DNA of 64,000 nt. It comes from Azolla caroliniana. Its lineage: Eukaryota; Plantae; Polypodiophyta. Of the stretch, positions 1 to 64,000 are shown piece by piece. Numbering within the stretch: the stretch's first letter is position 1; each line of letters opens with the position of its first letter. The translations under genes and the position numbers were made by a program. The notes beneath the pieces were generated by a model. It saw only the letters and a program-made list of their open reading frames with translations, searched no databases and was not told where the DNA came from. Where the stretch lies: positions 28,768,001-28,832,000 of the forward strand of contig JBHGNT010000001.1 in assembly GCA_043228905.1 (NCBI GenBank), given 5' to 3'.

Positions 1-1221
1 CCAGAGCAGCGGCTCTTGGCACCCAATCCGAGTGGTGGCACAGATTGATAACATCTGGAAGACAGACCCGGATGTTGCTAAGGTGGAAACCCATTGGAGG
101 CTAAGGGTATACGGTTGTCGCCCCCTTGTCGATCTGGATTGGGACCCCGGGGATTTCAGATGGAAACATGACGATAGACTCCACCACTTCTTCGATTACA
201 CCACTAAATTGGGTCGGACTTTGCAGTTGCAGCCAGGCGGCCCCCTTCACAACGGCTGGCGAACATTGGGCATCCCCGATGAGGTGCTCACTGCCTTCTG
301 GAAGGGTCTTTGGCATCTCCACATGCCTGAAAAGATTAAGCTCTTTTGGTGGCAAATTGGTCATAATATGGTGCCCGTTGGCGAATGGTTAGATAAACGT
401 GGCGGCCCGTTAGGCTGCCCACTGTGCTCTCTACCTATTGAGTCTCTGAGACATTGTTTGTGGGATTGCCCTCAAGCTCAAAAGGTATGGGATAGAGTGA
501 CTCGCCTCCTTGTGGCATGTGAAGTTGAAGGAACAGCCTCGTGGAGCGCTGCGGCATGGATTGATCACTCGGTCGAAGGGTGGACGAACGCCGTCAATGC
601 GGATAGTTGGTGCTATGTATGCACGAGAGGCAAAATCGTCAAGATCCGTTTTGAAAGAGGCTTGCAACCCGCATCCCCTAGGTTTCCGGAAATCTGGATG
701 TTGATCGCAGGTTTCACCTTGTGGTATATATGGAAAGCGCGTTGCCTCAAGGTCTTCCAAGGTACGGTACGGCCCCCGGAGGAAATGATCATGGACATAT
801 GGTTCGCGCTTATTAGCTGCCTACGAGGGCAACTGGAAGAGGTTTGCAGCCACTCCAACGACGTGACCACTGCCCGTTTGCGCTTTTGGCAGAAATGGCG
901 GAACACACCTATGGTGATGCAAGGCGGGAGTGGCCCGAGGTGGAACTACCAGCCCCCACGTTGGTTGTTTCCTACTCACCTGCCACCCTCTCTTCGGTGT
1001 AGGCCCCAAGAGCCGACTCGTATTAGGCAACATTGAAGGGCATCGCCTTGGATACAGGTAGCTTCTTACATTAAGTTAGGCCGCAAGGCAATGTAAGTGG
1101 CTCATCTTCTTTGGCTTGATCAGAGGAAGTCTCCCCGATGTGTGTATAAGTCTCCTTATAGACTCTATGTAATAATCCTTCCTAACTAATGGGAAAGTAG
1201 CTTTACTTTGGAAAAAAAAAA
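1..1221 (+). mobile_element. 3' end of an L1-like LINE retrotransposon (ORF2 C-terminus, 3' UTR, poly(A)); 5' part lies outside the window
   Basis: ORF 32-1036 has a zf-RVT motif (KIKLFWWQIGHNMVPVG...CPLC...ESLRHCLWDC) followed by LWYIWKARC..VF. An A10 tail is at 1212-1221. The sequence is GC/CpG-rich compared with its flank. Confidence 0.88.
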
Positions 1222-1838
1222 GTTTAACCCCTCTTAAGAAGAATTTTCTTTCTTGAAAACAAACTTGTGGTATAGTTTAAACAACACAATATTGTACACG
1301 TATACTTCGTGACTCTTGAGACGAGCATGCCATTTGAATAAAGCTTGGCAAATCATGATAGGGGTCAACGAGTTCTCTTGTTTGAAAAATCTAGAATATT
1401 TTATTATCCATGTGATATGGAGGACACTTTGATATATGTAAAGACATTTTCGTTCATGACTTATATATTGTCATATTCTATGAAGCTTGCTTTTGTGAAA
1501 AATAGGATTACACAAGTTTTCCCTCTTGAGATTTTAATGGGTAACTCGCCATGGGACACTAATCCTAGGGTATCCAAAACTTACTGTGAAACACATATTC
1601 CAAAAGATAACTAGAATTGAGGATGAGCGTGTGTCAAGGGCACTCATTTACTCATTGTAAGCCGTCATTTTAAAAAAGAGACGACCTTCTACAATGGTAA
1701 GCACACCAAGCATACAATGCAAAGTATGCTGATGTCACTTTTGAATAAACCATTGAATTTTATTAGTATTGCAACCTAGACCTTTCCCACAAAATGTAGG
1801 TGCCTTGATATTCTTCATAACAATTGCCGCCTCCACAC

Positions 1839-2183
1839 TAGGGATCGGCAACGGCTCGGCTCAAGCCTAAACCGTTTGGCTTAGCCGGCTTAAAGCGGCT
1901 TAGCGGCTCGGCTCGGCTCGGTTTAAGCTTGAACTTGCCTTAACGGTTTGAGCTCGGCTCAAGCCGTCTAAGCCGTTTAGAAACGAGAGAGAGAGAGAAA
2001 GAGAGGGAGGGAGGGAGACAACAGACAAGGGGGGGGGGGGGGGGGGGGGGGGGGGGGAGAGAGAGAGAGAGAGGTTTCCAAACCGGTTCAGGTTTGAGAT
2101 CCCCAAAACGATTTAGGCTTAGCCGGTTTGGTTTGGATCATGCCAAACCGGCTACGCCTAAACCGAACCGTTGTTGATCCCTA
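1839..2183. mobile_element. Non-autonomous hAT-type element (MITE), 345 bp
   Basis: Imperfect ~23-bp TIRs: TAGGGATCGGCAACGGCTCGGCT and, reverse-complemented, TAGGGATCAACAACGGTTCGGTT. Perfect 8-bp TSD CTCCACAC at 1831-1838 and 2184-2191. Many subterminal AACCG/CGGTT/CGGCT motifs and an internal (GA)n plus G29 tract. Confidence 0.9.
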
Positions 2184-3191
2184 CTCCACACCCAAAAAAA
2201 CAAAACAAACAAAAAGCTAGCACCTTTGAAAACAATAGGGGTAGGGCTAGGAAGCCACCTAACAATAGGAAATTGCACGGATTGAGATCCTCCCTCTCTT
2301 CATTACGAAGAACTGGCAGATTCAGGTGACAATTATCCAGTTGAACCTAGAAATCCTTGTTCCAATAAACACAATGATAATCGTAAGGGTCAAGGTCACC
2401 CTGCCCTCCGAAAACTATTAACTAATTGATAATGTGTTCAAGGAAAACATTTGGATATGAATTCCCGAAACTTGGCTTAAAATCAATGGATTCCATTTTA
2501 GGTGGCTCGTGTGCAATTTGAGCATTGTGGTTGGATTTCTTAAACCCATTGCGTCCACTTTTTGTATGATGAGAATATACAAATGACTTAAGTATATAGG
2601 ACCGTGAAATTGATTTTGTTGGGTGAATCATTGTTTGAGTTAAAAACCTTCACAATATCATTCTATTTCTTCTAGTCCATTGTATCAAGAGTCAAATTTC
2701 AACTTTTCCATCCCTTGTTCAGACTCATACATAGTTTCATATGGTATGAGAACCAACGTATCCACAACATCAGTGCTTTTTTTTATTATAAAAGATTCAC
2801 CTCGGTATTAATGAAAAGATGCCCAAAGGCTACAAAGAACTCATTAGGAAAACATAAGCATCATACTCTCATCAACCAACATGTCGAATAGCAATATGAG
2901 TGCTTTATTAAACCAATTACATGATAAATAGTGTTGGGATAGACACGAATATTGGGTGAACAATCAAACGCAACATCCACTTGTCTACGTACAAACCATA
3001 TTGACAAGCATGGCAACAACTGTGCTCATTCATCTTAATGTACATAGTAGTGAGAAGATTAGTAACAACAAGGACGCAAAGTGACTTGTGGCAATCCACA
3101 ATCTAACAACCAAAAGAGCAAAACATTTAAAGGTTTTAACTAATGGAGTATATTCTTTTTTGGTAAAAAAACATTTAAAGGTTATCATGTT

Positions 3192-3387
3192 AATTGACAA
3201 TGATGTCAACTAAATTGACAAACAACATCACCAACTAGCACAAGCAACAAGGCCAATGAATGATGTTAATGTCTAGTATCTCATAACAAAATTGACAATG
3301 ATGTCTACTAAATTGACAAACAACATCACCAACTAGCACAAGCAACAAGGCAAATGAATGATGTTAATGTCTAGTATCTCATAACAA
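3192..3387. repeat. Tandem duplication, 2 x 98 bp
   Basis: AATTGACAATGATGTC...TCTCATAACAA occurs at 3192-3289 and 3290-3387 with about 2 mismatches. Confidence 0.92.
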
Positions 3388-5539
3388 TGAGCAACGTTGA
3401 TGGTTAGCAAGTGATGATGGCAATTGGCCAAGATATTTAGAGAAAATAGTAGGGTAATAAAAAATGTCTCATTTATGTTTGAGTCTAAAATTCAAAATGA
3501 AACTATTTTATGGTAATTTTGTAACCTAGCCATAGGAACACGTCACTTAATTCACCTCGACTTGGCAATATATAATCATCTTCTCGCCCTCTTCCTCGTG
3601 TTTGAATCGTCATAGGTTTCACACCTAGAAGGTATACATTGATCCTTACATATGTATATTTATCATTTTGGAACTACCACAGTCTTCACATTTCGTCATT
3701 TTCTAATCATGTTTTATACTTTTTACTCTTATTTGTCTTTTTATATCCACATTCTGAAAAGAACTTATTGGAAAGATAAAATAATAATACATTTCAGGTG
3801 CTTTTGTCATTTGAAATAGCTAATTGGCTTTTTTGTGCAATATCGTTGTTGTTGGTTAGCTTCACACACTTGGAAGTTGGGATCTCTAAAAAGAAAAATC
3901 CAAGATATGGCATAAAGTGGTGCATAAAGTGCTCTTCTCAAGAACACAACAATCTCAATATTATGATGAACATTTCATAATTTGCATGATTGCTAATGAA
4001 TGATCCTAACTATGGAATCGTTGAGTTCCATATGGAGAAATATTCATTGAATCATGAAAATAGATGAACATGCCAATAGCATATTAGGTGCTAAAGGTAA
4101 GGTTATTTAGCATTGCCTTTAATTTTATCATAAACAAGTAAAACGCATAAACTTGATGGCATAGTGCTAGGCCATATGCATCATAAACTTAAGGTTATTG
4201 GTCAAGTCATAAAGGAATAGGCCGCATGTTACGCTCGTACGTACTTCAACTTTGAGATCATTATACTACCCCTTTTTCTCAATAAAAAATATTCTTTATA
4301 AACTTTTTTAACTTTTAGGTCACTACACTAGCACATTGAGTTCTTAAACTTTATGCACATTGCTAAGCAAGTCATAGCGTGTTGAAGTACAATTCTAAAA
4401 GTAGTGCCTTTATAGGTTGTATTAATTGACTTTAGACTTGGCCACAAATTATTGCTCACAATTTCATAAGGGTATAAAATACAATATTGTCTAAGTCAAA
4501 TTTCAAATTTCAAATAAGTTGTGCTAACTTAAGGTTTGTGGTTATAACTTAGGTTCGTAGAGGTCAATTTTTAGAACGAGCATCATGCATTTGCTTATGA
4601 AAATAGGGCTTTACAACATTCACATTTTACACATTTTCTATAATATGGCTTTATAACATTCCTAATTGACTCATTTTCTATCATATGAATAGGAAAATCA
4701 TATTTACAAGTCGGTGCTAAAAACATTTATGGCTTTAAGACATACACAGTAACACTTTCCTACTAAACAATGGCTTTCCAATTTTATTTTGCACTACAAC
4801 CCAAATGTTGCCAATGATATTGTCACCTATTAAAACATAATGCTAAAAAGTAGATAATATTGGAATATAAATAGATTAAGTGTATCCTCTCATACATTGT
4901 TAATGATATGCCACCAACGTTGATTGAAACCCTCAAAGCCCATCATCCATATTAACAAGGCTCGAGACTTATGAGAAAAGTCTTCAAAGTTTCACCATAT
5001 TGTTGAATATAACCTCTTGCATTTACATATGATTGTAAGGTAGACTCTACTAATTAGTTGCCTTAATGCATATTATGCATTCGCGTGTGCACAAACTATT
5101 TTTTGTTTGTTGAGTTTGTAACCTCATACATTGATCCACCATTGTCAAAGAAATTTCTATATAGATGTTTTTGTGGGTGTTCCTCTTGATAGATTCTACT
5201 AATGTTTAGTAGTTACAAGTTGTTGATTTGATTAATCACTTTTGTTTATCTATATGCTTGACCTAGGCTACCCAAATCACAAGTATTATCGTGATATTCA
5301 TTGACCCTTGGTAGTTGCACTTCGTATCCAAAGATCTCCCTTGCAACGCTTAGTTGAGTTCACCTTTGTGTTGTCAAGCATTAAATTCGTGAGGTTGATG
5401 ATCTCATATGACATTGGTCCCTTACTAGTTATACATTTTCAAATGAGTGTGACCATAAACTTCCAAGCTTTTTATGTCTTGTGGCAAGACATCTTGTGAT
5501 TTATTTGAAGATATACTTGAGCAATAACTTTTAGTTTTC

Positions 5540-6200
5540 ATCTTGGATAAACCACATTCAACTACGCGAAAAAAATGTGGACAATTGTATCACTCGTGAA
5601 AGAATTAAAGTGATGACATGCAAATTTGTGTCTCAACCAACAATATTTTCTCACATGTGGAAATGGTATGAGGACGAGAGGCATTCATTATCGCATTCTA
5701 GATAGACCAATGGGAGGAACCAATAGAGATCGTTTGGATGTCACGCCATGCAAATTTACTTTAACACATTTTTTAATGGTAGTAAATACTTTTAACATTT
5801 TAAAGAACTAATTGGACAATTCTAGAGACTACACAAGGGCTTAACAATGTTGTGTATTTATCCTTCTTTGTCCACATATTTCCATCTCTTTGTGCTCTAA
5901 TTCACTTGTGTGAAGTGATGGATAGTCACGGTGATAGAGATCAATGTAGCCTTGTGCAACATTCTTAAACGGTGGATGCAATAAATGTAACATCATATGA
6001 AGTTGGATGACATCATGACCATGGACATGATAGCGTAAATTAGTTGAAAACAATATTGCGGTATAGAGTGGGCATCAATCTCAATAAGCAATTTGAAGAA
6101 AAATTAGATGAACTTTAGGCATGCATCAATGATGCAAAAGATGTCTTAAAGACCATGTGTTGCCATAGAACCACTATGCTAATTTGTCAATAAACTTAGG
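5540..6200 (+). pseudogene. Possible heavily decayed hAT transposase C-terminal remnant
   Basis: Frameshifted, stop-riddled fragments (ILDR-WEE...YFN near 5695-5765; SISNLKKN*MNFRH near 6080-6125) loosely resemble the hAT 'RW..Q...LH.A.YLNP' and 'S.S.CERNWS.F.H' motifs. The match is weak. Confidence 0.25.
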
Positions 6201-7569
6201 GAGAAGGATGAACATGATGCACAAAGGCCAATAGTTCGGTCTTCAACGATGCAAACATGTGTTGTTTTGCAACGATGTGGATAAAATCCTTTCACTTCAT
6301 AGGATATGGAGGCTATAAATGAGAACCATTGTCGTGATGAGAATGACACTTTCCCTCATGATTCCAATGATCATTTGTTCACTCGGGTCCCATGTAGTGG
6401 TATATTTTAGTTTGCCCAAAATGTTTTTGTACTCCAAATACGTAGCCAGGTGTGACTCTCCATGTTTTGATATATACAATCATGAAATTGTTTTACGCCA
6501 ATGTTTGTGTAGTGCATCAAGATTTGCATGTTTTATGTTCTAACCCAAGTAATTTTGGAAATTTATGAGTAAACAAACCCATGTATTTATTGGTCATACA
6601 TGGAGTGTTGGCTCATATGAGTAATTAGATTTAATGAATGTGGTTGCATTGTTCATGATAGAACGATACTCAACCTTTTTTCGTCTCTTTGATTTATTGA
6701 TCTCAAACCTTTAACCTTGATCACAAAACCATTTGAATCTCATCAACCCCTGCCCCTTTACACGCGACTCATACCTTGTGGGATTCATATTGTTTGGAGG
6801 GCTCCATGTGTCATTTCATGACCAAACTTAACCACCTCACACAATTTGAAGTTCATGGTGGCACATTTCTGATGTTGAGTATACAAAGAAGCAAGAATCC
6901 ATGTGGCAAGTTTAAGAAGAAATGATATGCATCTCCGGTGATTGGATTTCAAGAGCAAATGTGTGCAAGCAAATATGTATATTTGAGTATTGTTTTAATG
7001 TTTCTTTAAGATTCCACATCAAAATCTTAAAAAAAACGGCTCTTTGTGGTTGTGAAAAACTTTATAAGATTTCATGTGTTTATGCTCTTCAAATGATATG
7101 ATTTGTTTCCTTAGAGGGCTCATTTGCATTTCCTTAGGATCATCACGTTCAAAACCATTGTATTAGACACTTTGGATATGTACATTCACCCCATCTTGTT
7201 GATGTTCATGCATAAGTAGGTACTTTACAATCATATCCCAACTTTTATGGTACTCCTATGACACTCCAATTTTGGTCTTCTTGACCATCATAATAGGGTT
7301 CTACTCAACAATGCAATAACTAGAGAGTGTGAGTTGACAAGATGTTCCATTCTCGGAACCTCGCAAGCAGGCATCGAATTTCCACCAAAAAAAAGAAACA
7401 AAGAAAAGCCAAATGAGCCAACACCATGCATTAAACATGGTTGTTGCTAGATTGGATTTTGGTTTAAGATGAGTGGACAGGTTGATGAGAGAAGTGATAC
7501 ATGAGATAGCAAAAAAAACAAAACATGAGAGAAGTGAGACATGAATGCTCGAAGACAACAACGAGATTT

Positions 7570-8377
7570 CTTCGTCTTCTTCTTCTTCTTCTTCTTCTTT
7601 TGCTTTACCCCCACCACTCAAGCGAATGACCCATCTCATCATTTTGTTTGCATTTCCATCCTTTTTTTTGCTTACGGGTCGACATCATGGGATATGGGCT
7701 ACTCCTCTCCTCTCCATGCCACCATCCAAGACTCTCTCTCTCTCTCTCTCTCTCTCTTACTTCTCTCTCTCTTTCTGGCCAAGTCTAGGCAATGTCATGA
7801 TAGGAGGTGAGAGAAGGTGAACTCACCCCTTGCCGCACCTCTATGAATTGTCTCCCACCACCACCAAGCTCTAGTTCTCTCTCTCTCATACACACACACA
7901 CACACACACCCCTACACACACTCTCTCACATACACTACCCAAACACTCTCTCTCTCACACACACACACCCCTACACACTCTCACATACACTACACAACAC
8001 ACACACTCTCTCACACACACACACACACACACTCTCTCTCTCTCTCTCTCACACACACACAATACACAACACACACTCTCTCGCACATACACACACAACA
8101 CACACTCTGTGTGTGTGTGTGTGTGTGTCTATTTCTCTTTCTCGTGTTCTGCCTGCCTGGCCTGCGGACAAGAAGTACTCCTACTCTCTCTGTCGTAGCA
8201 AAGTAAGCTACACACACACACACACTCTCTCTCTCTCTCTCTTTCTATCTCTACCCCTCCATTCTCTCTCTCTCTCTTCTCTGTCCACACACATCCCCCC
8301 TCCCCTCTCTGCACAGACAAGATTCTCTCTCTCTCTCTCTCTCTCTCTCTCCACCCCCCCCCCCCCCCCCCCGCCCC
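7570..8377. repeat. Microsatellite field: (TCT)n, (CT)n, (CA)n, (GT)n and a C19 run upstream of the CIP7-like gene
   Basis: Directly visible simple repeats; the C-run is at 8354-8372. Confidence 0.95.
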
Positions 8378-8613
8378 TAGGACCTGATCCCTCCACAATT
8401 TCTTTACTCGGACAGATCGATCCTCTTGCTCTTCCTTCCTTCCCGAGAATATTCATTCCCCTTCCCTCCTTTCCTTTGTTGGAAACTCCACACCACCATT
8501 GCTTCTCTCTCACACGAGCTTTCTACTTCTTATGCTGCCCCAGAGCAACGGAAAGCTGCACGATCTGCCCACACTATCTGTATATCTAATCATTTCCTGG
8601 CTCGACGACAACC

Positions 8614-11600
8614 ATGATGAAGAGTGACACTCCACTAGATTATGCTGAGATTCTTATCTCCCAATCTCGCACCAGGCAAGTTCTCTGGACCGTTCAACGC
8701 ACACATGCCACATGTTCTTCACTTCTTAGAATTGTGATCCTTTGGCCCTGTAATACAATATACCAGATTTTTTTATGTATACGGATCTTTTTGGTTTGAT
8801 CTAGGTGCGAGCTCTACATATGTGCCATGGATGATGGAGTGAGGGAGAAGCTAGCTTCTGCACACACCAAACCCTTTTTAGCACACTTAAGAGCTGCACA
8901 GTTGCAATTTGCAAGAGGAGAGTCAATCATCAGGTTGGAGCCACGCTCAAGTTCAAGAAGCAATTGTACATGGTTCACCAAAGCCACATTGGAGAGGTAC
9001 CAACCAATCTATCTAATAACACATCCCACATTTCTTTATTTAGTCTAATTCCACGTTTATCAACATCAATAACCTTCATCGGCACCATCTTAGTCACATG
9101 TAATTCAAGGCAAGTCTTACCATCTAGCTCCCAGAAATTCCCCCTTTTTAGTATTGCATGCTTACAAGGATCATGGACTTATTCAGAGGTGCCCATGTAT
9201 TATGTATCCAGCCACTCTATTAGATGCTTCACAGGGTGATCCATAAAGTCTAGGATGGCAACAGGCAGCAACTAATGGTTGGAATATGTTTTACATGCAA
9301 AGGTTCGTGCATTTTGTGAGCATGCCAGAGGTGTTGGAACGAGTTAAGAATGTAGGGGACGAACTCACTCAATTGGAACAGGTTCGGGTTGCTCTTTCCA
9401 GGACATTTTCGCAGGTATGAGCTTAAATAAATCTTTTATGCATCTAGTTTCTTTAGGTTTTGTGAGTTGATGGATCAAATTCTTTACTTGCAAGTCAGGA
9501 GGGAACAAAATTTGCACCTGCACCAGCTGCTATGATTTCGCCTGCAGGTGTGTACAATGAAATCTCTTTTAGACTGTATATAAATAATTGTGCATCTTGG
9601 CCCTTGGACTGTCTTTAACATAAATAATGATCAATATTTGTGAGCTTAATGATCCTTCATTCCTGATCATTAGACTTCATGAATACTAAAAATAAAGATC
9701 ATTGCTTTTGTGAGGTTGCGGGAGGAATGTACGGTTATCTGATTCTGTTTCAATCAAGGATCCAATAGAGTAAGGGTTCACAAAACCAGAAGACCAATGA
9801 TGCTGCTTCTTTAGATCTATCTCCATATTGCTCAATACCCCTGAAATGTTAAATGTATAAACTTGCCTGTTGACGCAAACCTCCTTATGTAGTGGCAAGA
9901 GATAATTTTGGAGAGTTCTTATCTTTGCGGTGTATTGCACAATAATTAAAGGCTCATTATGATCTGCATTGTGAGAATTCCAATTCCTAGCTATAGCTCT
10001 GCATTGTAAACAGAAACACATTTTATTACAAGGACTTGGATTGATAAAAATCCTGGCTACTAGTTGACAAATGTAAAGAAGAAGGCTGTTTTATCACTAG
10101 GGGCTTTGTTTTAATTGATTTATGTTGTGTCTGGCTGCAGATGTGTATCAGGAGGAGGGCAGCATGTTGATGGTATGAATAATTTGAATAACATACTTTT
10201 TTGATTGCCACAGTTTCAAAATGTTTTCTTTTCAGTTTTTACGTAGAGATAGGAAAGAACAAAAGAGAGGATGAGGAGGAAATCAACTTTATGTCCATGG
10301 AATGCATCTGGGACCAAGAGCTGGTACACCAAATCAATACAATCCACTAGGGAAAACCAAGGATTTGGTTACAGTTTTGACGATGATGTTGATAAGTCTT
10401 TGATGCCAAATAACTAGTGTTTCTTGAATGTAGCATTCAAGTAGGCTTAGGTTACAGAAATTACTCTTTCATTGCTGCCCTCAAAATAGACACTTCATTT
10501 TCCAGCATGTTGAGATTCATGCCTTCACTACTTCAACACTTTTGAAGTTTCCGGGGAGGGAGTCCGAGTTATCCAAAGCTTGGTACCATGTCACAACTTT
10601 GCTCATTGGAGAACACTCATCCTTCTTAGCATATATTGTTTCCCTCTCTTATTGATGAAACATACATTTCATAGGTCAATAAGAGAAAGGATCTTGCTGA
10701 GTCTCTTTATCAGAATATCCATGCTTATGACTTGCAAGGTATTCATCGATGATTTCTGGCTAACGCAACCTTCTGCATGTTCCTCGGAGACACGTAACAA
10801 TTCTGTTCATTTTTTTTTCTTCCTTGATATATTTCACATGGCCTCTTTGGTATGACTGTTCTTCATTTCTTCCTTGACTTATAATGAATTATGATGTGCC
10901 TTCATAAATATGCTCTAGGACTTCTTGAACAAAAAAAGAGAAGACAGTCTACTTTGTATTTAGATGGGTCCTAGCTTATTGTCCTGTGCAGCTTCTATTG
11001 TGACCAAGAGGAACTATAAGCTCAAGCTTCGACTCAGTAATGGTCCAATTGCTGTGGTGAGAGCACATACATAAGATTGCGTACACATGGTTACTAAGTC
11101 AGACGACCCCATCTTTCATGATCTCAAGCTTTGATGCAATAATGGTTTTGTCAGTGTAGTGAGTATGGATATAAGACTTCGTGTTGACGGAGACGAGTCT
11201 ATTTGCATCAATGGCGGTGATGAAAGTATTTTCTTTTCTTGCAGTATGGATAGTTCTTTTTGTCAGTGTAGTGAGAGTATGAATATAAGACTTCTTGTCG
11301 ATGAAGGCAAGTTTATTTGCATCAATGCCTGTCATACCATAAGAAAATGATAATTTCAGCTTCATAGTGGCTTGCTGTTGATATTGCTCAGTCATTTAAA
11401 TGCTTAGAACCTATCATGGTTCAACACTTAGTGCTCTCCTGGTAATGAAGCTTGAAATAGATCAAGTGGCAATTGCCAGAGTGCAGACAATACAGTAATT
11501 CCCAACCATTAGAGATGATCATATCCTCATCACTCTTGAATCAGGATTAAAAAGAAACTCTCAAGTCTATATTAAAAAGAAACTCTGGATTCTATGTGGA

Positions 11601-14600
11601 AAAGCCTGGAGGTAGCTGTGCAAAATGCTATTTCAAAGTCATATAGGCAGATCGTGGCCTCTAAAACAATGTAAACCAAGATGATTAGATAGTAGCATTT
11701 GATATTCATGATGCACATCAATGACATATATGATAAGTTGATTGAAGATAGAGGGTGTTAGTGGTGATGCATTGGCTACTGGCACATTACTGGATTTATA
11801 CAATGGTAGCCTTGAGTTTTGGACGCAAAATGACAATTTCATCTTCCATTTTGTGCAAAACAGTGCCTCTGGCGGGCAATGGGGGGCAGATTGTCTTTGG
11901 GGAGTGGCTTTAAAATGCTGGCCCATTTCAGATGGGATTGGTTTTTTTTAATGTAGTGATTGAAGAGGATACTAGGCACAAAGTGCTTACATGCCAAGCT
12001 ACTAAAGCCATTTAGGTTGTTAGGTCGTAATTTCAGGCATTTTGAACTGGGAACATTTTCTGACCCTTTCAAAGGGCTTTCATTCATGGAGCCAAAGCTT
12101 TACCCTCGCCATTGTATAAGGCTCTATTGGACTACCTTAGATATTGGGGTATATGGTATCATTGGAGTACAAGAAATGGTTTCTAATTCCATGGTCTCAA
12201 TTTTTTATCACAAGAAGTATGTAGGCTGAAAGGAAAGTGATTTGGCAGTTTTCATAACTAAGCTCCGTGTGCATCGGTTCCTTAGAAGAGTTGTATTTAT
12301 TTCACTTAGTCTGACAGCTCCTGAGAGGGTTTACATTGACATAAGATCCTCACTTCGAAGCAGGGACAACAAGGGTTTTTTGTATTGTCATGTTGTTTTG
12401 ATTTATACATTACTTCTAGAGAGAGAAAGAGATTTTGTTTTTATCTTCAGATGTTTAAGAGAGAGAGAGAGAGAGAGAGAGAGTTAAAAGGAAAAAAAGT
12501 CGTGATTTTCTTCACTCAACAGGGGAGTGGATCATCAAGGGATGCTAAGAGCACAGCGGAAGCCTCCAAGTGAGTGGTATTACAGCGGAAGCTTTATTTA
12601 TGCCTAGATTTTATCTAATAAAAGTAAATGCATATGTTTTGCAGAAGAGAACTTCTTAGGGCAATGGATGTTCGTTTGGCTGCAGTAAACCAGGAACTTC
12701 ATATTGCATTTTCTCGTGCTTTATCTTCTGGATTTGACAAAGACGCACTCTCTAATTTGATGGAATTTTCTCAACATTTTGGAGCACAACGTCTATGGTA
12801 ACTTATTGCATGTCCATTATCTAATCTTAACAAAATTAATATTTTTAAGTTTTGTGTGATTTGTATTTATTTATCTTCCTTGTTCATCTCTCTCTTAACC
12901 TCCTGCCTTCTTCACGCTGTTGGTAAGGGGATATTTTCTTCTATTTGTAGGGATGCCTGCTTGCAGTTTATTGGTTTATCCAAAAGGATGAATATATCTC
13001 TACAACTGGACGAAGATCATGATTCTCAAACTGAAGATGATGTATCGAGTGACTCTGAGATGTCTTTGGAAAGTGGAACTGACACAGGAATAGCTACTGA
13101 AACAGATGACAGTGCGTCCTGTAGCTCAAGAGCTTTTGATTCGTGGTCAAATGTGCAAACTGATGGACTTCCTGAATCCAGAAATCCATTCAGTAGGCGG
13201 GATTCAAGTGCAGACTCATCAGGAGAAACACATATTTCTACTGGTGCTACTTCTGGTAGGGTTAGAGGTAGATGGGGCCCACCAGAGAGGATTCAGATAT
13301 TTTCTTTGGAGCCAGAAATGCAAGACTGTCAAATTCCTACCGAAGTATCAGAGATGGATCAAGATGAAAATGGAGTGTCTCATCCAAGCATGCCAACAAG
13401 AGATAGCAGTGAGCAAATTAACATCTATTATTATTCAACTACACATGATTTCTGATGGATTATCGAGTGTGCAAGCAATCATTTAAAGCATTTTTTTTAT
13501 TTTGTGGCGTGATAGGTGATGAAGAGAGCCGTTCAAATAAGTATTTATCATTTACACAGGAAGGACGTCACCCAGAATTTACTCCCTCTCTTCCAAAGCA
13601 GCAGAGTGTTAAAAATTATGATCTTGTAGGGAACAGCACCACTTTCTTTTCCCGTTTACAAAAGATGGCACAACAAGTAGAGGCGAGAAGGTTGAGTTCA
13701 GATATGGGGATGCATTTCACTTCTCTAGGAATTACTGATGGTCCTCGATATTTTGAAGTTGGAAAATCCCCTGATCCTGCTGGCTCTGTATGTTCTTCTG
13801 AGGACAGCCATTCGGCAGCTGTCAGTGACTTCAGTGAAGATAGAATGGTTGTAGGGCCATCTTCTGAAGTAAGAAGTATAGTTAAGTTAACAAAGGAACC
13901 CCAAGTCACAGGGGAAAGCATCGGAGAATCAGAAAGTAATTTAAAAAGTAAAACAAGAGAGCAAGAAGTGATCCCAACAAGAGGTCGAGATGAAGAAGAT
14001 GAACCTATCAGCACTTCATCGAGGAGGTTAAGTGTGCAAGCTGCTATTTGTCTTTTTGAAAGCAAGAAAGCAAACATAACCAGTCCTACTGCAAAGAAGC
14101 TAGTAAGGCAGGACAATCAAAATTTACCAACATCTGAGAAAGCAGCAGTAGGACGATGGAGTGGGATAGGCCCAGCAGATAGGGCTATACCGGATGGCAC
14201 ATCTGAAATGGTCTCTAGAGACCCTACAACAATTGTAGCCCAAAACACTTCAAAGAGCAGTGACGTGACAAACAATAATCATCTTGCTGGAGGTCTGCAC
14301 AAACAGTTCAAGCTAGAACTAGAAAAGAGTTTAGCAAGGAACAACCGGAATCATGGACATTTAGATGCAAATGCATCAAATTTTTTTGGGGGATCACGAT
14401 TAGTATCTGATTCAGGTGCTACAGCCTTGCCCGAAAACCGAGCATCTGAAGTTCCTCCAAAACTGACAACCATTATTTCAAAAACTTCTAATTTAATAAC
14501 TCAGAGTGTGCCAAAAGATCAAGCATCTGAAATTGCTGAATGGAAATCCACTCAAGTGTTGAATTTAGCCTCTAGGAGGGATCCAAAGGATCAAACTTCT

Positions 14601-16417
14601 GAAATTCATTCAACAAAGTCTCCAGACTCTTTAAATTCCAATTCAGCTAAGAAATTGGCAGAAGATCAGCCATCATCAGTCACGAAGAATTTTCAAACAG
14701 ATCATATACCAGAGCTTAAACCTGTAGTCGAGACTGCAAAGAATTTCTTCAAATCGAAAAGAGTAACACAAGAAACAGAGGATATGCAGTTTGTAAAAGG
14801 AAGTGCCGCACATGAAGGAAAACTGGATTTGATGGTACAAAATAAGAAGTTGCTGCAAGGAAAGTCATTTTTAACAGAATCTACATCAGCAAGATTAAAA
14901 GAAGGTAAAACCAATAATGGTGCGATGATCTCTTTGGGAAAAGAATTTTCTAATAAAGAGCCAAATATTAACAAGCTCAAACATGACATAGATAGCACCG
15001 GTCAAACTGGACATAAAATTTCATCATCTGAGACACAACATAAGCTAAGCAGAAAAAACCCCACTACTTTACACGATGCTCCTATAGATTTGCATATGCA
15101 GGCTCTCGTCATGATGATCGACAATAATCATCAAAGCTCACTCCATTCAAGTAATGATAAGTCTTGCAATGAGCAAAAAGGGAGATTCTATGAGCACTAT
15201 CGGCAACTTAGAGATGCAAGGCAACAAAAAGAGAATCCTGCAAAGAGAGCCGAAAGAGAAACCAAGCTTAAATGTATGAAGGAAACTCTTGATAGAAGAA
15301 AATCTGAGATGGAGACTGGAGGTCTTGGGCCCACCAATAAATCTGCAAAAGAGAAGACAATTAAAGCAGGGAATATTCAGCTCCCAAAGACAACATCTAC
15401 TGAAACCCCAAAGCAGCAGGTATATATATATATTTAATCATTTTCATTTTATTATTTCCATACACCCAGATTTTTTATTAGGAATATTATCCGTGTTTGA
15501 TCTACCAGAAAGAACTTGGTGAGGAAATGATGCATACAGACTGTAGAGTGTCACATATGACATCAATGGCTCCAAAAAGTCCTATGAATATAATGACAAG
15601 AGTACAACACAGCAAGAAAGGTTTATCAACTTTGCACAAATCTTCGAAAGCCCCATTCTCCTCCATGAATGCTTCCTCAGCATCCTCACCTAGGGTTGTT
15701 CCAAATAGTCCTGCAATCAGTCGACGAAAATCGGACCACACTGGGGCATTAGAGAATCCCATGAGCCAGAAAGTAGCAGAAGTAAAGAAGGAATTGTGGA
15801 GCTCAACAGGAAAGTCTTTTGCATCTTCAAAGGTTCCTCGAGCAGTGAATATTGCAGTTGAGAATATATCCGTTGATTCTTTGTCTGGAATGGGAGATGA
15901 GGAATTGAAGCGTGGTAAACCTCTTAGGAGAAAGGATCGTACTTCAGGAACAGAGAGTAAGGCATCATCAGTTGCACTTGACATAGCCTTAGAATCCTTT
16001 AAAGGCCCTCTAGCGAATGGATCAGAATCCATGGTAAACAACACCCGAAGTTCGGCAGTGCATGGAGTGAAGTCATTAACGCACAAGGACAGAATTGGTG
16101 CAGTAATGCAGAAACAAACCAGAAAGCATGAAACAACTTCCACTCTAAGAAATCTTGACGAAGAGGTTCCAAGAGTCAATATCTATGCTCATGATTATAG
16201 AAAGACAGGTGCAAGAGGAGAAGATTCAAGAAAGCCATTTGAATCACGAAATGTTAACTTCTCTGCACAAAACACATTATGTATGGCCTCCACTTCACTG
16301 GAGGATGAGGATGAAGATGAAGAAGACCAGGCAGATGGCACCGATGTAGATGAAGCAAGTGACATATTTGTCGATGCTTGCAGTGACGAAAGAGTACTTT
16401 CTCTTGATGATGAATAA
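8614..16417 (+). CDS. COP1-interacting protein 7 (CIP7)-like protein, ~1305 aa, 10 exons
   Basis: Exons 8614-8675, 8805-8996, 9303-9414, 9499-9547, 10141-10172, 12523-12569, 12645-12797, 12951-13408, 13516-15419 and 15509-16417 join in frame. Family motifs: MKSDTPLDYA..RTRCELY..EKLAS..KPF..HL..WFTKATLERFVHFVSMPEVLERV; KRELLRAMDVRL..FGAQRLWDAC; RRLSVQAAICLFESK; KGRFYEHYRQLRDAR. The small exons 4 and 5 are less certain. Confidence 0.85.
11146..11327. repeat. Degenerate direct repeat (~70-bp core, period ~112 bp) in CIP7-like intron 5
   Basis: TTTTGTCAGTGTAGTGAG..TATAAGACTTC..TATTTGCATCAATG at 11146-11213 and 11258-11327. Confidence 0.8.
11740..12240 (+). mobile_element. Decayed LINE ORF2 C-terminal remnant in an intron
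   Basis: DCLWGVALKCW resembles zf-RVT HCLWDC..A.KVW, and downstream WGIWYHWSTRNGF*F resembles the LINE 'IW..W..RN...F' motif. The region contains stops and frameshifts. Confidence 0.4.
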
Positions 16418-18889
16418 GGAAGCATATTGGAGCATGCCCTTCCAATTGTACCAAAATTTTCCGTTTATATTCAGAATCATAAGAAGAGTAATTAAATGTC
16501 TGGTCCCGCGGAAACAATCTCTAATATATCAACAACTGGATGGAATTATTTTTAGTCTATTTGGACTAAGATTACCCACGATAACCTCTGGTTCGTACTC
16601 TTACAATAACGCAGTGTCATGAAACCCTTAAAAAATCCAATAGCCTTTAGGTCATGATTTGATTCATGTATCTCAGAAGTTAACCTCTAACAAGAATCAA
16701 GGAAGGAGACAAGGGCGTAAAAAGTCTCTGCACTTTGGACTTCAATTTCGAAATTGTTCTTCCGTTTATTCTCCTTTAGGATCAAAGGTACAGGAGAAGG
16801 GGAAGTGAAGAAGATAAGGATATTGTCACGTATCAATTTCAACGGACTGATATCAGTTGGAAACAATCAGCCTCGCTATTTGTGATGATTGACGTGTTTT
16901 TCCAAATGTCTTGTGCAGATTAAGAGTCTCTTCAACTCTGAAGTTTGCTGGTAAGCTTTATCCATAGCTTGTCCATTTGTAAAAAACATCATTTGTGGGC
17001 TTTTGGTGCATATGATCCAAAGCTTAAGTAGTAACTTTAGGCATAAATCTGTCATCTGACAGTTGTAAAATCATACCTGTTTTAGAAACTTTGGTGCCTG
17101 AACAGGGCATGATGAGATGATCATATCATCCACCCTCTGCACATGCTCATGTTGAGATCATGTCATCCATCCTATGCACATATCCATGTCCAGAGCAAGA
17201 ATAACCAACCAAATTCATGTACAACTTTGAGCTATATAATAACTAACATTCAGTACCGGAACAATTTGCTCACTAAAACAGCATTTTTTTTCTCTTTTCC
17301 AATACCGCTCATCGTTTTAACAAGCTTTCAATCCATTTGTTTGTCCTTTATTCTTAAAAAAAGGATGCGAAATTAGCTTGGAGGTAGGATCAACAATATC
17401 ACATATGACCATCTCATCAACATCATATAGTTAATAAATCCTTTCCATATGGTTAATAGATCCCTTTCATTATTTACAGAGGTTCCAATATAGTTTGAAT
17501 GCAGATGAGGCTCATTTGTAGATGCATAACTGCTTTGCCAATCGTGACATCAATATGTATAATTCCTTCTAAAATAAACTTCTTGTTCATACGAATAATA
17601 ATAATAAGAGCTGCATTAACTACACACGGTTGAACTTAAAACCTGGCTTACCTTACCCACGACGCTTGGATTCCTTTGTTATGTTTAATATAATCTTATC
17701 ATTCAAGTATAACAAATGAAAGATGATATATTAGTTATGCATATATAAGCTTTTATCCCAATGAGTAAATCCAGAAGATAGAGAGCACAACTCTTGGTCC
17801 CATCATTTTGATTGTCATCAAAATGTTAAAACATCTATTTCCAAAGCAATAATTGCGAGAAAGGACATTAGATGCAAGCAAAAGATTAAACGGAATGTTG
17901 GTAATGACAGGAAATTAAATCATAAGCTGGGAGCTCAATATCCTCAATCATCTTCATTAAAATAGAGAATTAAAGACAATGTGTTGTTTTTTATAAAAGC
18001 TGTATAAAACCACAAAACCTGCAAACAATATTTTAACATACTGGTTTGCAAACAATGCATCTTTGCTGATTTGTCAATTGTTCAAGAAAATGATAAATGA
18101 ACCAAAATAAGGTTTCAACCCCGTCAACCACTTAGTAGACCATTTTAAACCATATAGTATAGCAAGCACGGGAATTGCCCAATTGTTCATTGTTTACCAA
18201 TATTTAGATACAAGTGGATTCATATGCAAGCATGTATGAACTAAGCACAACAATTCCATTCAATATTTGCATTTGACCATAAGTTTAGCATTTTGTTATC
18301 CAATATTCATGGCAAGAATACAATTAATACATATACCTTAACAAATGTGCAATATAAGTTGAGAAATATGAAAGTTTTTAATGCTTTAACTTTGTCAAGA
18401 ATCTCAACCTCAAATCATAAATCAGATGCAAATCATCATTGCCTTGATTCGTCAAAGAGATGCCTGAGTTTCAAGTTGGATCTTTTGTGGCTAATGTGAC
18501 ATAAGGTGAAGATCACCAAGGCATGTGCCAAGTTATACTATCAATGCAATGGTTCATTGTGCAATCAATGACATTGTGTTTGATCAAATGTGTCTCCACC
18601 TAGTGTTCCACAATCTCATTATTGGAGCACATTGTGTATTGTTCCATTCTGGATCAAGTTGATCCTTCCCAACTTCCAATTCACCTTTTTGATGGACCTG
18701 AGTACATACTTCAAGATTATGTGCAACAAGTTATGCAACAAAAAATCATCCTTGGTATCTTAATAAGCCAAGTTCCAATTTATGGATTGCAACTCATGGG
18801 ACTTGCCATCGTTGAAGGAGGGAGATGGCATCATGCTGATACAAAATGACACATATACTTTGGGGGACCACAAATGCATTGTTAAAGCG

Positions 18890-19460
18890 TGCATGCGTGT
18901 GCGCGCGCACACACACACACACACAAAAAAAAACCTTGACTCACATTCTTGCAGACACGTGATGCCTAATCACAAAATGTTGGGATACGTGAAGATGAAA
19001 CAACAACGCGGGACAAAAGGCTTCCTATATATGCAACAACCAAAGAGGGATGGACGACATTCGCGAGGGAGAGAACCCTTGGATAGGCAAGATGGACACT
19101 CTGCCACGTCGCAACAAGGTGAGTTGTCGTACAACAACAACAACAACGGGGATAAAGGACTGTGAAGGAACGAGGGGAGAGAGTAGATATTGTGTTTTGG
19201 GTGTTTTGGGTGTTTTGGTTTGGAGCTCTGGGGGGGGGGGGGGGGGGGGGGGGGGGTACCAACCAACCAACCAACCTTTCCTTCCTTCCCTGGCAAGAAC
19301 CACAATTGTGTTGAAATATGTGTATGTGTGTGTGGAGAGAGGGAGAGGAAGAGAAGATATATATATATATATATACAAATTACAATAATACATATATGTA
19401 GTGTGTTAGAAGAAGTCTATGGAAGAGAATATGTATGTATGTGATGTATGTATGTAGTTA

Positions 19461-19509
<49 letters not shown>

Positions 19510-19643
19510 TGGGCTCTTCTCTCTAATGAGACATATGTACATCTCTCTCTCTCTCTCTCTCTCTCTCCTTCTCCCCTTCTCCCCTCCTCTCCTCCTCCCA
19601 CTACATACGTCTTCTACTACTTCCACTCCTACACCTACTACTT

Positions 19644-19679
<36 letters not shown>

Positions 19680-19690
19680 ACTCTCTGAAA
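18890..19690. repeat. Microsatellite field ((CA)n, (CAA)n, G27, (AT)n, (GT)n, (CT)n) upstream of the bromodomain gene
   Basis: Directly visible; the G-run is at 19230-19256. Confidence 0.93.
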
Positions 19691-19869
19691 TTTCAAAAAT
19701 TTAACTCTTCCCACTTCTTCTGTTCCCCTCCTGCGCTTCAATTTCTGCATCATCCGCCGCGTTAATTTGCTGCCATTCCCTCTGCTCGGAAAGGAAAAGG
19801 TTAGTACAGGAACCACATATCTCGTTCTTTATATATATATATGTATATGTATATGGTCTGCGTAACCTT

Positions 19870-22800
19870 ATGACGAAGGTGAAGTTGAAAGGAGCTTTCT
19901 TCCGCAAATCTGCTCCTCCTCCTTTCCCCCTTCCTCTTATTTCTGAGGATGACACTGATGACGAGGAAGAAGAAGAAGAAGAAGAAGAAGATGATGACGA
20001 TGACGATGATGGAGTTGCATATGAGTACGAAGACATGGATGGCCATTTTAGAACTGAAGGATTTCGGAATTTCATGCCTTTTGGTACTGTGAAGACTAAG
20101 CGAAAGAGAGGTCCCAGGGGTGCCCCAAGATACAACATACACAAAGATTCCTCGGGCCATGGTGACAATTATAGTGACTCTGCCCTTGCAACCTCCTCCA
20201 GTGAAAGATCTGATGATTATCATGATCACGATGAAGGAGGAGACGAAGACGAAGTTGTGGATTCTATGCAGGATATTCCAAGTGGTTCTGGTCCGATGGC
20301 CATGGGCTATGCTACTCCTCGTCGCGGCAGCGTCCGCCCGAAAGTGAAACCGTCCAAGTTCCGAGAAGAGGATCGAATGCAGAGAAATTATAATCACAGT
20401 CATAATTATGTATCAGAAGTGAGTTCTTTTTTAGGGAAAAAGAAAGCGTCCAAAAAGCATGTGTTTTCAAGGGACTATGATCAGGACGATGAACTTAGTG
20501 CTTCCCTAAGGGTATTTCCATACTCCACTTATCTTGATAGTTAACATCAGTGCATGTAGCTTCTTCCATAAATCTTTATTGTTATAATATTTTGTGTGTG
20601 CTGTCTGACCCTTAAGCTTGTTTCAATGGTGTATCTTATGTTATGGTTTGCTGAATTTTTTATTTCTTTGATGTATGAGGTCAATGGATGATGAAACTTT
20701 TGATTTTCAAAGTCTGTGTTTAATTCTCTGCAAATGAAAAAATCCTGGGTTGAAACTTGTGGGCCCTTAAAATTGCTTGAGTAATATACTTTATCCCATA
20801 CAATTTTCTGTCTTTCCATTTGATACATATTTGATGGCTATATCAAGAGTTTGATGATGTGATTTTGCTCGATGCACGGTACCCGTAAATGATCGTAATC
20901 ATGATTTTCAGATTCCATTCAATGTCATGTTTAATTCTCTACATGGATGAGCAAATTTTGCAAGGGATGTTTGCTTCTTTGTCAATCAGTTATTTTGCTA
21001 TATTTTCATATCAAGACTGGAAATTTATGTAAATCTGGATAGGTCGTGAGGAAGATCATGAAGATGGAAGCAGCTGAACCATTCAATGCTCCTGTAGATC
21101 CAATTGCTCTTGGGATCCCGGTGAGATGCTTGTGTTGGTGCACTGAGTATTTGCTAACATTATCCTGCATTATTGAATTTTGGGTTGTATTGCCAGGATT
21201 ATTTTCATATTGTGAAAAGACCCATGGATCTGGGAACCATATGTAAGCATTTAGAAAGGGGCAGTAAGTATAGGAGCTCTCAAGATGTTTATGAAGATAT
21301 CCAGCTTGTTTGGACCAACTGCCGCATCTATAATCAGAAAGGAGACCCAATCCTTGACCTTTTGGGAAGAGTAAAGAAGAACTTCATGAAATATTGGACT
21401 GCGGCTGGCTTATATACCGAGAAGCCTTCAGGTTGCTCTTATGTTTAATGGACAAATTGCATGAATTAAAGATTGGTGGAATTTTAAGGCCTCTTTGTGA
21501 AATCTTTGATGCTTTTCATGCGGTAACAATCTAATGCGGTGCAAATTATTTCAAAGTTAGGGTTTTCCCTCAAATCTATTTCTAATCGGCTAGAGAGTTT
21601 CAGTTCTCAATATAAAAAGTGTGATTTCTTAAGAAACATTTGCTGGTTAAAGCATTGGAATGAGTGCCTGACTTTACATGTTTAGGTCATGTACATATTA
21701 AATAGGCTTTGATTTCCAAAAGTTAGAAACAAAGTTCTAATTTATTATTATTTCCTCACTGATGTCTACATGAGGTGGCGTTGAATTGGATATTTGGAAT
21801 TAATCATCTGGTTCTCTCGTGAATTGTGACTATGAAAACAAGTCTTCATTGATGGCATCAAATGTCATATATGAAAAGTAGCAAATTTCATTTTTATTAG
21901 GGGACAAATACGCTGAGGAAATGCAGATATCAATTCAGCTTTTCCACCCTTGGGCCTTAATCTTGCTAACTTTGATTATAACCACAATATTTTTTCTTTT
22001 GATTTGCTAAATACTTCTTTCTCACCATTGCCTTTCCGTTTGCGTTACTTCTCTACATGCTAGAGCCCATCCATTTGTCCATCATCTGACTCATTGCTTC
22101 CATACAACATAGCACACATTCTCTTCAATATAAGACAGGGCGCTGGGACAGTGTCAAGGAGACTCATTGACCATAGATATTTTGCCCGATCAAGTCCATG
22201 AGTCTGAGTATCAGTCTGCTACAGTACTGCACCTTCAATCACATTCAAGTCTGCTTTTTGCATATTATCAATCCAGACGTGTCTGCATACGTATTTCTCT
22301 TGCGGTCACAATGTACGCACAATTGCAACATTTACATTCATCAGTAAAATTTTTGAAGATCGAAATTCACGAATCAACCCCACACATATTAGATGCAAGT
22401 GTTTCACTCTGGTCCCATAGGTCATATTTGATCTCAAGGGTGGAAACAGAATCTATCTATCCATCTATAAAGCATATAAAGGGAATGGAGATTTCTTTAC
22501 AGCTTCCCATCTGCAACATGCTGGTTCTGATTTGGCAGCTCTTCCTGATTGATTGAGCTGCTCTTGAACGCCTTAAGTTTTCCTCTTTTATACAGAGTCT
22601 ATGTTATGCTTTATTAGAGCCCAATCATTGCTATGTGAGGTTGTTACCTCCACTTATCAGCTGACCAAGGGCTGTGTCATCAGGAGTTTGCGGATGATAA
22701 TCTGCTCTGTGTTGGATATGGTCCTGTGGCTTTGGGCAGGTCTAGATCTTCTTTGGATAACTTTTTAGTTCTGCAGGTGGAAGGCACACTTTATTGGCAG

Positions 22801-25800
22801 AGGTGTTTTGCATTTTGAATCTGCGTTGACTGCTTTTCCTGTGGAGAGTTTCAGATGGTCTTACTTGGTTGCTACCTGGTCAGTGATTTTATTAACTTGA
22901 CTTGACAAAAATGGTGCGTTTGTCTTCCCAATAAGGAGACTTGGAAAAAGCTGCATCAGAATCTTGATGTCTTCCACGTCAGCAAAGATTATGCGTGTGC
23001 TCTTTTTGGTTTTTATTTACCACCTAACGGGGGCATTCATTTACCCTGCAAGGGGCATTCTCAAATTCTGTCTTTATGCTGACAGTTTCTGGGCATTCCA
23101 TGGCACACTTGACATGATTCTACGCAATGACTTTGGGAATCATCACAGAGATACAGTCTATCCCACAATTGATAGTACTTTATTACTTTGAAGATCCAAT
23201 GAGATGTATGAACAAGTTTTTCCAGGAAGCTTAGGAAAGACAGCAAGATTTCTCCAAAGTTTGGGGGTGTTGTCGTTATCATTACTTGGAGATATACGCC
23301 ACCATGTGGTGTATCTTGCATTTTGTTTCTGAATCATATGGCTGAGTTTCTTGGTAATGGCGTTTATACATACTGTTATTTGTACTTCAGAATTTGGCTG
23401 CATGGCAATTTGGAAGGAATTTGCGAGATGATATACAGCTCTCTTTTCTAAAACAAGCAAGAGGGAGAGAGAAAATTATACAACTATCAGCAGAAGTAAA
23501 AGATAAAGCAAAACATATTAAACAGGCCGAAACTAGGAACAAAAACTGTATAGCATAGCCACAAAAGAAAATGTTGTATCCTGTTTTCTAAAGTAGTAAT
23601 CTCCGTTTCTGTTTATGTCAGACAGAAATATTTCATAAACTTATGCTATTCAGGATCTTCATTGAATAAATATCTCCTCAAATTGGATGAGTTGTATACA
23701 CATGCTCCTTTTCATTCAGGCTTTAAACTAAGAGGAGATGATGTGGCAGTTCCAACATTTATCTTGCCATGAGGAATATATCCATATATTTGATGTTGGT
23801 TCAGTTGTTGACCTCTGTTTCTTCTTTGATATGTTTCTTTGAATCCCAGAACAGGTGTTTATCCATGGTCCCATTCTCTGCTTCTTGTCAGTACAGTTCC
23901 ACAAGTTATATTTGTTCCTGTCAGATCTTTTTAGGAATTGCGTTTGAAGTGTTTTTCATTCTAGGGTTCCAATTACTCCAGTTGGTGATCATGGCATCTC
24001 AAATATTTATTTTCTTATATTCTGTATTGTTCAGTTGCAATTAATGGCTTTTGCAGTGTACTTGCATGATAATTTGTTGAATCCCTTATACCTCCCTAAC
24101 ATTTGAATGCTTAACCAGTGACATTCAGGTTTCAAGGTAGAAGACCGGATGCTTCACAGTCAGAATTTGGGGTTGCAAATATAAAGCAAAAGGTATTTTT
24201 AGATGACACTCGGAGCGAAATGACATTCGGAACAATAAAAGAAGAAGAAAAACCAGCAAATTCAACAAAAAAATGTATTGGTATGAAATAACAGTGAAGC
24301 AATTTCAAAATTTTGAATTCAGTGGTTTACGGAATGCTAGTAGTGCATAACTTTATACATGATATATAGTTACATTGCTATGAGAAATTGACTTTGTTTC
24401 TATAACTGGGTAGGTGGTGAGCTGAGGTTTAACTCATGATGTATCTAACCTTAGAAATATTATCAACTACATTGAAACATCTATGATATCTGTGTCTGCT
24501 GGATTTATGTAAGGGATGAGGAAAGATGCTGGAACAGGATGACTGTGTGTCATCTGACAAGGAAATTAAATTCTTTATTAAAATGTTTTGCTTATCCTTG
24601 TTTAGGGCTGAAGAAATAACTGAATGAATCTGTGTTCTCCTTCAAGAAATCTAGATTTCTTGTGTTGTGCTCATGAGTCATATCTTATATTTTAAATAGA
24701 TATAATTTTTGACTCTTGAATATCTTCCACGCTGAAATCCCATCAGGTTTCACTGAGCAACATGCAACGAAAAGGAAAGCTACAAAGATACCACCAATTG
24801 AGGTTGCAAGTGGATTGCACGGAGAGCAAGAAGCGGCTTTCAATATTCTTAATGATGATCTGGATACATTCTTTCTAAATCGGGGAGGGCCAAGCATCAT
24901 ATCTGTATACAAGTCACATAAGAAGAAAAAGATAGAACAGCAGGCAATTGCCAAAGAGCATCCACCACAGGCTCCAATTCTGAAAGGTAGTAACCTTTAT
25001 AGTAGATTGTGTGTTAAATCAATCCTCTATTATTATTATTCTTTTATACTATGCTTGTAAATGATTATTCAACTTGGCAATCCATGATCTTCAGGTGTGT
25101 ATAGTCCAACTTCATTTCTAAAGTTTGTATCATTTAGTAGTTTCATGTTTACACTTCATAGATCTATCTGTTAGAGTAGATCATCTAGTGATTAGACTTT
25201 TGAGTATATTTAACTGAGACACAACTTTCTCTCTTCTTTCTATTTTGAACTTTGAACATCTTCCAAAGATCACAATTCTTCATAAGGATATCTAATTCAC
25301 CACCCTCGTGTTGATTATTTATAGTATATTATCTCAATCTATTTAATGTGCATGTATTTGGATATTAATATGTTGGGCATGTGCTAAATTCTAACGAAGC
25401 GTCCTTGTTCATATTATTGTGCCTTCCACTACAAGAACATCAACACCTGACAATAAAATTGTCTATTTATGGCCATGTTTAAATATCCCTTTTTTCCTCT
25501 AAACTTGTTGCCTCCTGAATCCTGGCTGATGTACTGGCTGCCTTCAACACCTAATTATCATTGCAGTTGATCAGTGGTTCTTTCTGCCTGTAGAAGTGGC
25601 TACCACTGACAATTGGTGTTCTCACTCCTAGCTTATGCAGGAGTGGTAATTTTTTGCAATCATGAGTTGATGAATTCTGACATAAATTTGGACCAGCCTC
25701 TTGTTTTCCATCAGATTTTATGGTTTTCTGCCTCATATCTTTTGATGGTTTAATTTGGTACTCATACAGAATTGTTTTTTCAGTGCATATTCGGGAAGGT

Positions 25801-27073
25801 GAAAAAAGTGCCAGAAACTCAGTATTGAGGCATACTGACAACGCTGACAAACATCAATATAAAAAGCATCATGATTCCCATGGGATGACACCTGGAAAGT
25901 ACAAGGGCTCTGATTCCTACATGATTCAAGGGAAGTATAAGAATTACATAAATTCCCATATGATATCCGGCAAGTACTATGACTTTGATGCTGATTCTCA
26001 TGGAAGTCCTGGCAAGCCACGCCGAGTTTCAGGGTTAGTACAGAAAAGGAGTAATGAAATGATGTTTGCTAAATAAAGTTGGACATTTGTCCTATTCAAA
26101 TCACGAATCCTGATAAACCATAATATGCTTCCCAGGACAGGGCATCACAAGGCTGGCTGTTCGTGTGTAGTATGCTCTGGTGTCCGACGCAAACATGGCC
26201 ATGAGGAAAAATTTGGTAATTATGCAGATCATTGGAATACAACTGAAGCTGACGCTGCCATGACTCCAGAAAGGCTGTTTCTTAGATTGAAAACTGAGGT
26301 ACTACAGGGATTCCTATTTGTTTTTGGATTGTCCAGACTCAAAACTTACATTTTGAGAAAAATAACTAAGGTGAAATTTTCACTTGTGAACAGCCCAGAA
26401 GTCATGGGATGCTAGGTGTGGAGGAGAGTAAAGATGGTTACAGAACCAAAACATCTATTTGGGAGAGAACAAATTCTATAGCAGATGAAGAAAAGAATGG
26501 TGCATTGAATAAAGCTAACAGCAATGAAGACATCGTGGATGTTGCATATGAAGATGATGGTGGAAGTGATAGTGGTAAGGCAGATGACACCACTTTTGGG
26601 CAGAGAAAGAAAGAATCTATGGCACAAACCAAAGGCTACTCAGGAATTGAAGGGCAGCTACAATCAGGAAAGGATCGCATACGAGAGGATTCTAAGGGAG
26701 CAATACTAGAAGATGCAGAGGATGTGATTCATATTGAGGAGCAATTTGCCGATACACTGGATGCAGAAACATACCGTGATGAGGCAAATATAATATATGT
26801 TTATGTTTCTATTGAGAGTATCTCATGCAATTTATAGTATGTTTTTTTCTTATTAGTTTGCCTCGTTTGGAACAGGGAGGGGTTAGATACTATAGGGCGA
26901 GTTACGAAATGCCACTTCGCAAGATCAATCCAACCATTTTGGACATGGGTCACAGACTGTTTGGAAAAGGCTCTCTTTGGAATAATGGGCATTCTCTGAG
27001 TAAGCATTCAATAAAGGCTTATTCAGAGAATCCAATACTGAGTACGGTCTCTATGTTTCTAAGAGGCAAGTGA
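19870..27073 (+). CDS. Bromodomain-containing protein (At1g58025-like architecture), ~731 aa, 8 exons
   Basis: Exons 19870-20511, 21043-21120, 21197-21431, 24747-24986, 25784-26033, 26136-26298, 26394-26783 and 26876-27073 join in frame. Bromodomain: [54 protein letters not shown]. It also has an acidic N-terminal tract, an HHKAGCSCVVC motif and a C-terminal NPTIL..LF..SLW..HSL motif. Confidence 0.85.
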
Positions 27074-29180
27074 CCGCCTCTGGCACAAGTGAGTGTGGTC
27101 ACCTTCAGCATTGAGAAAAGGCCACCTCAACTTGAATGAGTAACGATATTTTGCTGCATTTGGGCGGTGTTTGTAGAGAGACGTGGCAATTCTACTTGTA
27201 CTCAGATGTGCTATTTATTTGTGTGAAGAGAGGGATGGAGAGTGAGATCGCACACATGTATCATGAGCAAAGGGTCTGTTTCCACTTGCGTTGGATGTAA
27301 AATATCAATTAACCTGATCCATATCAGCTGTATTTTGCCTTGAAGTTTCTAATGTATTCCAAACTTACACAAAGATTGTTGCCAGTATTATAGGTCATCA
27401 TTGATCTATTACTTTAGCACATCCTGTAATAACTTGACAAATAGTTAGGTAATCAAGAAGAAAATAGTCTTTTTCCCCAATGGACGAGTATCAATGCATA
27501 GTTGAAATGCTTGTCTTATGCAATGCAAATGATTAATTGGCAAGTGTTATTATTTGATGACAACCTCATAATTAGGTCTTTGGACGGAGATGGTGATGTA
27601 TTGTCCTTGTGAGGCCAGTGAATCATTACCTTAGAAGAGTTCCTACTGTGGCTCCTGTGTTTTTACAAGGTGATTCATACTTTCTAGAAGATTATGTATA
27701 TACATACCATAGAAGTGCTGGCAGTTGTCAGTTACTTGGAGAAGTGTTGATTTTTGTGGATGTATATGGTTGCTCTCATGCTTTGAATGGTTTGGTGAAA
27801 ATCAAATTGTCAGATCACCCATGGATTTTATAGTATTTACAAAAAGAAAGTGTTGGTTATCCATTTGAATAGAGGCAAAGTCATGACAGAATGCCCCTTC
27901 ACGAAAATGTAATTCGTCTAAACTCTTGGGTGAATTTCCTTGAGCAATTAGGAATACTTTTGCTGCGAAGGAGCAAAAGCTTGTTTAAAGAAAACCTAAC
28001 AAAATAATAAATGGAAAAAATCTAGGAATATTTGTGGTGCTTGCTCACATTTTAAGATGTATGAAATTTGGCAAGTACAATAATAATATCAGTGGGATGT
28101 TTTATGTAATGTTGAACGTAAGGGTCAATTTAGCCCCATAGTTATACACCATGCAATGTTCGGTGGGACATTGAAAGGTTCCTTCTCTAGGTTTGTCACG
28201 ATCATTGATAATCCATTATGGCAAATTGTAGTAAAAAGAGATTTACAGGATGTTACTTTTGGGCCTTGGCTGTAATGTGGTGTCTTTGTTGGAGCTTGTA
28301 TATATTATTATCCATGAACATTGTATTCTTTCCCATACATTGGGTGAAAACCAATAATCCCACAGTGTCTTATGGATTCTTCATAAGTGAGCCATGTGGA
28401 TATATTTGATGCAAACTAATGTCTTATAAATTTGATGTATGGAATTAATTCCATGATTTGTTGGTAGGTTACACATTTTGATTGAGCGAATATAGATCTA
28501 CATGGAGCAAATTGAAAGAAATCTTTATCATGAATGGCAAATAAATATGAAGTTTATAAAGGTTGGGGATTGATTGATCCATGATAACAGTTGAATCCAA
28601 ACTTCACATGAATTCTTAAGCAAATAGACATCACATTATCTAATAGTAAAAAGTTAGCTTCAATAATGTACCCTAGATTATCTAAGTCCATTTCTTAAAG
28701 TGAGTGTCTTCTCAACGATGAGTTTGCATGGGATTGTAGTAATTACTACAAGAACAAATTGAGACATCATATAATCAAATTACAAGTGTATCTTGAACTA
28801 CATTATAATCTCTTCTTAGCAATGAATACGAATGGAACTCTAATAACCGTGACAAGAATGATTGACATATCATAGAATCGTTGAACCAAATCTAAGGATA
28901 CATTAATGTTTACTTGAGTGCGAACTTGCATGTGATTGCAACAGCTTTTACAAGGAGAATCTAGATATTATTTAATCCAAAAAACAAATGTATACATACG
29001 GATCGAAATGATACTCTAGAAAAGAGTCGATTCATTGTTGATCAAGGCTAGCAAGATATATTGGTTATGAAGTCTCGCGGTAGCTTAGAGTTTAGAATAT
29101 GAGGGGCTAACTCTGTAATTTGAAGTAAATGGTGATTCATTTCCTCAACCAGCAGCAGCAGGAGCTATGGTGGCAGCATC

Positions 29181-32100
29181 ATGGTTCTCTGGCTCTTCAG
29201 ATGGCCACAAAAAAGCTTCACAAACGCCCCTTGTCTCACACAGAAACGCAGTGTTCATAGTGATTCCGAGATCAGTGCTGCCCAACCTAGCCCGTATACT
29301 TTTGTATGTCTTCTAAAAGCGTGTGGAAGTATTTCTGATGTTCAAGAAGGTATGAAGCTCCACATGAATGCAGAAGAGAGAGATTTTACGCGGGACGTCT
29401 ATGTGGGAAGCACTCTCGTGAGTATGTATGGAAAGTGTGGAAGTTTACCGGACGCAGAATGTGTGTTCTTTCATTTGCCACAACGCAATGTAGTGTCATG
29501 GAATGCAATGCTCGCCTCTTACGTTTGGAATAGTGCGTCAGAGAAGGCGATCAAGCTTTACCGACAGATGCACGAGGAAGGTGTAAATGCAAACCCTCTT
29601 ACTTTTGTGGCTGTCCTCAAAGCATGCAGCTTTGATGCTATTGCTGATGCTGATGATGGTTCGGAGAAAAGATTGAGCTCTTGCCAAATAGGACGAGCAC
29701 TACATTCGGATGCTCGTAGGAAGCTTTTGGCATCAAACGCATTTGTTGCAAACACACTTCTTAGCATGTATAGCCGATGTAAATGTGCTAATGAAGCAGA
29801 AAATGTGTTCCTTGGGCTATCAGCACGAAGTATCATTTCATGGAATGTGATGCTCTCCTTATATATGGAGCAAAACGAATGTGTGAAAGCGCTCCAATTG
29901 TACAGGAAATTACATGAGGAAGGTATGGATCCAGACCATGAAACTATGATGCTTGCCCTGCAAGCATGTTACAGTTTCGAAGAGAAAGGAGAGACCATAG
30001 CAAAAAGAACGGTTCCTGTCAAGATCTGCCAAGCAATACAGGTTGATGCTTGGAAGAAGGGATTCAGATCTGATGTCATTATTGGAACCATGTTTATAAG
30101 CATGTACAGCAAGTATGATGACATTGCAGAAGCTGAGAGTATTTTTGCTGCATTATTAGAGCCTGATATTGTGGCTTGGAATGCCATGCTCTCAGGGTAT
30201 GTTAAGCATCAGCAAGAGCATAATGCTTTTAAATTGTATGCACAAATGCAGGAAGAAAGCATATGCCCGGATGAGTGGACATTTGTGGCCTGTGTTCAAG
30301 CATGTGCCAGCCTTGCATCGAAGGAAGAATCAACCAGACAGATATCACTAGAGATTGGCCGGGCACTACATGCTAATGCTCGGAGGAAAGGGTTTGAGGC
30401 AAGAATCTATGTGAGCAATGCCCTTATAAGTATGTATGGGAAATGTGGAAACATACCAGCAGCAGAGAACGTGTTCAGGAGGATGCTAGAGCATGACATT
30501 ATCTCCTTGAATGCATTGCTCTCAGTGTATGTGGAGCAGGGCCAAGAGAATCTGGCTCTGCAGTTTTACTTACAAATGCATAGCAAAGGTCTGGTTCCAG
30601 ATGTGATGGGCCTTGCGACAGCTCTGCAAGCATGTGGAGATTTTGTTGATAGAGAAGAACCTTTTGTACTGAAAGGAAGCTCAACTAAATATATATTCCT
30701 GAAGATTGGAAGGGCATTACATGCCGATGCCTTGCTCAAGGGATTTGACTCAAATATGTTTGTTAGAAGCACTCTTATAAGTATGTACTCTAGGTGTGGA
30801 AAAATAATAGAAGCAGAGAATGTCTTTCTCAAGGCACCCAAGCAAGATGTTGTGTTATGCAATGTCATGCTTTCTGCCTATCTTGAGCATAGACAAAGAA
30901 AGATGTCCTTACAGTTGTTCAGGTTAATGCAGGAACAGAGTTTCTATCACGATGATGAACGGACAATTGTCCTTGCACTGAAAGCTTGTTGTCTCGATGC
31001 TGATGATTTGATCGGAGGGAAGATTAATGTAGAATCCTGCTTGGAAATTGGCCAGGCAGTGCATACTCATGCCTGGACAAAGGGTTTTACGTCAAACATC
31101 TTTGTTGCATGTACCCTAATTAGTATGTATAGTAGGTGTGGATGTATGCTTAAAGCTGAATATGTATTTGAGAAAATAACAAAGAGAAATGTTGTGGTGT
31201 GGAATACAATGCTCTCAGCATATTTGGAGAGAGGTGAAGGACGGAAGACTTTGCAGCTCTACAGAGAGATGCAGCTGGAGGGTGTAAAACCAGATCAACA
31301 GACCTTGGTCACTGCCCTTCAAGCATGTTGTACCCTTGCTGAGAAGGGGACTGCTGAGAAACAAGGGAGGCCAATGAAAAAGGTTGTGTTGGAAATAGGC
31401 CAGGCACTTCATGTCGATGCCATGAACATCAAAGGTGCCTCCACAGATGCATTTGTTGGCAGCGCTCTTGTCACTATGTATGGCAACTGCAATGCTGCAT
31501 GTGAAGCAGAAGCTACATTTTACAGCCTTCTTGAGCATAGCCTTGTCACATGGAATGCAATGATTTGCATATACGTCGAACAGAACAATTATGAGAAAGC
31601 TATACACCTCTACGTGCAAATGATCAAGGATGACCAGATGATCAATGATGTCACACTCGTTTGTATCCTACAAGCTTTCATAGGAATCGGGAGCTTGGAG
31701 GCATGTTACCAGATTAATTTCATCATTGTTCTTGGTGAAAATTATTCATGCCCTCTTCTGTCAACTAGTCTCATCCATGCATACGGGAGCTCTGCATGCA
31801 TGACAGATGCCGAGGCAATTTTGAATGGGCTGTTTCAGCCTGATGTTGTGTCTTGGAGTTCGTGCATTGCGGGTTTTGGGCGGGAGGGAAACTATGAAAC
31901 AAGCATCCAGTTTTTAGAGAAAATGAACATAGAAGGCATTGCAGCAGATGAACTGACATATTGTTCATTTCTCTCTAGCTGCAGTCATACTGGCCATGTT
32001 GAGAAGGGTTTTGAAATATTTGTGTCAATGATCAAAGACTCAGCTATAATACCAGAGTTGAAACATTATGCCAGCATAATAGACCTCCTTGGACGTGCAG

Positions 32101-32345
32101 GTAAGTGCGCAAAAGCTGAAGAAGTATTACAAAAATCCCCAATGCAACCTGACCTTGCTGTTTGGTTAAGCCTGCTTAGTGCATGTTGTCTACATAGCAA
32201 TGTGGAGGTTGCAAGACATGCGTTCATTTCTGCAGTCCGTCTTCAACCTGGCGACCCTGCTGGTTATGCCTTGATGGAAAATATTTACAGACAATGTGAT
32301 TCCATGGACAAATCGTATGGAGTGGACCATGTTGCCCACATATAG
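29181..32345 (+). CDS. PLS-class pentatricopeptide repeat protein with E1/E2 domains and no DYW (organellar RNA-editing factor type), 1054 aa, intronless
   Basis: Repeated P-L-S triplets (VVSWNAML.., PLTFVAVLKAC, VYVGSTLVSMYGKCG) end in HYASIIDLLGRAG...PDLAVWLSLLSAC...GYALMENIY. The exact start codon is uncertain. Confidence 0.93.
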   Translation: MVLWLFRWPQKSFTNAPCLTQKRSVHSDSEISAAQPSPYTFVCLLKACGSISDVQEGMKLHMNAEERDFTRDVYVGSTLVSMYGKCGSLPDAECVFFHLPQRNVVSWNAMLASYVWNSASEKAIKLYRQMHEEGVNANPLTFVAVLKACSFDAIADADDGSEKRLSSCQIGRALHSDARRKLLASNAFVANTLLSMYSRCKCANEAENVFLGLSARSIISWNVMLSLYMEQNECVKALQLYRKLHEEGMDPDHETMMLALQACYSFEEKGETIAKRTVPVKICQAIQVDAWKKGFRSDVIIGTMFISMYSKYDDIAEAESIFAALLEPDIVAWNAMLSGYVKHQQEHNAFKLYAQMQEESICPDEWTFVACVQACASLASKEESTRQISLEIGRALHANARRKGFEARIYVSNALISMYGKCGNIPAAENVFRRMLEHDIISLNALLSVYVEQGQENLALQFYLQMHSKGLVPDVMGLATALQACGDFVDREEPFVLKGSSTKYIFLKIGRALHADALLKGFDSNMFVRSTLISMYSRCGKIIEAENVFLKAPKQDVVLCNVMLSAYLEHRQRKMSLQLFRLMQEQSFYHDDERTIVLALKACCLDADDLIGGKINVESCLEIGQAVHTHAWTKGFTSNIFVACTLISMYSRCGCMLKAEYVFEKITKRNVVVWNTMLSAYLERGEGRKTLQLYREMQLEGVKPDQQTLVTALQACCTLAEKGTAEKQGRPMKKVVLEIGQALHVDAMNIKGASTDAFVGSALVTMYGNCNAACEAEATFYSLLEHSLVTWNAMICIYVEQNNYEKAIHLYVQMIKDDQMINDVTLVCILQAFIGIGSLEACYQINFIIVLGENYSCPLLSTSLIHAYGSSACMTDAEAILNGLFQPDVVSWSSCIAGFGREGNYETSIQFLEKMNIEGIAADELTYCSFLSSCSHTGHVEKGFEIFVSMIKDSAIIPELKHYASIIDLLGRAGKCAKAEEVLQKSPMQPDLAVWLSLLSACCLHSNVEVARHAFISAVRLQPGDPAGYALMENIYRQCDSMDKSYGVDHVAHI

Positions 32346-32420
32346 GGTTCTTGTACCATCAATGAGGACAACATATTGAAACTTGTACGAGTTAACAAAC
32401 TTGATCGAAAAGACCCTGAA

Positions 32421-32711
32421 ACCATTGAAACCATTGGACCAGACGTAACTAAGAAATTTGGAGAGATAGTGAGGTCATGATGTCCAGGATTATCAGATCT
32501 TTGATATGTGAATCCAGCAGCAGCCTCAATGTCAAATGACATGTTGTATTAATGTAGATATTGCCACAAAGTTGTATAAACATGACCATTGAAACCATTG
32601 GACCAGACCTAACTAATAAATTTGGAGAGATAGTGAGGTCATGATGTCCAGGATTATCAGATCTTTGATATGCGAATCCAGCAGCAGCCTCAACGTCAAA
32701 TGACATGTTGT
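32421..32711. repeat. Direct repeat, 2 x 127 bp (period 164 bp), downstream of the PPR stop
   Basis: ACCATTGAAACCATTGGACCAGAC...CAAATGACATGTTGT at 32421-32547 and 32585-32711 with about 4 mismatches. Confidence 0.92.
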
Positions 32712-34134
32712 GAGCCCAACAATGCATTATTGGACGTTTTTTTGAATCAGGCATGTTATGTCTAATCCTCATTTATTTGCATGTGATAAACCCGAATTTA
32801 TACATTCATAAAAGCAATACTAACAGAGAACATTCTGTGCAGCTAATCTCAGATGGATTTTCTGCATTCAATTTATGTCTGCATGGAAGTATCAGTTCAT
32901 TATTCCAAGCACAAGACTCCAAAGCTTAGGCATTGAAATGTACACATATTTGTTTGGATTTTTGTCGCTACCGACATCTTTTGACTATCCAGAAGATCTT
33001 CAATACTTCAGAGATCAGCAACAATAAAGTTCATATTTAGAGGGCAAGAAAATATTCATGGGCAAGCAATTATAGATGCAAAAAATACAATGAATGGAAA
33101 AGACTCAGAACAGTACGGAAGAAGTATGGCGCAAATACTGCACCATGGGCTTGGGTTTACTTTGCTCTTTCTCAAAACTACATGATTAACCGAAGGCTAA
33201 ATATGTAATGGGAAGTAATACACAACTATCGGTAGTGCTTGATAGGGCAAGCTGTAGTATAACTTGGACATTATATCCACACATCCACAAGAAGATGGAA
33301 ATTTATTTTTCACGTCTTGATTATGGCAAAGTGTTGGTGATCCATTTTCATAATGTTTTAGTTTCCTTTGAAGTCTTCACATCCCACAACCACCTCCCTC
33401 TGGCCTTGATGGCCTTGTGCACGTCACTAACATTAGCAACCAAGGAAGATGCAACATAATAATCAGGCCACAGAATAATTTTCAAGATGAATTATTGTCA
33501 TTTATTTAAGAACCAGCTTAACAAGTGTATCGTATGCCTGAGCATTGTCTCGCTATGTTAGATACAAAATCAAGGAAATTTTTCTCAATGGAAAATATGT
33601 ACAGTAATTTTAAATTAAAAGGTAAATTTAGAGGATTTGATCGATTCTCTACAGGAGTTTTAGATCTGCTTAATCAACCCTCCTGCAAATCATGGTAAAG
33701 GTAGCCAAGACATCATTCTAAGAGTTTCAGATTGATTAACTAAAGTATGTAAGTAGCAGTAAAATGATACAGTCAATTTCAAAGTTACACCATCTCAACA
33801 AAACTGGAATATGCAACAAATGGCAATTCAACAATTCAAAGTAATTCAAGTGTTTAAACAGAATCTCGTTACAAAATATTATGGTTTTTAAACAAAAAAG
33901 CTTATAGATCTGTTCATGCCTCAGTTGCTGCCAATCTCCAAAATAAAGGCTGATAATGCCTCATTCCCCCTTTCAATGCAGGACTAAGTTTAAGCTTCCT
34001 CATCCAAATGCAACAGCACCACAATTTTGTATAAACTGTTCTCAATTCAAATACCATTCAGTATATATAAGCAACCAATATGTGTAGGCTGCCATTTAAC
34101 TGCATGCAAGCAGCAAGCTTTGTTAATGGAGCTG

Positions 34135-37100
34135 TTAGTGCACCATATCAATGTGTAAGCTTAAATCCCGTTCACTGTGTACAGCCAATCCACATATTGG
34201 ACAGGCTATAGCCAACGAACTCCTAAAAGAGGAATTTAGACTACTAGCAACTTCAGGTAAATGTTCCTGTGGAGTACTTTCCATGAAGTGTTCACTATCC
34301 AGATGAGCATTAAGTTGTACTTCTGCAGCTGTACCCTCAAATGTACAGCTGCAAATAGGACATTTGCTGATGATTGGAGATCCTATACTTGTAAGGGGGC
34401 TTGTGAATGCAGTGTCAAAGGTTCCAGACAATGATGGGGTGGTTTGCCTTACTCCATCAAGAGATGACTTAGGATTGTGGGTGGCAACTTTATGAAGATC
34501 CATTTCTTTAAGCATGACTGCACGGCCACACAATTCACAAGGAGCTGTTCTTGAGCCACAGATAGACTCATGTTGTGTTAATCCATGTAACTTATCCCTT
34601 ATGTTATCTACTCCTGCACCAGCTTGAACCATGTCACCACAAAATCTGCATATAATTATTCGCAATGGACAACTATCTGCCTGATGTTTAACCTGAACAA
34701 GCCAGACAAAAGAATGTCAACAAAAAATGGCTAAGCTCACTACAACTTTTGACACCAATTCAAGCCTTCCACTTTACCATTTCATCTCTTTCCAAAGTAG
34801 CACCACATCCACAAAGCTGGGGCTGGTGATAGACTTTCAAATGCTTTGGAAGTTCATCTGAATGCAAGGATTCACCGCATTTTGGACAATGCACATGTTT
34901 CTTGAACTCCTGATGTCTTAAAACAACACCACAGCCTGGATGATCACAAACAATGTTATGGCGCCTGCAATATGCCTCGTGTAGGGAAATCGTTCTGGTT
35001 GGAATTGCTTGCCTACAGTTTCCACATATCTCAAATCCTGTTTGCACCTCAGAATCACTGGCACTATGAGCACCGAGTCGCTGTACACTTGCCTGCACAG
35101 GTGGCTGTGAGCGGACCAAAATTTTGAATGAAGAATTACCTTGGTAGCCAAACACACCAATACTAAAAGAACTTGCTGACAATTTCTTCTGAGCACTCAT
35201 CAAGTGAATTGTCTTTGAGCCGATATCATGAGAAGCCCATTGATGTTGATGTTGAGTTGGAAATAACATTGGATGTGCTGCTATATATAAATCTGCATCA
35301 TTTGTAATCCCCCCACCCTCGATTTCCAACTGGACATTCACATCTATGTCCCCATTATTGGCAGCATCTCGAAGTTTCTCGTCAAGACTGAACTTGAAGT
35401 ACTTGTAGGCACCTTCTTCTACATATCCATTCTCGGGCTTGTCTATTTGAAGAGGTACTAATCTGCCACTCTGGGAGGTCGAACCTGGGGAAGAAATGGC
35501 TGGAACCACATCAACTTCCATGTCTGTCTCCAATACTGACACATTTGAAGACGGTTTTAATTCTAATACATGCAGCACATACTCTACTCCTCCATGTTGA
35601 ACAACTAGCACATTCCCCTTGGAAAGAGTCGCATGCTGCCTAAGCTTTGTTTCCAAAACAGCTTTATGGTTCGGAACATCTGCAAATTCTGCAACCTCAG
35701 GCTGAAGTTTCGCATAGGTACATTTAGGCAGCCTCACATATCGAATCCTGATAAATGGCCCTGTAGATGTTGATGTAGCTGTGTTAGAAAGGCCAACGTT
35801 TTTCCACACATGTGAGGGTAACTCTGCATATCCCTCTGGAGCAGTGAACTGCAGAACACCAGAATGAGTGCTTCTTTCCATGGTCTCATTCATCTCATCC
35901 CCATTGTCGAGTGAAATTTCAAAAAACATAGGCCCTTTATCTAGAGCTCCTTGAGAAGAAAGGTGCTCAAATGCTGATGGTGGTAAATTTATTTTATCTC
36001 CTTCCCGTGCAACAAAGGTAGACTGAAGAACAACATTGAACCTGATACCATCTCCCACATGCAGGTCACTCTCTTCTTGAATTCTGGCCTGAAAGATTTA
36101 AAATAAAGAATATAATGGATGCTCAATTTTATTAATTTCAATTGTAATATCTCTCCCTGTCATGTCTCCTATATCTATGACTATTTCTATCTCTTAGAGA
36201 GTTATATTATTAGCTAACAAGAATATCTGGTATTTTAGGCAGTTCAATTTGATTACATTTATTTTCCCCTCTCCCCTTCATCCTCTCCTCCTCACTCAGC
36301 AATTCCTGTGCATAAATAAATATAGAACCACAAACATTACCAGTTAATTGCTCATTTAGCCTTTTATATTAAACCATACTTAATAGGGCACCCCATTATC
36401 TTATAGCTTATGGAGCACATGTTTCTAATATAAAGCAATGGTCAAGACCCCAGTTCAAAGGGAATATAAGCCCCTACAACCTCTAAGTGAAAAGAGTCAC
36501 ATGCCTGTATTAGAAGGACGATTTCAATCTCTTTGGTCCTAGAATTGGAATCCTAGTTCAGGAAAATTAGTGTAGGTATTCTCATCAATTTCTTAATGTT
36601 TAACTTATTTGCAAAATAAATGCTATAGAAGTTAGTTCCCAGGAACTTGTGGTAGATCTGATCAATTATGCAAGATTATTGTGCTCGAAAGTTGAATAAT
36701 ATAAGTTTTTTTATTCCCGGCCCGTTACCAAATCTATTGCCAATAATGAGCCATGATATCTAAAATATCCATTCCCGCATCAGTATCCTAATCGAGAAAA
36801 GAATCGAATTTGTGAGGTCCACAAAGAAACAGACCACGAATTGATATGTAAAACCCTTGCAAAATGTGTGATTGAACTGAGAGTAGATTTAATTAAGAAA
36901 TTTGATCCAAGTCCATTCACTTAACATTTGAATGAGACGAATGAATAAATGAACAAAACGAATGAAAGGATTGGAGACCTGTGCAGCAGCCTGGGATTCT
37001 TCGATGCGGCGTTGTCGTTGGGCAGTCTCGAGGGCTTCTCGAAGCCGGGCAGCCTCCTCTCTCCCTTTCCTCTCCCGATCAGCGCGAGCCTTCGCCTCTG

Positions 37101-37161
37101 CTTTCCTCTGTTTCTGCTCCCGCTCCCACTTCTCCTTAGCCTTCTTCAACTCGAAATCCAT
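34135..37161 (-). CDS. UFD1-domain protein with TRAF-like and C2H2/UBZ-like zinc fingers (At4g15420-like), 683 aa, 3 exons
   Basis: Exons 37161-36979, 36088-34778 and 34692-34135 have GT-AG boundaries and join in frame. It begins with an MDFELKKAKEKWERE coiled coil. UFD1 motifs: GDKINLPPSAF, THSGVLQFTAPEG, LPKCTYAKLQP, KAVLETKLRQHATLS, VSVLETDMEVD. Multiple CxxC..H fingers follow. Confidence 0.9.
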
Positions 37162-39636
37162 TTTTATCGGGGGATGCACTCTTTCAAAACAGAGTCTGTC
37201 TCCCTGCTCTTTCTTTCCTTGTCTCTACCAGTGGGTGTGGTGTGGTTCTGCTCTGCAGAGACAAAAGGGAAGGGCTCTTTTCTCTTCTCGCTTGATACGC
37301 AGAGATCGCCTAATGTCGGGATGGAGATACAATGAATAATACAGCAGGAAAGGTCATTCATTCATTGAGTACTAAATCGGCCACGAATGAATATATGGTT
37401 ATAAACTCTATATGTATCGCGCATATGCCTATATGAATATGTATTACAGATTTACATATACATATTACATATATATATATAAAGAGAACATAGTTGAGGT
37501 TGAGAACGCAAACGTAGAGAACACGCACTCTAGACCCTTCTGGCCCAAGTGGGCATGAATCATCATCACATGTGTCATATTATATATACCTTTGTGCATA
37601 TCATCTCGTGTCCATGGTCGATAAGTGGATGGCCGCATGGTGTCTCTCACATCCACCTCAACAAAGCATTCTAATCAATATGTCTCATACATATGGCAAT
37701 CCTGGCCAAGGCAGCCCATCCCGGTTTATCTGTATGTCTATGCATATAAGTTTATAATATAGGACATGCCCAACCCGAGGAGCAATTTATAAAGCTACCC
37801 CTTTGGGAGCAACTTTGTTCGGTGTGCATGATCATATAATTACATACATCAATGAAGTTCTATTTTTGTTATAAACAAGACATCTACATCGTTGACAAAT
37901 AGGTATATAGGAATTATTCTCAAATATTGAACAATTTCAAGTTAATTTCCAGCACACCTTTGTAAAATTCTCAATTGCCAATACAAATTCCTGATTTTCC
38001 CTTTCATTTTCTTCTTTTTCTATTCAATATTGTTCTTGGCTTCAACCCTTGACATCAACAAACAACTCCATTTGTTGCATCTAATTGGGATGATGTTTAA
38101 AGTCACTTTTGCTTTGTCCTTTAGATTATAATTAATGTGTTGCTAAGTCTATACGTGACAATGTTTAATACTAATAAAGTAAATGAATGATATTTAAAAA
38201 ATGATAAATATTATACATTTGTATTAATTAATAAGGCATAACCTTGTTCTTGAGATAAGCTTCTTATACATTTTCACAAAGCACTCATACCATGATCAGC
38301 TTGGTGCAAGCGTGTTGTCCTACAACTTAGAACAAATATAAGAACCTATGGCAACACGTTAGTTTTGGAGCTTCAAGTGTTCAACTATATGGGGGATAGC
38401 TACACTCTGGAACAAAGCCATAATGGCCTCAAATTATTCCAATTGTCCTACCTTTAAATCCATACAATTTAGCCTTTAGAATTTGTTCCTAAGACTATGC
38501 CCATAAAATGTGCACAATGATAAGAGGTTTGAGACACTTAACAAAGATTCATCGTAGGAGCCAAGAGAGCTGACATAGAGAGACACATCCCCATATTTGG
38601 GTTGAACATCACATTGTTTGCTTAAGTCTTATTGTATGTGACTACACATATGAATCAACTTTATGGATGACAATATAACATCAAATGCTATAAACAATTT
38701 TGTAAATCTACTACTAACATTTTTTTTTCCACGAATTAGCAAACCAATCAATTTATCAAAATTTAGAAACATTGCCAAGATCAAGGAAGAATCATGGTAA
38801 AGGTACGAAGTAACCAATGCCCATTAAACAAATTCACGAGATGGACATGTTTTGAGAAAGATGGATCTATATCTTTATAAAACATTGCTAAGAAGCAAAA
38901 AATTGTGGTAAGACGATACCTAAGATGTTTAAAGTTTAAACTATATAAACTAAAGAATGGAGAAAAAAACATTGGATCATGGAAGCAATAATTACTGGCA
39001 ATTAATTGTTATCGTTTCAACAACAACATTAGAGATGTAAGGCTAAACGCGTTATCATATATGTGCAACAAGAATAATTCTAACTAGCATGATTATTTAT
39101 TCAATAACTCAAGAAATTTGGCATCAATTAAAAGATTTCATATTCTAACCTCTATGTAAGCTGAAACCGACAACGAATGGTATGCAATGCCGGCTTTGTT
39201 AAATACGTCTTTTGAGAGAGTCCATTGAATCTAGCGTAAGGCTCAAATATGTAAATCATATTACGGTGTATAAAGTTGTGAAGCAGCACATCAATGAAAG
39301 ACACAATATATTAACCGTCGTGAAGAGGCCTAAATTTCCGATAAGGTAGGCTAAGAGAATGAACAACAAACGAGAGAGGTTATTCTCTTCTCATCTTTAG
39401 TTGATTGGTTCCCAATTTCATGAAAGAAGAATACCCCTTTACTTTTTTTCTTCTTCTTCTTTCGTAACAAGAAGGGCCCGCGACGTCGCTACCTGAGCCT
39501 ATTTCCATTTCTATATTTCAATAGCAGAGAATTAAACCTATTATCAGCATTTACTTCTCTCTTTTCGAAGCGTAATTATTATTATTGTTTAAATAAATAA
39601 ATAAAGCACAAAATGAGATTTTATATAACGGGAGCA

Positions 39637-39745
39637 GCACGCGTGCCCTGGCTGACGTCAGCAAAACCCAAGCGGGCGCCTCCCATTGGCCCAACGCTGG
39701 CCCTATGACGTCACAACCAACACCTTCTATCACCTCATGACGTCA
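39637..39745 (+). promoter_or_regulatory. Cluster of three perfect TGACGTCA palindromes plus GCACGCGTGC in the proximal promoter of the homeobox gene
   Basis: GCTGACGTCAGC at 39651-39662, TGACGTCA at 39706-39713 and 39738-39745, GCACGCGTGC at 39637-39646. A pyrimidine-rich 5' UTR-like tract follows. Confidence 0.6.
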
Positions 39746-40323
39746 TTGTCGCAACCCCCCCCTTCTCTCCTTTTTCTTCATCATCTTCCATCTTCATTCT
39801 TGCTATTCGTTCTTTCCCTCTGATTCTTCTTCTGAGGAGAGCTGGATCTTGCAGAGAGAGCGATGGAGATGAAATATCGCAGGTCTGTCTGTCTGTCTTT
39901 ACTTTCTTTACATTTCTATACGCATGCCAAAGACTCTTCAGCGTTCTGCGTAATTATCTCCTGGAGGTAGTTCTTTCCCTCATCGTTGTATTGATCACGA
40001 TCCGTCAGCTTCTGGTACAACATCCCTGCATGCTGTAAAAGCTTCTCACCTTCTGTCTCATTTTCCCTGTAACAGCGATATAATTAGAGCACAATAAGTA
40101 GCCACAGTCTTATCATCAGAAAGGTCACGATTTCATCTCTGCTTATTATCGATGTTTTGTTCCAAAAGACAAGCCCAACATGTGCATAATAAGCTGCAAC
40201 AGAACTTGAATCAGGTAGGTCTTATGTACTGATCGGAAAATTCTGAGCTGTAAGTCCGATCTCTCCGTCCTGCTGTCTGTCTCTGGTTTCAAGTTTCGTC
40301 TTCATTCCGTGGCAGCTCACATC

Positions 40324-43205
40324 ATGACGTTTTACAAGTTCAAAGGACTCGATACAGGACGTATTACTTGTCACTTGGAATCTCATTCTGATTCCGAAAT
40401 CCAAGCTCTCAATGGCAATACCACTAACTGCCGTCAAACAGGATTCAAGATCAAAGAGACCACCACGGCCGCCATCACTGATCATCGTGAACATGATAAC
40501 CTTCGCTTGGACTCTCTTTCTGATAATTCAGGTTTTAAAATCTTTCGTTACTAGTTAGAACTGAAAGTATCTGTGATAGATCGGTCATGGATTAATATCC
40601 ACGTAGTTCCTTATTGATTTTGAGATGTGGCCAGGACTGTTTGGTGTCGATGGATGTATAGCCACCGATACTATGACGACAAAAAGAATACGTTCACTCG
40701 GGAGGACTAGCTGTATTCCTCCTGCAATGTCCAGCACTAGCTGTCTTGATTCTTCTAGATCTGATCAGACATATCATAATCTGAAACTTTGCACGGCATC
40801 AGGTGCACGTTTAACCATCAGATACAAAAAACATCGGCCAGAGCCTACTCATGACCACAATCTCAAAACGCCTGCAGATTATTTCTGCATGAGCGCAGCT
40901 GACAACTCCACATTTAGCACAGCAGCAGCTATAATAAGTTGTCACAACACAGCTAACAGTCAGTTATCGAGTGAGTTTAACGAAAGCTCAATATACAATA
41001 CCTGCACTGATCCTGTTGAAACCTCTGGTCATATCAATCCTGTTGCTGCGGTCTCTGAGGCCAAATCATCCTCACAGGATTTCGGAAATCTGTCAAAAAG
41101 CCAATGCGTTGCTATACTACCAGAGGCGTCTGCTTGCACTGACGATCCGCTGGCCAGCATGATGATGGATGGCGAAGCTGCGCCACACCTCATTAACATT
41201 GATCATGAGCAGGAATATTGTCAACATTTAATTAGTTGGCCATTGACTATTGCAGATGATGTGAGCAGTTGTAGTTCAGCCTGCGGCTCAAATAGAGATC
41301 TAATTCCACAGTTTAATGGTTTAGAAGCTTGCACAGACCTTCCACAACATCATGTACCCGCTGAATATAGTGGCAGCTGGAAGAACCTCTGTGACAATCT
41401 AGGAGAGTCTATAGAAGATAAAAACATAATTGATCCCCGTTCTTCTCCGTATATTTATGTTGATCCTGCTGGGAACTATGACATTAATTATATGGAGCAG
41501 ATAAACTGTTTCCATGACCTGGTTGATCATGACATATTCAGCCACGACGCAGATGGGGATGTTCCAGGAGTTTCATTTCTACGCTCTGATGGGATGTTTA
41601 TTGAGAAGCAGGCGGACATCTGGTCAATTTACAGGCCTGAATTGGATGCACAGATTGAGATGTTAAACCGGAACCTCCCAGATACTCTAGCACGTCTTCA
41701 AGAACTACCAGGCACCGCTTCTGCTGATGCCACTGTTGATGTATCTGCTGATGAAGCCACAGTTTCTAACTACTTTCATGAAGACCAATATCTGTGCTTG
41801 GAGGTTGATCAGACATACCCGGAGCAGAATATGCGAGATGTGCCCGACATGAGTTCCTTCGCTCAGAGTTCATGGACTGCTTTCTTTGAATTAGATCATC
41901 CAGCAGCACCTCCTTGCTGCCAATTAGAACAAACACATGACAATGGAGATCAACCACCATTGAAGAAGTTGCAGGAAGTTTTACAATATAGCACTAGGCA
42001 AGACTCCTTCAGTGATAATTTATCACTAGTCACGTGCTCCGCCAATATCCAGTCAGATAGTACTGCATCTGGCCGTGCTATAGCCATAACGAATAAATGC
42101 AAGAAGTTGAGAAAGAAAAGGAAACGAAGAATTAGTCCATTGCCTAGTAACATAGTACAATGCCTGTTGTCAAGTGGAGATCATCAATGTATTCATGTGA
42201 GCCAAGCGGTCACGACTGATCGTGATCCCCCAACCCCTGTTGATAATCATCAATATGGCGGCCAGCCACCTCTGGATGCAGCGCGGGTGCTCCTGCGCTC
42301 TAGTCCAAGAAAGATAAGGTGCGCCAGCAAGGGCTTGATGAGGACTAATACGAATACAAATCATTATAAGGAGCAGAATGGTGTGGGCATCAGCCATAGT
42401 ATATTAAGCACGACATCGAATGATCCCGCTGACTCCAGCTGCTTCTGCTGCCTACAGACGGTTCAGCAGCTGCCAGTAGCTCATGTGGACGAGGCCCACA
42501 CTCTATTAGACGGTATACCAATGTCTAGTAATTCCGACAGTGGACGCTCTATTCACGCAGATACTTCCTGTAGTAGGGCCAAGAGATCTTCTACCCAGCA
42601 ACATGGCACTTACCGCAAAAATGTTCACGAGATGATTGCCGGCGATAATATTTACAGTCATGGAGATGCTTTAACGTCGGCAGGACAGCCAGCTGATAAC
42701 CTGAAACATCGAAGAAGAAGCAGGAGCTCAGGATTGAAAAGAAAGAAGGCGATCAGCTGTACTAGTACAGTAGCTGATAATCGATGTGAGTCATATAACA
42801 ACATTAAAATGGCACCACCCCGAGCTTCTTCATCTTCGTTGCTTCCAGAGGCCGCAGTGACTGCCATGCGCAATTGGTTTGAAGAGCACATGGATTTCCC
42901 ATTTGCAGATAAGGACCAAAAGCGCGACCTGGTTTCGGTTACTGGATTGACACTTTCGCAGGTCTGCCCTACCTGTGGTATTCTCATAGAGGATCTATTA
43001 ATCCGATATATGGTGTTTAGTTGTAAGTTCGGATCCACCATGAATTTCTAGTTAAGTTACTGCTTATTAATTTCCTTGTGACCTCCCGTTATAGGTGGAG
43101 AATTGGCTGTCGAACTACAGACACAGACTAAAGATCAAGAAAACGGATTTCCTGCAAGGAAGAGTGGTCGGTAGTTTTAATATGTATGCGAAACTGACAA
43201 ATTGA
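40324..43205 (+). CDS. Divergent TALE-class homeodomain protein (BELL-related), ~881 aa; 5' end uncertain
   Basis: Exons 40324(acceptor 40316)-40531, 40635-42961 and 43095-43205 join in frame. The C-terminal homeodomain reads LLPEAAVTAMRNWFEEHMDFPFADKDQKRDLVSVTGLTLSQ|VENWLSNYRHRLK, with an intron at Q|V. Basic NLS-like stretches KKLRKKRKRR and KHRRRSR are present. Confidence 0.78.
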
Positions 43206-44549
43206 CAAGGATTTAAAGTAGTGCGACACAGAGTTAAATCTGCAGTAATATAGTCCCTGCCGTTTCATTCATCATGATCTCCACCACAATAAAGTCGATG
43301 GCTCAGTCCATACTTTTCACCGATGATCATTCTTTCATTCTCTTTGAACAGAAGTATTGAAGACAAAATGCAGCGTATTTTCTAGTTTACTAAAACCTGG
43401 TTGTACTTAACCTCCATTTTGTCCCCCCCCAAAAAAAAAAAAAAAAAACAAAACACACACACAATTCTTCTTCTTTTTTCATGATGATATATACATATAA
43501 TGACAGCTGTTCTTCTTCTTCATTGGTCATATAATCATCTGAGAAATGTGAAGTGTGTGTGTTCTTCTTCTTTGTATTCTTGGTCATGTGAAGCTGCCAC
43601 CCATTAATGTTCTCCGAGAGACAAAATATGGCATCTTTTAAATTGTGAGGGTATACACTCCATTTTCTGTTTGAAAAATAACGAAGAGAACGTTGACGCC
43701 CACATTATAAATAGATGGATATGCATATAAAGTTTGAACAATATACCCTTTGAGTTGGCCACCGAATCACTTCCAATATCACATATAATGCTGCTTCTTC
43801 AGATGTAACCCGACACATGCGTTGCCTCGTTCGAACTTCCAAATGTACTTGTATGCTGAGGGAAGATAGACGATTGGAAATTTGACCAGTATTCCAGCTG
43901 TAGGTTACACCGTGGTGGGTAAAAGAATGAAATTACAGGGAATCTCATCGATTAAAGCTAGATCAACCTGAGCTCTAGATTAAGAACGCGTTGAGTCCAG
44001 ACTCCAGACTATAGAAATTATGCACTCTCTGAGTTTAGAAAGAAAAATCTTCAGACCTATCGGATATGCAGAAAACTAACTTATCTTATTGGGGCCGAAA
44101 TGAAGATTCCACTAAAGTGTTATGGAAAAGTTGATAAAAAAGCACGTGCGAATTACTAATGAGTGTGAAACTTCATGGATTTAATAAAACGAAAAACGAA
44201 TGGTAGATGATTCAGGAAGTTACTGTGGTTGTGAATGATGTGTTGGGTAAGCAAAAGGCTCCCAATGCTCATGATCAACAGAAGGGTATTAAGGGCACAA
44301 AGAACATTTCAAATTTCTTTACTAGAAGCTCAAGGACGAACGATTTGCCTTTGAATAACGAATCACTAACTACTAAGAGGAATCATTACATGTTAGAAAA
44401 AGAAGTAGAGTAAAGGAAAATTGCTAACTTACGAAGCTATGAAACGTGAGACCTCTTTCCCCCCTTTACAAAAAACAAACAAGGCAATTGAAATACACTT
44501 CCTATCCCCCATATGTTTCATCTACACTTTTGGTTCATTTAATCAATGA

Positions 44550-45147
44550 TACATTGAACCGATGTGCTTTGGGAATGACATTCAAAACGTCTAAAAATAT
44601 CAACAATATATTCATCCGAATGTCCCATCGAATATGGTGGGGGGTTGGCCGCTTGTTGCAATTTTGCTAGGTGCAAGGCTCAATCAAGTGGGGAAATATA
44701 TGTTGGCTATCATGGCAGGCCGCAATTGGCAGATACGAGCATCAGGAGGGGATGACTTTGGTGATAAAAGCACAAGAGGTCATTTTCTCCTCTAGCGGCA
44801 ATGTCCACTCCACTCCTCTTAATGACAAATCACAAGAGGTGTTGGAATTGGTCAACCCAATAACCCTTTGGATTCTATGGAGACAACGATGTAGGCGAGT
44901 CTTCTCCAACCAAACCGCGCATCCAACAAGGTTACTGCAAGAGATATGGAGTGAAATTGTAGCCACTCTGAAGAGACAACGAATAGCCTTCATCCAACAA
45001 TGGTCGTCCTCTCCCTTTCTTGAGTCAGTGGGCATCCACATAAGATGGAACTATTGCGTCCCTTCAGGGATTTGTGCATAATCGTCTCATTTGTAAAAAT
45101 TATAACGAATGGAAGGAGTTTTTTTTTTGGAAAAAAGAAAAGAAAAA
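44550..45147 (+). mobile_element. 5'-truncated, decayed L1-like LINE related to the element at 1-1221
   Basis: SHRIWWGVGRLLQFC*VQGSIKWG..ITLWILWRQRCRRVF..EIWSEI..W...P..RWNY aligns by eye with ORF 32-1036. There is an in-frame stop at 44668-44670 and an A-rich tail at 45131-45147. The 5' boundary is approximate. Confidence 0.78.
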
Positions 45148-45945
45148 CATTGTCGAGGATTAGAGAAGACGTATTCATTTTGTCTTGCAAACATGATATA
45201 TGAAGTTGTTGATAAGGAAATTGACTTTGCTACTCTTTGGAATCTAGTCATCATGGGTGTGGATTAGTCTTATGAGACTCGAGTCGTTGGCTTTGTGGCA
45301 AGTTTAAGGATTGACCATTGTGGAACACTTTCCTACGTTAGATTTCACTATTTCGTACAACTACTTATATTAGGAATTTGAAAGTTCGTGTTAATGTCAT
45401 GTGGCATGCATAGATGCATGTATTTTTCTTGATATTTGTGTTAACATAATCACATTCTTTTCTATGGAAAATATATATTATGTCTTTGGTAGATAGGAAC
45501 CGAATTGTCTCACGGCATTTTGAAAGGTAGAACATTTGTCAACATATATATGAATTAAATAATATCAATAGTTCGACCTCGACTTTACATCTTAATACAT
45601 CATGTATATTGCAATAATAAGTGATTATTTATTTTGTGTGAAGAGGTTAGCCATCTTCGTAAGTAGCATTTGATAAACTCAAAAACTTACAAATGTTTCG
45701 TACAAACTCGTTTTCAGGCTTGATATCCTTGTTAAAATTTTAATTCTGTTGTTTGAGGAAAATATTTGATTTGTATACGACACGTAAAGTTTTTACAATA
45801 TAATTGAGAATGATACCAATAGCCCCTTTGTCCGACATGGTATGAGTTGACGTTTGGCAAATTGCCCCAAAACAACTATGCGTAGCACCATTTTTGACAA
45901 ATTTATGGAACATTCATTCTAGACGTAATCATAGACCTCACGCAA

Positions 45946-46072
45946 GCTTTTCAATTCCGTTTTCATTTCTCGGCTTCAATGTCTCCAAATCTTGTTATGA
46001 AAAAAATGTGGCTTTTCAATTCCATTTTCCTTTCTCGGCTTCGATGTCTCTGAATCTTGTTATGAAAAAAAA
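45946..46072. repeat. Tandem duplication, period 65 bp
   Basis: GCTTTTCAATTCC..TTTCTCGGCTTC.ATGTCTC..AATCTTGTTATGAAAAAAA occurs twice (starting at 45946 and 46011). Confidence 0.85.
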
Positions 46073-47161
46073 CTAGGTGGTCTAGTTGGCCATACTTCTC
46101 TCGACTTCTTTGCACCAAGCTTTTTCTCTTTCTAAACTCACATCTACATGGCATCACACACACACATACTCTCCTTCAAAAAGGTGTTCGTGAAACCCCC
46201 AACACTTGCTTGCATATCTTCTCCTCATGTATAAACATACTCTCTCTCTCTACACAAAATATTTATATTCAATGTTATTCTCAAAGTGTTTTCATACTGA
46301 CGCATTAATAGTGGTGGATGAGGTGTGCATACAAGAACCAAGCTTCAAAAGTTGGGGAAAGAATATCTATCGAGTGGGATGTCATCAAAATTTTTAATAT
46401 CCAAAAGCTAGAGGCAGATAAAAATCTCTCTACGACGAGAGTGGGCTCCATAAAGAATCTCGTTCTCCTTTTTCTTCACTTCCTTTAAAATCACAAATAT
46501 GTGGCATCCTCTCATCCTATGTGTATCTGTGCATATTTGTTACTAGTCATTATTTGTTTAGATCATCTTATATTATTTATACCTAGATATTATTGTGAGG
46601 TTACAATGGCCTATATATTGCATCATGTTGTGTGGATGACGAGATTATGATATTTTTGGACTTGCTCATCGATTCGTGGTTTGCATTAAAAAAATATAAT
46701 CAAAAAGTGAAGATCAATGTGATCACCACATTCGGCGCTCATAGGTTTCGACTTTTTCATTCTCGTAAATCCACGAAACCAAGGCACTCAATGTTTCTCA
46801 ATAGGACCCCAGACGATAACATGGGTTGACTGAGAGCCTCACATGTAACAAATACCGCAAAGCATGGGTTATGATCATGTGGGGAGTGAACATCCAACGG
46901 TCCACGTATGCACCATCGAGCGAGCGCTTCCAAGCGAGGAGGGGTGGTTTAAGGCAGTGGGTATGACGTGTAGTAGGCTCTCTCAAACGATCGAGTCAAG
47001 GGGGCGATCAAAGTATATCTCTATATACATACATATATTATGAGCGAAACGAAAAAACGAAAGGAAAGGGGAGGAGGAGTGCACAACACACACACAAAGA
47101 GAAATCAACAAGCAATATAAATAAACACATATGTAGTATAATAATAATGTTGGTTCAAAAT

Positions 47162-47523
47162 AAATATCTGGACGAAGGGATGGGTGGTGGTGGATGGATT
47201 TCCAAAGGTTTTTAAAATTGAGATATGTACAAAAAAAGAAAAAGGAGACCCCAACACACCTCCGCTAAAAAAAACAAAAAAATCTAAGCCACATCCCCAA
47301 CCTAACAACTTTCTCTCTCTCTCTCTCTCTCTAGTGCCCACACACACACACATACACGTGGACGGGTGGGGACCACCAACACAACAGACACAGGCACACA
47401 GATACAGAGAAGAGAGTGATGAGGAGGAGGATCGCTCATAGCCTTGCTTTTGATTCTCCCTCCTCTCCCAGCCTCCCATATCATGCCTACGTGGCATCCA
47501 TCCATCCTACGTGGCATCCATCC
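47162..47523 (+). promoter_or_regulatory. Clock/light-type motifs upstream of the PRR gene (evening-element core, CBS, G-boxes)
   Basis: AAATATCT at 47162-47169, AAAAATCT at 47278-47285 (also 46420-46427), CACGTG at 47355-47360, and a duplicated CCTACGTGGCATCCATCC at 47486-47503 and 47506-47523. Confidence 0.5.
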
Positions 47524-47539
47524 CCCCATCCCCCCCCCC

Positions 47540-47780
47540 CTCTCTCTCTCTCTTTCTTTTCTTTCTATCTTTCTGAGGAACCCTAACCCTAACTCGTGCT
47601 TATCCATCTCTCTCTCTCTCTCTCCCCCGTTTCTTTCTTTCTGTAGAAACCTAACCCTAACCCTAACCCTAACTCGTGCTTATCCATCTCTCTCTCTCTC
47701 TCTCCCCCGTTTCTTTCTTTCTGTAGAAACCTAACCCTAACCCTAGCCCTAACCCTAACCCTAACTCGTGCTTCTCCATC
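47540..47780. repeat. Triplicated ~80-93 bp unit containing (CT)n and (CCCTAA)n telomere-like repeats
   Basis: The anchor AACTCGTGCT occurs at 47591, 47671 and 47764, each time preceded by 2-5 CCCTAA-type units. Confidence 0.88.
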
Positions 47781-48170
47781 GCCATACCCATCTCCATCGC
47801 TGTCTTCACTCCCTCCACCCCCATCCCCCATCCCTCTCTGCAACATTAAGCGTAACTCGTGATTCTCCATCCCCCTCTCTCTCAGCCTTTCTCTTCCTTC
47901 CTTCCTTTTCTCTGTCGTGTTAACCCCAATCCTCACGCCTTCCTTCATTCCATCCTTCTCTCTCAGCTCTTCTTCTTCTTCCTCCTCCTCCTTTTTCTCT
48001 GTGTCAAACCACCCTCACTCCTCTGTCAAATCTTGACTCTTGCCCCACACAAACGACCTTCCGTCCTCCTTCTAGTTTTCCTCTCTCTCCATCTCTCTCC
48101 TGTATATCTTGCACATGCCATGGCCACCTTGCTTTCTGATCTCCTACTACTATAATTAAAGATACAATCT

Positions 48171-51100
48171 ATGGAGACTATGAACGCGCGTAGTGCTCAA
48201 TCTAGTCGCAGTACGAGTAATTCGAGCAGTGATCAAGCTTCCAATTCTTCTGCGGGCTGGGAGAGATTCCTTCCTCCTCGACCTCTCAGAGTCCTTCTTG
48301 TTGAAGAGGACATCGCCACTCGCCAGATTGTCTGTGCTTTGCTTTCTAAATGTGGCTATGAAGGTAAACCGATTTTTCCTTTCCCTTCCTTTCCCTTCTC
48401 TTTGTATTTCTCTCTCTTTCTTTCTGCAGAACTCTAATTGGGGCTACGAACCTAACATTCTTGCTTTTGTTCCTTCTCTACCCTTATAGTTTCTGGATCT
48501 TTCTTTGTTTTTGCCGTTCTGCAAGCCGTTGCAAAACTCGTTTCTTTGTTCTCTTTCCTTTCACAGTATCTATGCATTAGAAAAGAGCATATTTTCAAGA
48601 CTTTTTCCGATCTATCACCATATCCATCGTGTACATGGATCTCCTTATTTCTTTCCACATAAATTTTTATCGGTCAGGAAGAGAGCTTTTTCCCAGTGCT
48701 TCTCTATTTTTTCTTTTTATTCCGCCAATTTTTCCACATGTGAAAGGTCTAAATGTTTTTGTTACTGTAATAATGCAGTGCGACCATCTACTGACAGTGT
48801 GACGGCATGGAATCTTCTGGAGAATTCTCCCACCAAGTTTGATCTAATATTAGCTGATGCATTTCTGCCAGATACATCGGGAAATGATCTTCTCTCCAAA
48901 ATCATGTCACATGAGTCTCACAAGAACATACCAGTCATAAGTAAGTGTTGAAGACAGTTGAGCAAATGTGGTTATTTTCGCGTTGAATTTCTTATTAACG
49001 CGAAATGCTATCCCTCAATATCTTATGTCCAAGACGTTTCCTATTTACAAGCCATTTCCGGCTCAAATGTGCTGTTTTTCAGTGATGTCTTCTCAAGACT
49101 CCTTAGACGTGGTCTTCAAATGCCTCCTAAGAGGAGCTAAGGATTTCCTTGTGAAGCCTCTCAGGAAAAATGAGCTCCGAAACCTTTGGCAACATGTTTG
49201 GAGGAAAAATCGCGAGGTGAGCTCTCATTTTTCTGTCATAAATAAGCATGTTAGTAAAATATCTGATTATTTTTTGTAATTAAGTTTTCATACATGCGTA
49301 AATGTTACATTTTCAGTCATGAATAGGTTGATGTGTAGGTAAATATCTCATTTTTTGGTCACAAATAAGTGTTGCATAATATTGGAAGAATTGTCACATT
49401 TTGGGGGAGAATAAGCTTGAAATTTGTGTATCAGTAAATATCTCCCTTTCCATCTTGAATAAGTTCATAATATTGACACATATTTCCAATAAATAAGTAT
49501 CGACATATAGTTCCAACCATATACAAGTTTGTGCATAGGTAAATGAAGACAGTTTACCTCTCAGGCTATATTTTCTTTCAGAACTCCATCTGCCCTTTCT
49601 GATCTTCGTCGTTTAACTTTCAGTCTAGCAGAATTGAAAATGGAGAATCTGCTCGAGGTCATAAGAGAAAAGCAACAAGGATATCCATGTCGAGTTCAGG
49701 GGGTAATTCTAGTGATGGATTCTCCATTAGTGGTGGAACTGCCACTCAGGTACTCGCCTGATTGTCATGCTTTCGTCTTCCATATCTGTGGTTTCTATTT
49801 TTGTTTTCTTGAAACAATGTTGGGTTGCAATATGTTTAATAGAACTCAAATATACAATTTCATCTGGACTTGTGTGCTTGCTAGAGAAAGAAGCTTAATT
49901 TGGTTACATTTTCAACATGCTAAACCAGTTTTCGTTCATTACCAGTCATTAATAATCTGACAACCATTGAATAATTCCATAAAATTTAGAATGGCCTAAG
50001 TTTATTTGCACATGTAATTGTACATGCTGTACATACTCAAATCGACATTTCCAACATAGCTATTTGAATTGAGGCAGGTTGTAAATTCAGAGGCAGTTCA
50101 GTCACAAAAAGAGGAAAAGACTTCACACAGAGAAGTGATAATTGATCAAGATACTTTGAAATGCGAATTTGGTAAGTGAATACACGCTAGCTTTAATGTC
50201 ATGTAAATTTGTTATATAATGATGACATTTTCACTTACATAATTCAGTCTCATATTATAATCAAGGTTCACGCACATTGGAGGAAAAAGAGGATTACTCG
50301 AGCAATTCGGATGATAAGGAGGATTCGGAAAGGTCAGCTAAAGCAATTGACTTAATTGGAACCATGACAGAACATCCCATTTTCGACAGAAGCCAGCCAA
50401 ATTCTGAGAGTGAGAAGTCTGTACTAACAAGATCTCATCAATCTCTCCCCGTATTGGAGCTCACTTTAAGAACATGCTCAAAACAACAGACACAAACTGA
50501 TCATAATGGACAAACAAGTGTACAACAATCATATTGCTCAGCTTTTTCAAAGTATGTTAGTCTATCCAAGTTTCCTCTCAAAGATATCTGAGATCAGGAC
50601 AAAATTTCAGTATACTAGAAACTACGTAGTGTCCCGTGTCTAGTTAATTGGCTACCATGAAGAAGTTAGCATAGATGGGATGTACATGTACTCTCTAAAT
50701 TTTCTATTGGCATTTGGTGAAAAATGATATATCCTGCTATGAAACTCTAGTATTAATTTTCCTTTTCCTTTTTCTACGTTTTTAATAGATATATTAGCAA
50801 TGTAACCTCGCCACAACATCAATCCATTTTCAGAAGTGTAGTCAGTCTTCCGAGTGATCATAGCTCACACAGAGGTGGTATTGATGGAAGTTGTGGTGCA
50901 TCAACATTACATTTTCCCCAAGCCATCCACTTCAGCCATGCTGGAAAACAAGGGGCTTCTGCTTTATCTTTAATCGCATCCTCAAGCGACGAGAATATGA
51001 GGCAGCCCCCCATCCACGAGAACTCCCTATCAAGTTTCAGAACCCCCTCGATGAATTCAACGACGATGAATGGGTCTAATCATCCCTCCAATAATAAGAC

Positions 51101-52275
51101 TCCTTTGAATGGATCTGAGAATGGAGATTGTGGTCCTGGTGATGCTCAATCCATGGATCAACCTAGTGCTCACCCATGTCCTTCAGTAAACACTGATAAT
51201 GTAGAATTGAATCAGCGAAACATTCATTTGCATCAATCAGCTACAGTCGTCGATGGTGCTTCTAATATAGAAAACAATGCATCAGTGCATGAGATGCCAA
51301 GTCATATGATGGCTAGTAGTGGAGGAAGCAATTTATGTGAGGATTATCGGACAGGAAAATCAGTTAATTATGGTGGGAGTGGTAATTGGGGGGGTAACTT
51401 TGGTGGAGGTAGTGAGGAGAATAGTATGGCTGATTGCTCCAGACCCACTACTAATACTATTGCTGAAGATTTAGAGCAGCTGAAAGCCAATGATTACCGG
51501 ACAGCTTTTCGGCAAGCAGCTCTCAACAAGTTCCGGCAGAAACGAAAAGTCCGATGCTTTGAGAAGAAGGTCAGTCCAATTTATACATATTTAATTTGTG
51601 AAAGCTTTTGGACCTGATACCTTTGTATGTTTGTCACCAATATTTTGTAGCATTAAGAAATTGAAATACCAAATGTCCCTAGCTTCTAGTCTTGCATATA
51701 TCATACCATAAAGTGTAGGAAAATGGAGTTGTTCAAAAGCTCTGAATTTCACCTTAGAAAACGAAAATCTTGATTGGTTAAATTTCTTAAATTTCTTAGT
51801 ATTCATGGTTTGCATCTAGATATCTGGTAGCTTTTGAGAGAATCCATTGATAAAAAAATGAGAAATTTTATTTGTTAAAATTTCTTAAAATCCTTAATAT
51901 TTGTGGTTTTGTTCATAACTTTAAAGAGAAGAAATCTGACAAACTGATCGAAAGTATGAAAACTTGTAAAGATATATTGTAATAAGACTTAAAGAAAAAC
52001 TTGTGAAAGACTATATGTAATAGACAGTGGAAAAATTATGATAAACCAACCATATTGTAGTGCTCTGATTGGGTTAGCCACATTGCTGTGTTTTTCACGT
52101 AATTAAAAGTTCATGTCCTACGGTGTGAAAGCTCAAAAATAAATTAGGCTTGGGCAATTTTCAGGTTCGATACCAAACCAGAAAAAAGCTTGCTGAACAA
52201 CGCCCCCGAGTTAAAGGTCAGTTTGTACGCCAAACTGCGTACAATGCAGTGACTCTATTACAACCTGATGCTTGA
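48171..52275 (+). CDS. PRR: Pseudo-response regulator (PRR3/7-type clock protein; receiver-like + CCT), ~634 aa, 8 exons
   Basis: Exons 48171-48363, 48779-48940, 49083-49216, 49624-49749, 50078-50171, 50248-50551, 50789-51569 and 52165-52275 join in frame. Motifs: [88 protein letters not shown] domain: [20 protein letters not shown]|[20 protein letters not shown]. Confidence 0.93.
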
Positions 52276-53419
52276 AGATGCACGACTTCAACAAGATACA
52301 TATCGTCTATGGTGATACATCGCTTTTGGTCATGAAGGCTTTGTAAATTTGTATTTGTTGTATACATGAGGTTCATGTGTTCCAATGGGGATGCAGTTGG
52401 ATAGGCTATATCTAAGGTTTTTTCAAGAGATAGAAAACTAAGGTTGGGCTTATAGTGATTTGGACCTGTTTTTTTAGTTCTAACAATGCTGTTACAGGGG
52501 CTAGTAATAACCCCATATAAAGGTTCCAATCTCCATCTCTGATGATGTAGGTTGGTGGTTAGAAAATAACACTGGAAATAGAACATTGTGATATAATTTT
52601 GGGCTTCAGTTAGAATTTGGGCTAATTCGTGATATTGATGTGAAACATTTAATGGCAAAACAGTGCATTGAACATAATACGTTAGCCAAATCATATATGC
52701 AATTCTTATTCTTATGTTTTGTAAGTGAAGTTCATGTGTTGAGGTCCGTCATTTGAATGCTTGTGGATTGTGCTTTGATATTGACTTTTTTACCCTCATA
52801 ATGTAACAACATTAATCGTAGGTCAGCAAAGTATGTATGATGGTGCATCACTGTGAGAGGATGTTTTGGACAAAAGCTTTCAAATATTGTTTGAATCTCT
52901 CAGATTTGAGAATGCAACATGTGATCGTTGGAAATTTTCCCGTCTTACTGAGCAAGAGGCCAGCTTGACAGTGAGGATAAAGTCCCCTTAGAGTGTCATG
53001 AAACACTATGGTACAACTAAGGTTTGTGATGGTCCCAGCAAATTGAACATGATCTTTCTTTTTTCATGTTCAATAGCAATGGACTATGTCTTTAAGCAAG
53101 GACTCTAAATTGAGTTAGATACTCTGTAAGTTCTGTGGATCATGCAATCCATTAGCTAAATTAGAGAATGTTCACAGTCTCCATTTTGTTCTCTTAAACG
53201 AGGAGCAAAATTGACATCTTGTGGATCAATGAAATACATTCTCCATATCTTTGAAAAGGTTTTAGAAGCAAATAATTGTTACAGTTCACCAAATTGTGCT
53301 TATCTTAATGGGGCCAGCCAAGTGTAGGAGTGGGAGTGGATTCCCAGCCAGGGTCCAGAGGCTTATACATGACAAAGATTCAACCCACAAATTTTAAATT
53401 TTAACTTATTGCCCTACAA

Positions 53420-56350
53420 TCATGACCTATTGTTCAATTCTGTTGAAAAGTTTGGAATATATTCACATCCTGCAAATAAATACAATGTCTCCTCTTCAAA
53501 TTCCTTGGAAGGATACCAACAGACCTCAGGTACATTTTCCTCTTGTAAAGAGCTTCCACAATAATTTGAAGTGAGCATATGCAAAGTGGGAGGAGTTACT
53601 TGACGATCAAAGCAATACAAGCCAAGCTCCTCCTCATCATATAGCTTGCAAACATGTAACAAAGCCCTCCAGACAACAATATCTGGAGGCATAGGCATTG
53701 TTTGAAGCAAATAACAGGCCTCTTTCAAAGCTCCTGTTCTCCCAAGAAGATCAACAATGCACCCGTAATGCTCAAGGCTTGCATCAATGCCATGTTCGCC
53801 TTTCATTGATTTGAAGTAGCAAATAGCTTCTTCAACAAGACCCTCATGGCAACAAGCAATCATCATGTTTGTGAATACCAACTCATTTGGCTTTATCCCT
53901 TGAATTTGCATGTCTATAAAACACCTTCTTGCAGGATTGATACTTCCACATCTGGCATACCCGGCAATCAAAGCGCCCCATGATGAAATTTCTCTATAAT
54001 GCTGTAAAACATCGAAGAGCACCTGCGCTTCTTCTAGATGCCCACATTTTGCGTACATGTCAACCAAAGCACTCGTAGAAATTCCAGTATCCGATTCGTC
54101 GCCTTGAAGTAGTAGACAATAATGAATCAATTTTCCTTGCCGTATTGCTCCAATATTGCCACATGTTCTCAAGATGGTAAGGAAAGATATATTGCTGGGC
54201 TTCAAACCCTTCGTTTGCATTTCCTCAAAGAGTTCAACGACGACCAAATCATTCCCACATTGAGCTTGTGCTATGAGCATTATACTCCATGAGACCATAT
54301 CCCTATCATTCAAACTCTCAAAGATTTTTTGTGCATCTTCAATATGCCCACAATTTGCATACATGTCCATGAGAGCATTTCCGACCACTACTACGTCACA
54401 TTCTGACCCACACCTTAGAATCTTGTCATGTGCTAGCCTACCTTTATTTATAACTTGGATATTTCTGCATGCTTTCAAGATGCATAAGAAAGTGATTTTG
54501 TTGGCTTTAATGTTTGCTTGTTTCATTTCGTCGAACAATTTTAAGGCATGATATGGAAGATTTTCTGCATATCCACCAATCATCGCTGTCCAAGCTGTCA
54601 CATCTGCATTACTTAGTCTTTCAAATATTTTGTGGCCTTCGATTAAACTTCCATGTTTCACATATAAATCAATAAGGATGCTTCCAAGGACATCTTCAAA
54701 CCTCTCTTTAACTATCTTATGATGTACCAGTCTTAAATTATGAATGGTTTCACAAGCTTTCAAAACGCACATGAATATAAATGCATCTGGATTTTCACCC
54801 TTCAATTCCATATGTTCGAATAGCTTGTAGATTGAACCCTCGTGTCTATGTCTCATATAACCATTAAATAGAGCACCCCATGCCATCTTATCACAATTTA
54901 GCAATTTATCAAACATGAACTGTGCTTCCGTAAAACATCCACACTGTGCATAGAGCCCCACAATGAGACTCCCAATGGCACCATCTGACTCTAGTTGATT
55001 TCTTATGATTTGATCATGTATTGTCCTCCCTTGTATTAATGCCCCGATGTTGCTACATCCTTGTAACAGATATACATAAGCAGCCTTGTTTGGATGAAAT
55101 TTTTTATGTTGCATCTTTTCGTAGAGAAGAAGAGCAAAATCCTCAGCTCCGTGCTGAATATATCCCTTGATCAATACAACCCATGATATGTCATTTAGTT
55201 CAGGAAGCTGATCAAAAACCTTTTGTGCACATTCGAGGTTAGCACATTGAGAATACATATCAATCAATGAAGTGCCCACCACAAGATCTTCATGAAACCC
55301 TTTCTTTACAACTTGATCATGTATGATGAAACCCAACATTGTAGACTCGACTTTCACACTAGCTTTCAAGATGGAAGAATATATGGATTTGTCAGCTTTC
55401 AGTCCTTCTCCTTGCATCAACTCATACATTTTGAGTGCACGGAAACCATCACCTTCAGTGGCATAGCCAGATATTATTGTACCCCACGCAACTAGATCTT
55501 TCTTTGGAAGAATATCAAACAATTGTTGAGCCTCTTCCATGCATCCATGCTTTGAATACATGTCAAGAATAACGCTACCGAGCTCCTCATCGATAACACA
55601 CCCAGTTTCTATTATATGTGCATGCATAATCTTCCCTTCGTGTACAAACCCACCATTAATGCAAGCCTTCAATGTAGCCATGAATGTGGCTTTGTTTGGC
55701 TGGATGCCACTTTGAAGCATGCCATCATGGAGATGAAGCGCAAATGCAGCATCATGATCCTCATTACATCGAGAGAATGAAGCTATGATGATGGTCCATG
55801 AGACCACATTAGGACGACATATTTTTATAAACATACGATATGCTTCCGTTAAGCTAGCACATTTGGCATACATATCAACAAGTGTATTAGCAAGCTTGGA
55901 ATCACACTCCAGGCTACTTGATATTATCTGATAATGAACCATCCGTCCTTGATCAAGCTCCTTTAAGGCTCCACATGATTTCACGGCAGCCAAGAGGGTG
56001 ACAACATCTGGTTGTAGTCCACGTTCTTGCATCTCCCAGTAGAGCTGGAGAGCTCTCTGTTCTGACCCGAGGCGGACATGGGCGTAAATGATGGAGTTCC
56101 AGGTGAGGATTGTGGGTCGAGGATGGTGGGAGAAGGCATAGTCGCATTCGTTTAAGCTGCCACACGAGGCGAAGAGGCGGATAAGATGGTCAGAGAAGCT
56201 GGGGATGGATGAATCCATTCCAGCGAACGTTAAGAGAGAAAGCACATCCCTCGCACACATCAGATCCCTCTTCTGTGCACATTCCTGGAGGTGCAGGTAG
56301 AGAGATTCCCTTGAGAAGAAGCCATTGGGACAGCCACTGGGCCATCTCAT
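53420..56350 (-). CDS. PLS-class PPR protein with E1 and a degenerate E2, no DYW; ~976 aa from ATG 56350 (a further upstream exon is possible)
   Basis: Regular P-L-S triplets (ANTLVDMYAKCAS, VVSWTIII, ATFMATLKAC) end in HYGCIVDLLGRTG..MPMPPDIVVWRALLHVC. The frame stays open to a splice-acceptor-like TTTTTTTTAG at 56420-56411. Confidence 0.9.
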   Translation of the reverse strand: MRWPSGCPNGFFSRESLYLHLQECAQKRDLMCARDVLSLLTFAGMDSSIPSFSDHLIRLFASCGSLNECDYAFSHHPRPTILTWNSIIYAHVRLGSEQRALQLYWEMQERGLQPDVVTLLAAVKSCGALKELDQGRMVHYQIISSSLECDSKLANTLVDMYAKCASLTEAYRMFIKICRPNVVSWTIIIASFSRCNEDHDAAFALHLHDGMLQSGIQPNKATFMATLKACINGGFVHEGKIMHAHIIETGCVIDEELGSVILDMYSKHGCMEEAQQLFDILPKKDLVAWGTIISGYATEGDGFRALKMYELMQGEGLKADKSIYSSILKASVKVESTMLGFIIHDQVVKKGFHEDLVVGTSLIDMYSQCANLECAQKVFDQLPELNDISWVVLIKGYIQHGAEDFALLLYEKMQHKKFHPNKAAYVYLLQGCSNIGALIQGRTIHDQIIRNQLESDGAIGSLIVGLYAQCGCFTEAQFMFDKLLNCDKMAWGALFNGYMRHRHEGSIYKLFEHMELKGENPDAFIFMCVLKACETIHNLRLVHHKIVKERFEDVLGSILIDLYVKHGSLIEGHKIFERLSNADVTAWTAMIGGYAENLPYHALKLFDEMKQANIKANKITFLCILKACRNIQVINKGRLAHDKILRCGSECDVVVVGNALMDMYANCGHIEDAQKIFESLNDRDMVSWSIMLIAQAQCGNDLVVVELFEEMQTKGLKPSNISFLTILRTCGNIGAIRQGKLIHYCLLLQGDESDTGISTSALVDMYAKCGHLEEAQVLFDVLQHYREISSWGALIAGYARCGSINPARRCFIDMQIQGIKPNELVFTNMMIACCHEGLVEEAICYFKSMKGEHGIDASLEHYGCIVDLLGRTGALKEACYLLQTMPMPPDIVVWRALLHVCKLYDEEELGLYCFDRQVTPPTLHMLTSNYCGSSLQEENVPEVCWYPSKEFEEETLYLFAGCEYIPNFSTELNNRS

Positions 56351-56548
56351 CTCAAACTTGTAAGTAAATCCTCCATTCCTGCACAGGTCACAAAATCTAC
56401 ACTTCCGCACCTAAAAAAAACACATAAAAGGATTCATTTTAAAAAACTGTGGATTCCCCAATTTCCATGAGGCCTCTTCTTCTTCTATATCTTGGGTGAG
56501 CATTGCTGTAATAATCCAGGGTGAATGTCAAAGCAAGTCTCACTCAAA

Positions 56549-56962
56549 ACTTGGCAGTCGGGACTTTATGATGCCGCAAAACTTGGCATTCCAGAGGTAT
56601 TGCTTGAGATATGGGAAACATTGTTGACAGTAGTTCATGGCCAGTATGATAACATGGCTGGTTCTCCAGAAAATATCCATAAAAGAAGGATGAAGCTTCT
56701 TCACTTATGGAGGAAGGTGCCTCTCTTTGTAATGACAAAGCAAAGACCTCAATGGAATTATCATCTTCCATGGATCTTTTCTTGATATAAAACCAACATG
56801 TTAATGTATCGTTTAAGGCTCAACAACCCTATATAAGCTGTTTTTGTATGTACAAGTTTAGGTGTACATACATTACGTTGTAAACCTACGGGCAGATAAC
56901 TTTCACTTGTACTTTCTCGATGTTTTAATACTATTGAAGAAAATCTTTTAGGGAAGAAAAAA
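56549..56962 (+). mobile_element. 5'-truncated L1-like LINE insertion with a 14-bp target-site duplication
   Basis: TSD AAGTCTCACTCAAA at 56535-56548 and 56963-56976. It encodes EIWETLL..GQYD...LHLWRKVPLF....PQWNYHLPWIF, homologous by eye to the end of ORF 32-1036, and has an A-rich tail. Confidence 0.88.
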
Positions 56963-57909
56963 AAGTCTCACTCAAAGGGGACGCTCGATTCTTCCAGTGC
57001 CCAAGCAAGCCACCAACGATGCATATTTCTTAGGTCTTGACATTTGCAAGTCAACTTGGAGAACCAATATACCCTCTCAAGTGAAATTCTCCCAACTCAT
57101 GTTGCATAACCATGGACCTCGTGTTAGAATCAGTCCCAAGACAACTTGATGAGCCCCACATCTCGCTTAAGAGGTACAATGACGATGACAACATTCCATG
57201 TGGGGTATTGGGTTCTCAATGTTTGAATTGGGACGAATCCTCGAGTGGGGATTTTCGTTCTCCCACTCAAGTTGGCACCAGTCTATGCATGTGTAGGAAG
57301 TGTTACCTAAATAGTCACAAGTTGCAACTCTTATCATCAATAGAGAGCAAGTCTATTGATTGAGAAGCCAAGTTTGATCATTTGTGCAATATTTAGGAAT
57401 GATCACTTCCTTACCTTGGTGAATGAAATCTCATAGTGTAAACATCGTCACAAATGCAAAGGCCTATAAAAACCATATTCAACAAGACCTACTCAATATA
57501 GCAATTTGCCAACTTTCCAAATGCTTGTTAATAAAAGATAGCACCTAAACAACAGTCCTATTCTCCAATGTCTGAATACCTTGCTTTTAGCCAATTTTCA
57601 AAGAGTTTTATGGGTTGGTGATATTTCATATTTATGACTATGTAGAAAATGATCTCGCAAATCCAAGTCTATATGTGTAGGATTTGGCATAGATTAAGAG
57701 ACAACGGAATTAATATAGGTAGATCATTATTCTGAAATGTTTATGCTCTAAATAGGTAAATTTTTTGGAAAACTACAGTTCCAAAACCATTGACCATTAC
57801 CTTATTGAGCTCCAAAGTTTTATAATTCTAATGGTATGTTTTTAGATTTAGTAATCTGGGACTTATGTATGGATTCTATGGAACGCACATCTCTATGGCT
57901 TGAACCAAC

Positions 57910-58172
57910 CATATCAATGAAACTTTCTGCATCCTATTATTAAATTTTATGTATGATATGTACTGATAATCAGGAAAGTTCTATTTTTAGAACAAAATCT
58001 ACATATTAACATTTGATCTCTAGAGGATGAACAATCATATCAATGAAACTGTTGGCATTCTATATTATTTGTATTGTTATGATTATCGGTTGATAATCAG
58101 GAGCTGTGAGTCCTATTTTATGAACAAATTGACATTCTCCATATTAACATTTGATCTCTAGAGGATGAACAA
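57910..58172. repeat. Degenerate tandem duplication (~126-137 bp units) downstream of the NTMC2T5-like stop
   Basis: CATATCAATGAAAC...TGATAATCAGGA...CATATTAACATTTGATCTCTAGAGGATGAACAA at 57910-58035 and 58036-58172. Confidence 0.85.
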
Positions 58173-58396
58173 ATTGGCACAATGTCCACATAAGCATTGA
58201 ATTTCTGAAAACGCTTACTTTTCCTGACATTTACTATAAATTTTAGTAAAGATGACAATAATTACATGCAATTTAATCTCAACCACAAAACTGGAAGGAA
58301 ATCATATGTTCCCTGCATGGAAAAGATAGATTAATGCAGTGTGACCATGAAAAGAATTAATAGCTTTTGTGAGATATACGACTCGAAAATACAAAG

Positions 58397-61300
58397 TCAG
58401 ATGTTGCCGTGAAGAAACCTGATAACAACCATAACTAATATCCCAGTCCCAAGCCCAATAAATAGCAATATAGCTGTTGGAGTAGACCAATGTTTAGTAA
58501 CCTTATGCACAAGTTCAATGAAACTAACTTTGTTTTGAGGAAGGAAAACCTTAGTACTATTGGTATCTTCCGGTTGATCTCCAGATGGAGCATCATTCCC
58601 AGATTCTAAACCCTTATTTTGTGAAGTAACTCCATTGTTGTATTCTTTGTCACTCTCAACCAAAATGGTGGGAATATCATCTTGAGTAGAAGTCAATTCT
58701 CCATCTGACATGAGTGAGTCTTCGGCTTCATCTTCAACATACGCAGTGTAAGTGAGCCGCAACAGTACTTCACCGACAATGCGTCGTCGGAAAGGACCCC
58801 AAACCCCTCTCAACCTAACTACTTTATCCACAGGAATAGTGTCTTTCAGGGACATGAGGTCCACCTGCCAGCAAAATTCACACAATTGGCAACAAATCAA
58901 GGCTATTGTTTGAAATTATTTTTTACCCAAATGGTAATACACCTTTTCATGTAGTTAGTGGAAATGATTTATTACTAAATATCCCACTATTTTACAAAAC
59001 TTTGGAGGTGTCTATACCTTCAATTTCAGAATTTAACAGCACTTTTCTAATATTGCGAGCATGTTGAGTCAACTTGTTCCTCAAAGTAACCATTCTGATG
59101 AGTTGTCATCAAGAATAGTTTTCGGAATGACTCTATTGAGTCTATCCGAAGTGCATTTTCAAAAACGAACCTATCAATTAGGCAAAATCTAATCTTCCTA
59201 TATGGGTGCCATGTAACGAGGAACTATATCGCTTGTAATAGAGAAATTTGTCTGAGATTTAAGAGTAACAATATTTGAGTTATATGCTATAACACAAATC
59301 AGCTATACAACTAGCTGAAAAGATGCCTACATCGTGCCCATCAAGATTGAGCTAGCTCTGAAGATTCTTAACTCACTCTCTAAGCTCTGTGTTCGTGAAT
59401 CGCAAGTGTCCAGTTTGTCCATCATTCAGTTAAAAAAAGAAAATCGATTAAGCAATGTTTCCTACATAAGAAATCAAACATGACGGCAGCTTGATAGCTT
59501 TGTGTACCGTCCATCGCATATATCATCGTGGAATAAAAAAGGTGAGCATTCAAATCCAATGAGAGCTCTACTGACATGAAAAACTTAAAAAAGCTCCATT
59601 AAAATTTAGTCCTAGATGAAAAAGCAATCTCACAGGAAATATCACTCTGAAATTTCAGTTATAGAGACACATGTGATGTTTGTGCAAAGAGGTTTCTACA
59701 TCTTGACTAGGTTAGAGAATGTGGCCTTAAATTTTGGATCTTAACAGCAAAAATGAACTTATGATATCCTAGAATGGGCCAACTTTAGAAAGGGAAGTGC
59801 TACAGCATTTTGATTACTCAGTAATAAGCCAAAGGAAGCTAAAAATCCTCTGCTTTTCTAAATTATGAGTTTGGACCACAAAATGCTTTGAAGAATAATT
59901 GAAGAGATAGCCTTACCTCACCAGCCCCTACTGTCACTGCTGTAATTCCAAAGTAATCCCGTACTCGCACATCCAACCGCTGTGTTTTGCGATCAACCAC
60001 GAGCAACTGAAAGTCCTGAGAGGGAAATAATCATCTTATAACTCACAGGAACATATTAGCGCACTTACACTCAGAACAGTGAGTGATAGTACAGATGAAA
60101 GAAAAATAAGAACTCCACACAATATGCTAGAAAAGGTATGATACTAGGAAGAAAAACAAACATTAAATAGCAAACTCAAATCTCAAGAAATGGAAATTTC
60201 CGTACTATGATAAAAAGGTAGAACTGAGTAAGAAATAAGCATACTTGATTCCAAATTGGACCACCAGGAGGTCCAATAACCGTGGTTTGACTATTCTTCT
60301 TGCTTCGTATGACCTGATCACCCAATGTTAGAATGACATATGGGTCGGTATTACCTGTTCATGAGATAGGAAAGATGTTGGCCATGTTTTATAGATGATA
60401 CGAAACTGAAACCCCAAGAGAGTAACGCTACTTCTATCAGAAGAACTTTCTTAGAAAAACAAATGACAATGTTTACAACTTACATATAGGAACAAGGCAA
60501 GGAACTAATCTAGAGACTCCATGTACAAACTCCATTTTGGTTCTTTTTAGCTAAAGACTTAATTGCCTTTTTGTTCGTTTTGGCTGGTGTACAAGCTAAA
60601 GAGTTTGAAGCATTTCTAAGTAGTTTCGAAGGTTTGTAACAATAACAACTGCTATGAGCTTCTGCATTACTTTTTAATGCATTACAATGTTTGTTACTTT
60701 GCATATATTGTAGAGCCTACATTAAGTTTCTCGATGACATTATAATATAGGTTGCATTATCCTACTATTCTAAAGGTAAGACATATTTGGTCAAAAAAAA
60801 AAGTTTGATTCCATATCTTAAATTCCTTTGCTGAAGAGGCACAGATTTCTTAAAGGACTTACAAGAATATATTCTGATTAATTGTTTAAAACAGCAAACT
60901 CCTGGTAATTGTGGCTATTTCAGACTATAGTTCTGTTTTAGGAAATGGCATGCATGAATTATTTAGTGTAATCTTGACAGGTGCTTCACAAATATGAAAA
61001 ACGTAATTAAAGTATTTTTAGTTTCGGAGGTAATTAAGTGTGCGTGATACTTGTATCATACTTAATGGACATGAACACCATGGTTTGTACATAGTAAGAC
61101 CAGCTGGATTCATGTAAACCCTTTGAACACTTTTGCTCAGTAGCATGGCCAGCAGTTTTTGTTTTTCATTTCAGTTGGGGTTCTAGAGGAGTCACAAATG
61201 ATAATTCAGAAGCTTTTCATTCATGTTCTATAGGACCCCTGGTTTTAGTCCAGAAACTTCACATAGCCCACACCTAAAATCTACTTGTTCATCCATAATC

Positions 61301-63762
61301 AAAGAGACAAAACTTACCATACGGATCGTATTTCAGCTTTCTCGCATGCACAAGAGTCACCGAAAGCTCTCCAGAGAAGTTTGTATTGCGGTCCATAGTT
61401 GCACCTTTAAAGTCATTTGGGACAGAAGCAACAACTCTGCCTTTCAAGAAGTCAATGACATTCTTGTTAGGCCGTACAAAGAGTTGGGGAAGATCCTCAG
61501 TGAGGAGCTGTGTCAAAAATCTAATCAAAAGAACATGAAAACTTGTGAGTTTTCATATATCTAGAACAAGTTCAAAAGATGTAATTCAGAGAGTTTAGAT
61601 AGTTACACTGAAACGAAAGGGGTGGCTGTTCCCGTCGCAATTCCAAGCAAGAAATACATAACGAAACATTTCAGTTCAACACCAAAGGAAATGGTAAATT
61701 TTTAAACACTATTTATTGAGATGCCCTTATTTTTCCAAACACTGTCACAATACCCCCTTAGAATAGTAAATTTTGGTACTATTGAAGAATATGCTGGTAA
61801 ATATTTAGAAATAGGTCTACTGGGTGTTTTCTCCGTAATTTGGAAACCATTGAAACAGTTTCCACCAAAACACTTACCCATAAGATTGAAGAGACGAAAA
61901 GGAGATAGATCAAGTTTGATCTTGGGTAATGACACAAAAGCCCATGTTGCAGTTCCGACCCAAGGCTCAGATGGTACAAGCCGCAACTTTACCCATATCT
62001 CCCCATCTACATCAAACTCTCGTACACCGACTGGAATGGTTACAGGGATAAATCCACCTTTCAACTTCAGAAGCAGAAGCATGTGTGCGCCACCAGTATA
62101 TCTAAGGCCAATATGATACCTGCCAAAAACCCTCATTTTTTTCTCTCTTCTTTTAAAAACAAAGCAAAGTCCCAAAAGGGATGCTGCCAAATATTATAAT
62201 TTGTTTCTAGCAAAAACAGTTTTTTGTCCTTAATGAAAACCGAATAGCTCCAGACTCAATAAAGAGATGGATTTGGCCTCTCTCAAAAGCATTGTTTCTC
62301 CATATACATTCACTTATGGATTCAGTTTTTTGCTCCCCAACACTTGCATAAATTGCAGCATATAATTTTTGCATTTATAGGGACATTATGCTAGTAAATG
62401 TAGTTTTTGTGTTCATTAGACACATTGCATGACATTGCACTTCCAATATCATTCCCTATATCTTTTTAATTCTTGATAATATACAATTTTTTCCACTTCT
62501 CAATTTTCAAGAGATTCTATCTTCCTATGACTTGGATGCAATCCAGAGGTTGCTTTTTGCCAAGAGCTAATGATTTACTTGCAATCAATTGTGTATATAA
62601 ATAGGTAATTAAATTTTGACACTAAAATGGGAGATTTTGATGACAATGACAAGAATATACTGCCTATATGACTAAAAAACTCTATACTGCTTGCTGTACT
62701 CTTTTTCCTCCCAACACCTCAAATCATAACTCTGAAAATGTTTCTGCAATGTCGCCCTTAAAAAAAACTATGCTACTCCTTATATATCAATAAAGCTTCA
62801 AAATATATGTGATAGATATCATTGCAAACAAAAACATGAGATTACACTCACTGAAGATCGTCAGCACGGCGCGATGTTCTCCTCTCGACACTTCTGATGG
62901 AAAGAGGCTCATCGCCAAGATCGAACCTCTTGATTTCAACCCTTTTTACATAATCTGGCTTCTTCAAATTATCAATAAGGGGTTGCAAAAGATTAACAAG
63001 CCAACTCTCAAGCCCAAGCCTATAGATTTTCCATAGTTTCCCAAGAACCATATTTACCCACTCTACAGACTCTTTCTTCTTCAGATCCCCCTCTAAGAAC
63101 ACTGATATTCCTGTAGGAGCTTTAGCTTCGCTTGACCTGCTTTTTCTTCCCAGATCAATGGCACTAGAAAAGGGAACTTCAATCATGGACGACCGCCCAA
63201 TTCTCTGACCAATTGCAATCCCAAAAATGAAGACAAATCCAAAAAGAGCTGCAAGAGCACCTTTGGATGCCAGCAAGGGAACTGTAGATGATGATGATTC
63301 CAAGTTTATCAATCCATTTCCTACTACGTCAGAGTAAATCTTGTTGAAAGCAGAGGAAGAAGACCGAGAAATAGCATTGGCGCTTGAACCCGGTTTAGGA
63401 TGGCTTGATCCTGAGATGGGTTTGAGGTATTTCTTCCCAAACCTTTCTTCTTCTTCTTCTTTCCATTGTTTCCATGGCTGAGGACCTCTGTCGCTGAACA
63501 AGCTCCCATGAGAGCTGTATTTCGAAGGAGGGAGGAGTCTGACTCGTTCGTTCCTAGCAAGGTCGAAGAGGTCATGAGCAGAGGCTGGAGAGGGAGGTTC
63601 TTCTTCACTCTTCACAGAAAAAAGAACGATCTGATGCTTAACACAACGTGATCTGTGGGGTAGAAATCTATGTCTGAGCGGAAAGAATTCAGTGCTAGGG
63701 TTGGGGTTTTGTGCGAGTAAAGTGCGAGAGCCTCTAGTGTCCCATGAGGAGGAAGAAACCAT
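58397..63762 (-). CDS. NTMC2T5: Synaptotagmin-like SMP + C2 domain protein (NTMC2T5-like, probably plastid-targeted), 683 aa, 7 exons
   Basis: Exons 63762-62852, 62119-61878, 61625-61607, 61520-61318, 60354-60245, 60015-59917 and 58864-58397 join in frame. It has a Ser/Arg-rich transit-like N-terminus and a TM segment. SMP: ESVEWVNMVLGKLWK..KKPDYVKRVEIKRFDLGDEPLS. C2: GELSVTLVHA..GNTDPYVILTLGDQVIRSKKNSQTTVIG..PIWNQDF. There is also a C-terminal TM helix. Confidence 0.9.
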
Positions 63763-63846
63763 TTACACAGTTTGAATGTGGAGAAAACCATCGCCTAATC
63801 ACAAGGAGAGATGGCTATGGGACCTTCCTCTCCCGGGGCACCTCTG

Positions 63847-63920
63847 CACGTGTGTTTCCATGGAAGGTTCCTCCTGGGTCATTTGGTCCATCAGGATTCC
63901 TCCACGTGTAGGGACGCGTG
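63847..63920 (-). promoter_or_regulatory. G-box/ABRE-CE3-like cluster just upstream of the NTMC2T5-like ATG
   Basis: CACGTG at 63847-63852 and 63903-63908, ACGCGTG at 63914-63920. Confidence 0.4.
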
Positions 63921-63934
63921 CCATGAGGCACCTA

Positions 63935-63997
63935 TCATCTTCTTCTTCTTCTTCTTCTTCATCGTCATCATCTTCATCTTCATCTTCATCATCATCA
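63935..63997. repeat. (TCT)n/(TCA)n trinucleotide repeat
   Basis: Directly visible at the window end. Confidence 0.9.
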
Positions 63998-64000
63998 CTA

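What the first reader, a model, noticed from the sequence alone, without database searches (positions are those of the whole stretch)
40324..43205. Orphan-like, highly divergent TALE homeobox gene: candidate non-canonical BELL/GLX-type factor
Seen: a ~880-aa protein whose only recognisable domain is a C-terminal TALE homeodomain, split by an intron at LSQ|V. Established: that intron position and the LPE.AV..(L/M)R.W start are typical of BELL genes; canonical plant TALEs have PYP in the loop, WFIN.R in helix 3, and an upstream SKY/BELL (POX) or KNOX/ELK domain. Here the loop is PFA and helix 3 is WLSNYR (Ser at position 50, Leu for the conserved Phe). I see no POX/MEINOX domain in ~800 aa of acidic, low-complexity sequence. 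Inference: this is either a lineage-specific TALE with altered DNA specificity, or a relative of the divergent gamete-expressed BELL/GLX factors (Chlamydomonas GSP1, Marchantia BELL2-5) that pair with KNOX to start the zygotic/sporophyte programme.
Basis: partly seen in the sequence, partly recalled or inferred. Interest (0 to 1): 0.8.

Follow-up and report, generated by a model that had tools for sequence, protein, structure and literature searches.

The report
Overlooked fern-and-conifer TALE homeobox lineage
This spliced fern gene encodes a homeobox regulator that groups with neither KNOX nor standard BELL proteins but with a separate family shared by ferns and conifers, and it likely acts during spore formation and early embryo growth.

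Summary
The gene is real but not an orphan. It encodes about 881 aa with a C-terminal TALE homeodomain (loop PFA; helix 3 WLSNYRHR, so L49, S50, H54) and no POX, KNOX or ELK domain. One contig joins the homeodomain intron, and helix 3 is unchanged in a related species. Homologues occur in Ceratopteris (2), Adiantum (2), Taxus and Cryptomeria. All share WLSN.R and form one clade (98/97 and 100/99) apart from canonical BELL and KNOX. Fern members also share an N-terminal predicted beta-hairpin and a basic motif. The gene lacks the BELL-specific 24(2/3) intron that all 7 canonical BELLs of this genome have. In published Ceratopteris data both homologues are rare transcripts that peak in mature fertile fronds; one also peaks in embryo-bearing archegonia. 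Best reading: an old, POX-less third TALE lineage, likely a reproductive-stage transcription factor with altered DNA specificity. Its origin is unresolved: AU tests do not reject descent from BELL or KNOX, and Marchantia BELL2-5 and GSP1 could not be placed in the tree. Ten paper searches found no description of the clade.

The parts
39653..39745 (.). Three TGACGTCA palindromes (39653, 39706, 39738) upstream of the gene; candidate bZIP- or TALE-type cis-elements (motif assignment recalled)
   Evidence: The only 3 copies in the 64-kb window; 3404 in 523 Mb, so about 6e-4 such triples within 93 bp are expected genome-wide (my Poisson estimate). Function untested.
40324..40531 (+). Probable exon 1 (ATG 40324); coding status not proven
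   Evidence: An X4 contig covers 40313-40478. A relative shows 4 listed changes in 208 nt versus 19 in 226 intron nt (p=0.002). No junction contig and no protein homology.
40532..40634 (+). Probable intron 1 (GT..AG, 103 nt)
   Evidence: In-frame splice option. The relative has a 1-nt insertion at 40617 and a change at 40630 that turns the codon after the in-intron ATG (40625) into a stop.
40635..42961 (+). Exon 2: motif A, acidic tract, basic motif, homeodomain helices 1-2
   Evidence: Lies within an 814-codon open frame; homology to the fern family.
40772..40831 (+). Motif A (aa 116-135, core TASG..LTIRY), predicted beta-hairpin; likely a partner-binding module
   Evidence: Score 63.5 versus shuffle maximum 25.2; pLDDT 68-83; all 4 changes in the relative are silent or K>R. 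Present in 4 of 5 other full-length fern-type members.
40967..41926 (+). Acidic, predicted disordered tract (aa 181-500); likely activation region (inferred)
   Evidence: D+E 17%, net -43; pLDDT almost all below 50. All 7 homologues checked have a 150-aa stretch of net -18 to -32.
42101..42142 (+). Motif C (aa 559-572, KKLRKKRKRRISPL); likely nuclear localisation signal (inferred)
   Evidence: Matches the fern RKKRLRRATPL motif; 0 of 100 shuffles as high.
42827..42961 (+). TALE homeodomain, helices 1-2 with PFA loop; no 24(2/3) intron
   Evidence: PF05920 23.6 bits on the partial domain; 7 of 7 canonical BELL loci of this genome are interrupted here.
42962..43094 (+). Intron 2 at homeodomain position 44/45 (GT..AG, 133 nt)
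   Evidence: Spliced contig in X1. The JGI protein P0002 leaves homology at the same LSQV point.
43095..43205 (+). Exon 3: recognition helix (N47 W48 L49 S50 N51 Y52 R53 H54 R55) and stop
   Evidence: 0 listed changes in the first 78 nt versus 14 in 123 intron nt in the relative (p=0.001); WLSN.R in 8 of 8 clade members.

Best explanation
This single-copy, spliced fern gene belongs to a conserved POX-less TALE homeodomain clade shared by ferns and conifers, and it likely works as a low-abundance transcription factor at spore formation and early embryo development. Shown: the gene structure at the homeodomain, the clade, the missing POX/KNOX/ELK domains and missing 24(2/3) intron, conserved motifs outside the homeodomain, purifying selection on helix 3 and motif A, and (published) reproductive-stage expression of the Ceratopteris homologues. 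Inferred: the basic motif takes the protein to the nucleus. Helix 3 keeps W48, N51 and R53 and so binds DNA, but S50 and H/Y54 in place of BELL I50 and V54 shift the preferred site away from BELL/KNOX targets. The acidic disordered tract activates transcription. The N-terminal beta-hairpin replaces POX as the partner-binding surface, with KNOX the likeliest but untested partner. I put the clade at about 0.9, the reproductive role at about 0.6 and KNOX pairing at about 0.35. For origin I slightly favour survival of an algal-like (GLX-type) non-KNOX paralogue over derivation from canonical BELL.
For: Homologues: Ceratopteris KP509_18G025400 and KP509_13G048000; Adiantum GOP47_0019832 and GOP47_0002720; unnamed P0008, P0002, P0001; Taxus KI387_000977, Cryptomeria SUGI_0963270. 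Ceratopteris P0006 finds only this locus in the genome. Homeodomain identity is 55-65% to fern members, 45-47% to conifers and 32-36% to BELL. Clade support is 98.7/99, 98/97* and 100/99* in three trees. L49, S50, H/Y54 and K57 occur in 8 of 8 members and in 0 of 17 BELL/KNOX rows. POX is found in 2 of 2 BELL controls, 0 of 7 family proteins and not in P0041. N-terminal homology. pN/pS is 0.56 overall (p=0.046) and 0.26 around motif A. Expression: both Ceratopteris genes are sporophyll candidates of cluster 3 (mature sporophyll, meiosis GO terms), and 13G048000 is also in notch cluster 3 (embryo-bearing archegonium), all FPKM<1 (PMC13434465). A GLX-Basal prasinophyte protein has a PFP loop and WFSNTR (PMC6219170 supplement), and one of two Klebsormidium GLX genes has the 44/45 intron only.
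Against: No expression pattern exists for this gene itself: one low-depth spliced contig from a run only guessed to be RNA. The Ceratopteris signals are FPKM<1 in bulk tissue, and the candidate lists are long (2098 sporophyll and over 7000 notch genes). The trees do not settle which Ceratopteris paralogue is the orthologue (differ). The clade's sister group is unresolved: AU p=0.12 and 0.20 with BELL, 0.076 nested in BELL, 0.285 with KNOX. Selection is uneven: 5 replacements versus 2 silent changes in helices 1-2, and pN>pS before the homeodomain and in the tail. A 94%-identical metagenome protein is frameshifted (P0001). Fern-conifer homology outside the homeodomain is weak: whole-region HMM 14 and 64 of 300 shuffles as high; motif A 0 of 100 in Cryptomeria but 9 of 100 in Taxus. 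S50 also occurs in 3 algal KNOX rows, so it is not diagnostic of GLX. No bryophyte or algal protein appeared among the 13 profile hits.
Confidence: 0.55

Rival explanations
1. Origin rival: the clade is a fast-evolving offshoot of canonical BELL that lost POX and the 24(2/3) intron in the fern and seed-plant ancestor and now works without KNOX or as a competitor of BELL.
For: AU tests do not reject NC+BELL (p=0.12, 0.20) or nesting in BELL (p=0.076). It shares the LPE..V..LR.W start and the 44/45 intron. A long stem (1.7-2.1 changes per site) can pull a clade out of its group. The only other plant hits of the profile are canonical BELLs (3 of 13).
Against: Only 14 of 39 BELL-invariant columns are kept in all members. 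It has no POX, no RVRLWKP tail and no 24(2/3) intron, whereas 7 of 7 local BELLs keep the intron and tail. BELL is its own 100/99* group in the ML trees.
Confidence: 0.3
2. It is the fern counterpart of Marchantia BELL2-4 or GSP1: a gamete-delivered KNOX partner that switches on the zygote programme.
For: It is a large POX-less protein like MpBELL3/4 (PMC8476127). One homologue peaks in embryo-bearing archegonia. POX-less algal TALEs still pair with KNOX (PMC6219170).
Against: No sperm or egg expression was found. Both homologues peak in mature fertile fronds, a meiotic rather than gamete stage. It has one homeodomain, whereas MpBELL2-4 have 2-3. No liverwort or moss protein was among the hits.
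Confidence: 0.25
3. The family is real, but this copy is decaying in a lineage that may reproduce mostly clonally (relaxed selection, incipient pseudogene).
For: Longest end branch among the fern members (0.56-0.6); pN/pS 0.75 in helices 1-2 and above 1 in flanks; frameshifted close relative P0001; motif B degenerate here (16 of 100 shuffles as high).
Against: Intact 881-codon frame, canonical splice sites and a spliced contig; 0 changes in helix 3 and silent or conservative changes in motif A; the relative's two listed in-exon indels keep the frame (24 nt left out at 41720; 3 nt put in behind 43206, past the stop).
Confidence: 0.12
4. The clade entered the fern and seed-plant ancestor by horizontal transfer from a fungus or protist with a PBX- or CUP9-like TALE gene.
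For: The conifer homeodomain scores best against PBX1 among solved structures (45.8 bits versus 43.9 for PKNOX1). The nearest Atlas clusters are mostly fungal (scores 0.76-0.84, leads only). No bryophyte or lycophyte member was found.
Against: No non-plant sequence joins the clade with support. Score gaps are small, no plant TALE homeodomain appeared among the solved-structure hits for comparison, and the 44/45 intron is common in plant non-KNOX TALEs.
Confidence: 0.06

Closest known systems
Canonical land-plant BELL/BLH (POX + TALE homeodomain)
   Same: TALE homeodomain at the C-terminus, LPE..V..LR.W start, 44/45 intron, W48/N51/R53.
   Different: No POX; no 24(2/3) intron; PF(A/P) loop in ferns and PY(T/A) in conifers instead of PYP; WLSN.R(H/Y)(R/K).K instead of WFINARVRLW; 32-36% homeodomain identity; separate clade.
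Marchantia BELL2/3/4 (BELL-gamete) and MpBELL5 (GLX-basal), PMC8476127
   Same: POX-less non-KNOX TALE factors, large proteins (BELL3/4), reproductive expression.
   Different: [quoted passage not shown] Direct sequence comparison was not possible.
Algal GLX/GSP1 and Class-B TALEs, PMC6219170
   Same: 44/45 intron; one GLX-Basal protein has a PFP loop and S50 (WFSNTR, like conifer WLSNTR).
   Different: No PBC Pfam hit; GLX-Basal rows seen keep F49 and the R.W.P tail, which this clade replaces with L49 and a basic tail.
KNOX I/II
   Same: TALE homeodomain; N47.
   Different: No MEINOX or ELK; KNOX loci here have the intron after WPYP(S/T) and none at 44/45; I50, K54.
Animal PBX/Exd (PBC class)
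   Same: Small residue at position 50 (G in PBX), NPY loop in conifers, R.R(Y/F)K after N51, 44/45 intron.
   Different: No PBC domain; the resemblance is confined to the homeodomain and is only 2-4 bits above the MEIS/PREP matches.

Membership tests
TALE superclass | Homeodomain with three extra residues between helices 1 and 2 | tested here: met
   PF05920 in the gene and all homologues with the full domain; gap-free alignment to PKNOX1, MEIS and PBX.
Canonical BELL | POX (SKY+BELL) domain upstream | tested here: not met
   controls positive in 2 of 2.
Canonical BELL | 24(2/3) homeodomain intron | tested here: not met
   Absent here; present in 7 of 7 BELL loci of this genome; BELL-specific per PMC6219170.
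Canonical BELL | PYP loop and WFINARVRLWKP helix 3 (I50, V54) | tested here: not met
   PFA and WLSNYRHRLKIK.
Canonical BELL | Homeodomain nests in the BELL clade | tested here: inconclusive
   Outside BELL in 3 of 3 ML trees, but AU p=0.076-0.20.
KNOX | MEINOX and ELK domains, intron after WPYP(S/T) | tested here: not met
   The AU test alone does not reject sisterhood (p=0.285).
GLX (GSP1-like, GLX-basal) | PBC/PBL-homology domain N-terminal to the homeodomain | tested here: inconclusive
   No PBC Pfam hit at E<=1 to 10; the PBL profiles of PMC6219170 were not available to run.
GLX (GSP1-like, GLX-basal) | 44/45 intron | tested here: met
   shared with many classes, so weak.
BELL-gamete / GLX-basal | Homeodomain groups with MpBELL2-4 or MpBELL5 | not testable with these tools
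   No tool returned these proteins; the paper's alignment is a figure and its source file has no text.
BELL-gamete | Expression in sperm or egg | tested here: inconclusive
   Homologue data cover fronds and notch only; 0 hits in two other papers' supplements.
BELL / GLX | Heterodimerises with KNOX | not tested
   No intact KNOX MEINOX protein was in hand for a complex prediction; needs Y2H or BiFC.

The most novel reading that the evidence does not exclude
Ferns and conifers retain a third, ancient TALE class, a survivor of the algal-type gamete/zygote homeodomain lineage thought lost outside bryophytes. It pairs with KNOX through a new beta-hairpin module, reads different DNA sites through S50 and H/Y54, gates both ploidy transitions (meiosis and the early embryo), and was lost in flowering plants.
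Probability: 0.27. Interest if true: 0.88.

Novelty: new variant of a known kind. Interest (0 to 1): 0.7.

Why it matters
[quoted passage not shown] A third conserved TALE clade across ferns and conifers changes that inventory. How ferns and gymnosperms switch between haploid and diploid programmes is open. This clade names two Ceratopteris genes (Ceric.13G048000, Ceric.18G025400) with fitting expression in a species with a published gene-editing protocol (PMC11638000, search listing only), so the question becomes directly testable. Fixed S50 and H/Y54 also give a natural test of TALE DNA specificity.

Tried and rejected
1) Word-index protein search with the partial homeodomain: 0 of 186 candidates scored; insensitive, later searches found the family. 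2) No RNA holder on record was listed; stretches without contig cover were not used as evidence. 3) ESM Atlas: only generic homeodomain clusters below 0.9; leads only. 4) Earlier findings of this scan: 0 in 5 look-ups. 5) Whole-region HMM test of fern-conifer N-terminal homology was not significant for Taxus and marginal for Cryptomeria; the motif test was designed after seeing the alignment. 6) The in-intron ATG at 40625 was rejected as a conserved start, since the relative has a stop in the next codon. 7) L035 (C3:6417472), a possible paralogue, has no open TALE exon set. 8) A bacterial promoter scan is irrelevant to a plant gene. 9) Gene-ID paper searches: one search was swamped by unrelated numbers; one search gave 1 paper, on poplar. 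Supplements of PMC11449451 and PMC9477723 had 0 hits (one scanned file unread). 10) AlphaFold models are mostly disordered, so no fold search was run. 11) No complex prediction was run. 12) 'WLSN' has 0 hits in the PMC6219170 tables, but cells are cut at 400 characters, so this is not evidence of absence from algae. 13) Absence from flowering plants, lycophytes and bryophytes is weak: one search scored only 7990 candidates at E<=1e-8 and only 8.

Full report
1. The sequence. An 814-codon open frame spans 40607-43051. Splicing 40324-40531, 40635-42961 and 43095-43205 gives 881 aa. The second intron (42962-43094, GT..AG) splits the homeodomain at position 44/45. One contig of run X1 joins it exactly (167 nt, depth 2.6, 31 nt on the short side; RNA status is a guess), and a probably-DNA contig of a related organism (X2) keeps it. 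Intron 1 has no junction contig. The relative's 1-nt insertion and a new stop after the in-intron ATG both fall inside it, and exon 1 is more conserved than the introns (4 of 208 versus 19 of 226). The loop is PFA and helix 3 is N47 W48 L49 S50 N51 Y52 R53 H54 R55. Pfam finds only Homeobox_KN. The upstream part is acidic only at residues 181-500, and 65 of 881 residues are low-complexity. That the host is a fern is inferred from the nearest homologues.

2. Genomic context. The 523-Mb assembly has 54 Homeobox_KN matches. Of 8 loci examined as BELL-like, 7 are canonical BELLs with PYP, WFINARVRLWKP and both the 24(2/3) and 44/45 introns. None of 11 POX matches lies on this contig. The gene looks single-copy: its own homeodomain and a Ceratopteris homologue each find only this locus.

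3. It is a family. phmmer over 1.84 billion proteins gave 21 hits, 7 of them family members: Ceratopteris KP509_18G025400 and KP509_13G048000, Adiantum GOP47_0019832 and GOP47_0002720, and unnamed P0001, P0002 and P0008. A homeodomain profile gave 13 hits among 7990 scored: 7 family members including Taxus KI387_000977, 3 canonical BELLs and 3 others. The Taxus domain found Cryptomeria SUGI_0963270 (2 of 8 candidates). Named records are annotated only as hypothetical, uncharacterized or homeobox-domain proteins. None of the family proteins has POX, KNOX, ELK or PBC. All 8 complete homeodomains share L49, S50, H/Y54 and K57, seen in none of 17 BELL and KNOX rows. PF(A/P) is the fern loop; conifers have PY(T/A).

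4. Outside the homeodomain. The candidate scores 25.1 bits against an HMM of five fern-type N-termini, with 0 of 300 shuffles as high. The signal comes from motif A and basic motif C; motif B is degenerate here. AlphaFold gives motif A as a beta-hairpin at pLDDT 68-83 in an otherwise disordered chain (699 of 785 residues below 50; helix 3 was not in the input), and at about 50 in Taxus, whose homeodomain folds at 84-94. In conifers the motifs lie in the same order but are statistically weak: motif A 0 of 100 (Cryptomeria) and 9 of 100 (Taxus), motif B 6 and 1 of 100, motif C 15 and 11 of 100.

5. Phylogeny. Three trees recover ferns plus conifers as one group: 98.7/99 (52 rows, LG+G4, read from the raw Newick); 98/97* (38 rows, after dropping 20 fast multi-homeodomain rows and the partial P0002 and adding 7 KNOX); and 100/99* (32 rows, six long rows dropped). 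BELL and KNOX are separate groups. The stem is long and the alignment has 67 columns. AU tests reject neither union with BELL (p=0.12, 0.20), nesting in BELL (0.076) nor union with KNOX (0.285). Marchantia BELL2-5 and algal GLX sequences could not be included. By eye, one GLX-Basal prasinophyte row has a PFP loop and WFSNTR, but 3 algal KNOX rows also have S50 (PMC6219170 supplement rows).

6. Selection. Using only the differences that read laying listed for X2 (40 of 185 rows, which I took as complete for 42686-43235; all 28 rows; contig ends are omitted; single contigs at depth 3.5-5.4), there are 16 silent and 30 replacement changes, pN/pS 0.56 (p=0.046). The ratio is 0.26 around motif A, with 0 changes in the 78 nt covering helix 3 versus 14 in 123 intron nt. 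It is 0.75 in helices 1-2 and above 1 in the flanks. P0001, 94% identical, continues in another frame after about 157 residues; this is an assembly error or a broken allele.

7. Expression of homologues. In PMC13434465 (passages, section 10 part 1, supplement rows), Ceric.13G048000 and Ceric.18G025400 are both sporophyll reproductive candidates, regulated only in 130-day fertile fronds, in cluster 3. That cluster peaks in mature sporophylls and is enriched for meiosis terms. Ceric.13G048000 is also a notch candidate in cluster 3, which peaks in embryo-bearing archegonia and holds CrANT and CrLFY1. Both genes are FPKM<1, and their rows list no Arabidopsis, Physcomitrium, Marchantia, Selaginella or rice orthologue. 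Two of two homologues in a list of 2098 genes is suggestive, not proof.

8. Mechanism. Positions 47, 50 and 54 set TALE specificity (PMC6219170); the animal TALE classes have I, G or A at 50 (PMC4901127 table). W48, N51 and R53 are kept, so DNA binding is likely, and fixed S50 and H/Y54 likely change the site. The basic motif, acidic tract and hairpin are read as nuclear signal, activation region and partner surface; all three readings are inferred. Three TGACGTCA palindromes lie within 93 bp upstream and may drive stage-specific expression. I commit to a low-abundance regulator of sporogenesis and the early embryo (0.55). Rivals: BELL offshoot, true gamete factor, decaying copy, horizontal origin; the first two concern origin and timing and partly overlap with the best reading.

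9. Literature and novelty. Ten searches found no description of this clade; the library lacks most subscription journals, and database annotation already marks these genes as homeobox genes. Passages read: PMC8476127 and its preprint, which sampled ferns and conifers and placed all previously described land-plant BELLs in one clade; PMC8478417; PMC5664125 (the three fern BELLs it characterised are canonical); PMC4901127; PMC2775110 (no fern or conifer genome in the abstract's list); PMC13708626; bioRxiv 2024.10.09.617452 (85; no homeobox mention). Verdict: a new variant of a known kind, interest 0.70.

Noticed in passing
window 39653-39745: Three perfect TGACGTCA palindromes in 93 bp, the only ones in the window, in unlike flanks (not a tandem repeat); genome background is 1 per 154 kb.
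   Followed up: partly
P0001 (ENA protein) versus window about 41090-41160: A 94%-identical relative shifts frame and stops early; possible loss-of-function allele of a reproductive gene in a close relative, or an assembly error.
   Followed up: partly
window 29136-32342 (+) and 53423-56410 (-): Two long single-frame PPR genes; the first has a weak E-motif hit.
   Followed up: no
window 34138-36097 (-): UFD1-like gene fused to XAF1/TRAFD1-type zinc fingers, the upstream neighbour in divergent orientation.
   Followed up: no
window 13449-15434 and 15482-16414 (+): Long open frames (662 and 311 codons) with no Pfam match at E<=0.01.
   Followed up: no
window 50757-51614 (+), 62851-63762 (-), 2-1033 (+): Partial CCT motif, partial SMP-domain match, and a reverse-transcriptase zinc-binding remnant.
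   Followed up: no
L008 and L009/L042: Two divergent class-II-like KNOX homeodomains in this genome; L009 has H for Q at position 52 and its upstream exon is one residue shorter in helix 1.
   Followed up: no
P0003, P0004, P0007, P0015, P0021: Proteins with several tandem TALE homeodomains (3-6 matched stretches) and varied residue 50; P0007 is from the diatom Cyclotella.
   Followed up: no
P0041: The conifer homeodomain is closest to PBX1 among solved structures, sharing H.SNPY and R.R(Y/F)K.
   Followed up: partly
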